A stretch of 64,000 bases of DNA from NCBI GenBank assembly GCA_963724325.1, contig CAVRUH010000007.1, positions 320,001 through 384,000 of the forward strand, written 5' to 3'. The notes beneath the pieces are model-generated. The model was not told the DNA's origin. It did not search any database and worked only from the letters and a program-made list of their open reading frames with translations. Below, piece by piece: positions 1 to 64,000 of this stretch; position 1 is the first letter of the stretch; every line of letters begins with the position of its first letter. The translations under genes were made by a program, and so were the position numbers. The DNA is from Waddliaceae bacterium (GTDB lineage Bacteria; Chlamydiota; Chlamydiia; Chlamydiales; Waddliaceae).

Positions 1-1094
1 CCATAATGCAATTGAGCCATATGGAACGCTGGGGTTTGATATGCTCCTAGATCTTGAAGCACTTGAAAACTTTTAAGTGACCCACAATGCATTAGAATTT
101 CATTAAAGCATTCCTTTGCAGTTTCCAGGTCGCCATGTTTAGCCAATAATTCGACTACAAATTCTCCTTCATCAATAAGCCTTTTCAGGCAAATAAATTC
201 TTTAAGCGGCGTATTCCCTTTAACATTCAATGTTGTTACTAATGCACCAGAATTGATCAAAAAAGATAAAATATCTGGTAATTCATCAAGGGATTGGTAA
301 GTGACAACCTGATGCAGCAACATGGTGATTTCCGCCGGTTTGGCTCCAGCATCAATAATTCTTTGCAAAATTGTTATTTGACACTGCACTTTACATGCCC
401 CTTCTAAAAGTGCGTTCAGATCGTTTTTTGATAATGGTTTATTTTTTAATGTTAACAATTTGTCGATTGCGGAAAGTTTGTTGATTTTTACAAATTCGAT
501 TAAAAGGCAAAGTACTAAATCTCTGGTGTCTTCATGACTTTGATCAATGAGTTCATTCAGGCCGCGATCGACAAAATCCGCATAGAATTTAGCGGTTTTT
601 TTATGAAATACTAGGAGAGCACTGCTTAGGCTCTTCTCGGCAATCATTTCGAAAAAGATTTGTTTATCTGAATCAGGAACTGCCTTCCAGATCCACGTAA
701 GGTCATCTGGAAATGAGGATAAATCAGTGTTAAGGAGTCTCGCGCAAAGAGCGGGTGCTGGAATCATAGACTTATTTTCTGTATAGAAGTCTAACACTAC
801 TTCTTTATTATTAGAATGGCACAGAAATCTAAAGGTGATGTAGGTAATTTTCGCTAAGTGGTGATTTTCTACCCTCTTAAGCCATTTCACAACACCATGA
901 TGAGGAAAGCCTTTTTCCTCAAAAATCTTCGCATCAAGTTCAATTTGTTTGGTCCAGTATGAGGTTGTAAGATCGTTCACTGCAATATTTAGACGCTTAC
1001 AGGTTCTTGCGACATGGATAAGATTATCCACAGGGACATGCTGTAATATACACGGATATAAATTATAAAATACAGGTTCTTGGAGACTATTCAT
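1..1094 (-). CDS. F-box-like/ankyrin-repeat protein, paralog of 1380-4409 (partial, runs off left edge)
   Basis: ATG at 1094 gives MNSLQEPVFYNLYPCILQHVPVDNLIHVARTCKRLN; nucleotides 3-1060 align closely and in frame with 3321-4375; absent from ORF track because no stop lies in the window. Confidence 0.85.
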   Translation of the reverse strand, partial: MNSLQEPVFYNLYPCILQHVPVDNLIHVARTCKRLNIAVNDLTTSYWTKQIELDAKIFEEKGFPHHGVVKWLKRVENHHLAKITYITFRFLCHSNNKEVVLDFYTENKSMIPAPALCARLLNTDLSSFPDDLTWIWKAVPDSDKQIFFEMIAEKSLSSALLVFHKKTAKFYADFVDRGLNELIDQSHEDTRDLVLCLLIEFVKINKLSAIDKLLTLKNKPLSKNDLNALLEGACKVQCQITILQRIIDAGAKPAEITMLLHQVVTYQSLDELPDILSFLINSGALVTTLNVKGNTPLKEFICLKRLIDEGEFVVELLAKHGDLETAKECFNEILMHCGSLKSFQVLQDLGAYQTPAFHMAQLHY

Positions 1095-1180
1095 GGAGAC
1101 AATGCTAACATATTTCAAAAATATTAAGCTCCAAATTTTTTAGCCAGGCTTCAGGTATATACGATTATCAGGATGGGTTA

Positions 1181-1372
1181 GTTTGACGCTTACGTATTTC
1201 CGGTTTGGAGTGACCCAATTTATTGGGTCTTTTTCCGAGCCGAATTTATTCGGCTCGGTGGAGGGCGACACCCTGCCATGCACAGGGCCGAATAAATTCA
1301 GCCCTGAAAAAGACCTAATGAGTTAGATCACTCCAAATTAGACTGAGCGTTGAGTTAGGCAACGGCTCCGGT
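1181..1372. repeat. Single copy of nested-palindrome REP/REPIN-like element (family A) with a central deletion
   Basis: Near-identical to the 218-bp unit at 11157 (tttggagtgacccaatttattgggtc...gatcactccaaa) but lacking about 28 bp of the central hairpins. Confidence 0.9.
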
Positions 1373-1379
1373 CGTGCGC

Positions 1380-4300
1380 TTATAATGTTGCCATGCAGGA
1401 TTTTTCTTTTATTAATATGTTGTATTTGCTCATGGCGGCGATAAGGTCTAAATGTTGAGCATCCTTAGCAATATCTAGTGCTGTTTTGCCTATCTTATTT
1501 TTGATGTTGAAGTTTGCTTCGGCTTTGAGGAGTCGAAATGCCGCAGGCATATTTTGGTCCCTGACAGCCTTATGGAGGGGAGTATCACCGTTAAGATCTT
1601 TAACATCGATAGGATGTCCGCAGTTAATCAGCTCATCAGCAAGCGCTAATGAAATTAGTTCTGCTCTTACTTTTATGTCCTTATCAAAAAACCCTTGCAA
1701 TCCATCAATTGATACTACCTTATGCAATGGTGATACGTCTGCATCAAGAAAAATCCCTTTTTGAACGTTGTTTTCATAGGCAAAACGGATCATATCTTTA
1801 TATATTAAAAGAAGCTTAGTCGGGTCGTTCTGTTTTTTGAGTGAGTGAGCTATTTTCGATTTTGATATTTTCATACTATGAAGAGGTGTCTGAACATATC
1901 TATTTCTTATTCCAAAATTGAGTTGCAAAGGTTTAAGAATTTTTTTCATCTTTTCCCAACTTTTCATCGTTTGACATGTGGTGAAAAATACGTCGTATAT
2001 TAAGGAGAGTATATTTTTTTGCGTATCCTTCTTGATTTTAAAGAGCTCTCTTTTGAAAAGAATGTCAACAATGTTCGGTAGATTTTCAACCTTAAGATCA
2101 AATAAATAAGATTCTTTGTAGTAGAATGATTCAAACAAACTTATCAATCCTTCCCTTTGGAAGGTTTTTATCTCGTTCTTTGGTTTTTTTTCAATCCAGC
2201 TATTCACAAGAAGAAAAAGTTGGTGATAGTGCACCTGAAATTTTTTATCTGCTGTCATGCGTGAACATATAACTTGATAAAAATTTTTTGGACGTATGTC
2301 AGATACGTCATTCTTGTGGGTCAAGCATTCGGGATGTTTTTCATAAAGTTTTTGGAGAATTTTCTGAGCATTTTTTTCACTGGAGAGCTTAAATAATGCA
2401 CGGGAAAAATACCATGCTTCATTCGGCAATATTTTTATAATTTCTTCGAGGATATCCATATGTCCTTTACTGTAGGTTTTGATGGCCCGATCAACTACAT
2501 GACATCCATGTTCGGATAAATATTTTATTTTTACATCTTTGCTCATTGAATTAAAGATTTCTTTAAAGAGTTGGAAGTCCTCTGCCGTAATTAATTTATA
2601 TAGAGACAAGCAAACTGCAAGTGAAGAGTTTCCTAATTCTTTAACGATAAGCTTGATCATTTTTTGTCTCAATGGGGCGTATTCTAATTGTAACGCAGCT
2701 CGAAAAGGATTAAATCCATTCCAATTAAATTTGAGGCACTTTTGTCCCTTTTTTTTTAAAAGAAATTCGACAATATCAAGATGTCTGTTTTTAATTGCTG
2801 CTACAATTGGTAATGCAACTGTACCTTTTATTTTTTGGCGGTGCTCAACGGGCAAATCTCCGGTCCAATTCTTGATTTCATTGATTTTGCCAAAATAACA
2901 GTACAAAAAGAAACGTAAATTAACATCAGAAATGCTGGAAAGGGTTTCGCCGGCATTGAGGAGGATTTCAATAACGTCATCGCAGGTGTCCGGGTCATAG
3001 TTCGAAACAACAAGATTAATGGGGCGTGTATTATCATATTCTTCAGTTGCTTTCAGGCCTTTATTTAATAAAAATTTTACAGATTTCCCTCTATTTGGAA
3101 GCTGTCGTTTGCAAATGACATGTAGTAAAGAACGATCTTTAGTAAAATCGGCTTTGAATTTATCGAAAAGGGACAGCCAAGAAAAGATTTCTTCAGCATG
3201 AAAATATGTCCTTTCAATGTGCCACGATAAGACTGATTTCCCATTTTCAGTAAGAGTGTTGGGATCCTCGCCCGCAACTAACAAAGCTCGAAATAAAGCT
3301 AGATCCCATTTACAACTCTCATAATGCAATTGAGCCACATGGAACGCTGGGGTTTGATATGCTCCTAGATCTTGAAGCACTTGAAAAATTTTAAGTGACC
3401 CACAATTTATTAGAATTTCATTAAAGCATTCCTTTGCAGTTTCCAGGTCGCCATGTTTAGCCAATAATTCGACTACAAATTCTCCTCCATCACGAAGCCT
3501 TTTCAGGCAAATGAATTCTTTAAGCGGTGTATTCCCTTTTATATTCCATGTGGTTACTAATGCACCATAATTGATTAAAAAAGATAAAATATCTGGTAAT
3601 TCATCGACGGAGCGGTAAGTGACAACCTGATGCAGCAACATGGTGATTTCCGCCGGTTTGGCTCCAGCATCAATAATTCTTTGCAAAATTGTTATTTTAC
3701 ACTTCACTTTACATGCCCCTTCTAAAAGTGCATTCAGATCGTTTTTTGATAATGGTTTATTTTTTAATGTTAACAATTTGTCGATTGCGGAAAGTTCGTT
3801 GATTTCTACAAATTCGATTAAAAGGCGAAATACTAAATCTCTGGTGTCTTCAGGATATTGATCAATGAGTTCATTCAGGCCGCGATCGACAAAATCCGCA
3901 TAGCATTTAGCGGTTTTTTTATGAAATGCGAGGAGGGCGCTGCTTAGGCTCTTCTCGGCAATCATTTCAAAAAGGATTTGTTTATCTGAATCAGGAACTA
4001 CCTCCCATGCCCACATAAGGTAATCTGGAAACGAGGATAAATCAGTGTTAAGGAGTCTCGTGCAAAGAATGGGTGCAGGAATCATAGACTTCAGGTCTTT
4101 ACAGAAGTCTAATACTACATCTTTTTTATTTAAACTGCACAGAAATCTAAAGGTGATGTAGGTAATTTTCGCTAAGTGGCGATCTTGTACCATATTGAGC
4201 CATTTCACAACACCATGAGGAGGAAAGCCTTTTTCATCAAAAATCTTCGCATCAAGTTCAATTTGTTTGGTCCAGTATGAGGTTGTAAGCGTGTTTATTG

Positions 4301-4409
4301 CAATATTTAGACGCTTACAGGTTCTTGCGACATTGATAAGATCATTCGCGGGGACATGTTGTAATATACACGGAATATTGTTAAATATAGAATTTTCGAG
4401 ATTATTCAT
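1380..4409 (-). CDS. N-terminal F-box-like domain plus ankyrin repeats, probable secreted effector (1009 aa)
   Basis: N-terminal IPCILQHVPANDLINVARTCKRLN is F-box-like; ANK motifs GNTPL, GDTPLHKAV, GKTALDIA. Confidence 0.8.
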   Translation of the reverse strand: MNNLENSIFNNIPCILQHVPANDLINVARTCKRLNIAINTLTTSYWTKQIELDAKIFDEKGFPPHGVVKWLNMVQDRHLAKITYITFRFLCSLNKKDVVLDFCKDLKSMIPAPILCTRLLNTDLSSFPDYLMWAWEVVPDSDKQILFEMIAEKSLSSALLAFHKKTAKCYADFVDRGLNELIDQYPEDTRDLVFRLLIEFVEINELSAIDKLLTLKNKPLSKNDLNALLEGACKVKCKITILQRIIDAGAKPAEITMLLHQVVTYRSVDELPDILSFLINYGALVTTWNIKGNTPLKEFICLKRLRDGGEFVVELLAKHGDLETAKECFNEILINCGSLKIFQVLQDLGAYQTPAFHVAQLHYESCKWDLALFRALLVAGEDPNTLTENGKSVLSWHIERTYFHAEEIFSWLSLFDKFKADFTKDRSLLHVICKRQLPNRGKSVKFLLNKGLKATEEYDNTRPINLVVSNYDPDTCDDVIEILLNAGETLSSISDVNLRFFLYCYFGKINEIKNWTGDLPVEHRQKIKGTVALPIVAAIKNRHLDIVEFLLKKKGQKCLKFNWNGFNPFRAALQLEYAPLRQKMIKLIVKELGNSSLAVCLSLYKLITAEDFQLFKEIFNSMSKDVKIKYLSEHGCHVVDRAIKTYSKGHMDILEEIIKILPNEAWYFSRALFKLSSEKNAQKILQKLYEKHPECLTHKNDVSDIRPKNFYQVICSRMTADKKFQVHYHQLFLLVNSWIEKKPKNEIKTFQREGLISLFESFYYKESYLFDLKVENLPNIVDILFKRELFKIKKDTQKNILSLIYDVFFTTCQTMKSWEKMKKILKPLQLNFGIRNRYVQTPLHSMKISKSKIAHSLKKQNDPTKLLLIYKDMIRFAYENNVQKGIFLDADVSPLHKVVSIDGLQGFFDKDIKVRAELISLALADELINCGHPIDVKDLNGDTPLHKAVRDQNMPAAFRLLKAEANFNIKNKIGKTALDIAKDAQHLDLIAAMSKYNILIKEKSCMATL

Positions 4410-4417
4410 AGTTCTCC

Positions 4418-6157
4418 TTATCTCTTTATGTTGCTCTCAGGAAGCATATCTTGTAATTTTTTGAATGTTAAATCGTCTAGCATATCATAAATTTGGTAAT
4501 TTTTATCTACCAATTCTTTTATGAGCTCAATATCTTCCTCTTGAATGGCAAGATGCAGCAATGTAAAACCATTTTCATCCTGGGAGCGGATATCGGCTCC
4601 ACTATCAAGAAGGAATTGCGCCATTTTATGCATGCTAGGTAAGTTTAATACTATAGGAGGCCAATAACAATACAGGAGAGGGGGAGTTTTGCACCATTCT
4701 ACACCATGTATATTCGCCCCTTTGGCCAGCAAGTGCTTGACTACATCTAATCTCCCTGCTCGTATGGCACTGCAAAGGGCTGTAGATCCATCGATTCCAG
4801 GTTGATCCATTAGAGCTCCATTAGCCAGGAGCAGATCGATCTGGTCGATAGTTCCTTTGTAAATACAAGCATAATGTAGAGCTGTATATCCACACGGACA
4901 GTACTCACAAAGGTTAAATATTTTGTTTTCCAAATCAAGTTTAAATTCGATTTCGTGGAAATTATTAACGAAAAATTTAAATTGCAGATGCACAATCTTA
5001 GATTTTGCTTGATATAGTTGCTCACCATTTGAACGAAGTTGCAATTCATTCATATTCAACTTGCGTAAGAAAATCTGATTCAATCTTTCCGCGACCGTGC
5101 CCTTGTGGAAAAAAGCTTGGAATTCGACAGGTCTTGAATGAAAGCCCCATCGGAAAATGGTACTAGTGAGAACAATATCATTAATGCGTTCTTTGAGGCC
5201 TCGTGATACACGTCGCATATGCGCAATTGTTTTGATGCCGATTTTATCTTTACTAAGTTCCATGAGGATAAAATCGAGAAAAGGGCTTTTTGGCTTCTGG
5301 TGGGAAGTCATAATAGCGTCACGTTTTTCCAATTTTTTAGAGTAATACCACATCAATCTCATCGTTTCCACATCATCGTTTCTTGTGGAAATAGCCTTAT
5401 AGTTTTCAGTGTGGATGGGGATATGATGAGTTGGAGGAGGAATGCAAGGGTTAGCACCATTGTCGATCATCAATTCAACCCATTCATTGGATTTATTCAA
5501 TCTACAAAATTGAAGGTATTTATTGAGCTGTGGTAGTATAATAGATAATTTTCCATCAAGAAAAGAGAAAATAATCTTGGTTGTTGTAATGTCATCTTCA
5601 TCGATGCAAATCTGAATAAGTTTAAATAATATTTTTGTATCGTATTTTATTAGACAATGTTCAAGCATCCCCCTATAAACGAAATCGATGTAAATTTTAT
5701 TATTTTCGCGATAGGAATTTGATAAATACAAACAATCCCAAGCCTTAAACACGGCGAATTCGTAAAAGAGCTGTTCATCGGCCTTGGGAATTGCTTTCCA
5801 GACATTAAAAAGATTCCTATTAAAATATTCTAGGCTATAAGAATTTTCTAGCCAGGTACATAATACCGGTCCAGGAATAAGTTTGAGGAATTTAGCGTAA
5901 AAATTCGGTCCTTTATCAAAAGCATTTATTTCTGTTAAAAATCGAAATGCGATATCGCAGGTGATGAAAAGTCTATGTTGATGATCTTCTACTTTGCGAA
6001 TCCAATGAATCGCCGCTTCGCAGTTTAACTGGTGCCGATTTTTGAATACCGGTTTTTTCCAATATTCAGGCCCTGAAGCTGCGGCACATGGGGCCAAACC
6101 CAGCTCTCCATCGCAACACGTTTCGAATTTTATTGGCACTTTGTTAAATGAGATCAT
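4418..6157 (-). CDS. Ankyrin-repeat protein with internal F-box-like segment (579 aa)
   Basis: GYTALHYAC, GSTALCSA, GFTLLHLA ANK motifs; shares N-terminal and C-terminal blocks with 6709-11034. Confidence 0.8.
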   Translation of the reverse strand: MISFNKVPIKFETCCDGELGLAPCAAASGPEYWKKPVFKNRHQLNCEAAIHWIRKVEDHQHRLFITCDIAFRFLTEINAFDKGPNFYAKFLKLIPGPVLCTWLENSYSLEYFNRNLFNVWKAIPKADEQLFYEFAVFKAWDCLYLSNSYRENNKIYIDFVYRGMLEHCLIKYDTKILFKLIQICIDEDDITTTKIIFSFLDGKLSIILPQLNKYLQFCRLNKSNEWVELMIDNGANPCIPPPTHHIPIHTENYKAISTRNDDVETMRLMWYYSKKLEKRDAIMTSHQKPKSPFLDFILMELSKDKIGIKTIAHMRRVSRGLKERINDIVLTSTIFRWGFHSRPVEFQAFFHKGTVAERLNQIFLRKLNMNELQLRSNGEQLYQAKSKIVHLQFKFFVNNFHEIEFKLDLENKIFNLCEYCPCGYTALHYACIYKGTIDQIDLLLANGALMDQPGIDGSTALCSAIRAGRLDVVKHLLAKGANIHGVEWCKTPPLLYCYWPPIVLNLPSMHKMAQFLLDSGADIRSQDENGFTLLHLAIQEEDIELIKELVDKNYQIYDMLDDLTFKKLQDMLPESNIKR

Positions 6158-6263
6158 AGAATTCCTGATGTAGGTAAACTCTTAAACAGGATTGTGTCAT
6201 ACGATCCTTAGTGTTTTTTATAAGATATTATGTTGGATGTTTATAATATTTTCCAGAGAAACT

Positions 6264-6710
6264 TTGATGAGTCGTCCTTTCAGGACTCCGAGATATTATC
6301 GCATTCAACCCAGGCCTCGCTTCGCTCTGCCTGGGCTATCAAGGGTCCGGCCTTCAGCCGTCGTGCGAATGCCTCATTAAAATAAAGTAGGCATATGCAG
6401 ACGGCTGAAGGCCGGACCCTTGATAGCCCAGGCAGAGCGAAGCGAGGCCTGGGTTGAATGCGATAATATCTCGGAGTCCTGTAAGGACGACGCATCAATC
6501 CAGTCTGGGCTATTAAGGAGGCCAGCCTTCAGCCGTCGTGCGAATGCCTCATTAAAATAAAGTAGGCATATGCAGACGGCTGAAGGCCGGACCCTTGATA
6601 GCCCAGGCAGAGCGAAGCGAGGCCTGGGTGGAATGCGATAATATCTCGGAGTCCTGTAAGGACGACGCATCAATCCAGTCTGGGCTATTAAGGAGGCCAG
6701 CCTTCAGCCT
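6264..6710. repeat. Long palindromic repeat (family B): ~99-bp inverted arms 6264-6498 plus a 175-bp tandem re-duplication
   Basis: 6264-6362 is the near-perfect reverse complement of 6400-6498; 6351-6533 recurs 175 bp downstream; internal hairpin cccaggc...gcctggg. Confidence 0.9.
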
Positions 6711-9700
6711 AATTTTTTTGAATGCGGCATTTTGGGAATAATGCTTGCAATGTTATTAAGGCGGTATCGTCAGGTAGTGTTCCAGCAACATTGAGATCTA
6801 TAAGAGGAACGCAGAATAAAAGGGTTTTTATGGCCTCTATAGTCAGTTGTGGATTTTCAGAGAGATCAAGTTTACGCAAGGTTTTGATCTTCATAAGCGC
6901 CAATATCCCCAAATTACTCATCCGTTTATTGCTAATTAATTTTAAAGTCAGTAATTTTGGCAATTGAGCTATTTGGCAAAGAGCCTTATCATTAATGTCG
7001 GTACCAATAATAGACAGAGCAACAAGTGAACGCATTTTAGAGAGTCCAAGCCAGCCATCACTATCCCCATCTCTTAAGCCATTCAACCGAAGTTTTGATA
7101 GGCTTATTAAATTAGTTATATTGAAAATTAATTTTGAATTATCTTTAGCACGATAAATTTCTAGGTAATTAAGCTTGCGTATATTGATCAAGAAATCCCC
7201 AGATAACTTTTCTGAAGGGTGATGTAAATAAAGTGTTTCGAGTTCTACAAATCGCGCTAAATGCTGAAGCCCTAGATCAGTTAGATTCTCACAGTTAGAA
7301 AGCGTTAGTTTTTTGATCCTAGAAAAAGATAAAAATTTAGGAATGTCACCATTGCCAAAGGCGTCAAAAATAGTAAGTGAGCTAAATGCAGGTTCTAAAG
7401 ATTTAACAATTTTGAAAGTTTTCAAATCGGTATCTGCTGTATTAAGTCGCAATGGAATTTGTAATCCAATTAATTTGTTATTGTGCGAAAGATAGTCGAT
7501 GACTAATTCAATAAAAGGAATCTCAACTAAATAAAATGCATGCGGAGTGCAACAAAAATTGCAAATTTTTTCTATTACAGAATGCCAGTTATTGGTTTGA
7601 AACGACTGGGCCACATAATGTCGGAAAGATATATTAAAACCTGATTGAATCTCATTCGGTCGCTTGAATTGAATCTCATTCGATTGCTTGACCTGACATC
7701 CAAATTTTAACAAATATTGAATGATCTCTATTGTAGATGCATGTGACAAGGCCGTTAAACCAAGTGTATCCTGAGTATTAATTGCAAATTTCCGGTTTTC
7801 AACGAGTTCCTTGATTAATTCAAAATGTCCCCACTTAGCGGCAATATGTAACAGTGTATTGCCCTTCTTATCTCTCGAATGGACATTTGCCCCCGCATCA
7901 AGAAGCAACCGAACCATCGGGAGAATCATTTCGCGTTTTTCTTCAATTAGTTCGCTGCACCACGTGATAGGTGAATTCTCTTTGCTCCATCCTGTCCCAT
8001 TTACATTCGCACCTTTCTCCAGTAAGAATTTAACAACATCTAATCTTCCCATTTGAACTGCACAGGATAGGGCGGTTGTTCCCGCTTTTGAAGGCTGATC
8101 TAGCATGGCACCGTTTGCTAGAAGAAAATCAATATGGTCGATAGTTGCTTCAGATGAACACGCATAATGCAGGGCGGTATATCCATCGTTACAGTACTCA
8201 CGCAAATTAAATAGAGGCTTTTCAAAATGAAGTGCTTGACTGATCTCATTCATAGAATTATGTTTATATGCATTTGCTAGTAAACTTATTAAAGTTTTTG
8301 AAGCTATTATTTCATGACTCATAGAGTTTCGTCTATTCTCGTGTCGACGGTATAGATGATTAAGTCTTTCATTTGCTCCTTTAGTCACGTGAAAAGCCAC
8401 GAATTGAAGAGGGCTCTTATCAAAGCTCATTCGGAACATAACCCCCTTGAGGATAATATTATCGATGCGTTCCTTTACAGAAAATGAGGTTCGTCGCATA
8501 CAGCCGATTGCTTTGATTCCATCAGGTTCTTCACCGAGTTTTGCGATGACAATTTCGAGAATTGGGCTTTTTAGCTGAAAATGGGCCCTTGTTATTACAT
8601 GGGATTTTTTTCTGAGTTGATCATACTTCAATAAAATTGCCAGAATATCGAGTGCTTTCATTCCCAAAGCAAGGCTGAGGGGTGTTTTGCCATTTTCATT
8701 TAGAACCTTACAATCGGCGTTAGCCTCTATAAGGCAAGCAACAGATTTTTTGTTTCCCTTTTCCACCGCAATGTGAAGGGGCGTGTTGCCTTGCTCATTA
8801 GGGATATTAATAGGATGGCCCAGTTTGAGCAATTCTTGGATATAGGGAATAGGTTCTTGCAACGCAGTAGTTTCATGAAGTGGGGTTTGCGATTGAGGGA
8901 AGATTGCGTGATTACCGCCCTGATTCCAAGCAAAATGGATCATATCCTTTATAGGCTCGAAGTTCTTTGCCTGGTGCCTGCAAATCAAATTTAATGGTGT
9001 GACACCGTCAAAATTTTTTTCGCTAAAATCTGGCTGACAGACTATAAGTCTAGACTTAATCTCTTCCCAATCGGACAGGCTCAATGTGTTATGGGAAAAC
9101 ATTTCATAGATCCGGTGTAGAGGTGTTTGTCCTTTTCTATTCAGAATTTCCCATTGCCTTTTGGTGAACAGAATATCAAATATTTCACTTCGCTCTAAAC
9201 GAGGTATATTAAATAGACAATTGTTTTTTGGAGAAAAGAGGCGAATAAAGCCTCTCCTTAATATTTTCTCCTTGTCTTCAGTTGAATATGAACGTATCCA
9301 TTCAAAAAAAAGAAAAATTAATTTTAAGTAGTGCTCTTGCTTTTTTGGGTTAGTAGCTAAGTTTGTGCATATATTTTCAAAAAAGTTGCCATTGCCATCT
9401 TGTATATGCCATATCCAGTCGGGATAGCTTCGATAGATTTTTAAAAGTGCAGTTACTGCATGTTTTCCTTTGGATATTTCTACAAAAGGGGAGTATCTAT
9501 GCCATGGGATGCTTGGAACGTCTTTCACTATCGCATCGAACATATCGACATGGCCATTGCGAGCCGCTGCGATAGCGATATAAGCCATTTTAAAATAATT
9601 TTCACATAAATCAGGATAGCTTTTTACAAGGAATCTATAGACATCGAGATGTCCTCTCTCGATTGCTGCATAAAAGGGGGTCTCTCCAAATTGTAATCTA

Positions 9701-11034
9701 CCTGGGTGAGCAGAGAAATTCAGTGGAAATGTGCCCAACCATTTTTTTAGAATATGAAGCTGTCCAAAGCGGCATGCTAAATAGAAACGGAGTTTAGAGT
9801 CCGTAATTTTTTTTAAGGAATCTCCTGCTGCAAGAAGAGCTTCAATGACATCGTCTGCAACAATACTTGTGTTCAGATAGGCTTCAGCTGCATTATTAAT
9901 CGCAAGAATTGAATTCCGATTTTGGAGCAACTCCTTGAAGCCATTGTCCAAGAGGAATTGTACAACCTTGCCCCTTCCTGGAACAGCTAATTTGCAAATA
10001 AGATCGAGTAGCGTCGGATCTTTTAATAAGTCTAAGCCGTACTCTTTGAAGAGACTCAAAGTGGACTCTATTTGCTTGCCATTTTTACATCCTTGTTTCA
10101 ATGCTAAAAGAGCAAGAGATCTGAGATTTTTTGGATTTTCGTGAACGATCAAGGTTCTAAAAACAAAGGCATCATCTTCAAACATGTTGCAGCAATTAAT
10201 AAATTTGGCCAATGGGGTGAATGTATTTGTATCAAGAGCTGTAACTTGTGCGCTCTGTTGTATGAGGAAAGGTAACATTTCGCGAGTTGCAGCTTGCGGG
10301 GCGCTATTAATGAATACATGCAGGATTGTAGGGAATTTGCCTAGATTTGCCCCCATATCAATAAACAGTTGTGCAAGGGCTATATCACGCATAATCACAC
10401 TGGATTTCAAATAATCATCGATTACAGACTTTTCAAGATTTAATCCATCCTTAGATATTAATAATATTTTTTTTACAGCTAGTAAGTCTTTTTCAGATAT
10501 TGCTATCCTGATAAGTTTATCAATTAGTATTTTTGCTTGAGGTTTCTCTGGAATCCGTTCACACATTCCTCTATGAACGAAATCTAGAATAACTTGATCG
10601 TTATTCTGATGTATAAACTTATAGCATACATGGTCCAGAACTCGTTCGACAGTGAATTCGTAAAAGAGTTGTTTATCTTCTTCAGGGATTGCTGACCATA
10701 TTTTAAAGAGGCGATCATCGTATTCTCTCGTTGAAAGCAGGTAGTTGCAAAGTATAGGAGCGGGGAATAAGTCCAGGGATTGAGTAAATTGTAGCAGACT
10801 GAATTCATTTATGTTGGCGCATTTGAGGAGGTCATAGGCCAGTTCGCAGATCACGAGAAGATGATGATCACTGGCTTTTTTTATCCATTCAATGGTAATT
10901 TCGCGGCCTTTTATTGTCAGCCAGCAATGGTCTGGCCCTTTTGCCAGGGGGCACGGAGCAAAATTTAATCCAGAGCAACACAGTTCAAGTGTTGCCTCAT
11001 CCCTGGCTATTGGTTTTACATCATTCGATAACAT
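6709..11034 (-). CDS. Large ankyrin + internal F-box-like + C-terminal leucine-rich-repeat protein (1441 aa), probable effector
   Basis: Many ANK motifs (GETPFYAA, GNTPLHIA, GYTALHYAC, GNTLLHIAA); C-terminal LxxLxL repeats (LTLSNCENLTDLGL, LDLSENPQLT). Confidence 0.85.
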   Translation of the reverse strand: MLSNDVKPIARDEATLELCCSGLNFAPCPLAKGPDHCWLTIKGREITIEWIKKASDHHLLVICELAYDLLKCANINEFSLLQFTQSLDLFPAPILCNYLLSTREYDDRLFKIWSAIPEEDKQLFYEFTVERVLDHVCYKFIHQNNDQVILDFVHRGMCERIPEKPQAKILIDKLIRIAISEKDLLAVKKILLISKDGLNLEKSVIDDYLKSSVIMRDIALAQLFIDMGANLGKFPTILHVFINSAPQAATREMLPFLIQQSAQVTALDTNTFTPLAKFINCCNMFEDDAFVFRTLIVHENPKNLRSLALLALKQGCKNGKQIESTLSLFKEYGLDLLKDPTLLDLICKLAVPGRGKVVQFLLDNGFKELLQNRNSILAINNAAEAYLNTSIVADDVIEALLAAGDSLKKITDSKLRFYLACRFGQLHILKKWLGTFPLNFSAHPGRLQFGETPFYAAIERGHLDVYRFLVKSYPDLCENYFKMAYIAIAAARNGHVDMFDAIVKDVPSIPWHRYSPFVEISKGKHAVTALLKIYRSYPDWIWHIQDGNGNFFENICTNLATNPKKQEHYLKLIFLFFEWIRSYSTEDKEKILRRGFIRLFSPKNNCLFNIPRLERSEIFDILFTKRQWEILNRKGQTPLHRIYEMFSHNTLSLSDWEEIKSRLIVCQPDFSEKNFDGVTPLNLICRHQAKNFEPIKDMIHFAWNQGGNHAIFPQSQTPLHETTALQEPIPYIQELLKLGHPINIPNEQGNTPLHIAVEKGNKKSVACLIEANADCKVLNENGKTPLSLALGMKALDILAILLKYDQLRKKSHVITRAHFQLKSPILEIVIAKLGEEPDGIKAIGCMRRTSFSVKERIDNIILKGVMFRMSFDKSPLQFVAFHVTKGANERLNHLYRRHENRRNSMSHEIIASKTLISLLANAYKHNSMNEISQALHFEKPLFNLREYCNDGYTALHYACSSEATIDHIDFLLANGAMLDQPSKAGTTALSCAVQMGRLDVVKFLLEKGANVNGTGWSKENSPITWCSELIEEKREMILPMVRLLLDAGANVHSRDKKGNTLLHIAAKWGHFELIKELVENRKFAINTQDTLGLTALSHASTIEIIQYLLKFGCQVKQSNEIQFKRPNEIQSGFNISFRHYVAQSFQTNNWHSVIEKICNFCCTPHAFYLVEIPFIELVIDYLSHNNKLIGLQIPLRLNTADTDLKTFKIVKSLEPAFSSLTIFDAFGNGDIPKFLSFSRIKKLTLSNCENLTDLGLQHLARFVELETLYLHHPSEKLSGDFLINIRKLNYLEIYRAKDNSKLIFNITNLISLSKLRLNGLRDGDSDGWLGLSKMRSLVALSIIGTDINDKALCQIAQLPKLLTLKLISNKRMSNLGILALMKIKTLRKLDLSENPQLTIEAIKTLLFCVPLIDLNVAGTLPDDTALITLQALFPKCRIQKN

Positions 11035-11760
11035 GATAATTTCATATATTAATTGAAAACATCATATCATTTTCGATTACAAAATAGCTAATGCAATTTG
11101 CATATATTGGTGATTGCATCAAATTTCATGAGTCCGCATCGTAAGCGTCAAACTAAGTATTTCCGGTTTGGAGTGACCCAATTTATTGGGTCTTTTTCCG
11201 AGCCGAATTTATTCGGCTCGGTGGAGGGCGACACCTTGCCCTCCTTAGGTGAATGGCGAAATCTTGCCATGCACAGGGCCGAATAAATTCAGCCCTGAAA
11301 AAGACCTAATGAATTAGGTCACTCCAAATTAGACTGAGCGTTGAGTTAGGCAACGGCTCCGGTTTGACGCTTACGTATTTCCGGTTTGGAGTGACCCAAT
11401 TTATTGGGTCTTTTTCCGAGCCGAATTTATTCGGCTCGGTGGAGGGCGACACCTTGCCCTCCTTAGGTGAATGGCGAAATCTTGCCATGCACAGGGCCGA
11501 ATAAATTCAGCCCTGAAAAAGACCTAATGAATTAGGTCACTCCAAATTAGACTGAGCGTTGAGTTAGGCAACGGCTCCGGTTTGACGCTTACGTATTTCC
11601 GGTTTGGAGTGACCCAATTTATTGGGTCTTTTTCCGAGCCGAATTTATTCGGCTCGGTGGAGGGCGACACCTTGCCCTCCTTAGGTGAATGGCGAAATCT
11701 TGCCATGCACAGGGCCGAATAAATTCAGCCCTGAAAAAGACCTAATGAATTAGGTCACTC

Positions 11761-13665
11761 GTGCGCCACGAGGCGTCATTCTATCAGTGATGGGAAGGTC
11801 ATCACTAGGTAAGTTAAACCCAAACAACCTATACCAAGTCATTGGGCTCTGGAGGTAACAAAATGAGTTAAGCGTATGACAGGGAAGATGCAGGCCGTGT
11901 GATTGAGCTCCGTTATTAATAGATCTAGGAGGCCGACACTGTGAGTGTTGATGGAAGGCAATATCACGTTTACTCGCTAAGGGAATGAGAAACGGGACTC
12001 CTCGGGGTCGTAGAGCAGGGCATGTATCGAAGATAGAATGATGAACGTGGGATATCCTCTAGCTCTTCTAGATAGAAGTACCATCTCCCTAGTATAAAAG
12101 CGAGGAAGATGGGATGGCGAAGAGGAAGTCAGATGGATTCATAGTACCGATGAAGGGACGAACAAGGAGGGCAAAATGCCTCCGCGGAGTCACTGGAGGG
12201 AAGGAATCCTCGGCTTTTTATCAATCTGAATATGGAAACGTATGAGTACAATAGAGACTGCAATCCCAAAGCGGGATACGGACACGAAACTTGCAAGAGT
12301 AGCTTGGCTCTCTGCAAAGGATCCTCGTAAGGAATTTACATGTTTAATGCATTTCTACAACGAGGAATCACTTCTAAAATGCTATCAAACGCTGGATGGA
12401 AAGAAGGCGGTTGGTATCGACAAGGTGACAAAAGACCACTATGGGTTAAACCTCAGAGAAAATCTTAACAACCTTCTGGAACGCATGAGGAAGATGGCCT
12501 ATAGACCAGGTAATATCAGGGAAGTACTGATCGAAAAGGAAGATAAGCCAGGTGCATATCGACCACTTGGTATCAGTAATTTTGAAGATAAGATGATCCA
12601 GATGCAAACGGCTAGAATACTGGAAAGTATATATGAACCAATATTCAAGAACTGCTCATTTGGTTTCAGACCAGGTAAAAGCTGCCATGATGCTATCAAA
12701 GCACTGCATAAATTTCTATACACAAACGAAATTGATACAGTTATTGATATGGACATGGCAAACTTCTTTGGTACCATAGATCACAAGATCTTGGAAGATT
12801 TCATGCGAATGAAAATCAAGGACCCAAAGTTTATGAGATACATCATTAGAATGTTCAAAGCTGGTATAATATCAGAAGGAGAACTTAGAATGACGGAGGA
12901 AGGAGTACCTCAGGGGTCGGTATGCAGCCCGATTATGGCTAACATATACGCGCATTATGTCTTGGACACATGGATTGAAGAAATAATTCAACCCAAATGT
13001 TGTGGACAGGTGAAACTCTTCCGGTACGCTGATGATGCTATCATATGCTGTGAAAAAGAGCAAGATGCAAAAAGAATCCTGGAAGTACTGGATAAACGTC
13101 TTGCAAAATTTAATCTCAAATTAAATAAAGACAAAACCAAGGTTGTACCTTTCTCAAAGGCAAAAGCCGGTAAAGGCATACAACAGGGAACCTTTGACTT
13201 CCTAGGATTCACATTCTACCTCGGTAAATCCAAGATGGGTAAATGGATACCAAAATTGAAGACTGCAAAGAAAAGATGTGTGACGAAACTGAAACGAGTC
13301 ACAACATGGGTTAAAGAAAACAGGAACAAATACAAACTAGTCCCATTATGGAAAAAGTTCTGCTCAAAACTGAGGGGACACATCCAATACTATGGGGTCT
13401 CCTTCAACTTCGCGAATGTAAAACTATTCATAGAAGAGTCCAAAAAGACATTCTTTAAATGGATGAACCGCAGAAGTCAAAGAAGATCTATGACTTGGGA
13501 AAAGTTTGATAGGTTTCGACTAAAACACCCGTTACCCGCAGTGGCTATTAAACATAGGCTATTTTGAGAGAACGAGCGAGTGGTAGGTCGGGAGCCCACT
13601 GCCTTAATTGGGCACGGTGGGATCTAATGAGGGGGGAGCCGGGTGACCGGTCTCCTCTACTCTCT
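11761..13665 (+). mobile_element. Group II intron, copy 1 (1905 nt)
   Basis: 5' GTGCG; domain V gagcccactgccttaattgggcacggtgggatc (AGC triad); domain VI ending ctactctct; removal restores an intact repeat unit; encodes RT. Confidence 0.95.
12242..13567 (+). CDS. ltrA: Group II intron reverse transcriptase/maturase (no endonuclease domain)
   Basis: RPLGI, SFGFRPG, GVPQG, RYADD, FDFLGF motifs and X domain (LRGHIQYY); 441 aa, no C-terminal HNH. Confidence 0.95.
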   Translation: MSTIETAIPKRDTDTKLARVAWLSAKDPRKEFTCLMHFYNEESLLKCYQTLDGKKAVGIDKVTKDHYGLNLRENLNNLLERMRKMAYRPGNIREVLIEKEDKPGAYRPLGISNFEDKMIQMQTARILESIYEPIFKNCSFGFRPGKSCHDAIKALHKFLYTNEIDTVIDMDMANFFGTIDHKILEDFMRMKIKDPKFMRYIIRMFKAGIISEGELRMTEEGVPQGSVCSPIMANIYAHYVLDTWIEEIIQPKCCGQVKLFRYADDAIICCEKEQDAKRILEVLDKRLAKFNLKLNKDKTKVVPFSKAKAGKGIQQGTFDFLGFTFYLGKSKMGKWIPKLKTAKKRCVTKLKRVTTWVKENRNKYKLVPLWKKFCSKLRGHIQYYGVSFNFANVKLFIEESKKTFFKWMNRRSQRRSMTWEKFDRFRLKHPLPAVAIKHRLF

Positions 13666-13918
13666 CAAATTAGACTGAGCGTTGAGTTAGGCAACGGCTC
13701 CGGTTTGACGCTTACGAAGGTGCCGCTTTATTTAAATTATTTAAAAATCGAGAATTTTTTGGTTAATAGAGATAATTCCTCGACAGGGCCAAATAGTCCT
13801 ACCCGCAAGTTGTCCCGTTGCACTGAGTAGTTTGCCAATGGGGGACTTTTCGTTCAGAACAATGACAAATTTATGCGTAGCTACTGTGTTTACACTGGGC
13901 ATAATAACTCCTCATCTA

Positions 13919-14659
13919 TTATTTATTTGCAAAAAACTTTTGCTTGAAAGTTGTCATAAGGGACTGTAAAACTTCATCGGCAAATGCCTTGGGATTTTCT
14001 TCATTCATTGCAAATAGATTCGCATACATGTCAGCAAATTTTAAAACTGTTGCAAGATGATCTACTTGCTTAATTGGGTTAGCAGCCACCCTGCATATAG
14101 CCTCAAGGGCTAACAAATCCCTTTCTGTAAATTCCCCCGCCAGGGCTTCTCCGTATAATTTAGTGCCAATTCTTTTACGTTCATCCAAGATCTTTTCGCC
14201 ATTTGGACCTTGGTATGAACATAACTTTGCAATTTTTTCTTTGTCGATATAGCTTTGTAAAAATAGAGCCGTCCATTGGTGCACTTGAAGAGTTTCGTCA
14301 TTTAGAATTTTTGCCCGGGTATAATGTTCTTCAACGGTTTGCATCATGCGGGGAACAATAAGACTAATAATTCTATCGTGATACTCATCTGAAGGTCTCG
14401 GAGCTCTCATATTTAGGAAAAAACTCCTGTAAATGATCTCAGAAGGGGAGGCAGTGGAGTTTTCAGATTTTTTTTGTTGTACAAAGGCGCAAAAGTCTTT
14501 TCTTCCCTTGATTTTAACCTTCGCAAGGTCCAGAAATTTTTTCTTTAAATATTTGGTTAAGTCCGTTAGCTCTTTTTCATCATAAGAATTACAGTTATAT
14601 ATAAGGGTCATAGCTGGACCAAAAACCCCTGCTTGATCAAATGATACTAAGTGACTCAT
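13919..14659 (-). CDS. Hypothetical protein (246 aa)
   Basis: Long ORF with ATG and upstream AGGA-type RBS; no recognisable motif. Confidence 0.65.
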   Translation of the reverse strand: MSHLVSFDQAGVFGPAMTLIYNCNSYDEKELTDLTKYLKKKFLDLAKVKIKGRKDFCAFVQQKKSENSTASPSEIIYRSFFLNMRAPRPSDEYHDRIISLIVPRMMQTVEEHYTRAKILNDETLQVHQWTALFLQSYIDKEKIAKLCSYQGPNGEKILDERKRIGTKLYGEALAGEFTERDLLALEAICRVAANPIKQVDHLATVLKFADMYANLFAMNEENPKAFADEVLQSLMTTFKQKFFANK

Positions 14660-14736
14660 TTATTGTTCCTGTGTAGAATTGTATTTATCGATTCCAGAAT
14701 ATAGCATAGAGAGTCGCTTGTCTGCAATGAAAAATA

Positions 14737-15582
14737 TTAAATGTCTCTGGAGATGATGAAGTGGGCGATGGCACAGAGAAGAGAGGTATCCCCAGCGAGA
14801 GAGGTAAGATTTTTTTGGCTTGAGTTAAGTAGTTTGGCGGCGATATCTTTTGATTTTTCGATGCCCAGCAGGGTAACATAGGTGGCCTTTTGATTAGAGG
14901 CGTCTGAGCCTGTGGCAACATGATCCAATAAGTCATCCACAATTTGAAATGCTAACCCAATATTTCGTCCGAATTCCTCAAGATGGTGCATTTCGTCTTG
15001 AGAGGCATTTGCAATAATGCCTCCAAATAGTACAGATGCTGTAATTAGTGCACCAGTCTTCTTGTGATGTATTTGCTCGAGGGTTCTAAGATCAATCGTT
15101 TGACCCTCGGAATCCATGTCCATTAGCTGGCCTATGATCATCCCTTCGCCTCCTGCATTCTTAGCCAGCAGAGCAACGAGGGCAATTTTCTGTTCGGGTG
15201 AAAGATGAGGGGCCTCCGACAAAACTTGAAAGGCATGAGTTAGCAGAAAATCACCTGCAAGGACCGCTTCTGCCTCACCAAAGGCTTTGTGCAAGGTCGG
15301 AATGCCCCTGCGCATGTCGTCGTTGTCCATACAGGGAAGGTCGTCGTGAATCAATGAATACGTATGGACCATCTCTAAAGCACATGCTGGGGATAAAGCA
15401 TTTTCAATTTTGCCATTAAAAGCCGCAGTTGCGGCGAGAGTGAGGATCGGACGCATCCTTTTTCCTCCTGCAAGAAGTGAATATCTGGCGGCTTCGTGCA
15501 ATCTCGATTCGCAAGGCAAAAGAAATTCGAGATGTTTCTCGATGACTTCCTTTTGCGAAGTGAGATAGTCCGTTATTACCAT
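14737..15582 (-). CDS. ispA: Farnesyl/geranyl diphosphate synthase (polyprenyl synthetase)
   Basis: GGKRMRP, SLIHDDLPCMDNDDMRRG, KTGAL, GLAFQIVDDLLD; start placed at MVITDY. Confidence 0.92.
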   Translation of the reverse strand: MVITDYLTSQKEVIEKHLEFLLPCESRLHEAARYSLLAGGKRMRPILTLAATAAFNGKIENALSPACALEMVHTYSLIHDDLPCMDNDDMRRGIPTLHKAFGEAEAVLAGDFLLTHAFQVLSEAPHLSPEQKIALVALLAKNAGGEGMIIGQLMDMDSEGQTIDLRTLEQIHHKKTGALITASVLFGGIIANASQDEMHHLEEFGRNIGLAFQIVDDLLDHVATGSDASNQKATYVTLLGIEKSKDIAAKLLNSSQKNLTSLAGDTSLLCAIAHFIISRDI

Positions 15583-15584
15583 AT

Positions 15585-16952
15585 TCAGAATACACTTTCC
15601 TCTTGCAGCATTTCGGCAAAGCGAGGCTTTAGGCCGATGCAATAGTAATCAAATCCCCATTTATTCATTTCATTGGGATTGTACTGATTGCGGCCGTCGA
15701 AGAATCCAGTACCTTTCATTTTGGCTAGGATTTTTGGAAAATCGAGGAATCGGAATTGCTTCCACTCGGTCGCAAGTGCAATGGCATCGGCACCGGTGGC
15801 GGTTTCTTCTTCATCTGCACACCAGGTAATGCGTGGGTCGTCACCTAAAAGAGCTTTCATATTTTCGATTGAGACTGGATCATAGGCTCGAATAGAGGCT
15901 CCAGCCTTTAATAGCTGGTCAATAAGGACTAATGAAGGAGCTTCGCGGATATCATCTGTATCGGGTTTAAATGAGAGGCCCAGAATGGCGATAGTTTTAT
16001 TGGTGAGGCCGCCTCTTTTTTCGAAGTAGTTTTTGATTTTGTTTCCTAAAACAAGTTTTTGGCGGGCGTTCACGTTGCAAACTGCATCTAGAAGGGGAGT
16101 AGGGTATTCCAGGAAATTGGCGTGATGGCGCATAGCGGTGACGTCTTTTGGAAGGCATGAACCTCCATAGCCTATTCCTGCGTATAGAAAGCTGTAGCCG
16201 ATGCGTGGGTCGGCACCCATTCCTCTGCGCACTTTGTTGATGTCTGCACCGGTGATCTCGCATAGACCTGAAAGCTCATTCATAAATGAGATTCGAGTTG
16301 CCAGCATTGCATTTGAAGCCCATTTAGTAAGTTCTGCAGAGCGAATATCCATGATGATGAGTCTTTCGTGACTGAGCATAAAAGGGGAGTATATTTCACG
16401 CATTGCTGGGATGGGTCGTTGGTTATCGGCGCCGATGATAACACGGTCTGGTTTCATGAAATCGAGGACTGCATTTCCTTCTTTGAGGAATTCGGGATTG
16501 GCTACGACATCGAAATCGATATTTTTATTGAGTTTATCGAGTGTGCTTAGAATGGTTTCTTCGATGAGGGAGGCAGTTCCGACGGGGACAGTAGATTTAT
16601 TTACGACGATCATGTAGTCGTGCATTTGTTCGGCGAGGGTTGCAGCTACTTTTTTCACTGAGCTTAGGTTGGCGCTGCCATCTTCTGAGACTGGGGTGTC
16701 GACGCATATGAAGCATACAGTGGCCGATTTCATCGCATCTGTGTAGTCGGTAGTGAAGCGGATTCGGTGTGCTTTCGTGTTTCTTTTGAGCATTTCTTCA
16801 AGACCTGGCTCATAAATGGGGATAAAGCCTTCATTAAGTTTGGCGATTTTTGCTGTGTTGATATCTAGGCATACTACTTTGTGTCCCATTTCTGCAAAAC
16901 AGGTCGCCGTGACGAGTCCAACATATCCTATGCCAATAACTAATAATTCCAT
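15585..16952 (-). CDS. ugd: UDP-glucose 6-dehydrogenase
   Basis: GIGYVG, NKSTVPVG, NPEFLKEG, GYGGSCLPKD, FKPDTDDIRE. Confidence 0.95.
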   Translation of the reverse strand: MELLVIGIGYVGLVTATCFAEMGHKVVCLDINTAKIAKLNEGFIPIYEPGLEEMLKRNTKAHRIRFTTDYTDAMKSATVCFICVDTPVSEDGSANLSSVKKVAATLAEQMHDYMIVVNKSTVPVGTASLIEETILSTLDKLNKNIDFDVVANPEFLKEGNAVLDFMKPDRVIIGADNQRPIPAMREIYSPFMLSHERLIIMDIRSAELTKWASNAMLATRISFMNELSGLCEITGADINKVRRGMGADPRIGYSFLYAGIGYGGSCLPKDVTAMRHHANFLEYPTPLLDAVCNVNARQKLVLGNKIKNYFEKRGGLTNKTIAILGLSFKPDTDDIREAPSLVLIDQLLKAGASIRAYDPVSIENMKALLGDDPRITWCADEEETATGADAIALATEWKQFRFLDFPKILAKMKGTGFFDGRNQYNPNEMNKWGFDYYCIGLKPRFAEMLQEESVF

Positions 16953-17072
16953 AATCGTTTCCTATCATTGATCTTGATAGCAAATATTACCATATTTCAC
17001 TATATCGCTCAATACCGATTCTTTACTATGCTCTTATTCCTTGGAAAAAAACAGGATATGCAAGATCGCAAG

Positions 17073-17247
17073 CGGCATGATGGGCAAGCATATGCACCAA
17101 CTTAAAAAAAATTCTAACACCGAGTTCACCGAGAAAAAGAGAGGTAGCACAGAGCTATTTTATACTCAATGATCTCTCTTGTGTTCTCTCGTGTTCTCTG
17201 TGGTAAATGATATTTTAGGTTGATGCGTATGCTAGCACATCATGCCG
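17073..17247. repeat. MITE-like element (family C) with 35-bp imperfect terminal inverted repeats and internal CACNGAG/CTCTGTG repeats
   Basis: cggcatgatgggcaagcatatgcaccaacttaaaa (17073-17107) vs reverse complement of 17213-17247, 30/35 match. Confidence 0.7.
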
Positions 17248-17275
17248 AATGTTATGTTTCTATGGGGTATCACTG

Positions 17276-19372
17276 TTAAAATTCTATGCGAGGGACGAAG
17301 CTGTTGTAGTCTTCGCGGCTGGGGGCTCGGAGACCGACGGAGAAGTTGATCGAGAATCTGTCTTCATCTTCGCGGTGCCTATAGAAGAATTGGAGATGCC
17401 AGGTCGAACGTATGGTGCCAAGGAGGTTGATTTGGTATTCTTTGTACTGAGGTTGGCGGGGTCTATCCCAACCAAATCGAGAGTTAACAAGCAGTGCCCA
17501 GTAGGGATGAAATTTATAGTAAAAATTTAACAGAAGGGTATCCCGTCTGTCCGAAAGTTGAGAATCTCGTAACTCTTTTACAGGGACAAACGAGTCTAGC
17601 ATGAAATTGTTATGGTCCACTTTTCTCCATGAAAAAGCGCTCCTATATCTGTATTCAGTGGAGACAGCTAAACGTTCGCTTAAGGTCCATTCGATCAAAT
17701 AATTATAATGATCCAGTATACCTTCTCGGAAATCCCAACCGGTTGTTATTCCTTGTCTGAGATATGGAGTAGCATTATAAACACATTTTGCATATGCAAT
17801 GGGGGCAACCGAATGAACTGTGTCCGTGTTAAAGAAAAGATTTGTCCAAACGTCTAGGTAGAGATCTCGTGAGATACTGCTATTGGTCATTTTTTTGTAT
17901 AGAGATTGATCAAATCCAACGCGCATCAGGCTTAGGTGATACCAACCATCGTCGATATCAAAGATGTAGACTTTGTTTGGATTATATGTTGGAAAACTGT
18001 AGTAGTGGTACTTTACGTAAGGGCTTATCACGTGTTTATGTGAATTGAAATATCTGTAAAAACTGGAGTTAATTTCTCCTCCCAAATAGCCGATATTCAT
18101 CCATCTTTCGCCGCCGTGTTTAGGACTGCTTCCATAGTAGATAGAAACTCCACCAATCTCCGGAGTCATGTTTAGGTTTAAAAAGTGGAAGGGGCGATAG
18201 ATTGAATTGGCAAATTCGTAGCGTGGAGAGTTGTAATCATTTTCGTGGGTGTTTTTGTTGTATTCGAGTTCCAGATAAGATGCTTTAAAGTTATTTTCGG
18301 AAATAATTCCCGTTCTGCCTATTTCGAATGCTCGGAAGTTTCCGGCAAGTGTCGGAAGTTCTTCTTTTACTGTTTGGAAGTTGTTGATTCGGACCCTTGT
18401 CAGAAAGTTCATGATCCAATTATTTTCTTCGTGCCTGATATGAAGCTGGGTTCTTTTAGCTGTATCGAGCTGGATGCCTTTGTCTTCGTAGTCAGAGGCC
18501 ATATCTTTGTCGCTGAGTTTATCCCAGGAAAGGTCTATGGTTGTTTTCTCGTCATTGAAAATGGCGCCATAGAGACCTTCGAAGCGGTAACGGGTAGTGA
18601 ATTTAGCATTATAGAGGGTCATGTCGTTGGCGATGTAGTTGATAGTATCTAGGCTGTGGTTGCCATCTTTTGAGCGGTAGTTTGTTTCGAATCCGCCGCC
18701 GAGCCCGCGTTTTATCAAATAGTCAAGATGAAGGAAGGCTTTCCATTCTTTCCATGAAAATATTTCGTAGATCATGCCGACGCGTGGTCCTTGGCTGCCG
18801 CCGACTCTAGCGGTATATCTTATGGGGTTATCGAAGATTACGTCTAGGTTGATTTTGAAGCTAGGAAGCCAAAAAAGAGGGAGTTTTACAAATTTGAAGT
18901 AGACATTTTTTGTTGTGAGGTATTTTTTTTCTTCTAGAAGGGCCTCTTCCGAGCCAATTTCCCAATCTAGATCAATATTTTCGGAGGTGGTGGCATATCC
19001 ATCAAAAATCTTATAACTGCCATCAGCTAAAAGGTGGATTTCTTTGCCTCCAAGGAACCAAGGTTCTACGCCTGTGCGCCCTTCATACAATATTCCTGAG
19101 CGTGAAATGAGATCGTATTCGATTCGGCTGCCGGCGAAGACATATTCTCCGCATTCGACCATGAGGTCGCCTTCGGCCTCTACATTTTCGACACCTGTTT
19201 TGCGTGTATATGCCATTCTGATGGCTTGGATTCGCAAGTTTGGTCCGGTGATGATACCGCCTTTATCTGTGCGGAGGACTCCCTCCTCATAGACGGGTTC
19301 TCGGAGGTCTACGCCGTACCCGAAAAGGGTTAAAGGCAAAAGGATAAATGTAAATAAGCAGTTTCTTATCAC
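17276..19372 (-). CDS. LPS-assembly protein LptD-like outer-membrane beta-barrel
   Basis: Signal-peptide-like N-terminus, OstA-like beta-jellyroll N region (VEAEGD, RIEYDL), aromatic-rich barrel, C-terminal Phe. Confidence 0.6.
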   Translation of the reverse strand: MIRNCLFTFILLPLTLFGYGVDLREPVYEEGVLRTDKGGIITGPNLRIQAIRMAYTRKTGVENVEAEGDLMVECGEYVFAGSRIEYDLISRSGILYEGRTGVEPWFLGGKEIHLLADGSYKIFDGYATTSENIDLDWEIGSEEALLEEKKYLTTKNVYFKFVKLPLFWLPSFKINLDVIFDNPIRYTARVGGSQGPRVGMIYEIFSWKEWKAFLHLDYLIKRGLGGGFETNYRSKDGNHSLDTINYIANDMTLYNAKFTTRYRFEGLYGAIFNDEKTTIDLSWDKLSDKDMASDYEDKGIQLDTAKRTQLHIRHEENNWIMNFLTRVRINNFQTVKEELPTLAGNFRAFEIGRTGIISENNFKASYLELEYNKNTHENDYNSPRYEFANSIYRPFHFLNLNMTPEIGGVSIYYGSSPKHGGERWMNIGYLGGEINSSFYRYFNSHKHVISPYVKYHYYSFPTYNPNKVYIFDIDDGWYHLSLMRVGFDQSLYKKMTNSSISRDLYLDVWTNLFFNTDTVHSVAPIAYAKCVYNATPYLRQGITTGWDFREGILDHYNYLIEWTLSERLAVSTEYRYRSAFSWRKVDHNNFMLDSFVPVKELRDSQLSDRRDTLLLNFYYKFHPYWALLVNSRFGWDRPRQPQYKEYQINLLGTIRSTWHLQFFYRHREDEDRFSINFSVGLRAPSREDYNSFVPRIEF

Positions 19373-19519
19373 GAGCTACCAGGGCAATATTTTGCAGTCA
19401 TCATATGGCTTCTTCAGAGATATAATCAAGAAATAAAAAAAATCCTTGCACTAATATTTGATTTTTTGTTATTCTCTGAATAGAAGATGAATTAACTTAG
19501 TTCTTTATATAGGAGCAAT

Positions 19520-20914
19520 ATGAGTTATACTGACCCAAAAAATTATTCTGTACTAAATAGTTATGATTTTCGGGATAAAAATCATGTTAATTCGTTTTTA
19601 GATTGGGCAAGTACCCCATGCCGCAGAGTCTTAGGCGGTAGAAATGTCTATTTAAGGTCCTTGAAACATGAAGCTGAAATGTCAACTGCAAAAAAGGTGG
19701 CGGTCATATTTTTTTCAGTTTTGATATTTCCTATTGCGCTTATTTCACTAGCTAGCCTTGCAGTTAAAGTCATTACTTTACCATGGATATGGGAAAAGAA
19801 CAAAATGGCAGAGCAAGTTGCTAAGACAACTAATGTCTACAATCAATTTATACTTGCATGTAATCAAAATCGTCATAGTGATGCCCTTGCAGAAATCGCA
19901 AAAGTACCAGAATTAGCTCAGGATATAACCGTTAACCGCGCTCTTTTCACTGCGATTAACAGGAAAATTAACAATAATGATTCTTGGGATGAGATTAAAG
20001 ATTCACTAAAACTGCTTAGCTCGAGTGATGCTATTAGCTTAATCGATCACGCCGTAAAAGCTAGATTAGCCAATGAATTTAACAAAAACTACTCCTTTAT
20101 AAAAGGGGATGATATTTCGGATTTAATTAAAAATTCATTAGATGGAAAAGATGCTCTTAAGGAGTGCTATGATAAGTTACTTTCGAGCTCTTTAAATGTC
20201 GATGTTTCTTCAGGTAATGTGGCATTAAATGCTAGAAAGATGGAATTAGCGGATCATGTTTTCACATTCCGCACACGAATGATGCAATCTTATGCTGCAA
20301 ATGCAATAGAACATCAAGCGGCATCGATTTTTGAGTTAAATGAAAGAGACGATTTATTCGGAGGAAGAAGTAATGCAGGTTTGACTTTGCAGTATAGAAT
20401 GATGTTTAAATCAATGCCTGATATGCAGCAGATCCATGATGCTGTACAGACCACACGTAATGTGACGTTAATTGGTCAGGATGCCTTTGATGAGATTAAT
20501 GATGCGATATTACAATCACAAGTTAACATGTGGAGTATTATTAGACAAGCCTGTAGCAGGTTTGATAATGCTTTAAGGGGAGCTTGTAATTCACAGGGCG
20601 AAAGAAAAGTATTGGATTTGATTCAAGAACAACTTAAGCGGCAAATATTTGATGTAGTAGATATTTCTTCCCGAACAGTGATTACAAATGAAGATAAAGC
20701 AAAGTTAAATGCTATTAAGGCCGACGTGAAACAGATCAATATGCCTAATTTGCAACAAGTTCAAGGTAATCAATCCTTATTGGATAGCATGCTGGAGCAG
20801 CTACGATTACAAAAAATGAATACAATAGTAGCTTTTGCTAAACTAATAAAAGACACAATGGCTCCTAAGGCTACAAAAATAATGAACGATATCCTAAACC
20901 CCGTTAATCCGTAA
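19520..20914 (+). CDS. Hypothetical protein with N-terminal hydrophobic (Inc-like) segment, paralog 1 (464 aa)
   Basis: AGGAG RBS; VAVIFFSVLIFPIALISLASLAVKVI hydrophobic stretch; paralog at 23577. Confidence 0.8.
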   Translation: MSYTDPKNYSVLNSYDFRDKNHVNSFLDWASTPCRRVLGGRNVYLRSLKHEAEMSTAKKVAVIFFSVLIFPIALISLASLAVKVITLPWIWEKNKMAEQVAKTTNVYNQFILACNQNRHSDALAEIAKVPELAQDITVNRALFTAINRKINNNDSWDEIKDSLKLLSSSDAISLIDHAVKARLANEFNKNYSFIKGDDISDLIKNSLDGKDALKECYDKLLSSSLNVDVSSGNVALNARKMELADHVFTFRTRMMQSYAANAIEHQAASIFELNERDDLFGGRSNAGLTLQYRMMFKSMPDMQQIHDAVQTTRNVTLIGQDAFDEINDAILQSQVNMWSIIRQACSRFDNALRGACNSQGERKVLDLIQEQLKRQIFDVVDISSRTVITNEDKAKLNAIKADVKQINMPNLQQVQGNQSLLDSMLEQLRLQKMNTIVAFAKLIKDTMAPKATKIMNDILNPVNP

Positions 20915-21295
20915 CGTCTCGCTATTTCACAGGGCCGAATAAATTCGGCCCTGAAAAAGACCCAATAAATTGGGTCACTCCATAACAGAAATTTGCAAGT
21001 TTATCACTAATCATTAAATTTGGAGTGACCCAATTCATTGGGTCTTTTTCAGGGCTGAATTTATTCGGCCCTGTGGATGGCAAGATATCGCCGTTCACCG
21101 TGCCCAATAAATTGAGCACGGAAAAAGACCCAATGAATTGGGTCGCTCCATAACAGATCCTTAAATTTGGAGTGACCCAATTCATTGGGTCTTTTTCAGG
21201 GCTGAATTTATTCGGCCCTGTGGATGGCAAGATATCGCCGTTCACCGTGCCCAATAAATTGAGCACGGAAAAAGACCCAATGAATTGGGTCACTC

Positions 21296-23200
21296 GTGCG
21301 CCACGAGGCGTCATTCTATCAGTGATGGGAAGGTCATCACTAGGTAAGTTAAACCCAAACAACCTATACCAAGTCATTGGGCTCTGGAGGTAACAAAATG
21401 AGTTAAGCGTATGACAGGGAAGATGCAGGCCGTGTGATTGAGCTCCGTTATTAATAGATCTAGGAGGCCGACACTGTGAGTGTTGATGGAAGGCAATATC
21501 ACGTTTACTCGCTAAGGGAATGAGAAACGGGACTCCTCGGGGTCGTAGAGCAGGGCATGTATCGAAGATAGAATGATGAACGTGGGATATCCTCTAGCTC
21601 TTCTAGATAGAAGTACCATCTCCCTAGTATAAAAGCGAGGAAGATGGGATGGCGAAGAGGAAGTCAGATGGATTCATAGTACCGATGAAGGGACGAACAA
21701 GGAGGGCAAAATGCCTCCGCGGAGTCACTGGAGGGAAGGAATCCTCGGCTTTTTATCAATCTGAATATGGAAACGTATGAGTACAATAGAGACTGCAATC
21801 CCAAAGCGGGATACGGACACGAAACTTGCAAGAGTAGCTTGGCTCTCTGCAAAGGATCCTCGTAAGGAATTTACATGTTTAATGCATTTCTACAACGAGG
21901 AATCACTTCTAAAATGCTATCAAACGCTGGATGGAAAGAAGGCGGTTGGTATCGACAAGGTGACAAAAGACCACTATGGGTTAAACCTCAGAGAAAATCT
22001 TAACAACCTTCTGGAACGCATGAGGAAGATGGCCTATAGACCAGGTAATATCAGGGAAGTACTGATCGAAAAGGAAGATAAGCCAGGTGCATATCGACCA
22101 CTTGGTATCAGTAATTTTGAAGATAAGATGATCCAGATGCAAACGGCTAGAATACTGGAAAGTATATATGAACCAATATTCAAGAACTGCTCATTTGGTT
22201 TCAGACCAGGTAAAAGCTGCCATGATGCTATCAAAGCACTGCATAAATTTCTATACACAAACGAAATTGATACAGTTATTGATATGGACATGGCAAACTT
22301 CTTTGGTACCATAGATCACAAGATCTTGGAAGATTTCATGCGAATGAAAATCAAGGACCCAAAGTTTATGAGATACATCATTAGAATGTTCAAAGCTGGT
22401 ATAATATCAGAAGGAGAACTTAGAATGACGGAGGAAGGAGTACCTCAGGGGTCGGTATGCAGCCCGATTATGGCTAACATATACGCGCATTATGTCTTGG
22501 ACACATGGATTGAAGAAATAATTCAACCCAAATGTTGTGGACAGGTGAAACTCTTCCGGTACGCTGATGATGCTATCATATGCTGTGAAAAAGAGCAAGA
22601 TGCAAAAAGAATCCTGGAAGTACTGGATAAACGTCTTGCAAAATTTAATCTCAAATTAAATAAAGACAAAACCAAGGTTGTACCTTTCTCAAAGGCAAAA
22701 GCCGGTAAAGGCATACAACAGGGAACCTTTGACTTCCTAGGATTCACATTCTACCTCGGTAAATCCAAGATGGGTAAATGGATACCAAAATTGAAGACTG
22801 CAAAGAAAAGATGTGTGACGAAACTGAAACGAGTCACAACATGGGTTAAAGAAAACAGGAACAAATACAAACTAGTCCCATTATGGAAAAAGTTCTGCTC
22901 AAAACTGAGGGGACACATCCAATACTATGGGGTCTCCTTCAACTTCGCGAATGTAAAACTATTCATAGAAGAGTCCAAAAAGACATTCTTTAAATGGATG
23001 AACCGCAGAAGTCAAAGAAGATCTATGACTTGGGAAAAGTTTGATAGGTTTCGACTAAAACACCCGTTACCCGCAGTGGTTATTAAACATAGGCTATTTT
23101 GAGAGAACGAGCGAGTGGTAGGTCGGGAGCCCACTGCCTTAATTGGGCACGGTGGGATCTAATGAGGGGGGAGCCGGGTGACCGGTCTCCTCTACTCTCT
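21296..23200 (+). mobile_element. Group II intron, copy 2 (1905 nt)
   Basis: Same length and ends as copy 1; flanks gggtcactc | cataacagatcc restore the 147-bp unit. Confidence 0.95.
21777..23102 (+). CDS. ltrA: Group II intron reverse transcriptase/maturase
   Basis: Identical to 12242-13567 except AVAIK to AVVIK near the C-terminus. Confidence 0.95.
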   Translation: MSTIETAIPKRDTDTKLARVAWLSAKDPRKEFTCLMHFYNEESLLKCYQTLDGKKAVGIDKVTKDHYGLNLRENLNNLLERMRKMAYRPGNIREVLIEKEDKPGAYRPLGISNFEDKMIQMQTARILESIYEPIFKNCSFGFRPGKSCHDAIKALHKFLYTNEIDTVIDMDMANFFGTIDHKILEDFMRMKIKDPKFMRYIIRMFKAGIISEGELRMTEEGVPQGSVCSPIMANIYAHYVLDTWIEEIIQPKCCGQVKLFRYADDAIICCEKEQDAKRILEVLDKRLAKFNLKLNKDKTKVVPFSKAKAGKGIQQGTFDFLGFTFYLGKSKMGKWIPKLKTAKKRCVTKLKRVTTWVKENRNKYKLVPLWKKFCSKLRGHIQYYGVSFNFANVKLFIEESKKTFFKWMNRRSQRRSMTWEKFDRFRLKHPLPAVVIKHRLF

Positions 23201-23511
23201 CATAACAGATCCTTAAATTTGGAGTGACCCAATTCATTGGGTCTTTTTCAGGGCTGAATTTATTCGGCCCTGTGGATGGCAAGATATCGCCGTTCACCGT
23301 GCCCAATAAATTGAGCACGGAAAAAGACCCAATGAATTGGGTCGCTCCATAACAGATCCTTAAATTTGGAGTGACCCAATTCATTGGGTCTTTTTCAGGG
23401 CTGAATTTATTCGGCCCTGTGGATGGCAAGATATCGCCGTTCACCGCGCCCAATCAATTGGGTCGCACCATAAAAAATTGCGATCATGCTTCTTTAGAGA
23501 TAACAAATTCT

Positions 23512-23540
23512 TGCTATAATATTCGATTTTGTGGTATAAT
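23512..23540 (+). promoter_or_regulatory. Candidate extended -10 promoter(s) for paralog 2
   Basis: TGcTATAAT at 23512-23520 and TGgTATAAT at 23532-23540, upstream of an AGGAG RBS. Confidence 0.45.
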
Positions 23541-23576
23541 AATTATATTAATTTATTTAAATCTTATAGGAGCAAT

Positions 23577-24968
23577 ATGGATTATACAGACCCAAAAAAT
23601 TATTCAATACTAAATAGTTATGATTTTTCGGATAAAAATCGCGTTAATTCGTTTTTGGATTGGGCAAGCACCCCCTGCCGCAGAGTCTTAGGCGGTAGAA
23701 ATGTCTATTTAAAGTCCTTACAATGGCATGATAAAATGTCTACTGCAAAAAAGGTGGCAGTCATATTTTTTTCAGTTTTGATTTTCCCTATTGCGATTAT
23801 TTCACTAGCAAGCCTTGCAGTTAAAGTCATTACATTGCCATGGATATGGGAAAAGAAAAAAATGGCATCGCAAGTTACCCAAACAACTAATGCCTACAAT
23901 CAATTTATACTCGCATGTAATCAAAATCGTCATAATGATGCACTTACAGAAATCGCAAAAATACCACAATTAGCCCAAAAAAGGGATGTAAATAACGCTC
24001 TTTTCAATGCAATTAACATGAAAATTAACAATAATGATTCTTGGGACGAGATTCAAGATTCATTAAGACTGCTTAGCACTGGTGATGCTGTTACCTTAAT
24101 CGATCACGCCGTAAAATTGAGATTAGACAATGAATTTAAAAATAACAACGCATTCATGAAAGGGGATGATATTTCAGACTTAATGATAAATTCATTAGTT
24201 GGAAAAGATGCTATTAAGGAGTGCTGTGATAAGTTAATTTCGAGCTCTTTAAATGTCGATGTTGCTTCAGGTAAAGTGGTATTAAATGCTAGAAAGATGG
24301 AATTAGCAGATCATGTTTTCACATACCGCACACGAATGATGCAAAATTTTGCTGAAAATGATGTAGAATATCGCTTGATTCCAATAATTGAGTCAAATGA
24401 AAGAGACAATTTATTCGCACAAAGTAGTAACGCCGGTATGACTTTACAATATAGAATGATGTTTAAATCAATACCCGATATGCGGCAGATTCATGATGCT
24501 TTAGACGATATACGTTCTATAACATTGTTGGGACAGAATGCCTTGGATGCCATTAATAACACTATTTCACAAGCACAATCTATCGATTGGAGCATGATTA
24601 GACAAAACTATGCAACATTTGATAATGCTATTAGAGGGTTGAGCATTTCTCAAGACGATACAAATATTTTAGATTATTATAAAAAATCTTATAATAATGT
24701 ATTCGATTTAATTGATATTTTCTTGAAGGATGAAACAACAGAAGATGATGTAGCAAAGGCAAAAGCCATACAAGAATCCTGTCAACAACCGAATCTAGCT
24801 GATTTACAACAGACACAAGGTTATCAATCTTTATTAGATAGCATGCTGGAGCAATTACATTTACAAAGGGCAGTAACAATAACTGAAATTGAAAAACTAA
24901 TATCAGGGTTTATTCTAACTGAGTCTGAAAAAATTTTTAACAATTTTTTAAACTCCGCTACACTGTAA
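23577..24968 (+). CDS. Hypothetical Inc-like protein, paralog 2 (463 aa)
   Basis: ATG at 23577 after taggagcaat (same RBS as paralog 1); highly similar N-terminal two-thirds, divergent C-terminus. Confidence 0.8.
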   Translation: MDYTDPKNYSILNSYDFSDKNRVNSFLDWASTPCRRVLGGRNVYLKSLQWHDKMSTAKKVAVIFFSVLIFPIAIISLASLAVKVITLPWIWEKKKMASQVTQTTNAYNQFILACNQNRHNDALTEIAKIPQLAQKRDVNNALFNAINMKINNNDSWDEIQDSLRLLSTGDAVTLIDHAVKLRLDNEFKNNNAFMKGDDISDLMINSLVGKDAIKECCDKLISSSLNVDVASGKVVLNARKMELADHVFTYRTRMMQNFAENDVEYRLIPIIESNERDNLFAQSSNAGMTLQYRMMFKSIPDMRQIHDALDDIRSITLLGQNALDAINNTISQAQSIDWSMIRQNYATFDNAIRGLSISQDDTNILDYYKKSYNNVFDLIDIFLKDETTEDDVAKAKAIQESCQQPNLADLQQTQGYQSLLDSMLEQLHLQRAVTITEIEKLISGFILTESEKIFNNFLNSATL

Positions 24969-24991
24969 CGTCTAAAAAACTTGATAGCCTG

Positions 24992-25130
24992 AAATTTGGA
25001 GCGACCCAATTCATTGGGTCTTTTTCAGGGCTGAATTTATTCGGCCCTGTGGATGGCAAGATATCGCCGTTCACCGCGCCAATAAATTGGGCACGGAAAA
25101 AGACCCAATGAATCGGGTCGCTCCATAACA
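24992..25130. repeat. Single family A element (147-bp type) between convergent genes
   Basis: tttggagcgacccaattcattgggtc...gggtcgctccataaca, near-identical to the array-2 unit. Confidence 0.9.
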
Positions 25131-25149
25131 AAAATTAGTATGCTTATCA

Positions 25150-25773
25150 CTAATAGACGACGCCGCAAGAGATGATGTACTTAAAGGCTTCTTCGATGGT
25201 CATATCGAGAAGAAGCAGTTCATTGCGGGGGTACATCATGAGGAATCCTGAGGTAGGATTGGGGGTTGTTGGTACGAAGACAGCAACCATATCTTCTTGG
25301 ATGCTGCTATGCAGTCCTTGTATTGATTCGCGGGTGACGAGACCTACGGTATATGAGCCAGCTTTTGGAAAGGGCACTAAAACTACTTGTTTAAAGGCGC
25401 TGCTTTTTGAAGCAAACATTGTTTTAATGATATCTTGAGAGGTCTTATAGATGGTATTCACAAGAGGAATTCTGTGAAGGACGAAATCACCAAACCGTAT
25501 AAAATAATGAGCAAAAATCCAACGTGTAAAAATACCTAATAAAACGATAAAGAAGAAGATAAATGTCAAAATAAAGATTTCGCTGATGCATTGCTGGGCT
25601 TGTTCGGCGCTTAAAAAGAGAAATCCATTGTCAAAAATATGCAGTTGCCTCATTACAGCGCTGACGATGCCGACAAAGGGGCGTGTCAGCATGTTTGCAA
25701 AGAAAAAAATGATCATGACTGTGAGGGCAAGAGGGAGTAAAAGTACTAATCCGGTGATGAAGTGTTTTTTCAT
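25150..25773 (-). CDS. DUF502 family membrane protein
   Basis: FITGLVLLLP, RIPLVNTIY, VFVPTTPNPTSGFL, AFKYIISCG motifs. Confidence 0.88.
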   Translation of the reverse strand: MKKHFITGLVLLLPLALTVMIIFFFANMLTRPFVGIVSAVMRQLHIFDNGFLFLSAEQAQQCISEIFILTFIFFFIVLLGIFTRWIFAHYFIRFGDFVLHRIPLVNTIYKTSQDIIKTMFASKSSAFKQVVLVPFPKAGSYTVGLVTRESIQGLHSSIQEDMVAVFVPTTPNPTSGFLMMYPRNELLLLDMTIEEAFKYIISCGVVY

Positions 25774-25774
25774 T

Positions 25775-27925
25775 CTATCGGCGCCTCTTTTTCTTTCTTA
25801 CTTTTGTGGGAACGATGTTCCAGCTGGTTTCAAGAAAAATGAGGTCGATATTTTTGAGCATCACTTGGATGACATCGCCTGCAAAATAGGTGATGGAGGT
25901 CCGGTTTCCTTTGAGATGTTGTTTGTCGGCGTCATATACAAAGTAATCTTGCTCTAGTTCAGACACATGCAGGAATGATTCGAGCATTAGGTCGGCAATT
26001 TCAAAAGCTATTCCAAAGGGCTTTACGCGGGTGACAACGGCATCGAATTGTTTGTAGGGCTCATTTTTGGTGAGGTTCTCAAGAAGACGCAATTTCTTCA
26101 TGAGGACGACTCTGTTTTCGGCTTTTTCGCTGATGCGTTCCGTTTCGGAACAGTGTTTTGAGATAGCGGTGAGTTTTTCCATGGAGAGATCTTCGCCAAA
26201 GAGAATTCGGTGTACAATGAGGTCGATATAGCGGCGTATAGGACTTGTAAAGTGGCAATAGTGTTCGAGGCCAAGTCCGTAGTGACCGATGTTTTCCGGA
26301 GAATATATCGCCAGACGCATGCGGCGAATGTAATTGGTAGCCAAATATTGTCCAAAAGTGGTTTTGAGGGCTTCGTCGAAGAATTCTTGGAACTCATGAG
26401 GAGTTGGATTATTTGGGAGTTTGAAGCCGAAGGCTGTTGCCAGCTGAGTGAATTCACGCAAACTATCGGGAGAAGGTTCTTCGTGAACGCGATAAGTCAC
26501 AGGTTTTCCATGTTTGCTGAGGTGCTCGGCGACAAGTTCGTTGGCTTTGAGCATAAATTCTTCAACCATCTGGTGGGTGATGTCGTATTCGATTCGGTCT
26601 GTTCCTTTTGGATTGCCATTTTCATCCACCATAACTACGAGATCAGGAATGGAGAACTCGATGCTTCCCCGTTCGTATCGTTTTTTCTTGAGGAGGAGGC
26701 AGAGATCAACCATTCTTTGCAGAGTTTTTGAGTAAGGGTTTTCTACTTTTCCATCCAGGACATCTTTGGCTTCTTTATAAGTAAATCTTTTTTTGCTTTT
26801 AATGACTGAGCGTGCCATTCGGTAGTCGAGCAGATTTCCTTGTTTGTCGAAGGTCATCATGACTGAAGCGGTCAGACGCTCGACATTGGGGCGGAGACTG
26901 CAAAGGTTTTCTGAGAGTTCAGGCGGCAGCATCGGAACGCATGTGCCGGGGAAATAGGTGCTATTTGCGCGGGCTTTGGCCTCTTCATCCAGTGCAGTGC
27001 CTGGCGATACATAGTATGCAACGTCGGCAATGTGGACTCCTAGGTGGTAATTTCCCTTCCTATCTTTCGTTAGCGTGAGTGCATCATCGAAATCCTTGGC
27101 GGTATCGGGATCGATTGTAACTGATTCAAGCTTGCGAAAATCTTCTCGTTTTTTAATTTCTGCTTCAGGAATTTTTTCTCCGAATTTTTTTGCTTCTGCA
27201 ACGGCTTTTGATGGGAAGTCTTGGCGGATTTCGAATTCTTCTATGGCAGCTTGAATATCGCATGAGGGGTCGGTGATATGTCCCAGGTGGTGGGTGGCGC
27301 GGCAGATTGTTTCGCCTCCTTTTTCACCCCAATCGACTACCTCGAGGACGACTCTGTCTCCTACGCGAAGTTCGCCCCATTCGCAATCTTGCACAAGGAC
27401 CCGTCTGTCTTGTCCTAAAATGGGTACATATGCAATGGAGGTGTCGCCATGTTCGATTTTGCTGATAACGCCAGCGATGTGGGTGCGTGATCTTTCAACG
27501 ATCGCAACGATTTCGCCCTCTGGTCCTTTTTCTGACACAGCCAGCAAATTTACTTTTACTTCGACAATGTCGCCATCGACGGCGTTCATTGCCAAATGTT
27601 TCGGAATAAAAATATCTTGAGTCAAAGTTGTTGGGTCTTGAGGCTGAACAAAGCCAAAACCTCTCGGGTGAAGGCGTAATACACCTCGGATAATATCTAT
27701 TCCGTCTTCGACGATGGAGTAGCGATTCTTTTTGAGTTTCACTACTTTTCGTGAGACTAAGTCTTCCAAAACTTCTTTGTATAGAGGTTTATGTGAAGTT
27801 GGAAGTGATAATTTTTTCATTAATTCAGTGCGCGTCATAGGGGAATAGGCGCGACCGGAAATGTACTGTTCCGTGAGGCGGGACAGGTTGGCAAATAGCT
27901 TGCTCTCTTTGTGTGAGCGTTTCAT
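25775..27925 (-). CDS. rnr: Ribonuclease R
   Basis: HPRGFGF cold-shock domain, TIDPDTAKDFDDA, HFTSPIRRY, C-terminal S1; start uncertain. Confidence 0.93.
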   Translation of the reverse strand: MKRSHKESKLFANLSRLTEQYISGRAYSPMTRTELMKKLSLPTSHKPLYKEVLEDLVSRKVVKLKKNRYSIVEDGIDIIRGVLRLHPRGFGFVQPQDPTTLTQDIFIPKHLAMNAVDGDIVEVKVNLLAVSEKGPEGEIVAIVERSRTHIAGVISKIEHGDTSIAYVPILGQDRRVLVQDCEWGELRVGDRVVLEVVDWGEKGGETICRATHHLGHITDPSCDIQAAIEEFEIRQDFPSKAVAEAKKFGEKIPEAEIKKREDFRKLESVTIDPDTAKDFDDALTLTKDRKGNYHLGVHIADVAYYVSPGTALDEEAKARANSTYFPGTCVPMLPPELSENLCSLRPNVERLTASVMMTFDKQGNLLDYRMARSVIKSKKRFTYKEAKDVLDGKVENPYSKTLQRMVDLCLLLKKKRYERGSIEFSIPDLVVMVDENGNPKGTDRIEYDITHQMVEEFMLKANELVAEHLSKHGKPVTYRVHEEPSPDSLREFTQLATAFGFKLPNNPTPHEFQEFFDEALKTTFGQYLATNYIRRMRLAIYSPENIGHYGLGLEHYCHFTSPIRRYIDLIVHRILFGEDLSMEKLTAISKHCSETERISEKAENRVVLMKKLRLLENLTKNEPYKQFDAVVTRVKPFGIAFEIADLMLESFLHVSELEQDYFVYDADKQHLKGNRTSITYFAGDVIQVMLKNIDLIFLETSWNIVPTKVRKKKRRR

Positions 27926-27999
27926 GTTAATTTTCTCATTCATCTTTAATGAAAAGTGTAGCATAATTGTGCCAATTAAGAAAGCAATTTGGAGAAAAT

Positions 28000-30492
28000 A
28001 TGAATCCTCGTTATGAACATAAGAAAATCGAAGCTAAGTGGCAGAGATATTGGGACGAACATAAAACGTTCAAAACTGAATACGATCCTTCTAAACCGAA
28101 GTACTACATTCTCGATATGTTTCCCTATGTTTCGGGCTCAGGACTACATGTGGGGCATGCGGAAGGGTATACTGCGACCGATATTCTGGCTCGTTATAAA
28201 AGGCAAAAAGGATTTAACGTGCTCCACCCTATGGGTTGGGACAGCTTTGGATTGCCGACAGAACAGCATGCCATACGGACCGGAACACACCCAGCCATTA
28301 CAACGCAGGAAAATATAAATAATTTCCGTAAACAACTGAAAGCGTTGGGCTTCAGTTACGATTGGGATCGCGAAATTGCGACAAGTGATGCCACTTACTA
28401 TAAATGGACCCAATGGATTTTCACAAAATTGTATGAAAAGGGTCTGGCTTACGAGGCAAATATGCCAGTAAACTACTGTCCAGCTCTAGGAACTGTGTTG
28501 GCAAACGAAGAAGTAGAGAATGGAAAGTCCAAAGAAGGGGGGCATCCTGTTGAACGCAGGCCATTGAAACAGTGGATTCTAAAGATCACTGCATATGCCG
28601 AACGGCTCATTGACGATCTTGAAGAGCTCGACTGGCCCGACAGCCTAAAAAAATTGCAAATTAATTGGATTGGCAAAAGTAAAGGAGCTCATGTCGATTT
28701 CACTGTTAAAAACAGCAAGGAAAAACTGACTGTATTCACTACACGCCCGGACACGCTATTTGGCGCTACCTTTATGGTGCTGGCTCCCGAGCACCCCTTG
28801 GTGAAAGAAATTACGACCTCTGACAACAAAGAATCTGTTGCAAAGTATCAAAAAATGACCGAATCGGAAAGCGATATGGACCGGACCGATATTACTAAAG
28901 AAAAAACAGGTGTTTTCACTGGCGGCTACGCGATTAATCCGGTGAATGATGCAGAAATACCGATCTGGATTTCAGACTATGTCCTTATGGGCTATGGCAC
29001 AGGAGCTATCATGGCAGTTCCTGCGCATGACGAGAGGGACGAAGAGTTTGCCCGCAAGCATAATCTGCCTATTATCGAGGTATATGATTCTCCAGATGAA
29101 ACAAATTGCATTCATAGCGCAAACAAGGAAGTATCCTTGAATGGACTTGCAGCAGATGCAGCGAAGGAGAAAATCACATCATGGCTGGAATCCAAAGGGC
29201 TTGGAAAAGCAGCTGTGACGTACAAACTGCGCGACTGGCTGTTTTCACGACAACGCTATTGGGGCGAACCATTCCCAATCCTGCACTTTGAAGATGGCTC
29301 TAAAAGGGTTTTAGGACTTGATGAGCTTCCTCTTTGCCCTCCTGATCTAGACGATTTCAAACCATCGGGTGACACAAATGGTCCACTGGCAAAGGTAAGA
29401 TTTGGGTCGAGATCACAGATCCCAAAACAGGAAAAAAGGCTTTAAGAGAGACCAATACTATGCCGCAATGGGCAGGATCTTGTTGGTATTATCTCCGTTT
29501 TGCGATCCCCTAATACAACAATCAAGCTTGGAGATCCGGAAAAGGAAAAATACTGGATGCCAGTAGACGTGTACGTTGGAGGTGTCGAACATGCCGTTCT
29601 ACACTTACTGTATGCTCGTTTTTGGCATAAAGTCCTCTATGACTGCGGTACGTGACGACGAAAGAACCTTTCAAAACTTTGCGCAACCAAGGATTAATCG
29701 TCTCCCGTTCCTTCAAAAATAGCCGCAATGTCTATGTGCCAGCAAATCTCGTGAAAGAGAAAAATGGGGTCTACTACACATATAGAGACCGGGGAAGAGC
29801 TCGCCTCGCAAATCGAAAAAATGTCCAAATCAAAACTCAATGGAGTGGTGCCTGATGAAGTCATTGAAGAGTTTGGAGCAGACTCCCTACGCCTCTATGA
29901 AATGTTTATGGGGCCTCTAGACAGAGAAAAAGTTTGGAATACCGATGCTGTAAGCGGCTGCCGAAGATTTCTGAGTCGTTTTTTTGAAATGGTTTGCTCA
30001 GATAAAGTTATAGAAGAGGATACCCCAGAAGCCCTGAAGTTAGGACACAAGCTGGTTCATGACGTTGAGCGCGATATAGAACTCATGCAGTTTAATACGG
30101 CTATCGCAAAAATGATGGAATTCATGAATGACTTCACTAAATTATCGCATTATCCTCGAAATGTTCTAAAAATGCTGACTCAACTCATCTTGCCATTCGC
30201 TCCGCACGTGGCCGAAGAAGCCTGGAGAGTATTGGGTTGCACAGAGGAGTTGTCCTATGCTCCCTGGCCAAAGGTAGATCCTAAATATTTAGTCGAAGAA
30301 AGCGCAACATATGTCATTCAAGTGAATGGCAAAGTTAGGACGAGGCTAGATCTTCCAGTCAATAAAAGCGAAAACGAAATCCTTGAGCTTGCTCGCCGCG
30401 ATGATAATGTAAATAAATTTATTGATCAAAAAGAAGTAATTAAAGTGATTTTTGTTCCCAATAAACTACTAAATATAGTAGTAAAAGGTTAG
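28000..30492 (+). pseudogene. leuS: Leucyl-tRNA synthetase, split by several clustered frameshifts at ~29395-29790 (probably sequencing error in a functional gene)
   Basis: [22 protein letters not shown], then [31 protein letters not shown] and KMSKS in shifting frames. Confidence 0.9.
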
Positions 30493-30504
30493 GGGGAAAT
30501 TAAG

Positions 30505-30885
30505 ATGGAAATGGATATAGAAAAATTAAGTAAGCGCATGGTTGATGCAACTGCCGGCTATGATGAGAAGAAGTTTGCTAAATCAGTGGACTCATTGTTC
30601 ACTGATATTAAATCCTTTATGTCTGACACCAACAACATCAAGCACGCTGACCGATCAAGTATAAAAAAAGCGCAAGAAAGCCTTAATGAAGTTCAGCTGA
30701 TGATTGACATTCTTAAAAAGGAAAATCAACAAGAGGAAGAAGAGGCTGTAACTGCCTTAATATCCACCTTAAGCCCCCATAAATTAATACAATTTGATCA
30801 ATCGATTAAAGATCTTTCAGAATTTCTTCGTCTGGGCCATAAAGTGGAACCTAGCGAGGGTGCAGGTAAGGGGAGTCAAGAATGA
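30505..30885 (+). CDS. Hypothetical protein (126 aa)
   Basis: ORF in operon position between leuS and the YbhB gene, overlapping its start. Confidence 0.65.
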   Translation: MEMDIEKLSKRMVDATAGYDEKKFAKSVDSLFTDIKSFMSDTNNIKHADRSSIKKAQESLNEVQLMIDILKKENQQEEEEAVTALISTLSPHKLIQFDQSIKDLSEFLRLGHKVEPSEGAGKGSQE

Positions 30886-31313
30886 AAGTTGAGAGTTCAG
30901 CATTCAAGGCAGGAGAAAAAATTCCCAAGAAATATACTTGCGAGGGTGAGAACATCTCCCCTCCACTTAAAATTCTAGATATCCCAAAAAATGCCAAATC
31001 CCTAGTGATCATCGTGGAAGATCCCGACGCCCCAGTTGGCACATTCGACCACTGGCTTGCATGGAATATCACGCCAAAAGAACTGATTCCAGAAAAAGCT
31101 AAAGCCCCTGTAGAAGGGCGCAACCACTTTGGCGAACTTCGCTACCGCGGCCCCTGCCCACCCCGCGGCCCCGCTCATCGATATTACTTCAAGGTGTTTG
31201 CACTCAAGGATAAACTTGATCTTGCATCAGGGAGTCCCAAGTCAGAGCTTGAAGCATCTATCATTGGTCACGTGCTAGCAACGGCGCAACTCATCGGACT
31301 CTATCAGAGATAA
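30882..31313 (+). CDS. YbhB/YbcL family (PEBP/Raf kinase inhibitor-like) protein
   Basis: GENISPPL, EDPDAP, FDHW, YRGPCPP, HRYYF. Confidence 0.93.
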   Translation: MKVESSAFKAGEKIPKKYTCEGENISPPLKILDIPKNAKSLVIIVEDPDAPVGTFDHWLAWNITPKELIPEKAKAPVEGRNHFGELRYRGPCPPRGPAHRYYFKVFALKDKLDLASGSPKSELEASIIGHVLATAQLIGLYQR

Positions 31314-31412
31314 GCTTTCCTGAGAAAAATACAGGATATGCAGGATCGCAGGCGGCATGATGCGAAGGATGGGAAAAATGTTGTTATATGCCTTCTTAAT
31401 CTCTATTGTAAA

Positions 31413-33383
31413 TTAATTATCTTCTAGCAGATCCTCGATAACTGTGGGATCGGCCAGTGTGCTGGTGTCCCCGAGATCGTGAAGTTCATTGGATGCGATT
31501 TTTCGAAGAATACGACGCATAATTTTCCCCGAACGGGTCTTTGGCAGCCCTTTTGCAAATTGAATTTTCTCAGGGACCGCTATAGGTCCGATTTCAGTCT
31601 TTACATGCTCCAATAGCTCTTTTTTTAATGCTTCGCTCGCTTGTGCACCCTTCACTAGGGAAACAAAGGCATATAGACCTTGCCCTTTGATTTCATGCGG
31701 AATTGGAACCACGGCTGATTCAGCCACGGCCTCATGGCTCACTAGAGCGCTCTCCACCTCTGCCGTGCCTATTCGGTGGCCTGAAACGTTGACCACATCG
31801 TCATTGCGTCCCATGAGCCAATAATCCCCATCTGCATCGCAGCGGCAACTATCGCCTGTAAAGTACATGTTATCGAAATGTTTAAAATACACATCAATGA
31901 AGCGTTGATGATCTCCCCACATGGTACGCATCATGCCTGGCCAGGGGCGCTTCATGCATAGGCTGCCACCCTCGTTGGGAAGGCACTCGGTTCCATTATC
32001 CCGAAGGATGACAGGGTCGACCCCAAAGAAGGGCTTTGTGGCGCATCCTGGCTTGATTGGATGGCTTCCAGGCAGGGGGGTGATCATAATCCCTCCTGTC
32101 TCGGTTTGCCACCATGTATCGACTATTGGACACTTTCCCTTGCCAATGATCTCATAATACCACATCCAGGCCTCAGGATTTATGGGTTCGCCCACTGTAC
32201 CAAGGATGCGCAGGGATGCAAGGCTGTATTTCATGGGGTAGTCGGGACCCATGCTTATCAGAGTTCGGATTGCCGTTGGGGCGGTATAAAATACTGTTAC
32301 CTTGTATTTATCTATGATCTGCCAAAATCGACCTGCATCGGGATAAGTGGGGATCCCTTCAAACATCAGAGTTGCGGCACCGTTAGCCAGGGGACCATAA
32401 ACACAATAGCTATGTCCCGTGACCCATCCGATGTCGGCTGTGCACCAGTAAATGTCATTTTCGTGAATGTCAAAGACGTATTTATGCGTCAAAGCTGCAT
32501 GTAAAAGATATCCGGCCTGAGTATGGACTACTCCTTTGGGTTTTCCAGTGGAACCTGAAGTATACAAGATAAAAAGGGGATCCTCAGCATTCATAACTTC
32601 GGGATCTGCGGTTTCCGCAACACCTTCTATGATTTCGTGCCACCATAGGTCACGCCCTTGGGTCATGTGGCAATGGTCGTCGGTCCGTTTAAAAACAATT
32701 ACTTTCTCAATCGAAGGGCAGTGAGGGAGCGCCTCATCCGCTATCCCTTTCAGGGGAATATGCTTCCCTCCACGTAAAGAAATATTGGATGTGATCAAAA
32801 GTTTGCATTGAGAATCATTAATGCGATGCACGAGAGATTCGGCGCTAAAACCTCCGAAAACAATCGAATGAACGGCCCCAATGCGCGCACAGGCTAACAT
32901 CGCGATGGCAAGCTCGGGAATCATCGGCATATAAATGCAAATGCGGTCTCCTTTTTTGATTCCGAGAGAACGGAGAACATTTGAAAATTTACAAACTTGT
33001 TTGTGAAGCTCAGAATAGCTTAGGATTTGCCTGTCATCGTCTCGTTCTCCTTGCCATATGATTGCTGGTTTGCCTGATAGGTGCCTGTCTAGGCAATTGA
33101 TGCTGACATTGAGTTTCCCGTCTTCGAACCATGTGTGGCGAATCGTGTTTGAGGCACTGTTCCAGTCGTATTTGCATGCCATTGCGGGCTTTTGAAACCA
33201 TTCCAATGTTTTCGACTGCTCTAACCAGAAGGCATCGGGCTCTTCTATCGAGCGGCGGTACATTTCTCGATATTCTTGAAGGTTTTGAATATGTGCTCCC
33301 TTCGACAGTGCAGCTGGAGGTAGAAAAATGCGATCCTCATGCATGAGGTTCATCACACTTATGTCTTGATTTTTCTTTTTCAT
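31413..33383 (-). CDS. acs: Acetyl-CoA synthetase
   Basis: YTSGSTGKPKG, VDTWWQTETG, LPKTRSGKIMRR; start uncertain. Confidence 0.95.
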   Translation of the reverse strand: MKKKNQDISVMNLMHEDRIFLPPAALSKGAHIQNLQEYREMYRRSIEEPDAFWLEQSKTLEWFQKPAMACKYDWNSASNTIRHTWFEDGKLNVSINCLDRHLSGKPAIIWQGERDDDRQILSYSELHKQVCKFSNVLRSLGIKKGDRICIYMPMIPELAIAMLACARIGAVHSIVFGGFSAESLVHRINDSQCKLLITSNISLRGGKHIPLKGIADEALPHCPSIEKVIVFKRTDDHCHMTQGRDLWWHEIIEGVAETADPEVMNAEDPLFILYTSGSTGKPKGVVHTQAGYLLHAALTHKYVFDIHENDIYWCTADIGWVTGHSYCVYGPLANGAATLMFEGIPTYPDAGRFWQIIDKYKVTVFYTAPTAIRTLISMGPDYPMKYSLASLRILGTVGEPINPEAWMWYYEIIGKGKCPIVDTWWQTETGGIMITPLPGSHPIKPGCATKPFFGVDPVILRDNGTECLPNEGGSLCMKRPWPGMMRTMWGDHQRFIDVYFKHFDNMYFTGDSCRCDADGDYWLMGRNDDVVNVSGHRIGTAEVESALVSHEAVAESAVVPIPHEIKGQGLYAFVSLVKGAQASEALKKELLEHVKTEIGPIAVPEKIQFAKGLPKTRSGKIMRRILRKIASNELHDLGDTSTLADPTVIEDLLEDN

Positions 33384-33504
33384 AATGCGTAACATTAACC
33401 GCAATTTCGAATTTTTTTTCAAGGATCAAAATTTCTCTTGGCAAATTCAAGGCAAATAGTGTATAGCTCTTGGCTTAAGAAAAAATAAAACAAAGGAACG
33501 TAAA

Positions 33505-33711
33505 ATGATCACTTCATGCCCTAGATGTAACTCAAAGTCTCTTAAAAGAAACGGATTCACACGGCACGGCAAGCAAAATCAACGCTGCTTGGACTGTGGA
33601 AAGCAATTTTCATCCGAACCAAATGTGTCCATCGTCGTCGTTTCGGAAGACGAAGTGAGCAATAAAACCGCTGAATCATGCCCATTTATGGCATCTTTTA
33701 AAACAGAGTGA
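33505..33711 (+). CDS. Small zinc-ribbon protein resembling the IS1 InsA N-terminus
   Basis: CPRC-x-KRNG-x-GKQNQRCLDCGKQF; AAGGA RBS. Confidence 0.65.
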   Translation: MITSCPRCNSKSLKRNGFTRHGKQNQRCLDCGKQFSSEPNVSIVVVSEDEVSNKTAESCPFMASFKTE

Positions 33712-34667
33712 TGAAACCCAAGCTGATTTCATCACAAAAAATTTGGGATGCAGAACCTCATTGTGCCATGACGGACCTGATCCATTTTCAAGAGAATTGG
33801 TTCTGTGCCTTCCGCGAGTCGGATAGGCACGTCCATGGCAGGGATGGGCTCATTCGAATCATCCAAAGCACCGATGGCATTGATTGGACAAATGCGATGT
33901 CCTTCGGTGAGCCGGGCGCTGATTTTCGCGACCCCAAATTTTCGTTGACTCCGGATGGGAGATTGATGCTCTTATTCGGCGTGACATATTACGAAAACAA
34001 AAAATATGTGTATAGACAGCCGCGCGTTAGTTTTTCTGCGGATGGTATTGAGTGGACCAAGCCTAAACCGATCTTGACGCCGCATGAATGGCTCTGGAGG
34101 GTTACGTGGCACGATGGCATCGCTTATGGAGCCTCTTATAGTCTCTCGAATATTGAAAACATGCGTGATGAATGGCACATCAAACTTTTTAAAAGCTCGG
34201 ATGGCATTGCCTATGATCTAATCACCCAATGGGATATTCCAGGGTATCCAAGCGAGGCTACGTTGCAATTTCTCAAGGACGGAACCATGATTGCTTTAGT
34301 TCGAAGAGAAAAACGAAACGACAATAATGCCTGGATCGGTTCTAGCGTCTTTCCATACAAGAGTTGGCAATGGAATGATGCTAAAAATCATTTAGGCGGA
34401 CCAAATTTTGTCATTCTCCCTCATGGAAATATGTGGGCGGCTGGCCGAATTGTAGAACCTACTCCTTATGGAGTATTTGAAAAAACGGCATTGGCGAAAA
34501 TGACGATGCATAAATTAAGTCCTGAGCTCTATTTACCGAGCGGCGGGGAAGATACAAGTTATCCGGGTTTGGTATATGATGATGGAGTCCTTTGGATGAG
34601 TTATTACTCATCACATGAAGGGACAACTGCCATTTATCTTGCTCGGATTCAGTTCAATCATATATAA
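33708..34667 (+). CDS. Sialidase-like/BNR-repeat beta-propeller protein
   Basis: Asp-box motifs STDGIDW, SADGIEW, SSDGIAY; DFRDP, DTSYPG. Confidence 0.7.
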   Translation: MMKPKLISSQKIWDAEPHCAMTDLIHFQENWFCAFRESDRHVHGRDGLIRIIQSTDGIDWTNAMSFGEPGADFRDPKFSLTPDGRLMLLFGVTYYENKKYVYRQPRVSFSADGIEWTKPKPILTPHEWLWRVTWHDGIAYGASYSLSNIENMRDEWHIKLFKSSDGIAYDLITQWDIPGYPSEATLQFLKDGTMIALVRREKRNDNNAWIGSSVFPYKSWQWNDAKNHLGGPNFVILPHGNMWAAGRIVEPTPYGVFEKTALAKMTMHKLSPELYLPSGGEDTSYPGLVYDDGVLWMSYYSSHEGTTAIYLARIQFNHI

Positions 34668-34691
34668 TCACCAAAAAAATAGGAGGAATCC

Positions 34692-35297
34692 ATGCGTCTT
34701 TTCAATCAATTTCTTATTTTAACATTTTTAACTACATGTTTTTTCACTCTATCATCTAACAAGGAAGCAACACCTATGCAAAATACAAAAGTAGAAAATC
34801 CGGTCGTACTCATGAAAACATCCATGGGGGACATTAAAATCGAGCTTTATCCAGACAAGGCTCCAATCACAGTGCAGAATTTTCTTCAGTATGTGAAAAG
34901 CGGGTATTATGAACACACAATTTTTCACCGTGTCATTGATGGCTTTATGATTCAAGGCGGAGGTTTTACAGCCAATATGTCCCAAAAGAGCAATCTTGCA
35001 CCGATTAAGAATGAAGCAGCCAATGGATTGAAGAATACCCGTGGTACGATTGCCATGGCACGAACTTCGGTTGTCGACAGTGCATCGTCACAGTTTTTCA
35101 TCAACGTCGCTGATAATGCATTTTTGAATTATAGAGGCAATAATCCTCAAGAATTTGGTTATTGCGTTTTTGGTAAAGTCATTGATGGAATGGATGTCGT
35201 AGATAAAATTAAGGCTGTAGATACAACGACCATTGGTCCAAATGCCAATGTGCCTGTTAAGCCAGTAGAAATTTTAAGTGTAACAGAAATAAAGTAA
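34692..35297 (+). CDS. ppiA: Cyclophilin-type peptidyl-prolyl isomerase with signal peptide
   Basis: [31 protein letters not shown]. Confidence 0.9.
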
Positions 35298-35303
35298 AGA
35301 AGT

Positions 35304-35332
35304 GATCGAGCCCAATAAATTTGGGCTCGATC
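35304..35332. terminator. Hairpin between convergent genes (possible bidirectional terminator or solitary REP)
   Basis: gatcgagccca-ataaatt-tgggctcgatc, 11-bp perfect stem. Confidence 0.6.
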
Positions 35333-35341
35333 TGTAATCAT

Positions 35342-35968
35342 TTAGAAATCAACGGCCATATCACTAAAATCAGTTTGAATACTATTCTGCTCAAGTGGTC
35401 CGTTTATGTCATTTTCATCCTTAAATTTTTTAAGGTTAATCGATAACAGTGCGAAAGCTTGACCCATAATTTCTGGATTTGTGAATGAACTATTCGCGGT
35501 AATTGTATCTAATAGTAACATCACTTTAAGAGGGGAATTATCCGTTGATGTTTTTAAGTCTTCCAAAAATTCGGTTGCTTTAGCTTGCAATTCGTTTGTC
35601 GAGTTTACATGTATTTGCAATGCACCATTTAAGAATGGAAACAATTGGTTTGCAACAGGCATGAGTGCATTGAAACTTTCCTGCTGTCTTTGTTCGCTCC
35701 AGTGAGCAAATACGCTTAATTGTTCTGGTCTTGGTGTATTACGCACAATAATTGCTGCTGGAATGGTATATAGAAGTCCAACAACGCTTAATACGAGGGC
35801 TAGTGCTAGCAGTATTCTGATTGCAACGCAGTAAATTTTTTTCTCTTGAACGCCGCGACCATCGGCTCTTGGAGTAATTTCTCTTCCTCCTAACATGCCG
35901 CGTAGGCCTTTTGTGAATTTTTGACCTGCTGTCTCTGTGCCATAAGTGTCTAGTTTTGTGATTTGCAT
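35342..35968 (-). CDS. Hypothetical Inc-like protein (208 aa)
   Basis: Long hydrophobic segment IYCVAIRILLALALVLSVVGLLYTIPAAIIV; AAGGAG RBS. Confidence 0.7.
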   Translation of the reverse strand: MQITKLDTYGTETAGQKFTKGLRGMLGGREITPRADGRGVQEKKIYCVAIRILLALALVLSVVGLLYTIPAAIIVRNTPRPEQLSVFAHWSEQRQQESFNALMPVANQLFPFLNGALQIHVNSTNELQAKATEFLEDLKTSTDNSPLKVMLLLDTITANSSFTNPEIMGQAFALLSINLKKFKDENDINGPLEQNSIQTDFSDMAVDF

Positions 35969-36070
35969 AATTTTATCTCCTTTAATTATTTTTTAAGTTT
36001 ATTTTATCATTTATATATTTAATTATATACTAAAAATGTTAAGAAATAATAAAGAATTTGTTGTGCATAG

Positions 36071-36115
36071 GAAAAAAGGACCAAAATGCACTTCTTGGGT
36101 CCTTTTGGTCCTTTC
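36071..36115 (-). terminator. Probable intrinsic terminator of the T3SS operon
   Basis: aaaggaccaaaa...ttttggtccttt stem with a short T-run on the minus strand, downstream of scc1. Confidence 0.5.
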
Positions 36116-36134
36116 GGGTATTTGGCGGCTGAGT

Positions 36135-36611
36135 TTACATAAGCCCGCCGAAGAAGCCGCGGGAGCGGCCGCCGGCGCTGATATTTTCTAGGGTGGTGGC
36201 GACTGGTATTTGGTTGTTATTGAGGAGCTCTTTCCAGGCAAGGGCTCTTTTCATTAGAGGCGTCAAGAAATCGGCCACGCGCTCTCCGGTGAGGTTCTTC
36301 ATGGGTAAAAACTGAAACAAGACAAGCTGTTCATTGCCTGCGGAGTAGGCAAAGGTGCCATATCGCGGGTAGGGGAATCCATTGGCCTTTAAGGCCTCGC
36401 GAAGAACATCCTCACGGTATCTTCCTGGAGGCAATTCGCCGAGTTTCGTATATAAAAGCAAATCTTCTCCACTAGCAGCGGGCTCAACATATACTTCTAA
36501 ACCATTTGGAAATTTGATCAGGCAGGTATTATGTTCATCTAGGCTGAGGTCCTTGATATTCAGAGATGATCCTAATTCTTGCAGTATTGAATCAAAGGCA
36601 TTGGCAACCAT
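36135..36611 (-). CDS. scc1: Type III secretion chaperone Scc1 (SycE/CesT family)
   Basis: LDEHNTCLI, YREDVLREALKANG; directly downstream of copN as in chlamydial T3SS loci. Confidence 0.85.
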   Translation of the reverse strand: MVANAFDSILQELGSSLNIKDLSLDEHNTCLIKFPNGLEVYVEPAASGEDLLLYTKLGELPPGRYREDVLREALKANGFPYPRYGTFAYSAGNEQLVLFQFLPMKNLTGERVADFLTPLMKRALAWKELLNNNQIPVATTLENISAGGRSRGFFGGLM

Positions 36612-37810
36612 TATTTATCCTCCTTTTCTTCTTCTTCAATTTCATCTACGAAGGCACTCTTCTTTTCTTCTTCCTCTTCTTCTTCCTCGAATTCTTCTTC
36701 AAGATCTTCAAGGGCTTCGATGATGGCCATGAAAAGCTCATCACGGTGTTGTAGGCTGCGGTAAATTTGAAGCATCGAAAGTTCGCGAACTGAGTCGCGG
36801 AATTGGCTGAAGGCAATGATTTTTGCTAGAATCCAGTCATCGATATCTAAGGTTTTTCCTTGTCCTTTTACTTTGTCGGAAGAAGGATATCGCTCTGAAA
36901 CGAGGTTCATGAAGGCTTTGGCCATGGCTTCGAAGGTCAGTCCCTTCGGCATTTTCATGCCGCCTTTGGCGAATAGTTTTTCCATGAGTTTCATGCGGCC
37001 TTTGAAGAAACGGTAAACTCCCATGATTGCCTGGAAGACTTTGACCTCATTAATAAGCATAGCAAGTTCGCCTGGAGGTATCGATGGTCCTTTGGCCTTC
37101 ATGTCGGCGCCCAAAGAGTGGAATAAGAAGTTGACAACCTTCGTAAGCTCTTTGTAGCCATATTTCGAAGAGAGTTCGGTAAAGAGAGTCTGAGCATCGC
37201 GAGGATTTCCTGTAACATCGCGGTACATATCGCGCATTGAGGTGGGAGTTCCAAGTCCTTTTTCTGCTGCGGCTCGAGCTTGTTCGGAGATGTTGCGGCC
37301 AGCAGAAATTTCACGGCCTTTGTTATCGTTGAGCATGTCTTTGGCTTTTTGGACCGTTTGGTGCAGTTCGCCTTCGGTGGTGTCGAGGAGAAATTCCAAT
37401 GCTTCGTCAGCAAGAGAGGGGTCTTGATAGAATTCTTCGAGTTTTTCGAGGATTTCTTCTTCCGTGTCACCTGGTTTGATTTTTTCACGAAGGAGGACTA
37501 GAACTTTTGCTTGAAGCTCGGGATTTTTGTGTTCGTATTTTGCAGCGTCATCCGACATTTTTTCGACGGGCATGAGACGCTTATCTTTCATGGCCTCTTT
37601 GAGTTTACTGATATTTGAGGACCTAGCCTTGATTGGTTTCTCTTTTTTTTCGGCCCTCGGGCGTATGACAGTTTCTGAAGCCTCTAATTGTGCAGACTTC
37701 TGAGCACTAATTTTCTCGGCAGCAAGTTCCTGACGGTCTTCGTTGCCGACTTCAGCGAAGGCGGCGGAAGTAACGTCTTGTCTTTGAACTGACATATCAT
37801 CGCCAGGCAT
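36611..37810 (-). CDS. sctW: T3SS gatekeeper SctW/CopN
   Basis: DPSLADEAL, SLGADMKAKGPSI; position after sctV. Confidence 0.88.
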   Translation of the reverse strand: MPGDDMSVQRQDVTSAAFAEVGNEDRQELAAEKISAQKSAQLEASETVIRPRAEKKEKPIKARSSNISKLKEAMKDKRLMPVEKMSDDAAKYEHKNPELQAKVLVLLREKIKPGDTEEEILEKLEEFYQDPSLADEALEFLLDTTEGELHQTVQKAKDMLNDNKGREISAGRNISEQARAAAEKGLGTPTSMRDMYRDVTGNPRDAQTLFTELSSKYGYKELTKVVNFLFHSLGADMKAKGPSIPPGELAMLINEVKVFQAIMGVYRFFKGRMKLMEKLFAKGGMKMPKGLTFEAMAKAFMNLVSERYPSSDKVKGQGKTLDIDDWILAKIIAFSQFRDSVRELSMLQIYRSLQHRDELFMAIIEALEDLEEEFEEEEEEEEKKSAFVDEIEEEEKEDK

Positions 37811-37823
37811 CTTGGACTCCTAC

Positions 37824-39998
37824 TTAACTAAGTTGTATACGTCCTAGTGGTTGTATGCGGATTTCAGGCACAATTTCCTGATATGAAACCACAGAAATAT
37901 CAGAAAATTCCATTTCTACTAATTTACGAACAAATCGGCGAACGTCGATTGCCGTCAGCAACACAGGAGATTGACCTCCCGGAGGTGGCGGCGACACAGT
38001 ATTGCGGATTCCTTGCAGGATCAATTGTACTGTATCTGGATCCAACGCAAGGTAGGATCCGGCCGAAGTTTGTTTGATAGCGCCACGGACAAGGTCTTCG
38101 ATTTCAGGGTCCAGAATATATACCGAAAGGACTGACTGACCTTGTGAATACTTATAACTGATGTATCGCTTGAGAGATGAACGGACATATTCCGTCAGAA
38201 GAACGGTATCTTTTTCTGTTTGCGCCCATTCTGTAAGCGATTCTAATATCGTGCGAAGGTCTTTTACCGAAATTTGCTCTTGTATGAGCCTTTTAAATAT
38301 ATCTGTCAATTTCTGTAGAGGAATAAGTCTAGTGACTTCTTTAACAAGATCTGGAAATGATTTTTCCATAAATTCCAACATTGATTTCACTTCTTGAATT
38401 CCTACGAACTCATTGGCATATCTTCTAAAGAAGTAAGATAAGTGCAGAATCATCACTTCCAATGATGACCAATATTTAATTCCCGCCTTATCCAAAAGAT
38501 CTTTATTTTTTTCCTCAATCCACAACGAGGGCATCCCAAGCGAGTTTTTATAAGCTGTAAATGCCAAATTGTATCGGTTCAAGTTCTCAGCCGATTCATT
38601 CGTCAAGACATAACCCTGCAATACCTTTCCTCGTACTACTGGAACTTCATTTAAATGGATGGAATACTCATCTTTTTCCAAAATGGGGGAGTCAGTTCTG
38701 ACGTGAACCCCGGAAAATCTGACGCCAAGGTCAGAATAGAGAGCTTGACGCATTCTTGGAATCATTTGATCGACAAAGCTTCTGCCTCGTTGAGCCCTCT
38801 TGATTTCACCACTCAGTCCCGTTCCGCATTCAAGAATAACTGGCAGTGTCAAGGCGTAACTGTCAACACCGCCACCTGTAACAGCTGTGTGTTCCGCAAC
38901 GGCTGTATCGGACGTCGGACCAGCCGATTCGACGGAGGCGCCGCCTTCTGCTGCCTGTAGTCCGCCAGCTTCAAGTCTTTGTTGACGCGTGGTCCATAGG
39001 GCATATCCAATGAGACCAAATAGAGCTGAAAGTACCAAGAATGGAGGCTTTGGGAAGCCAGGAAGGGCAGCTAATGCTAGGCAAAATCCTGCAGCAATCA
39101 TCAAGGCTTTTGGCTGACCCATGATTTGCGAGCTTATTTCTCTACCCAAGTTAGCATTTTTAGCTTCACTCGTTACCCGCGTGGTAACGAAACCGGCAGT
39201 AATAGAAATGAGCAGCGCTGGAATTTGTGTAACCAGACCGTCACCAATGGTCAAAATGGAATACGTTTGAATCGCCTCGGTTGCAGACATGCCGTTAATT
39301 CCCATACCGATTGACAAACCACCAATAATATTGACCAAGGTAATGACGATACCGGCGATTGCATCTCCTTTAACGAACTTCATGGCACCATCCATAGCAC
39401 CATAGAGCTGGCTTTCCTTTTGAATGGCTAAACGTTTTTCACGGGCTTGGTTGGAGTCCAATATACCCGCACGCATGTCGGCATCAATACTCATCTGCTT
39501 ACCAGGCATAGCATCCAAAGTAAATCGGGCTGCTACCTCAGCAACACGCTCAGCACCCTTAACAATAACGATAAACTGCACCATCGCAATGATCACGAAA
39601 ACAACACCACCAACAATAAAGTTACCACCGACCACAAAGTTACCAAACTGGAAAATGATGTCCCCAGCGTGGGCGTGCAGCAAAATTTGCCGTGTCGCAG
39701 CAATGTTCAACGACAGGCGGTACAAAGTAGTAATCAAAAGCAGCGAGGGGAATATAGACAACTGGACAGCACTCTGGATATACAAGGCAACCATCAAAAG
39801 ACAAACAGAGGCCGATAAGTTGACCGCAATTAAGTAATCGATAACATCAGGAGGAACGGGCAAAATAATAATGGCCAAAATCATAAGGATAATCATCGCA
39901 AGGGCGACATCGCTTGACCTAGAAATTGTTGCCAACGATCGCTCTCCACCCAGCCTTGCGGTGATTCCATCTAGAACTTTTCTAATTGACTGAAACAT
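37824..39998 (-). CDS. sctV: T3SS export gate SctV (CdsV/LcrD)
   Basis: KGAERVAEVAARFTLDAMPGKQMSIDAD, YGAMDGAMKFVKGD. Confidence 0.96.
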   Translation of the reverse strand: MFQSIRKVLDGITARLGGERSLATISRSSDVALAMIILMILAIIILPVPPDVIDYLIAVNLSASVCLLMVALYIQSAVQLSIFPSLLLITTLYRLSLNIAATRQILLHAHAGDIIFQFGNFVVGGNFIVGGVVFVIIAMVQFIVIVKGAERVAEVAARFTLDAMPGKQMSIDADMRAGILDSNQAREKRLAIQKESQLYGAMDGAMKFVKGDAIAGIVITLVNIIGGLSIGMGINGMSATEAIQTYSILTIGDGLVTQIPALLISITAGFVTTRVTSEAKNANLGREISSQIMGQPKALMIAAGFCLALAALPGFPKPPFLVLSALFGLIGYALWTTRQQRLEAGGLQAAEGGASVESAGPTSDTAVAEHTAVTGGGVDSYALTLPVILECGTGLSGEIKRAQRGRSFVDQMIPRMRQALYSDLGVRFSGVHVRTDSPILEKDEYSIHLNEVPVVRGKVLQGYVLTNESAENLNRYNLAFTAYKNSLGMPSLWIEEKNKDLLDKAGIKYWSSLEVMILHLSYFFRRYANEFVGIQEVKSMLEFMEKSFPDLVKEVTRLIPLQKLTDIFKRLIQEQISVKDLRTILESLTEWAQTEKDTVLLTEYVRSSLKRYISYKYSQGQSVLSVYILDPEIEDLVRGAIKQTSAGSYLALDPDTVQLILQGIRNTVSPPPPGGQSPVLLTAIDVRRFVRKLVEMEFSDISVVSYQEIVPEIRIQPLGRIQLS

Positions 39999-40016
39999 GA
40001 AATAATCTCCAAAATG

Positions 40017-41114
40017 TTACTTTTTATCTAATTTAGGTGTATCCTTCAACTCAATATCCACTTCTTCTCCCTCTTTGTCCAAAGAGGCAATCCAGCTTAG
40101 GATCTCTGCAATTGCTTCGTAAGTGTCCTCGGGAACATATTCATAAACGTCTCCATTTGCCCATAATTTGTGCGCTAAATCTATGTTTCTAATTACTGGA
40201 ATATTGTACTGTTCAGCGAAAAATATAATTCGTTCAGCAAGAAGTCCCTCTCCCATAGTCGTAATGTAGGGCGCTGCATCAAGATCTCGATTGTATCCAA
40301 TCGCAATTGCTAGATGGGTTGGATTGGTAACAACGGCTGCAGATTTTTTCACTCCTCCAGCTGGACCTTCCGAATAAGCAATCTCGTGAGCAATCTGTTT
40401 ACGTTTTCCCTTAATTTGAGGGTCGCCCTCAGTATTCTTATACTCTTGTTTGACCTCGAATTTTTCCATCATCATTTCCTTGCCAAAGGTATATTTCTGA
40501 TAAGCGAAGTCGATAACAGCAATAACAAGAAAGAATACCCCAACCTTAATGACTACTTCCATCAAGAAAGTCTCAAAAATAATCGCCGCACCACTCAGTG
40601 GCATCGCAACAGCTTTGGATATGACGGGAAGGCTTTTAATAACGACGCCATAAATCAGGTAGCAAGCAATGCTGATTTTTAGCATAGATTTTATCAATTC
40701 CACGAGAGTTTTCATTTTGAATTTGGCCTTTAAATTCTGGACCGGATCAAATTTTTTCATATCAAATTTGAAGACTTCAAGTGAGAATACAGGGCCAACC
40801 GCCAGGAAATTGATAATAACACCTACAAGCGCTACCCCGGCCATAATAGGAATTGAAGTAACGTAAATGACATACATTGCCTCGGTAAACATAGCAGGCA
40901 AAACTTTATCAAGTCCTGAATTAGATGACATTTTAAATGTGGTAACGAAAAATGTTCCAAGATAACTATACAGAGTAGACGCCATTGCAACAGTAATTGC
41001 TATTGAAACCACAAAAGTAAAGGCTGAAGGCAAATCCTGGGACTTAGCCACCTGCCCCTTTTTCCTGGCGTCTCTTAACTTCTTCGGCGTCGCTTTTTCA
41101 GTCTTCTCTGACAT
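40017..41114 (-). CDS. sctU: T3SS export switch SctU (CdsU/YscU)
   Basis: MSEKTEKATPKKLRDARKKGQV, NPTH autocleavage motif. Confidence 0.96.
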   Translation of the reverse strand: MSEKTEKATPKKLRDARKKGQVAKSQDLPSAFTFVVSIAITVAMASTLYSYLGTFFVTTFKMSSNSGLDKVLPAMFTEAMYVIYVTSIPIMAGVALVGVIINFLAVGPVFSLEVFKFDMKKFDPVQNLKAKFKMKTLVELIKSMLKISIACYLIYGVVIKSLPVISKAVAMPLSGAAIIFETFLMEVVIKVGVFFLVIAVIDFAYQKYTFGKEMMMEKFEVKQEYKNTEGDPQIKGKRKQIAHEIAYSEGPAGGVKKSAAVVTNPTHLAIAIGYNRDLDAAPYITTMGEGLLAERIIFFAEQYNIPVIRNIDLAHKLWANGDVYEYVPEDTYEAIAEILSWIASLDKEGEEVDIELKDTPKLDKK

Positions 41115-41143
41115 AATTAGGTAACTCCGTTCACTCTATCTTT

Positions 41144-41173
41144 AGTATATAACTTATTTTAGGTCTTTGTCAA
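41144..41173 (-). promoter_or_regulatory. Sigma66/70-type promoter of the sctU operon
   Basis: TTGACA-N18-TATACT on the minus strand, 30 bp upstream of the sctU ATG. Confidence 0.65.
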
Positions 41174-41253
41174 GTAAATTTTGGAGTGGTAATTTACACA
41201 CGCTCCGTTTATCATAATATAACATTTAATGATTAAATTTGGTGCAAATTATT

Positions 41254-42351
41254 ATGCCTACACAGTTATCCTGCGGAATCGTCGGTCTTCCCAATGTGGG
41301 GAAATCCACATTATTTAACGCCTTAACGGCTAATCAAGCTCCATCATCAAACTACCCATTTTGCACAATTGAGCCAAATGTTGGTATTGTAGAGGTGCTA
41401 GATCCCCGTATTAAACAATTATCAGACCTTTCAAAAAGCCAAAAACTGGTCTATGCAACGGTAAAATTCGTTGATATTGCCGGTTTGGTCAAGGGAGCCT
41501 CGAAAGGGGAGGGCCTAGGGAATAAATTCCTGACCAATATTCGAGAAACGGATGCCATTTGCCATGTTGTAAGATGTTTTGATTCAACAGATATCATCCA
41601 CGTCGCAGGAACCGTTGACCCAATTGCCGATATCGAGGTCATTAACCTAGAACTTTGCCTCTCCGACCTCCAATCGGCCGAAAATATCATCGAAAGACTA
41701 GAAAAACAGGTAAAAAGCAAAAAAGAGCTCATTCCTGCATTGGATGCTATGAAAAAAGTGAGCGAACATCTCAACAAAAGTTTGCCAATGCGAACATTGG
41801 AATTGACCGATAAAGAGAAAGAGGCCCTAAAACCCTACCCCTTTTTGACCTCTAAAAAAGTTCTTTATGTGGCCAATGTCTCCGAAAACGACCTGCCTTC
41901 CATGGAAAATGCCTACGTACAAAAGGTGCGCGCATATGCCCAATCCGAAGGAAATAGCGTCATTACCATCTGCGCCAGGCTTGAAGAAGAAATTTCACAG
42001 CTTCCCAAGGAAGAACAAAAAGGATTTTTAGAGACATTGGGATTGACTGAATCAGGATTGAACCGGCTCGCAAGGGAATCATTCCATATGCTAGATCTAA
42101 TTACTTATCTAACCACTGGAGAGATCGAAACCCGCGCCTGGACCATTCACAAAGGGATGTCAGCCGTCGAAGCCGCCGCCGAAATCCACACAGATATCTC
42201 AAAAGGATTCATTCGAGCCGAAGTAGTATCATTTGATGACATGATAAAATACAGCAGCCGCGTGGCCGCCCGCGAACACGGCAAAGCCCGTTCCGAAGGG
42301 AAAGAATACACCGTAAAAGATGGGGATGTTATCCTATTTATGCATAATTGA
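41254..42351 (+). CDS. ychF: Ribosome-binding ATPase YchF
   Basis: GIVGLPNVGKSTLFN, NYPFCTIEPN, DIAGLV, GFIRAE, EGKEY. Confidence 0.96.
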   Translation: MPTQLSCGIVGLPNVGKSTLFNALTANQAPSSNYPFCTIEPNVGIVEVLDPRIKQLSDLSKSQKLVYATVKFVDIAGLVKGASKGEGLGNKFLTNIRETDAICHVVRCFDSTDIIHVAGTVDPIADIEVINLELCLSDLQSAENIIERLEKQVKSKKELIPALDAMKKVSEHLNKSLPMRTLELTDKEKEALKPYPFLTSKKVLYVANVSENDLPSMENAYVQKVRAYAQSEGNSVITICARLEEEISQLPKEEQKGFLETLGLTESGLNRLARESFHMLDLITYLTTGEIETRAWTIHKGMSAVEAAAEIHTDISKGFIRAEVVSFDDMIKYSSRVAAREHGKARSEGKEYTVKDGDVILFMHN

Positions 42352-42371
42352 GTTGAATAAATAATCTATAT

Positions 42372-42386
42372 CAACTATCATAGTTG
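42372..42386. promoter_or_regulatory. Palindromic operator candidate for the TA operon
   Basis: caactat-c-atagttg, 20 bp upstream of the antitoxin ATG. Confidence 0.5.
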
Positions 42387-42406
42387 TATGAGATGTGGAG
42401 GTTATT

Positions 42407-42670
42407 ATGCCAATAGATATTGGAACGGATGAGGTTCGTAAAAAAATGGGAGAAATCCTTGATTGTGTTTATTTGCGAGGTGATGAATTCATTATTAGCA
42501 GGAAAAGTAAAGCTCTCGCTGCTCTTATCCCAGTGCAAAAACTTAATGCTTTAAACTCAGCTGCTAAACGCTATCTCCTAGAATATATGAACGAACAGAA
42601 GGGAAAGATTTCAGCTAAAGAAATGAATAAAATCATTGATGAAGCCAAAAATAAAATTCGTAAATCTTGA
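42407..42670 (+). CDS. Phd/YefM-like antitoxin
   Basis: EVRKKMGEILDCV..GDEFIISRKSKALAALIP pattern; upstream of a PIN gene. Confidence 0.75.
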   Translation: MPIDIGTDEVRKKMGEILDCVYLRGDEFIISRKSKALAALIPVQKLNALNSAAKRYLLEYMNEQKGKISAKEMNKIIDEAKNKIRKS

Positions 42671-42676
42671 TAAAGA

Positions 42677-43120
42677 ATGAAAATTCGTATTGTATTAGAC
42701 ACAAAAGTGCTAGCTAGCGCATTAATGAATTCAGCTAGCGCACCTGGTAAGGTGCTTAAGCGCTTAATTGCTAATCCTACTTTTGAAATTGTTGTATCAG
42801 AGCCTATTTTGACAGAATTAAAAAGAGTCTTATTTTATCCCAAGGTTAGATGCAGAATTAAAGGCACAGATGATGACATTCACCATTGGGTTGAAGCAAT
42901 TACAATTGTCGCTCATTTTGTTACCCCCATATTTGACTACAATACTATAATAGTAAAGGATGATCCAGATGGCGACAAATTCATTATTGCAGCCATTGAA
43001 GGTCTAGCAAAATATATAGTCAGTGGAGACGAACATTTGCTGCATCTTAAAAAATATCAAAACATCGAAATTCTCAATCCAAGAGATTTCATAATCCAGT
43101 GTGAAACCAATGATATTTAA
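42677..43120 (+). CDS. PIN-domain toxin (VapC-like)
   Basis: IVLDTKVL, DDPDGDKFI, IVSGDEHLL. Confidence 0.85.
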   Translation: MKIRIVLDTKVLASALMNSASAPGKVLKRLIANPTFEIVVSEPILTELKRVLFYPKVRCRIKGTDDDIHHWVEAITIVAHFVTPIFDYNTIIVKDDPDGDKFIIAAIEGLAKYIVSGDEHLLHLKKYQNIEILNPRDFIIQCETNDI

Positions 43121-44393
43121 AATTTTTTATGAATTAGGTTTGATAGTGTTGGCATTAGTTGCCATGCCAATGTTTTTGTATCGACTTATCTTTGAAAAGA
43201 AATACCGATCCAATATTCTGCACCGACTCGGATTCGATTTTCCAAAAATCAATAAACAAAATAGACCTCTTATTTGGATCCATGCTGCATCCATTGGCGA
43301 AACCAAAGCCATTGCCACCCTTGCAAAAAAAATAAAAATAGAATGGGATAATCCCATCATCCTCATATCTTCAGTAACCGAAACAGGACACGCTGAAGCA
43401 CTCAAAAGTATCCCAGAAGCAGATTTCCACGCATACCTTCCTTTTGACTTCGGATGGATCATCAGACCAATCGTCAAAAGAATCCAACCAAACCTCGTCA
43501 TCCTCTCCGAATCAGAATTTTGGTTTAATTTTCTCGACGCTAGCAAAAAAAACAAAGCCAAAGTAGTCCTAGTTAATGGAAAACTATCTCTCCGCTCGCT
43601 TAACAGATTCTCCAAATTCCACTGGGCTGTTGACCCCTTTTTTAATAGCATTGACCTCTTCTGCGTTCAAGGCGAACTCTATGCCGAACGTTTCAGACAA
43701 CTCGGAATTCCCCAAGAAAAAATCAGTGTGACCGGCAACCTGAAATTCGACGAAAAAGATGATTCAATGCCCCCTGAAGAGAGAGAACAATGGAGAAATA
43801 CCTTAGGAATCGACTCTAACCGCCCAATTTTGGTCCTAGGTTCAACTCATGACCCCGAAGAAAAACTTTTTCTTGATCAGCTCGAAGAAGTATGGAAGAA
43901 ATTCCCAAGTTTAGCTGTGATTATCGTCCCGAGGCATAAAGAACGATTTAATGAGGTTGCCAGCCTGCTTGACGCACAAAAGATACCATTTGCTATTTTC
44001 TCTCTCAAAACACCTTGTGAAGGCAAAAAAGTGCTTTTGATGGATGCAATGGGAGTGCTTAGAAAATGCTATCAAATTGCAAATATTGCCTTCGTTGGAG
44101 GCACCTATACACCAAAAGTAGGGGGCCATAGCATCATTGAACCTGCTAGGTATGGAGTCCCAGTAATTTATGGGCCGTACATGTACTCGCAACCCGATAT
44201 GATTGAACTCGTTCAGAGATACAAAGCAGGCCTCCAAGTACCTTCAGAGGCTGTTTCTGCAACGCTTATCGACCTCCTTTCTTCACCAGCAAAAGTGAGT
44301 GAAATGGGGGCATCTGGACTGCGAATGCTGGCTGATTTACAAGGAATTACAAATAAAACAGAAAAGTGCTTGAAAGAAATTACCCGAACGTAG
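43110..44393 (+). CDS. waaA: Kdo transferase
   Basis: WIHAASIGE, YLPFD, ESEFW, TGNLKFD, GSTH, VPRH, GGHSIIEPA. Confidence 0.93.
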   Translation: MIFKIFYELGLIVLALVAMPMFLYRLIFEKKYRSNILHRLGFDFPKINKQNRPLIWIHAASIGETKAIATLAKKIKIEWDNPIILISSVTETGHAEALKSIPEADFHAYLPFDFGWIIRPIVKRIQPNLVILSESEFWFNFLDASKKNKAKVVLVNGKLSLRSLNRFSKFHWAVDPFFNSIDLFCVQGELYAERFRQLGIPQEKISVTGNLKFDEKDDSMPPEEREQWRNTLGIDSNRPILVLGSTHDPEEKLFLDQLEEVWKKFPSLAVIIVPRHKERFNEVASLLDAQKIPFAIFSLKTPCEGKKVLLMDAMGVLRKCYQIANIAFVGGTYTPKVGGHSIIEPARYGVPVIYGPYMYSQPDMIELVQRYKAGLQVPSEAVSATLIDLLSSPAKVSEMGASGLRMLADLQGITNKTEKCLKEITRT

Positions 44394-44416
44394 TATTGTT
44401 ATTGTTCATTGATTGA

Positions 44417-44489
44417 CGCGGGGTGGAGCAGGGGTTAGCTCGTTGGGCTCATAACCCAAAGGCCGGTGGTTCGAATCCACCCCCCGCTA
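44417..44489 (+). tRNA. tRNA-fMet (CAT, initiator)
   Basis: C1 unpaired, GGG/CCC anticodon stem around ct-CAT-aa, GTTCGAATC T-arm. Confidence 0.92.
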
Positions 44490-44498
44490 TTGTTCTTC

Positions 44499-44571
44499 AG
44501 CGGTATAGCTCAGTGGTTAGAGCAGCGGAATCATAATCCGTTGGTCGCTGGTTCAAGTCCGGCTACCGCTA
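44499..44571 (+). tRNA. tRNA with CAT anticodon (probably elongator Met)
   Basis: agcggta/taccgct acceptor stem, TAGCTCAG D-arm, at-CAT-aa loop, GGTTCAAGTCC T-arm. Confidence 0.9.
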
Positions 44572-44605
44572 ACATCTTAAGTCCTCTAAGCTATACTGGT
44601 TTCTA

Positions 44606-45136
44606 ATGAATAAAAAACAAAGACCTAAAATCTCCATTTATATTGCGCTAAGTATTGACGGATATATTGCCCGTAAAGACGACAGTCTGGATTGGCTTGA
44701 CCGCGTCGCGGGATATGAAGAAGACTATGGATTGCGAGAGTTGCTTGCTAGCATTGATGCATTGATTATCGGCCGTAAAACGTATGAAGTTGCTTCGACC
44801 GTTCAGGATCCTTATCCAGGCAAAAGAGTGTTAGTTTTAAGTAACAGTCTAGAAGCTGTGAAGCCTGGAATGGAGCTTTATAGAGGGGATTTAGGAGATT
44901 TAGTTGCGAGGTTGCATAATGAAGGAATCAAACATATTTGGGTTGATGGAGGGCATACAATTTCTCAATTCCTCTCGCAACAGCTTGTTGACGAAATGAC
45001 GCTATCAGTGATACCTATAGTGCTCGGTGGTGGAATTCCTTTATTCCATGCAATGGAAGAGATTCCTTGTCGACTAATATCATCCCAATCCTATCAGAGC
45101 GGACTCGCCCAGCTGCATTATGAAATCGTCAAGTAG
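44606..45136 (+). CDS. Dihydrofolate reductase-like (RibD C-terminal) protein
   Basis: IALSIDGYIA, IIGRKTYE, IWVDGG, IPIVLGGGIPLF. Confidence 0.9.
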   Translation: MNKKQRPKISIYIALSIDGYIARKDDSLDWLDRVAGYEEDYGLRELLASIDALIIGRKTYEVASTVQDPYPGKRVLVLSNSLEAVKPGMELYRGDLGDLVARLHNEGIKHIWVDGGHTISQFLSQQLVDEMTLSVIPIVLGGGIPLFHAMEEIPCRLISSQSYQSGLAQLHYEIVK

Positions 45137-45158
45137 TTGCTCACTATACGATGAAAAA

Positions 45159-45373
45159 CTGTGGCCTGCACTCTCCGAGTGCAGGTTTGGTATTGGCCGA
45201 TAGGAAGGCAAATAATTGGTATAGGAAGATTTTCAAATGCTGGTGCGTTTCTATGGGTAACTTCCTTAATGTCGTTGTATACCAAACCTGCTCTCGGAGA
45301 GAGCAGTCCACAGCGTAACTTCCTTAATGTCGTTGTATACCAAACCTGCTCTCGGAGAGAGCAGTCCACAGCG
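45159..45373. repeat. GTGG-footed REP doublet (family D) with a 58-bp tandem duplication of the right arm
   Basis: GTGG-cctgcactctccgagtgcagg at 45161, inverted copies ending at ~45313 and ~45371; 45258-45315 = 45316-45373. Confidence 0.82.
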
Positions 45374-45455
45374 CAATAGAGTCACTTGACAAAAACCTAG
45401 GCGTTTCGTTAAGTTGTGTTGTGTTGATTTAAAAACTTTACGAAGGAGGATAATT

Positions 45456-45752
45456 ATGAATGAACATAACATGTTAGTTACATTGGGAGGATTTTTGGGT
45501 GCTTTGTCAACTTGGCCGTGGATGACAAAGGAACTCGTTCATAATTCTTTAGCGGATGCTGTCAGTGCTGTGGCAGCTGGTGCGCTTGTTGGTGCAGGCA
45601 TCATGAGCATAGGCTGTGCAGCGATCAAACGTGTTGAACAACTAGAAATAAACAGTACGTTATCAGGGGGACTAACTGTAGTTCTACAAGTTGCAACTGT
45701 AGTTGCAGTCCAGTTTACATCCATGAGTGTCGCAAACTACGTAACACTCTAG
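45456..45752 (+). CDS. Small hydrophobic hypothetical protein (98 aa)
   Basis: AGGAGG RBS, TTGACA at 45386, two to three hydrophobic segments. Confidence 0.65.
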   Translation: MNEHNMLVTLGGFLGALSTWPWMTKELVHNSLADAVSAVAAGALVGAGIMSIGCAAIKRVEQLEINSTLSGGLTVVLQVATVVAVQFTSMSVANYVTL

Positions 45753-45914
45753 TAAAAAAATGAAAAAGTTTCGGTCATTTTCTCCGTAGCTTTGCGACTC
45801 CGCGTCGTCGCATTGATTCAATTAGATAAATATTTTTGTTTGCTGACGGCTGCAAATAAGAGTTGCAAAAATGGGGTGTTTTATGCAATATTGTTTCTTA
45901 AAAAGGAGCAAATA

Positions 45915-46862
45915 ATGAATTTATTATCCTCAGTCTCTAAAATTGAAGTTAAACCTGAATGTTCTCAATTTTCCGATTTAAACGAGTGGAATCATCATGA
46001 TTGTGAGCACTCATGCCTATTTACTTTTCAATGGAAACATGAGAATTCCGCAGAGCAATCTCCTAAGTCTATTGAATGGAAAGACTCTGTTGATCTCTGT
46101 GGTTCTGAAATACATTGCCTTATTCAAGGATTAACTGAAAACACTATCCAGCCTCATGCAACGCTTCCATGGATGAAACTTCATTTTAAGCATATTCAGC
46201 GCAAACATTTTCCTCATGGAAGAGCTTTGGATATTATCGAAAAGGTTTATAATATTGTAGAAAGTAAATTGAAAAGAGTAACTCGAATTCCCTTAGTTGA
46301 ATGTAAAGGTTTTATCGATGATGAAAACTATAGGAAAAATATAGAAAATTTGATCATTTCGAAAAAATCTAAACTATTGGGAAATGAAGTGAAATATTTC
46401 TCTGGTGGAATACATCAGATGGACAATGAGGCTAATCTAATTGCTTTTACAACATTTAATGTGTTCGAGGCAGATTTGCACGGCACGGATCTTCATGTTA
46501 CCGTGGAGAATTGTTATTCACCGGTGTGGGCTGTAGAAGTGTGTTGGGTTCCTCCAGAAAATGGAGAAAGAATGACTCTATGGCTGGTTGATAGGTCTAA
46601 TAAAAAACCTGATTTAGGCTCAACAATTCATGCGTCTAAAATGAGAATCAGGGTGCCTGTGTCACAGCTATTAAAAGAGCACAAAGTTATAGATATAGCA
46701 GCCAGACGACCGCCATCTTTGAAGGTGGATTCTTATGGAAATAATGTTCATGAATTGCAGCTTATTCTATCATCAGAAAAAATTTTGCTTGCCACGTTGG
46801 AAATCGACGATTCATCAGAGCATGAGGGAGAGTCTGATCACAAGAGAGCTAAAGTCGACTAA
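45915..46862 (+). CDS. Hypothetical protein (315 aa)
   Basis: AAGGAG RBS before ATG 45915; no recognisable motif. Confidence 0.7.
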
Positions 46863-47428
46863 TTCAAGCTAAGGTCTTCTGGGATCATGGCGAGGGTGGC
46901 GTATTTGCCGCCCATTTCGCGGAGAAGGGTCTGCCAGAGCTTTTCTGGGGGGACCTGGAAGATGTGACGCTTGGAAGCAGGATAAAGGTACCAACCGCCA
47001 TCCAGGAATTCACGTTCTAGCTGACCAGCGCCCCAGCCGCAATAGCCAAAGCAAAGAAGAACTTCAGGTCCTTCAGGATTGGATATTATTTCTTGCAAAA
47101 ATTGCAGATCGCCGCCTAAAAAAACGTCCTGGCATACTTCAAGGGTCTGCTCAATGATCTTATTAGAAGTATGCAGCAACATCATCTGATTCGTCTGTAC
47201 GGGCCCGCCGGCACGTATGCCAACATTTGGATTCGCTAGGTTGCTCACACTGACGATTTCTTCTGGCAATTCCAAATTAAGACTCTTATTGATTACCAAA
47301 CCAAATGATCCATTAGGATTGTGTTCGCAAATGAGAACCACACTTCGAAAAAATATCCCTCCCTCAACGTCTGGAGTGGATATCATAAAGGTTCCTTTCT
47401 GAATTTGACTATAGGGTAGGTTTTCCAA
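46859..47428 (-). CDS. YqgE/AlgH family protein
   Basis: [37 protein letters not shown]. Confidence 0.92.
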
Positions 47429-47430
47429 GA

Positions 47431-48429
47431 TTATTCTCCATTAACAAGCTGTGTGTTATACATTCTAATCTCTTCTTCAAGTGCGGTCACCCGCCTCATG
47501 AGTTCAATATATACTTTAGTAAATTCTTTGTCCTCAATGAGGTTGCATTGGGCGGATTTGTCCATGACCATTGAGACACGTGCGAGAGAGGTTTGAATTT
47601 GATTGATTTCATCGTTGAAGTAATTTCTAAATTCCTGAGGAGTGGATAATTTTTCGAGAAGGTTCATCCGGCGTGCGCGGAGCCGTTGCCATCCTTTATC
47701 GTTTTGGAATAGGATTCCATAGTGGTTAATGTCATCAAGAATAGTCTCACCTTTCCCTAGAAGGGCCATGGTGTTCAGGTAGAGTTCGTCATTAGAAAAT
47801 ATTTTTCCGGCGGTTCCTTTGCCTTCTTTTACGTTAGCAATAATTTGATTCATATTGTCTATAGCATCACCGATATTTTCCCAGGCCTTTTTTTCATCAA
47901 GCGTCACAAATGCCGAGTGAATCTTGTCTAAGAGTAAATCAAGACGAGCGGCAACATCTTTAAATTCTTTAAAGGTATCTTCGACGGTTCCTACTTTTTC
48001 TGAGTACATGATTTCATTTTTTGTGACGAGTTTGAGTTTCTGACCTGGTTTTAGTGGTACGGGGTCAATAGCGACAGACCTTTCACCTAGCAGACCGGCA
48101 GTTCTGAGTACGATTTTATCAGTGGTATATACTTTAATCGAGCTATCTATAGCTAATATAAGTTCATAGGGATAGATGTCTCCGCCATGTTGAGCACGAT
48201 AGATGATGGCATCGGGTACTTCGTTGATGACGGTGACTTCTCCAACTGGTTTTCCTGCGAAGAGGACACGAGTCCCGACGTTGACCTTATCTATATCTGC
48301 AAATAGTACTCGGATGTTTTGAGCTTCGTCGCCTATGTATGGATGTATAAAGAGCAGCATACAGATGATCACGCCAATGGCAGTAAAGACGAAAATCCCT
48401 ATAAGCAAATTCTTTATTCTATCTGGCAT
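47431..48429 (-). CDS. mlaD: MlaD/MCE family protein
   Basis: N-terminal [21 protein letters not shown]; operon with mlaF/mlaE. Confidence 0.82.
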
Positions 48430-48435
48430 AAAACA

Positions 48436-49206
48436 TTAACTCCTTTTATTATCACCCTTAATTACATCTTCTGTCAGTAAAGCGTAATTTAAGAACTTTT
48501 GCAATAGCGGATCTTGAATTTTCATAAATTCTTCTTTTGTGGCAATATGTAGTATTTTTCCTTCTGCATGGAATGCTAATCTGTCGCAAATTTCGAGCGC
48601 ATAGCGAATTTCATGTGTGACGACAATGCTTGTGGCTTTGAGTTCTTTTTGGGCCTTATTGATAAGTTCGGTGATGTGCATGGCGGTTATTGGGTCGAGC
48701 CCGGTGGTTGGTTCGTCGTATAATACGATATTTGGTCTATAGATGATCATCCGGGCTAGGGCGGCGCGTTTTTTCATTCCGCCTGAAAGATTTGAGGGCA
48801 TTTTTTCCCGCACATCTGTTAGGTCGACCATCTTAAGTGCTTCTAGAACACGCTCTTGTATTTCTTTTTCTTTCAAGCCAGGCTGGTGTTCTCTTAAATA
48901 AAAGGAAACATTGTCTCCGACATTCATAGAATCAAATAATGCAGAACTTTGAAAAAGCATTCCCATTTTCATAGTTTCTATTTCTCTGTCTTTAGTAGAA
49001 AGTAAGCCTAGATTTTTACCATGAACTTCAATATGACCTTTATCTGGTTTTTCGATTCCGATGATTTGTCGCAGAAGAACGCTTTTTCCTACACCCGATC
49101 TGCCTAATATGACTAATGTTTCACCTTCTGCAACTGTCAAATTTAGTCCAGTGAGTACCTTTTGCTCACCATAACTTTTCCAGAGGTCATGTACATTGAT
49201 TGCCAT
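48436..49206 (-). CDS. mlaF: ABC ATPase MlaF
   Basis: GRSGVGKS, LFQSSALFDS, LSGGMKKR, YDEPTTGLDP. Confidence 0.88.
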   Translation of the reverse strand: MAINVHDLWKSYGEQKVLTGLNLTVAEGETLVILGRSGVGKSVLLRQIIGIEKPDKGHIEVHGKNLGLLSTKDREIETMKMGMLFQSSALFDSMNVGDNVSFYLREHQPGLKEKEIQERVLEALKMVDLTDVREKMPSNLSGGMKKRAALARMIIYRPNIVLYDEPTTGLDPITAMHITELINKAQKELKATSIVVTHEIRYALEICDRLAFHAEGKILHIATKEEFMKIQDPLLQKFLNYALLTEDVIKGDNKRS

Positions 49207-49207
49207 A

Positions 49208-50002
49208 TTATGCTACCCACCCTGGAAAATTCTCTTTTAGGAACATATAGGATTCATTTAATCCCATTGTGAGGAAAAAATTGGTGATCAATATTGCCGA
49301 GTAGCAAATCACCACGCTATTCGTAGTTGCCCTTCCAACCCCGGCTGCGCCGCCTTTCGTGATCATTCCTCGGTAGCATGAGATGGTGACGATGATGATG
49401 CCGAAAAAGACTGCTTTTGCGAATCCGCTAAAGATATCAAAATTTCGAACATAAACTTTCACTGGGTCGAAAAATGAGATATAGGTCATTTTGTAATAGT
49501 AGACAGCGATCACATAACCACCAGCTATACCCATAATGCAGCTGAAAATAGTGAGAATGGGAAGCATAAATGTTCCAGCGATGAAGCGTGGTGCGACCAG
49601 ATATTGAAGGGGATTAACGGACATTGAGGAAAGAGCATCTATTTGTTCGGTTACGCGCATGGTGCCTAGTTCGGCGCACATAGCTGCTCCAACCCTTCCT
49701 GTGACCATGAATGCAGTGAGGATTGGTCCGAGTTCGACAAGCATGGCTTTGGTTACCATGAGTCCTGTAATCCCTGAGAGCCCTTTATCTGATAGTTGGA
49801 AGAAAGATTGAGCTGCCAGAACCATTCCTGTCGAGAATCCTGTAAAGGCCACTACGGGAAGTGAAAGAACTCCGATTTCGTACATTTGATTTCTGATAAG
49901 TTTAAGAGAAGGGGGATGGGCAATGCTTAGCCACACGACCTCTAGAGTCATGTTGATATAATCGCCTAGGGCAACAAATCCGTTGGCCAATTTTTTAAGC
50001 AT
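49208..50002 (-). CDS. mlaE: ABC permease MlaE
   Basis: ELGP, GRVGAAMCAELGTMRVTEQIDAL, GGAAGVGRATT. Confidence 0.92.
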   Translation of the reverse strand: MLKKLANGFVALGDYINMTLEVVWLSIAHPPSLKLIRNQMYEIGVLSLPVVAFTGFSTGMVLAAQSFFQLSDKGLSGITGLMVTKAMLVELGPILTAFMVTGRVGAAMCAELGTMRVTEQIDALSSMSVNPLQYLVAPRFIAGTFMLPILTIFSCIMGIAGGYVIAVYYYKMTYISFFDPVKVYVRNFDIFSGFAKAVFFGIIIVTISCYRGMITKGGAAGVGRATTNSVVICYSAILITNFFLTMGLNESYMFLKENFPGWVA

Positions 50003-50038
50003 ACCGTGATTCCTGAAAAATCAATTCTTTTTTTCATA

Positions 50039-51802
50039 TTAGAGTAATTGAGATTTTTTTTCGAGGAATTCCCATCTATCGTAGAGTGTTTCGAGTGTTT
50101 TTTGGGCTTTTTCGATTTCTTTATAGATTTTCTGATCACCAGATTCCACTTTTTGAAGTAGGTCACTGAGTGTCAGTTCTGCGGTTTCTATGGCTTTTTG
50201 TATTCCGTTGAGTTCGTGCTGTTCGGTATAGCTGAGTTTTTTTGCAGGAGTGGCTTGTTTGACTGGTTTAGCTTCTTTCGCTTTTGGTTTGGCCTTTTCC
50301 TCTTTGCGGGCCTCTTCCCATTGTGCGTAGTCGGCATAGAGTTGGCTTTCGCAATTTTCGCCAAGACCGATCACTTGAGTGCAAACGCGGTCCATGAGGT
50401 AGCGGTCGTGAGAGATCAGGACAACGGCCCCTGGAAATTCTCGAATGCTATCTTCGATCACCTCGAGAGTAGGGATATCGAGGTCGTTTGTTGGTTCGTC
50501 AAGGAATAGGATGTCTGCCGGTTCGAGCATGAGACGGGCGATGAGAATTCGAGCTCGCTCTCCACCAGATAAATAGCCTACAGGGAGTTCTAAACGATCG
50601 GAGGCAAATAAAAAACGTCGTGCCCATCCGTTTACATGGATAGGACGTCCCAGGTAGGTCACCGTATCGCTGTTGGGAGCAAGGGCACGGCGAAGGGTGA
50701 CGTCAGTGGGAACTCTTTCTCGATGTTGGTCGAAATAGACAAGCTTGAGCTCGTCGGCATATTTGATGGTTCCTGTATCTGGAGCTATCTGTTTGGCTAG
50801 CATCCTCATTAGTGTGGTTTTTCCTGTTCCATTGGCGCCAACGATGCCTAGGCAGGATCCAGGAGATAGCGTGAGGTCGATTCCTTTGAAGAGTTGTTTT
50901 CCTCCAAGGGATTTTGAGATGTTTTTTGCTACAAGGAGCTTACGAGTTTCCCTATCAGAAGCAGCAAAATCAATATCGACACGGTCATTTTTGTTTCGAC
51001 GTTTAAGATCGCCAAGTTCTTGGATCAGTCCCTCGGCTCGATCGATGCGGGAGCGTGATTTTGTTGTGCGTGCTTTTGGAGAACGGCGAAGCCAGTCGAT
51101 TTCATCTTTTACAACACCTCGGAGAGCTCGTTCTTGTTCTTCTTGTCCTCTCAGGAATTCTTCGCGTAGTTCGACAAAAGTACTGAGTTTGCCTTCACAG
51201 GCAAAGATCCCTTGGGGATAACATTTATTTAATTCGATAGTCCGGTTGGTGACGTGTTCGAGAAAATATCGATCATGGCTAACAACGATGTATGAAACTT
51301 TTTCTTTTTGAAGAAATTGTTCCAACCAAAGGATGCCTTCGAGGTCTAGGTGATTTGTTGGTTCGTCAAGAAGAAGCAAATCGGGCTTTTTCATGAGGGC
51401 CATGAGAATATCGAGACGCTTTTTCCAGCCCCCTGAAAGTTTAGAAGCATGTTGATCGTTGTCAGTAAATCCTGCTTTGCTAAGCAGAATGCGCGCAAGA
51501 GTGTGTTTTTCGTATTCATCACCCTCGATTCCATTTTTTACAAGTACATCTTCGACGGGTTCATCCGGAAATTCCGGTTCTTGCGAGGCATATCCCAGTC
51601 GGAGTCCTCCTGTACGGGAAATTTGACCGCTGTCAGGCGGCTCAATTCCCATCAGGATTTTCATTAACGTGGATTTACCGGCCCCGTTAGGGCCAACAAT
51701 GCCAATGCGATCGCCGTCGGAGACGGTAAATGAAATCCCTTCAAAGAGGGTTTGCGAGCCGAATGACTTGCCTAAGTTTTGAATGCCGATTAAAAGAGCC
51801 AT
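50039..51802 (-). CDS. uup: ABC-F family ATPase (Uup-like)
   Basis: Two ABC domains (LSGGW, LSGGE, DEPTN), KARTTKS linker, C-terminal KLSYTEQHEL. Confidence 0.85.
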   Translation of the reverse strand: MALLIGIQNLGKSFGSQTLFEGISFTVSDGDRIGIVGPNGAGKSTLMKILMGIEPPDSGQISRTGGLRLGYASQEPEFPDEPVEDVLVKNGIEGDEYEKHTLARILLSKAGFTDNDQHASKLSGGWKKRLDILMALMKKPDLLLLDEPTNHLDLEGILWLEQFLQKEKVSYIVVSHDRYFLEHVTNRTIELNKCYPQGIFACEGKLSTFVELREEFLRGQEEQERALRGVVKDEIDWLRRSPKARTTKSRSRIDRAEGLIQELGDLKRRNKNDRVDIDFAASDRETRKLLVAKNISKSLGGKQLFKGIDLTLSPGSCLGIVGANGTGKTTLMRMLAKQIAPDTGTIKYADELKLVYFDQHRERVPTDVTLRRALAPNSDTVTYLGRPIHVNGWARRFLFASDRLELPVGYLSGGERARILIARLMLEPADILFLDEPTNDLDIPTLEVIEDSIREFPGAVVLISHDRYLMDRVCTQVIGLGENCESQLYADYAQWEEARKEEKAKPKAKEAKPVKQATPAKKLSYTEQHELNGIQKAIETAELTLSDLLQKVESGDQKIYKEIEKAQKTLETLYDRWEFLEKKSQLL

Positions 51803-52987
51803 TTATACCATATTAAAAATTTCGCTAACGATGACCGCAATGCCCACCAAGACAGACAATCCAATCAGCCATTTTTTTTCCAATTCTGGATAATGGTATT
51901 TGTGCTGTCCGATACGCCCTAAGAGGTATATTGGCAATAAAACGGCTATTATAGCCAAGATCATACCCGCAAATCCCAAGGCTGCAATGAAGGCGTTAGG
52001 TACATATATTACCACAAAATAGGCAGGAAGTATAGTAACAATTGCAGATATTAAGCGATTTTTGAATAGCGTAGCTTGCAGCGTTTCACAAAGTCCAACT
52101 CCAACTCCAATAACCGAAGTGGCAATAGCCAATAGTGAAATCCACCATACTAATAATTGAACGGCGTGCCATTTTGCGATACTGCTCAATGCCTGTATGA
52201 GTTCGCCAACTTCTACGTTGCCCAAGGTCATTTGAGTGTAGAAAGAGGGATTATCGTGATAAACGACGCTCAAAACACAGCTTGTCCAGAGAACATACAC
52301 AATAGCTGGGATTAAACTTCCCCAAAAGAAGGCTAATTTGAGCATTTTTATATTCTTATGGCAGTAGTTTGTCAGGGTGTGAAAGATTACCTGAAATCCG
52401 AATGAGGTGAATACAACGGGGATAATTGCTGCCCAAACTTTGATATCGGTATAGTTTTCTGAAAACAGGGGTAAATGCGACCAATCGACAGCGATAACCA
52501 AGCCGCCAAGTAAAATAGCGACCACGGCAAGTAAACCCACGAATAAGAACCGGTTGAGATAGTCAATCCATCGGATTGGTAGTAATAGAAGGGCGGTGGC
52601 CCCCATTGCGTAGCAGCCAGCTATATAATCGAAAGCATATGTTTTGCCAAAGTGGGTAGTGATGAGCTCTTGTGTGACAGATGAGCCTCCGTATATAAAT
52701 ACGGCAAGAAGTGAATATGAAAGGAGCTTAAGGCAGCTAGTTCCAATAAATTCAGCAATTTTACCTGAAAATAGTTTTCCGAGTGCGCCAAGTGATAGCC
52801 CGTGGCCTGCGCGGAGGTTTAGTTCTAGATTGACCAATGAAGTGTAATACATGATGACCCAGATAAAAAGCATAAGCAATATGCTAGGGACTAGGCCCAA
52901 TTTAGCTAATACCATGGGGAGTGCGATCATCCCGCTGCCTATACATGTTCCCGCGACAAGAAGAATAGCACCAACTGTCTTTTGCAT
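51803..52987 (-). CDS. Aromatic amino acid permease (TyrP/Mtr, HAAAP family)
   Basis: LVAGTCIGSGMIALP, FTSFGFQ, about 11 TM segments. Confidence 0.85.
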   Translation of the reverse strand: MQKTVGAILLVAGTCIGSGMIALPMVLAKLGLVPSILLMLFIWVIMYYTSLVNLELNLRAGHGLSLGALGKLFSGKIAEFIGTSCLKLLSYSLLAVFIYGGSSVTQELITTHFGKTYAFDYIAGCYAMGATALLLLPIRWIDYLNRFLFVGLLAVVAILLGGLVIAVDWSHLPLFSENYTDIKVWAAIIPVVFTSFGFQVIFHTLTNYCHKNIKMLKLAFFWGSLIPAIVYVLWTSCVLSVVYHDNPSFYTQMTLGNVEVGELIQALSSIAKWHAVQLLVWWISLLAIATSVIGVGVGLCETLQATLFKNRLISAIVTILPAYFVVIYVPNAFIAALGFAGMILAIIAVLLPIYLLGRIGQHKYHYPELEKKWLIGLSVLVGIAVIVSEIFNMV

Positions 52988-53042
52988 AATAATACCTCGT
53001 CAATCCCAACATTCTAACAGAAAATGCCAAATGTTTCAAATA

Positions 53043-53079
53043 GGAATATACCAAAAATTTGACAAATAATTAATTTAAT
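53043..53079 (+). repeat. 37-bp direct repeat, left copy (right copy split by the IS at 53810-53829/55660-55691)
   Basis: ggaatataccaaaaatttgacaaataattaatttaat equals the reconstructed empty site of the IS. Confidence 0.85.
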
Positions 53080-53444
53080 TTCTTAAAAGTGTTAGTGGGT
53101 AAATGTTGAGCATCATTGAGAATTTTTTCAAGTTGCAAGATTAGCTTTGGGATTTCTTCGGAAAGAGCCTGCCAGACAATGTCGTAGTCAATATCAAAAT
53201 AGGCGTGAATTAATCTATTGCGCATTCCTACGATTGCTCGCCATTGAATTTTGGGGTATTTTAACTGAAATGATTTTGAGATATTAGCAGCTGCCTCACC
53301 TACGATTTCTAATGCTCTAATAACCGCAAAACAAAGCATTCTGTCTCTTTCAAGTTCTTTACGCTCTTTGTTTTTTCCAAATTCAAGAGAAGCCTGTGCG
53401 GCTTCTAGCATATGTTTAAGTCGTACAAAATCGTTCTTTTCCAT
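53070..53444 (-). CDS. hepT: HepT-like RNase toxin (DUF86/HEPN)
   Basis: EIVGEAA, GMRNRLIHAYFDID (RxxxxH-x-Y). Confidence 0.9.
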   Translation of the reverse strand: MEKNDFVRLKHMLEAAQASLEFGKNKERKELERDRMLCFAVIRALEIVGEAAANISKSFQLKYPKIQWRAIVGMRNRLIHAYFDIDYDIVWQALSEEIPKLILQLEKILNDAQHLPTNTFKKLN

Positions 53445-53751
53445 ATAATTGGTATGCCTCAGCGATAACTTCGTTTCTAAAATAGGGACTTAAATCTTTT
53501 GGAGTGCGTAGGTCAACTCTTCTGCCGATAATTTCTTCTAATTCAAACTCCATTTCAGATATTCCGAGAAGTCCAGGTATATGTTTTGAATCGAATTCAA
53601 CTAACATATCAACATCACTTTTTTTGCGAAAACGTCGAGTTAATATTGAGCCAAATAAGGCAAGCTTTCGTATGTGGTTTCTTGAGCAAAATCTTTTAAT
53701 CCTTTCTAGAGGGATTTCAAGATTTGACTGTATTGTATTGATTGTCTCCAT
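53416..53751 (-). CDS. mntA: Minimal nucleotidyltransferase antitoxin (MntA-like)
   Basis: LFGS, SDVDMLVEF, GRRVDL; start placed at METINT. Confidence 0.88.
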   Translation of the reverse strand: METINTIQSNLEIPLERIKRFCSRNHIRKLALFGSILTRRFRKKSDVDMLVEFDSKHIPGLLGISEMEFELEEIIGRRVDLRTPKDLSPYFRNEVIAEAYQLYGKERFCTT

Positions 53752-53829
53752 ATCAAAAATACTAGCAGAATGTGATGAATATTTCAATATTCTTTTTCCC
53801 AGCAGGTATGGAATATACCAAAAATTTGA

Positions 53830-55659
53830 CGGGAAAGTAGGGGCACATGTTGACCCCCCTACCACCTATGATAAGATTAAATTAAAGTGTTTAGGAACCA
53901 AATATAAAGAGAAATTAATGTATGCAATGAAAGTTTATTATGAAGATATAAAAATAATTTTAAACATTCCTAGAAAAATTTGAATATAATAAGGCAATGA
54001 AAATTAAAGTTGGCTTCGATTGTGCATTGCCACCACTGCCCTGCGAAATTCTGCTGGTTGTATGGTTAGCGATAAATCATCCCCTGTTATTTTATCTTTC
54101 ACATACTTCTCATAAACGTTCAGGCTTTGCCAAGGATGATCTTTCATAAATAGCTTGAGAAATTCGAGATTGTTATGACAGTTATCGTTTACTACGGGAG
54201 AGCCGTCTTTGAGTAGCTTATGTATCCACCCCCCGATATTTTTGATTTGTTTTCCTTCGTGTATTCTTTTATAGGCAAATTTCACTACATCTACTAAGCG
54301 TTGTGAATGGTATTTTCTAGTCCAATAATTAAGAGTGTCATCATCTACATTAAGCTTTTGCTTCTTTAGCCATAAATATACCCTATTTTGTTCCGCGGTT
54401 AATTTGTAGGGTGACTTGCTGTTGATTTCGTTGGTTTTACTGGTATTATTCAGATGCATACTTCTACCTCCAAATTGGCATGCAATATGCATATTTATAT
54501 CAAGAATTTGTTTTAAAAAAAAGACTTCATTACTAGGATGACCTTCGAGTAAAGGAGGCATCCGTAATGAAGTCAAAACATGAACCAACACCGTACTGTA
54601 ATATGGTTAACAAAAGAAGTAAAGCAGAACAAGAGGCAATTCGCTTGCAAATGGTGAGATATGCCGAAAAACATGGGAAAAATGCTACCGAAAAGAAATT
54701 TGGGTGTAGCAAAAATACTGTTGATCTTTGGGTTGAAAGATATAAAATTGAAGGACGTTCCGGACTAGTTAATCGTAGCCGGGCCCCTAAGAATATTCCA
54801 CATAAAACATCTCAGGAAGACGAAGATTATATCGTTAAGTGTCGCAAGGAAGTTCCGTGTTACGGACCGAAACGACTGAAATGGTTTTTTGAGATTAAGG
54901 CTTCTGAAGATGCTATAAGAAGGATTCTTAAGTCCAGGGGCTTGGCAAGAAAGCGAAAGAAAAAGCACCATACAAAAAACGATCTCCGAGCAATTAAGGC
55001 AAAATATAAAGCACTCACACACCATCAAGAAGATGTTAAGCATCTGAAGGACATTCCGTATTATTGGACACAAATGCAATCACTAGGCCTTCCTAAATAT
55101 CAATATACGATTAGAGATACGAAAAGTGGTGGTACAGTTTTAGGATTCGCTGATGAATACAGTGAACAGTATTCAATACTATTCACTTCGTTTTATTTAG
55201 ATTGGCTAAAGTATTTCAAGGTTGATTTGAGTGAAGTAATTGTGCAGACGGACAATGGAAGCGAATTTGGTGGTGGAAGGCAACGCGGTGTAAAGGTGGA
55301 TGGATTTGTCGATCTTATAGAGAGTCGGTTTGGTGCCAAGCATAATTATATTCCTCCGAGTATGAGCAATGCGAATGCAGATGTCGAAAGTATACACAAT
55401 ACGATTGAAGTTGAATTTTTTGATTTAGAGAAGTTCAGTTCAAGGGATGATTTCTTCATAAAGACTCAAATGTATCAAAATTTCTATAATTTTTCGCGAC
55501 CTAACTTTTCTAAAAAAGCTAAGACACCTGTACAAATAATAACAGAAGATAGAAATATTAGCCCGTCCGTGTTATTTACACCTATAGTTGATCTCGATAA
55601 ATTATATAGAAGTCAGTTTTTCCCTGGAGAGGGGGGTCAACATGTTCCCAATTTGTCCG
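53830..55659 (+). mobile_element. IS481-like insertion sequence carrying a passenger gene
   Basis: ~30-bp imperfect TIRs (cgggaaagtaggggcacatgttgacccccct / ggggggtcaacatgttcccaatttgtccg) flanked by direct repeat ataccaaaaatttga (53815-53829, 55660-55674). Confidence 0.85.
54004..54459 (-). CDS. Passenger hypothetical protein inside the IS (151 aa)
   Basis: GGAGG RBS before ATG 54459; divergent from the transposase. Confidence 0.7.
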   Translation of the reverse strand: MHLNNTSKTNEINSKSPYKLTAEQNRVYLWLKKQKLNVDDDTLNYWTRKYHSQRLVDVVKFAYKRIHEGKQIKNIGGWIHKLLKDGSPVVNDNCHNNLEFLKLFMKDHPWQSLNVYEKYVKDKITGDDLSLTIQPAEFRRAVVAMHNRSQL

Positions 55660-55685
55660 ATACCAAAAATTTGACAAATAATTAA
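54567..55685 (+). CDS. DDE transposase, IS481-like (HTH + rve core)
   Basis: GLVNRSRAPKNIPHKT, YGPKRL, QEDVK, QTDNGSEF, NADVES; AGGAGG RBS. Confidence 0.9.
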   Translation: MKSKHEPTPYCNMVNKRSKAEQEAIRLQMVRYAEKHGKNATEKKFGCSKNTVDLWVERYKIEGRSGLVNRSRAPKNIPHKTSQEDEDYIVKCRKEVPCYGPKRLKWFFEIKASEDAIRRILKSRGLARKRKKKHHTKNDLRAIKAKYKALTHHQEDVKHLKDIPYYWTQMQSLGLPKYQYTIRDTKSGGTVLGFADEYSEQYSILFTSFYLDWLKYFKVDLSEVIVQTDNGSEFGGGRQRGVKVDGFVDLIESRFGAKHNYIPPSMSNANADVESIHNTIEVEFFDLEKFSSRDDFFIKTQMYQNFYNFSRPNFSKKAKTPVQIITEDRNISPSVLFTPIVDLDKLYRSQFFPGEGGQHVPNLSDTKNLTNN

Positions 55686-55699
55686 TTTAATGTTTTAAT
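55671..55699 (+). promoter_or_regulatory. Sigma66/70-type promoter for 55735
   Basis: TTGACA-N17-TTTAAT, overlapping the direct repeat. Confidence 0.55.
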
Positions 55700-55734
55700 A
55701 GTTATAGGTAGATTGTAATAATTAGAGGTGTTTT

Positions 55735-56427
55735 ATGTCAGACATGAATATTAGATCACATTTAAATCAGACTAATTCAATAGGTGAATTAAAGAATCTG
55801 GTAGGTGGCTTAGATCGCCAAATAGGCAAGTGGGGAGGGAGGGAAGTCACTTTGAAAGGATTTGAAGGAAACGTTGCATTGAAAGATGTTGTTAAAAAAT
55901 TTCTCGAGATCTCTAAGACCCTTGATCCAAAAAACACAGCAGAGATTGCTGACTTTAAAGAGCTAAAAGAAAAAATTATTACTATTAGTAAAGATTTGAA
56001 TAAAAAACATGAAAAGGCAACCGATAGTAAAGTAATACCATTTTTTGCACGGCACTTTGGTAAGAATGATAAACTTGATGTATTTAAATTTGAAATGGCA
56101 GCACTCTCACCAACTGATAAAGAATCAATAAAAACAGCTTATACTGGGTCAATTAGTAATGAACTAAAAATGTTGTCGAAAAATAAAGTAGGTGAAGCTA
56201 CCGTTAAGAAGCATATGCCGAAGACATATCGGTTATTGAAGCAACTCGCATCGAGTACTAAAACTGAGGATGAACTCGGTGAACTAAGATTGAAATTGGC
56301 GGATACATATCAATTAGAACGAAGAAAAGTTCAAGGTAAACTTTTTTCTGGTCACTTGGACAAAGCAATAGACAATGAATTGTCATTTATTAGCATTATT
56401 CAAAAAATAAAGTCAACTCTTAGCTAA
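55735..56427 (+). CDS. Hypothetical protein, possible T3SS effector (230 aa)
   Basis: GAGGTG RBS, Lys-rich helical ORF, WGGREV motif. Confidence 0.7.
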   Translation: MSDMNIRSHLNQTNSIGELKNLVGGLDRQIGKWGGREVTLKGFEGNVALKDVVKKFLEISKTLDPKNTAEIADFKELKEKIITISKDLNKKHEKATDSKVIPFFARHFGKNDKLDVFKFEMAALSPTDKESIKTAYTGSISNELKMLSKNKVGEATVKKHMPKTYRLLKQLASSTKTEDELGELRLKLADTYQLERRKVQGKLFSGHLDKAIDNELSFISIIQKIKSTLS

Positions 56428-56455
56428 TATAATATTCACAGGTTCATGTAGCATT

Positions 56456-58723
56456 TTAATATTCTTTTTTCCAGATTAGGTTTGCTTGACCATTGCCGTC
56501 GTCGTCTACTTCGGCTTGGAATTTTATGTTTTTGCGAAGGATGGTTTCGATGCCAACGCTATGGACATCTTCGGTGGTGCTGGTATTTGTATTGCGACTT
56601 AAGGTCAGAAAGGTCTTCTTTGAAATATATTTGCCGACTTGAAGATTGACCCCATCAGTGCCATTTGATCCGGAAAATTCCAAACGATCGATTCCCAGGG
56701 ACGTTTGCAGGCGTGTCAATAGGTCCTGGCTGTTGTCAGCAGACTTTATCAGGTCAGTGATTGATTCATTTAGTTGCGTTCCCTGGAATTGTGAAATGTC
56801 TGAAAGTCCCTTGTTAAATAGAATCCATGAAAGAATTTCACGTTGAGACATTGGGGGCGTGGATCGAAAAGATATTGCAGGGTTTTGGGTCGACCCTTTT
56901 ACGATCACTTGGACGGTCACTCTATCAATTTCCATTTCAGCAATAACATACATGGTTGTATCTTTTTCGATATCTCCTTTGAATTCAATGGAACCAGATT
57001 TAATATCAAATTGCTTTCCGCGAAACAGGTAGGAACCCTCTTTTAGGCGCATTTCACCATTGACTAAGTATTCGTCGACATTCCCTGTAATGACTGCTTT
57101 TCCCTTCCATTCGGATTTTAATCCAGTCCCAGTTACTGAAGCTTCTTTATTCACTTTGACCTTTATATTGAATTCCAAAGGCCATCCTAGACCTGATTTT
57201 TTGAACTTCGTGGGAAGCGGCTCATTGGCAGGTTGATTGATGTATGAGACCTCCAAATTTTTTCTATTTGTCGGAGCTTGATCTGGAATATGAAACTTGA
57301 TAGAGTCAGCTACTATTTCAGCTTCTATGACGGCTCCTTCGAAATTTCCTTTGAATGTGACATCTCCTGTAGCATAGGCCTTGAAGATGTCTAGGTTGAA
57401 AATTTCAGTATTTTCAATTTTTAAACGCACTTCAAATGGAAAATGTTCATGGAGGCTTAATTTCATTTCCCCGTTGCCAGAAAATTTTCCTTCTGTGGTG
57501 TCGGTTCCTTTTATTTGGCTAAGGGTAACTTTTTCTCCCTCAATAATCACCTTGCATTCGATATCTTTGAATGAACATCCAAGATCATAGCTTTCATAGG
57601 CAAAATTCTTAATGTCAATATCGCAAAGAGGCGTACCATTTGAAAAGTCAACTCCAAATGAAAGCTGCCCATGAATGTTTGAGGTATCGGCACCAATCAG
57701 TCTGATGATGTCGGCTATTTCGAGCGATGCTACAAATTTGGGTGAAAGAGGGGAATCCCAGGTCATGTTTCCTGAGAAATGGTATTCCCGTCCATCTTTG
57801 ATGAAGTCTAGCCCCAATTTGCTTTGAGTCGATACGATAATTGCAATTTTTTCAAAAATATCATTTCCATTTTGAATTCTATCGCTAAAAAACTCTGCAT
57901 GCAGCTTGGGATTTAAAATATTGCCGCTCAACTGAATATTCCCTTTGAAGTTTCCTTGAACTCGAGTAAAATTGGACAGCTCAAGGGATTTAATGACAAC
58001 ATTCGACCGAAGGATTTTCCAGTCTTTGTCGATATCAAGCTCTCCTTCCCACAGGACGGGACCCGCTCGCCCTTTTAATTCACTAAGATTGGTGATTCCA
58101 TTATTCATAAACACAAATTTGCCTTCTAGAGTATCAGCTGTCGGCAGGGTTAATCGAAAATGGCCTACATCCTTTAAAAGCGAAAGAGTTGTTTGGAAGG
58201 TTTTTCCTGGGACATTAGCATTTGTAAATCTGAGAATTCCATTAAAATAATCGATTTCCGGATCTATGGAAACGTTTCCTTCGAGAATGCTTTTCTCTGT
58301 GTAAATATTGAGGTCATCGAATGGGGATTTGACGTTTTGAATTTTCAGGTCATTGATAATGATTTTGAAGGGGAGAGAGCCGGAACTTTTGGAGACTTCG
58401 GGAATTTTTTTTATGTCGATATCATCAATGTGAAGATAATGAAAGGTCAGATTTCCGTTTATGATGAAGTCAATGGGTGATACTTTGAGGCTTAAGGAAT
58501 GGATTTCTGCGTCATGGTTTATATGAATATTAGTTGCTGTAACGTGGAAGGGGGGAAGTAAACTGATTTCACCAATGGTGATTTGAAAATCGGTATTTTC
58601 TTTCGTCCAATTTTCGATATAGCTTTTTACGTAATTTTTAACAGCATCTGTGTGCAAACAAGCAAAAAGAAGGAGATAGCTCCCAAGAATAAATGCGGCG
58701 ATGTATGTAAAAAACTTCCTCAA
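56456..58723 (-). CDS. tamB: TamB (DUF490) translocation/assembly module protein
   Basis: N-terminal anchor, beta-rich body, STPPMSQREILSWILF and VGKYIS C-terminal motifs; downstream of an Omp85 gene. Confidence 0.8.
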   Translation of the reverse strand: MRKFFTYIAAFILGSYLLLFACLHTDAVKNYVKSYIENWTKENTDFQITIGEISLLPPFHVTATNIHINHDAEIHSLSLKVSPIDFIINGNLTFHYLHIDDIDIKKIPEVSKSSGSLPFKIIINDLKIQNVKSPFDDLNIYTEKSILEGNVSIDPEIDYFNGILRFTNANVPGKTFQTTLSLLKDVGHFRLTLPTADTLEGKFVFMNNGITNLSELKGRAGPVLWEGELDIDKDWKILRSNVVIKSLELSNFTRVQGNFKGNIQLSGNILNPKLHAEFFSDRIQNGNDIFEKIAIIVSTQSKLGLDFIKDGREYHFSGNMTWDSPLSPKFVASLEIADIIRLIGADTSNIHGQLSFGVDFSNGTPLCDIDIKNFAYESYDLGCSFKDIECKVIIEGEKVTLSQIKGTDTTEGKFSGNGEMKLSLHEHFPFEVRLKIENTEIFNLDIFKAYATGDVTFKGNFEGAVIEAEIVADSIKFHIPDQAPTNRKNLEVSYINQPANEPLPTKFKKSGLGWPLEFNIKVKVNKEASVTGTGLKSEWKGKAVITGNVDEYLVNGEMRLKEGSYLFRGKQFDIKSGSIEFKGDIEKDTTMYVIAEMEIDRVTVQVIVKGSTQNPAISFRSTPPMSQREILSWILFNKGLSDISQFQGTQLNESITDLIKSADNSQDLLTRLQTSLGIDRLEFSGSNGTDGVNLQVGKYISKKTFLTLSRNTNTSTTEDVHSVGIETILRKNIKFQAEVDDDGNGQANLIWKKEY

Positions 58724-60465
58724 AACGATTGCCCCACACTGAAATACAGTTGAAAACTATTATCTTTTCCTGGTCGTTTATTTAGTGGAAAAGCGACATC
58801 AAGTCTAAGTGGTCCTACAGGAGTATAATATCTAGCACCCACTCCAAAAGATTTCAATAGCCTTTTATTAAAATTTGGAATGGCTGGCCTGTAAACGTTA
58901 CCGGCGTCCATAAATAAGACTGCACCCCAAGTGTCAGTCAACTTCCAACGTCCCTCTAAAGTATATATAATCATGGAACGGCCTCCAATTGGCTCGTGCT
59001 TTTCATACGGACTTACAGTATAATATTTATAGCCTCGCAGAGTACTTTCGGATCCAGCAAAAAAACGCTCTGGGGTGGGTATAATTCCTTCTGGAGCGCC
59101 CAGAATAGACCCCACATTTATTTTGGAAGCAATGACGAAGGAACCATCAGATTTGACTGGATAGTAGGCTGATCCAATAAATTGATTGACTTCATAAAAG
59201 AACTTGCCATTCAAAAATTGGAAAGTTGGGACAGTTCTAAAAAATAGAGAATAACCAGTGGTGGGATCAAGTAAATCGTCGGTATTATTAAGTTTATACT
59301 GAAAGGGTGTTTTCAAAAGACTAAAACTTCCATTGTTGTCAGAATCGCTTGTTTGAAGCTGCTTGTAGGTAATTCCAAGAGAAACGCGCGATTTTTTTGT
59401 CAGCTGCCTCTCTAAAGCGGCTCCTATTGTTCCCGATCTTTCTGTGTATCCTTCGGTTACATCGTGCTTTAATTCGACATTAGAAACCAAATCTTGATTC
59501 AGCATCAAAAAATCGGGTTTTAAAAAGTTAAGTTTTAACTCCTGCGTTTTTTGCAGTATGTTCGCTTCGAAAAACAATTTTTCTCCCATGGAAAATAAAT
59601 TGCGATGGCTCCATTCAAGCGTAACACCTGCACCCCGTTGCGTTGAGTAACAGACTCCAAAAGCTATGCTTCGATGTTTTGACTCAGACACATCAATTTC
59701 TATAGGTAAAATATTGCCCTCCAGAACATCATCAGCAGGAATGATTGCAATAGATTTGAAAAGTCCTGTTGACTCCAAAGCTGCTAAAGTAAGATCAATT
59801 CTGTCTGGATCATATTCTTCTCCCTCACACCAGTAGATTTTATTGCGAATAAAAATTTCCAAAACATCGTCATTCCCTTTAATTGTTGCGGGTCCGAAAT
59901 AGGCTAGAGGGCCTGCTTCAACTTCAATAGTGACATTAATTTGTTTGGTTGACTGATCTGCAACGACAGATCTTTTGACGATTTTTGCGAGTGGATGTCC
60001 CTGTTTCTTCAAAAGATAGATAAGGTTTTTTTCAGCTTCCAAAATAGTGCCAGGAAGGGCTGGCAAGGGAAGGGCAAGATCCAGATCTTCGGGTGATATT
60101 TTTAAAGATTCGGGCAGGATTTTAAATGAATTTAATGGATAAATCGGACCTGTTTCGACATTGACAATCACAACAGCAGGGGTTTGTGAGAAATCGTATT
60201 TCATTTCGACACGTGCATTATAATAGGCCATGCTATGGAGGGCATCGACGAGGCGGGCGACATCATCTTCGGCGCGGTGGCGGAGGGCCAAGTCGGAACC
60301 TGGAGACCTCTCCTGTAGTTTTACCAAATCCGATCTTTCCATCAATGTACTGATTATTGATGCATCTTCCGTTCCTTCAAATTTCACTTCGTAACCATCA
60401 GCAAAGCAACCAGTAAAAACAAAAAGGAATAGAACGAAAAGCACCCGTCTTACTTTCGTCATCAT
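58720..60465 (-). CDS. tamA: TamA/Omp85 family outer-membrane protein
   Basis: POTRA region, ERFFAGSESTLRGY, GVGARYYTPVGPLRLDVAFPL, terminal GQSF. Confidence 0.88.
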   Translation of the reverse strand: MMTKVRRVLFVLFLFVFTGCFADGYEVKFEGTEDASIISTLMERSDLVKLQERSPGSDLALRHRAEDDVARLVDALHSMAYYNARVEMKYDFSQTPAVVIVNVETGPIYPLNSFKILPESLKISPEDLDLALPLPALPGTILEAEKNLIYLLKKQGHPLAKIVKRSVVADQSTKQINVTIEVEAGPLAYFGPATIKGNDDVLEIFIRNKIYWCEGEEYDPDRIDLTLAALESTGLFKSIAIIPADDVLEGNILPIEIDVSESKHRSIAFGVCYSTQRGAGVTLEWSHRNLFSMGEKLFFEANILQKTQELKLNFLKPDFLMLNQDLVSNVELKHDVTEGYTERSGTIGAALERQLTKKSRVSLGITYKQLQTSDSDNNGSFSLLKTPFQYKLNNTDDLLDPTTGYSLFFRTVPTFQFLNGKFFYEVNQFIGSAYYPVKSDGSFVIASKINVGSILGAPEGIIPTPERFFAGSESTLRGYKYYTVSPYEKHEPIGGRSMIIYTLEGRWKLTDTWGAVLFMDAGNVYRPAIPNFNKRLLKSFGVGARYYTPVGPLRLDVAFPLNKRPGKDNSFQLYFSVGQSF

Positions 60466-60587
60466 ATCCAATAATTATCGCTCAAGAGAATCATTTTTGT
60501 ATACAAAATATGCATTTATATGGTAGAATTGTATTAATAACATTTTTAACGTTATTATTATGATTAATTAATGTTTCTAACAATAAG

Positions 60588-61301
60588 GTGAAATTAATGA
60601 AAATTTTAATGAAATTGATTGTAACTTTTATAATGATAATGTCAACCACTACTCCTGGAGTCTCTTTTGCCTCGAAAATTAATGAAGAAGACTTGGTGGA
60701 GGTCACAGGAATCTCTTTTAAAGGTTTAAAAATTTGCCATCAAAATGAATGGCGTAATCTGTCCATTAATATGGAGTATGAAGCAGATGCTGGTGGAAAT
60801 TCCATGGATCTTCAGGCAATGAAAAAACACATCCGTCTTTTTTTAGAAAATTACCCCAATCCTAATGATTTTTGGGAAGTAATGAACACAAATCTTGTGC
60901 ATTCATTGAGACAATCGTATCCTGATATTATTTCGATAAAGAACACTCTAACATTAGCACCCGATCGAACTCTACTTTTTCCTCGTGAATCTATCGTGAG
61001 ATCTCATAGAAATTCGGATTTTCTTAGAGAATCTTTTAACTTCACTAAGCTAAATTATATTATTTGCCAAGAAACCTTTCGTTCCCTAAATATTAATGTA
61101 GCTTGGAGTATAAAGGAAAATCCAGCTATGTCGGATTATCCCGACTATCTATGGATAAATGAGGCAATGGACGAGTTCTTTAAGATGCACCCAGTGAGTC
61201 TTTCGAACTGGAAAAGCCTTAAGCCTAAACTACAGTTACATCTTCTCGAGCGTTTTCCATCTCTGATTGCCTTAGATATTGAGGTTGCCATAGCAGAATA
61301 G
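60588..61301 (+). CDS. Hypothetical exported protein with an internal two-fold repeat
   Basis: Signal-peptide-like N-terminus; repeated ICHQNEWRNLSINM / ICQETFRSLNINV halves; start uncertain. Confidence 0.65.
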   Translation: MKLMKILMKLIVTFIMIMSTTTPGVSFASKINEEDLVEVTGISFKGLKICHQNEWRNLSINMEYEADAGGNSMDLQAMKKHIRLFLENYPNPNDFWEVMNTNLVHSLRQSYPDIISIKNTLTLAPDRTLLFPRESIVRSHRNSDFLRESFNFTKLNYIICQETFRSLNINVAWSIKENPAMSDYPDYLWINEAMDEFFKMHPVSLSNWKSLKPKLQLHLLERFPSLIALDIEVAIAE

Positions 61302-61336
61302 TTTGCTTTAGTTTAAAAAATTTAAAAGGAGATTTT

Positions 61337-62470
61337 ATGAATCCTGCAAATAACTCATATGAGTCTATGTCACAGTTTAGCTCGCGTATACCCGTTGTCG
61401 ATCTTCGTGACTTCTACGACCCTGCATCAAGGAGCAGGTTTGTTCAGAAGTTGGGGACGGCTTTTCAAAATCATGGTTTTGCAGCAGTAATAAATGCAAA
61501 GATAGACCAATCAATTCTCAATAAGGCATACAGCGCCGTCAGAGATTTTTTTGCCCAGAATATTGAATATAAACGTACTATTCAAAGTACTATAAATAGT
61601 GGCGAGCGGGGTTATGTGACCGGAGAGACACCCAAAAACCAACCGATTGAAGTGACCGATTTTAAGGAAATTCTCCATGTGGGAAGAGAATTTTCCAATG
61701 ACCTCCAGCAGGAACAATTTGACTATCCAAAAAATCTTTGGCCTGAAAACTCCGATATGAAAGATTCCGTAATGCCTTTGTATGAACCAATGGAAGAGAT
61801 AATGCAACCAATTGCATGTGCTGCCGCCGAATACCTAGGGGAGTCTTCGGAACTCTTCTCTAAAATGATGGGAGGAGGCGATCACCTCTTACGGTTTCTT
61901 CACTATTTACGAAGCCCTAATCAAAGTAAACCTTGGGCAGCAGCACATACTGACATGAATTTTCTAACATTTATTCCCAGGAGTTCTTCTGAGGGGCTTC
62001 AAGTGCAGCTTGTAGACCAGTCGTGGGAGGATGTAGTTGTGCCTGAAGATGCATTAGTAATCAATGTCGGAGATAGTCTTGAAAATTTAACAAATGGTTT
62101 CTACCGAAGCGGGGTTCACAGGGTAATATCGAAGCCTGGAAATGATTCAGAACGCTGGTCTGTAGTCTTTCACGGTCACACACGCCATGATCTCGATATG
62201 GGACCTATTTCGAGTACAATACTGAGTAATAACGGCGTACAACGGTTTCCCGATGCAAAAGGATGGGAATTACTTTACTCTCAAATAGCTGCTGTTGGGA
62301 GGGCTTCTCCTTCAATGCTGGAGTCTCTTTCGAAGAGTGGTGTTATGGATCGTATGATAAAATATGGAAAAGCAAGTGAAAAGGTAATGAGAATTCTTGA
62401 CGAACAAAAACTGGCGAGCGAATTGGTATTGGCAGAGCTTGCTCGCATTAATCAAAAAGGATTTAAATAA
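61337..62470 (+). CDS. 2-oxoglutarate/Fe(II) dioxygenase (isopenicillin N synthase-like)
   Basis: IPVVDL, HGF, AAHTD, GLQV, INVGD, SGVHRV, RWS. Confidence 0.9.
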   Translation: MNPANNSYESMSQFSSRIPVVDLRDFYDPASRSRFVQKLGTAFQNHGFAAVINAKIDQSILNKAYSAVRDFFAQNIEYKRTIQSTINSGERGYVTGETPKNQPIEVTDFKEILHVGREFSNDLQQEQFDYPKNLWPENSDMKDSVMPLYEPMEEIMQPIACAAAEYLGESSELFSKMMGGGDHLLRFLHYLRSPNQSKPWAAAHTDMNFLTFIPRSSSEGLQVQLVDQSWEDVVVPEDALVINVGDSLENLTNGFYRSGVHRVISKPGNDSERWSVVFHGHTRHDLDMGPISSTILSNNGVQRFPDAKGWELLYSQIAAVGRASPSMLESLSKSGVMDRMIKYGKASEKVMRILDEQKLASELVLAELARINQKGFK

Positions 62471-62471
62471 T

Positions 62472-62969
62472 ATGAATACAAGAAGCTTAAAAATTGTAAT
62501 CACTATTTCAATTGCATTAATGTTCACTTTTATCGCGTTTAACAATATAAGTGATTACTGTACTAACTTCAGATTTGTTAGAACTGTTCTTAATATGGAA
62601 TCCATTAAAGCTACAGACATCCAGTGGCGGGCTATAACGAGTCCATTATTGCAACAGGCCTTCTATTTATTCATAATAATTTGGGAAGCCCTCACGGCAA
62701 TCGTTTGTTGGGGAGGTGCTGTGATGATGTTCAGAAATGTAAGTTATAATAGAGGCAAAATGATTGCAACGGCAGGCTTGACTTTGGGATTTTCCCTTTT
62801 TATGATTGGCTTTGTCATTGTTGCGGGTGAATGGTTTTATTTGTGGGATTCTCTTTTGAATACCATGCATTCAAAAGCTATATTGCTTGCACTCTTCCTC
62901 GGCACCTTCGCCTGTTTTGTATCACAAAAAGATGATGTTGAATATTTTTGTGCTATTCCCAAGGATTAA
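62472..62969 (+). CDS. DUF2165 family membrane protein
   Basis: FNNISDYCTNFRFVRTVLNM, WRAIT, GEWFYLW. Confidence 0.8.
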   Translation: MNTRSLKIVITISIALMFTFIAFNNISDYCTNFRFVRTVLNMESIKATDIQWRAITSPLLQQAFYLFIIIWEALTAIVCWGGAVMMFRNVSYNRGKMIATAGLTLGFSLFMIGFVIVAGEWFYLWDSLLNTMHSKAILLALFLGTFACFVSQKDDVEYFCAIPKD

Positions 62970-63369
62970 TAATAGGTATCCCAACCTCTGTAAAGTCTTT
63001 GGTGTTTAGCGTAACAAGTTCTAGTCCGTGTGACTTAGCAGTAGCGGCGATATAGAGATCTTGTACTCCAAGCGTTATACCTCTTTTAAGTAATTGTGAG
63101 TTCATTGTCCCCCACTCTTTTGCAATACGATCATCGATAGATAGAATCATGTCCTTGAAACGACTATAGATGTCACCATAAAACCAATCTTCTAAGTCTT
63201 TCTTTTTCTTAGATGGCGATAGTCTTTCGATGCCATCCCACAATTCTGCTATAGTTACAACACTTATGTAAAATAAGTCTTGGTTCTTGCTCTCAAACCA
63301 TATTTGGGTCTTCAAGGGAACCTTACCTCTTAGTTCGCTTAGTGTGCATGTGTCTAATAAATAACTCAT
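62953..63369 (-). CDS. vapC: VapC PIN-domain toxin
   Basis: YLLDTCTLSE, ISVVTIAEL, DLYIAATA, LVTLNTKDF. Confidence 0.92.
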   Translation of the reverse strand: MSYLLDTCTLSELRGKVPLKTQIWFESKNQDLFYISVVTIAELWDGIERLSPSKKKKDLEDWFYGDIYSRFKDMILSIDDRIAKEWGTMNSQLLKRGITLGVQDLYIAATAKSHGLELVTLNTKDFTEVGIPIINPWE

Positions 63370-63614
63370 AATTTTACGTTTCTTGGGAGATCTTTTCTTC
63401 GTTTAATAGGAATTTTAACTTTTCGATGAGGGGATCGTTGAAAAAAATCCACTATACTTTCACGACGCTGGACTAATTTTGCATAATCTTTTTCCGAAAT
63501 AATCCAAGCATTCGGTTCACCGCGATAGGTGATCCTTTGCGGTCCTTCATTTAAGGCAAAGCGAATAACTTCGCTTAAATGTTGTTTTACTTCCTGAATT
63601 TGCCAACTTTTCAT
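63366..63614 (-). CDS. Phd/YefM family antitoxin
   Basis: WQIQEVKQHLSEVI..GPQRITYRG; overlaps vapC start. Confidence 0.88.
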   Translation of the reverse strand: MKSWQIQEVKQHLSEVIRFALNEGPQRITYRGEPNAWIISEKDYAKLVQRRESIVDFFQRSPHRKVKIPIKRRKDLPRNVKL

Positions 63615-63742
63615 AAAAACCTCATGTCTAGTCTGTCTAGGTGTATTATAGCATATAGGTTGAATTGTTGTATACGAACAATTATTCTTGTGTATATATT
63701 CTCATTTGGGATATATATGTTGGTTGGAGTTTATCGATTCAC

Positions 63743-64000
63743 ATGAGTAAGCAAAGCATTAAAGACCTGGGTGATTCTCTCAAACAGAGAAGAAAAGAAC
63801 GCAATCTTTCTTTGAAAGAGGCAGAAAATGCTACCTCCATCCGAATGAATTTCCTACAAGCCATAGAAGAAGGCGAGATAAGCAAACTTATTTCCCCAGT
63901 ATACGCTCAAGGGTTTATCAAACAGTATTCTTCTTTCCTCGGTATAGACTCAGACAAGGTCTACCGAGAACACCCCGAAATCTTCGGCAAACCCGAAGTT
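63743..64000 (+). CDS. rodZ: RodZ-like HTH protein (chlamydial CT009 type), partial
   Basis: MSKQSIKDLGDSLKQRRKERNLSLKEAENATSIR..LQAIEEG..PVYAQGFIKQY; runs off the right edge. Confidence 0.8.
   Translation, partial: MSKQSIKDLGDSLKQRRKERNLSLKEAENATSIRMNFLQAIEEGEISKLISPVYAQGFIKQYSSFLGIDSDKVYREHPEIFGKPEV

Follow-up and report, generated by a model that had tools for sequence, protein, structure and literature searches.

How did two almost identical group II introns, 7.6 kb apart in a 64,000-nucleotide stretch of a Waddliaceae bacterium genome (the window), come to occupy the same base of a palindromic repeat? Copy 1 (11761..13665, + strand) reads GTGCG...CTACTCTCT and copy 2 lies at 21296..23200 (+ strand); both are 1905 nt long and their single difference, C/T at intron position 1785, gives Ala435Val in the encoded protein. 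Each lies within a repeat array, and their flanks diverge from -9 and +3 outward, whereas both introns sit at hairpin-GGTC-ACTC^C, 4 nt past the stem. The target of copy 1 (11739..11760, + strand) is the hairpin GACCTAAT-GA-ATTAGGTC (11739-11756) followed by ACTC, with IBS1, CACTC, at 11756-11760 and the first 3' exon base, C, at 13666; that of copy 2 (21274..21295, + strand) has its hairpin at 21274-21291, again followed by ACTC, and its first 3' exon base, C, at 23201. An earlier note, made from the sequence alone, had described two 1905-nt copies with one visible ORF substitution, differently flanked and inserted at the same nucleotide, and all of this is borne out.

AY is the usual, though not universal, consensus at the 3' boundary of group II introns. 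The intron here ends in CT and not in AY, as do 48 of the 64 clade ends that were read, and the terminal pyrimidine is retained. At the 5' end, RF02005 (Rfam) matches the corresponding regions of both copies with 109 bits and the start GTGCG agrees with the GUGYG consensus, while the RNA-holder listing had no entry for the intron. A 1904-nt intron with T as the first exon base was considered and rejected: the 1905-nt boundary is preferred because 122 of the 146 repeat arms in the genome read TCACTC^CA and because the bulged A then falls at its usual position, -7. That A (13659) belongs to domain VI (13629..13665, + strand, 3' end CT). The 33-nt domain V (13592..13624, + strand) has an AGC triad at 13593-13595, an AC bulge and a 5-nt loop, read from the sequence as UAAUU, which confirms the full-length domain V with AGC triad of the earlier note. 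Domain V is 33 nt long in 45 of 48 clade sequences, and the G of the triad lies opposite A, as in 13 of the 48. The domain V/VI model of Rfam gave no match to the intron. IIE introns carry alpha' at the tip of a stem-loop in DId3, which also has an extra bulge, and in the Rfam alignment a terminal loop containing GGG can be seen as a candidate for it.

The ORF in domain IV encodes an RT/maturase of 441 aa with a YADD motif (12242..13567, + strand, in copy 1; 21777..23102, + strand, in copy 2, which carries the Ala435Val change). It matches RVT_1 (E 8e-40) and scores above the TIGR04416 cut-off (312 bits against 300). A Pfam search of the 441-aa protein returned RVT_1 alone and no endonuclease domain, and the ORF stops just before domain V. 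By BLASTP against labelled references, class E is nearest (275 bits), followed by class D (184), with the others at ≤138 and class C, at 70 bits from a short-ORF reference, the weakest of all. In a quick IQ-TREE tree, with reference labels taken from Miura's table and classes CL1 and g1 lacking a reference, the protein groups with class E references (SH-aLRT 99) and its sister branch includes an E. coli plasmid intron; plasmid introns with an equal tblastn score (308 bits) are labelled E in Miura's table. A Piscirickettsia homolog has no class label in the same table. Without the protein-coding part, the intron measures 579 nt (1905 - 1326), within the range of 450-700 nt given for IIE introns (PMC3753933). 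The intron belongs to class E of the group II introns, not to class C, and lacks an endonuclease; the RT phylogeny and the lone RVT_1 domain uphold the earlier description of it as non-IIC and endonuclease-less.

How the intron could recognize its site is indicated by its exon-binding sequences. Delta (T, 11942) and EBS1 (GAGTGT, 11943-11948) lie in the d3 loop (11942..11948, + strand) and were placed by covariation, and those of copy 2 (21477..21483, + strand) by identity with copy 1. Among 83 related introns, 379 of 415 EBS1 pairs are formed, compared with a shuffled mean of 132 and maximum of 166, and Watson-Crick matches at -1 to -6 occur in 79, 74, 77, 74, 75, and 68 of the 83, against 19 of 83 at -7. 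The related loci in genome contigs were found with an alignment query, a single-protein query having given none. The candidate EBS1 of the earlier note, GAGTG at 11943-11947, is thereby confirmed within a loop of 6 nt, GAGTGT. In the window intron, EBS1 pairs with exon positions -1 to -5, and position -6 shows a U-T mismatch in all 11 targets of the two repeat-targeting introns, the second of which is introduced below. The clade as a whole does have an EBS2 (mean score 9.9 versus 6.3 +/- 0.2), but here there is just a weak candidate, TTAAT (11916..11920, + strand), placed in the clade register, which would face exon positions -8 to -12 in the 3' arm of the hairpin and form only 3-4 A-T pairs plus wobbles. 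Both repeat-targeting introns score 2-8 for EBS2 (clade median 10), and the two weaknesses, -6 mismatch and weak EBS2, coincide in only 6 of 73 other introns. Between the two, the EBS2 base facing -10 changes from A to G as the repeat changes from T to mostly C, which counts as one event. EBS3 was not located in the intron alignment.

The target repeat is abundant in the window genome, with 146 arms at 34 loci in inverted pairs and arrays (fold z -10), 139 of them outside and 7 inside ORFs that encode at least 150 aa. Copy 1 is held by the third of three REPIN-like units in a tandem array of period 218 (11167..13716), and copy 2 by the second full unit of an array of period 147 (20930..23470, outer limits approximate). 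Excision of the introns had been said to restore perfect units, and this is so for the 218-bp unit over the 209 nt that reach the array end, whereas between the restored 147-bp unit and its two full neighbors there is a one-base difference inside IBS1, the occupied unit reading TCACTC and both empty full neighbors TCGCTC, which favors recognition of the target by its sequence. The repeat head, 1 nt from the hairpin foot, is GGAG and not the canonical GT[AG]G (PMC6006769), and because of this tetranucleotide we call the repeat REP-like and not a canonical GTAG REP. The insertion site is on the complement of the head, which is split as G/GAG.

Is this site special to the intron, or would any copy of a short motif serve? 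The window genome holds a third intron copy, truncated and diverged, outside the window pair and at the same insertion base, and a same-genus genome, G195, holds eight copies of an 83%-identical intron, all resolved. All 11 copies (3 and 8) lie at one base of the REP-like repeat, hairpin-CACTY^CA, and the tabulation of further insertion sites that the earlier note had called for thus yielded nine more copies, every one in the repeat and none in unrelated sequence. Of 696 empty CACTC^C sites in the window genome, 122 fall in the repeat, against 3 of 3 introns (p about 0.006); in G195, the repeat pattern fits 19 of 286 empty TCACTY^CA sites, compared with 8 of 8 introns (p 5e-9, or 5e-7 with 40 empty arms allowed). 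The short motif alone is insufficient to account for site choice, and the claim of specialization on a multicopy intergenic repeat gains both from the 11 of 11 copies and from this enrichment over empty motif sites. It is very improbable that insertion occurs at any CACTY^C and that only insertions into intergenic repeats survive. About 81% of the window genome lies in long ORFs, which would make most motif sites costly, and on its three copies alone the share of the repeat among intergenic sites could be, by estimate, about one half; however, G195 has a second repeat family whose 41 exact arms carry no intron, nor do other harmless sites, and 8 of 8 introns lie in the rarer family, and survival does not explain the conservation at -7 to -14 that is common to all 11 sites. 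An extra-T footprint was not found in G195.

The insertions are also oriented. All 11 are on the G-rich strand (two-sided p 0.001), compared with 68:72 for empty arms, although the test is weakened by two copies that come from a single region and by two slight skews (0.009 and 0.014). This bias is as expected under fork-coupled homing, for which the repeat offers a built-in control since each REPIN presents the target in both orientations.

At all 11 targets the hairpin has its 3' arm ending at -5, which is the geometry of IIC introns, and this raises the possibility that a class E sublineage has converged on IIC-like targeting and now recognizes the DNA hairpin, with EBS1 shortened and EBS2 decaying. 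The stem ends 4 nt before the site, the probability of pairing over -12 to -6 is 0.66-0.85 in the seven targets scored, and the -6 mismatch at 11 of 11 sites together with the weak EBS2 leaves thin pairing over the hairpin arm. The hairpin sequence varies among the G195 targets with compensatory changes, and the second G195 family (52 arms, 41 exact, ending TCACTT^CA), which lacks a local hairpin, has 0 of 8 insertions. We nevertheless regard hairpin recognition as possible but doubtful. The compensatory changes are a trait of the repeat family irrespective of any need of the intron, the unused family also differs at -7 to -13 with only a G-T wobble at -1, the stem at one target, L125, is just 6 bp, and the sister intron L043 (75% identical) has retained a 5-bp EBS2 on a non-repeat target. 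Across the clade, a hairpin rule was rejected, most targets being unstructured (folding z <= -2 in just 12 of 73), as was a trade-off between EBS2 score and target hairpin pairing (rho -0.08, p 0.5). Nearly every sequence match in G195 also forms the hairpin (19 versus 18 sites), so that sequence and hairpin are inseparable there. The IIC-like use of the hairpin implied by the earlier note is accordingly doubtful, with the wider clade using EBS1 and EBS2 on mostly unstructured targets, and the hairpin likely belongs to the repeat as such, tolerated by the intron without being a required recognition feature. A fuller version, in which the class E lineage independently gained IIC-style recognition, dropping its -6 and EBS2 pairs, and the intron and RAYT compete for the single-stranded repeat at the fork, at the tetranucleotide that the RAYT needs, is slightly more doubtful still.

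Two other accounts of the copies can be weighed. That the intron entered the repeat once and was then copied with it by RAYT or recombination would suit a repeat dispersed over 34 loci in a genome with a RAYT-type gene, but the idea is largely refuted and we give it extremely little weight: among themselves the intron copies show few differences or none, yet each is embedded in a repeat variant of its own, with divergence starting at -9 and +3; the shared sequence ends at the intron ends, and the strand bias fits homing. That one window copy is an assembly duplicate is suggested by the 7.6-kb spacing of the copies, both in repeat arrays, and by public contigs, which covered parts of the intron but in no case spanned a junction with 31 bases on each side, reaching 30 and 28 bases upstream. 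We find this scarcely credible given the differing flanks, the substitution, the third, diverged copy elsewhere and the eight resolved G195 copies, and repeat targeting is independent of either single copy.

The REP-like repeat may itself be mobile. Its array starts about 60 bp upstream of a RAYT-type gene for a 180-aa Y1 HUH protein, on that side only; the protein is above the cut-off for Y1_Tnp and scores 79.3 bits with NF047646, for which the cut-off is 80. In another genome, G199, two above-cut-off RAYTs have TTGGAGT-hairpin pairs ≤600 bp away, with the same TTGGAGT head. With the RAYT of the window genome as query, no G195 RAYT tied to the target repeat was found; a family search there gave four sub-threshold matches, and the two that were fetched had no head-plus-hairpin nearby. 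None of five RAYT-like loci carries the repeat of the G270 intron, and a search for such a RAYT link found none in G062, G068, G076, and G468. The self-multiplying target pool of the earlier note gains support from the adjoining RAYT-type gene, whose activity is presumed.

Taking as observed the class, the boundaries, the fixed site (11 of 11), the EBS1 position, the strand bias and the RAYT-type gene by the repeat, we propose as the probable explanation that a class E intron inserts at one base of the head of a transposase-associated repeat by ordinary sequence-guided retrohoming on single-stranded fork DNA. The intron would be transcribed by read-through and spliced with its own maturase. 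In the resulting RNP, EBS1 would pair with CACTY and the first 3' exon base, C, would be paired too, with a short EBS2 contact at -9 to -12 and probable protein contacts added. Reverse splicing would take place into the lagging-strand template, with the nascent strand as primer. Splitting of the GGAG head as G/GAG would spoil that arm for the RAYT, while new targets would keep arising through spread of the repeat by the RAYT. If, as is likely, the intron finds its spot by RNA-DNA pairing while the DNA is replicated, it would have a large and mostly harmless pool of landing sites, one that another mobile element likely replenishes.

Our best reading is that a known, sequence-guided mode of retrohoming has been redirected to a multicopy repeat. 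According to a 2015 review, group II introns of bacteria have targets of three kinds, namely homing sites, terminators, and attC (PMC4424553, in the part cited). In the literature we found no paper on a non-IIC intron homing to a REP-like family, the closest cases being class C introns in the vicinity of REPs and fragments of class E introns next to attC. Homing to a repeat frees the intron from the usual restriction to a single homing site in each genome and keeps it out of genes. It also offers a natural system for two questions, the role of EBS2 in class E and whether hairpin recognition could arise outside class C. Should the mechanism be plain sequence homing, the finding would be of ecological and evolutionary rather than mechanistic interest.

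The target of RmInt1 lies inside an insertion sequence, a transposase element, and not in a small non-coding repeat. RmInt1 is endonuclease-less and IIB-like and invades single-stranded fork targets, but it is of class D (PMC8643678) and the window intron of class E. With IIE introns such as Cl.be.I2, the window intron shares the IEP lineage, the absence of an endonuclease, the 5-nt domain V loop and EBS1 plus a candidate EBS2; it differs in its weak EBS2, missing -6 pair and CT 3' end, and the cited part of Nagy et al. (2013; PMC3753933) has no repeat or REP target. The same source finds EBS2 of class E dispensable for splicing and suggests a role in homing. Class C introns, as presented in the relevant parts of PMC4424553, PMC8643678, and PMC12584367, are likewise endonuclease-less, multicopy, intergenic and strand-biased, and insert with the same geometry, 4 nt past a stem-loop, after terminators or attC. 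However, they have another IEP class, an EBS1 of 3-4 bp and no EBS2 region, whereas the window intron has an AGC domain V, a 6-nt EBS1 loop forming five pairs and an EBS2 loop, and they use unrelated hairpins, whereas some 15 nt of sequence is common to the repeat-intron targets.

The IIB and class E introns that Sonbol and Siam (2021; PMC7923331) describe next to attC are also non-IIC introns behind DNA hairpins, for which a role of structure was suggested, but those in the cited part are single or truncated, at integron sites, with no fixed-site series and no REP or RAYT link. The repeat resembles REPs, REPINs, and RAYTs (PMC6006769 and PMC3733652) in consisting of many intergenic palindromes, arranged as arrays and inverted pairs, with a tetranucleotide on the 5' side of the hairpin foot and a Y1 HUH transposase gene adjoining an array, and it differs in its head, GGAG instead of GT[AG]G, and in an array on only one side of the gene; the cited parts of both papers make no mention of a GGAG head. 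REP-targeting IS elements (Tobes and Pareja, 2006; PMC1525189) also use a REP family as a landing pad, but by means of DNA transposases. The same paper reports that two of the nine group II introns in P. putida KT2440 lie at REPs, and since Miura's table lists eight class C introns and one class E intron in that strain, the association is most likely class C hairpin use. That 22% at REPs compares with 11 of 11 copies at one base for the introns of the window genome and G195.

The two copies of the intron in the window (11761-13665 and 21296-23200), each of 1905 nt, starting with GTGCG and matching Rfam RF02005 at 109 bits, differ by a single base that gives Ala435Val in the ORF, and their flanks diverge outward from -9 and +3 (minus and plus positions are exon bases 5' and 3' of the insertion), just as the earlier note had described one substitution and different flanks. 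In silico removal of the introns recovers the 218-bp and 147-bp repeat periods, so that this part of the note stands, but the restored units are not perfect as it had claimed: the 218-bp unit matches over 209 nt, the array ending there, and the 147-bp unit is one base apart from its two full neighbours (TCACTC versus TCGCTC), within the pairing site. The ORF encodes a 441-aa RT/maturase with a YADD motif (the IEP), in which Pfam shows no further domain, and domain V (13592-13624) has 33 nt with an AGC triad, so the description of an endonuclease-less intron with such a domain V was correct. Domain VI has a bulged A 7 bases before the 3' end, which is CT rather than AY, as are 48 of 64 ends in the clade of related introns. 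In domain V a G lies opposite an A where the triad normally has a G-U pair, as in 13 of 48 clade sequences; the Rfam domain V/VI model misses this domain V, so pipelines that rely on it may find too few members of the clade. Nearby, on the minus strand (1380-11034), are three tandem ankyrin-repeat genes, of a type common in intracellular bacteria; one of them has a weak F-box match and one a weak LRR match.

Whole-genome BLAST of the genome holding the window (G000) found one additional copy (C1:876338-876599), which is truncated, has 98-99% identity and occupies the same base of this repeat. It keeps the 5' 133 nt, lacks positions 134-212 and with them the exon-binding sites EBS2 and EBS1, and continues to position 340; the downstream flank of the repeat is missing. 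A search of 400 scored genomes identified an 83%-identical IEP in a genome of the same genus (G195), where all eight intron copies lie behind a hairpin, in five two-armed units, two compact palindromes and one lone arm, the intron being preceded by CACTC (seven) or CACTT (one) and followed by CA. All nine further copies are in the repeat, and the targeting of the repeat proposed from the window alone is therefore real and well supported by an independent genome. In G000 the repeat accounts for 122 of 696 empty CACTC^C sites (^, insertion point), which puts the chance of three out of three copies in the repeat at about p = 0.006, while in G195 its pattern occurs at 19 of 286 empty TCACTY^CA sites, giving p = 5e-9 for eight out of eight, or 5e-7 if a generous 40 empty arms are assumed. 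A second G195 family (52 arms, 41 exact) ends in TCACTT^CA and has none of the insertions, which argues that something 5' of IBS1, the exon partner of EBS1, matters. This family is REPIN-like, with TGAAGTGA ends (e.g. C1:745248-745402).

The reading of the target was compared across relatives at ≥48% identity, for which a 5' end was obtained in 106 cases and not in 42, and 83 distinct introns were retained after removal of duplicates, exons <10 nt and odd d3 lengths. The d3 loop has a T that hardly varies, and the six bases that follow it pair with exon positions -1 to -6 in 79, 74, 77, 74, 75, and 68 of these, while -7 matches in 19 and neighbouring registers are at background, which confirms the EBS1 of the earlier note. 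EBS2 is likewise real in the clade, as judged over 81 introns. In both repeat-targeting introns, -6 is a U-T mismatch at 11 of 11 sites and EBS2 yields just 2-4 Watson-Crick pairs. The EBS2 base facing -10 is A opposite T in G000 and G opposite C (five sites) or T (three sites) in G195, a single change that points to an EBS2 still in use. Since the exon stretch facing EBS2 (IBS2) coincides with the hairpin's 3' arm, EBS2 pairing would need the hairpin to be open.

We propose that the intron probably follows ordinary retrohoming to a target of ~15 nt, one that would simply happen to form the conserved terminus of a dispersed repeat. The main rival, convergent recognition of the hairpin itself, is kept alive by the thin pairing at -6 and in EBS2, and we regard it as rather doubtful. 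Only 12 of 73 clade targets fold better than shuffles (z ≤ -2), most relatives are not behind hairpins, and EBS2 strength and hairpin pairing do not covary across clade targets. In multicopy chlamydial relatives, 5/5 intron ends lie behind one long palindrome (G062), 5/5 behind a short direct repeat (G270), and four insertions have only a short common motif (G272), while several clade introns, judged by eye, are in what we take to be other repeats, attC-like sites or IS200-like coding sequence. Repeats thus look like a recurrent but not a universal destination of retargeting, and this speaks for homing guided by the EBS sequences rather than for a structure rule shared by the whole class. Set beside the differing flanks of the window copies and the copies in a second genome, misassembly is unlikely, as is passive co-amplification of the intron with its repeat; survivor bias, by which insertions elsewhere were lost, is also unlikely, set beside the unused second family.

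For retrohoming, the strand is also informative. The intron sense strand is on the locally G-rich strand in 11/11 insertions, and empty arms divide 68 to 72 between the strands. If the G-rich strand is, as is generally established, leading-strand sequence, insertion would be into the lagging-strand template. Introns that lack an endonuclease have been described as using this route (PMC4424553, PMC8643678), and the pattern also fits the moderate strand bias of class E in the data of Miura (PMC8919778), although its p of 0.001 overstates the case, since two copies come from a single region and two of the skews are slight.

In G000 the repeat comprises 146 arms spread over 34 loci, and only seven arms are within ORFs of ≥150 aa, though such ORFs cover 81% of the genome. 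The arms form inverted pairs and fold strongly (z -10), and an arm reads T-GGAG-T-hairpin on the opposite strand. A 180-aa Y1 HUH protein ~60 bp from an array on contig C5 scores 79.3 on the model for RAYT, the REP-associated tyrosine-type transposase (cut-off 80), and in G199, of the same family, TTGGAGT-hairpin pairs are near two RAYTs above the cut-off. Since the canonical REP head is given as GT[AG]G (PMC6006769) and the arm reads GGAG, we term the repeat REP-like and RAYT-associated. Insertion of the intron, on the strand complementary to GGAG, splits this head after its first G, which, from the guide role described for the head (PMC6006769), might spoil the arm for RAYT. Two empty arms in G000, C1:169198 (-) and C7:318020 (+), both on the G-rich strand, have one extra T, the last base of the intron, right at the intron site (CACTC-T-CAAA); they represent two of three indels within the core of 127 aligned arms, and none were seen in G195. 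These may be scars left by the loss of an intron or by an aborted homing event via the CTC common to the exon and intron ends, or sequencing errors. In G000, an insertion sequence of 1.49 kb that encodes a DDE_5 transposase (~8 near-identical copies, including C1:772305-773790 and C1:933.7-935.2 kb) has two copies within the same REPIN family, beside the inner hairpin, and the rest in another palindromic repeat.

Elsewhere in the clade, a class E subclade (L098, L099, L112, L133, L136, L140), two of them from Desulfobacterales records, occupies one site in sequences that resemble integron attC sites, and the class E introns L151 and L159 from Scalindua records share, by eye, one site in an apparent IS200-type transposase gene. 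The 3' ends of L064 and L087 abut another intron-like 5' end, which suggests tandem insertion. Three remnants (L309 in G054, L317 in G435, L319 in G304) consist of the 18-nt intron 5' hairpin followed by an inverted copy of their own 5' exon, forming a new palindrome with the rest of the intron absent, and could derive from a fold-back event at the intron 5' end.

The best labelled BLASTP matches of the IEP are class E, using the rows of the supplementary table of Miura et al. 2022 (PMC8919778), and in a quick maximum-likelihood tree of 41 proteins the query clade joins the E references (SH-aLRT 99), in agreement with the earlier non-IIC claim. An E. coli plasmid intron is in the sister branch, and plasmid introns of equal tblastn score carry the E label in that table (PMC8919778). 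The intron's domain V loop of 5 nt and its length of 579 nt without the ORF agree with what Nagy et al. describe for IIE (PMC3753933). Full-text searches, which covered few subscription papers, turned up no account of non-IIC introns that home to REPs or REPINs, in chlamydiae or elsewhere, and the relevant passages of Waldern et al. (PMC7306698) and Gomes et al. (PMC12584367) name class C alone as hairpin users. The intron is therefore a known kind of element in a pairing not found in print. The nearest published cases are the REP introns in a table row of Tobes and Pareja, two of nine in P. putida (PMC1525189), from a genome with eight class C introns and one class E in the Miura table (PMC8919778), and the class E fragments behind attC-like hairpins noted by Sonbol and Siam (PMC7923331).
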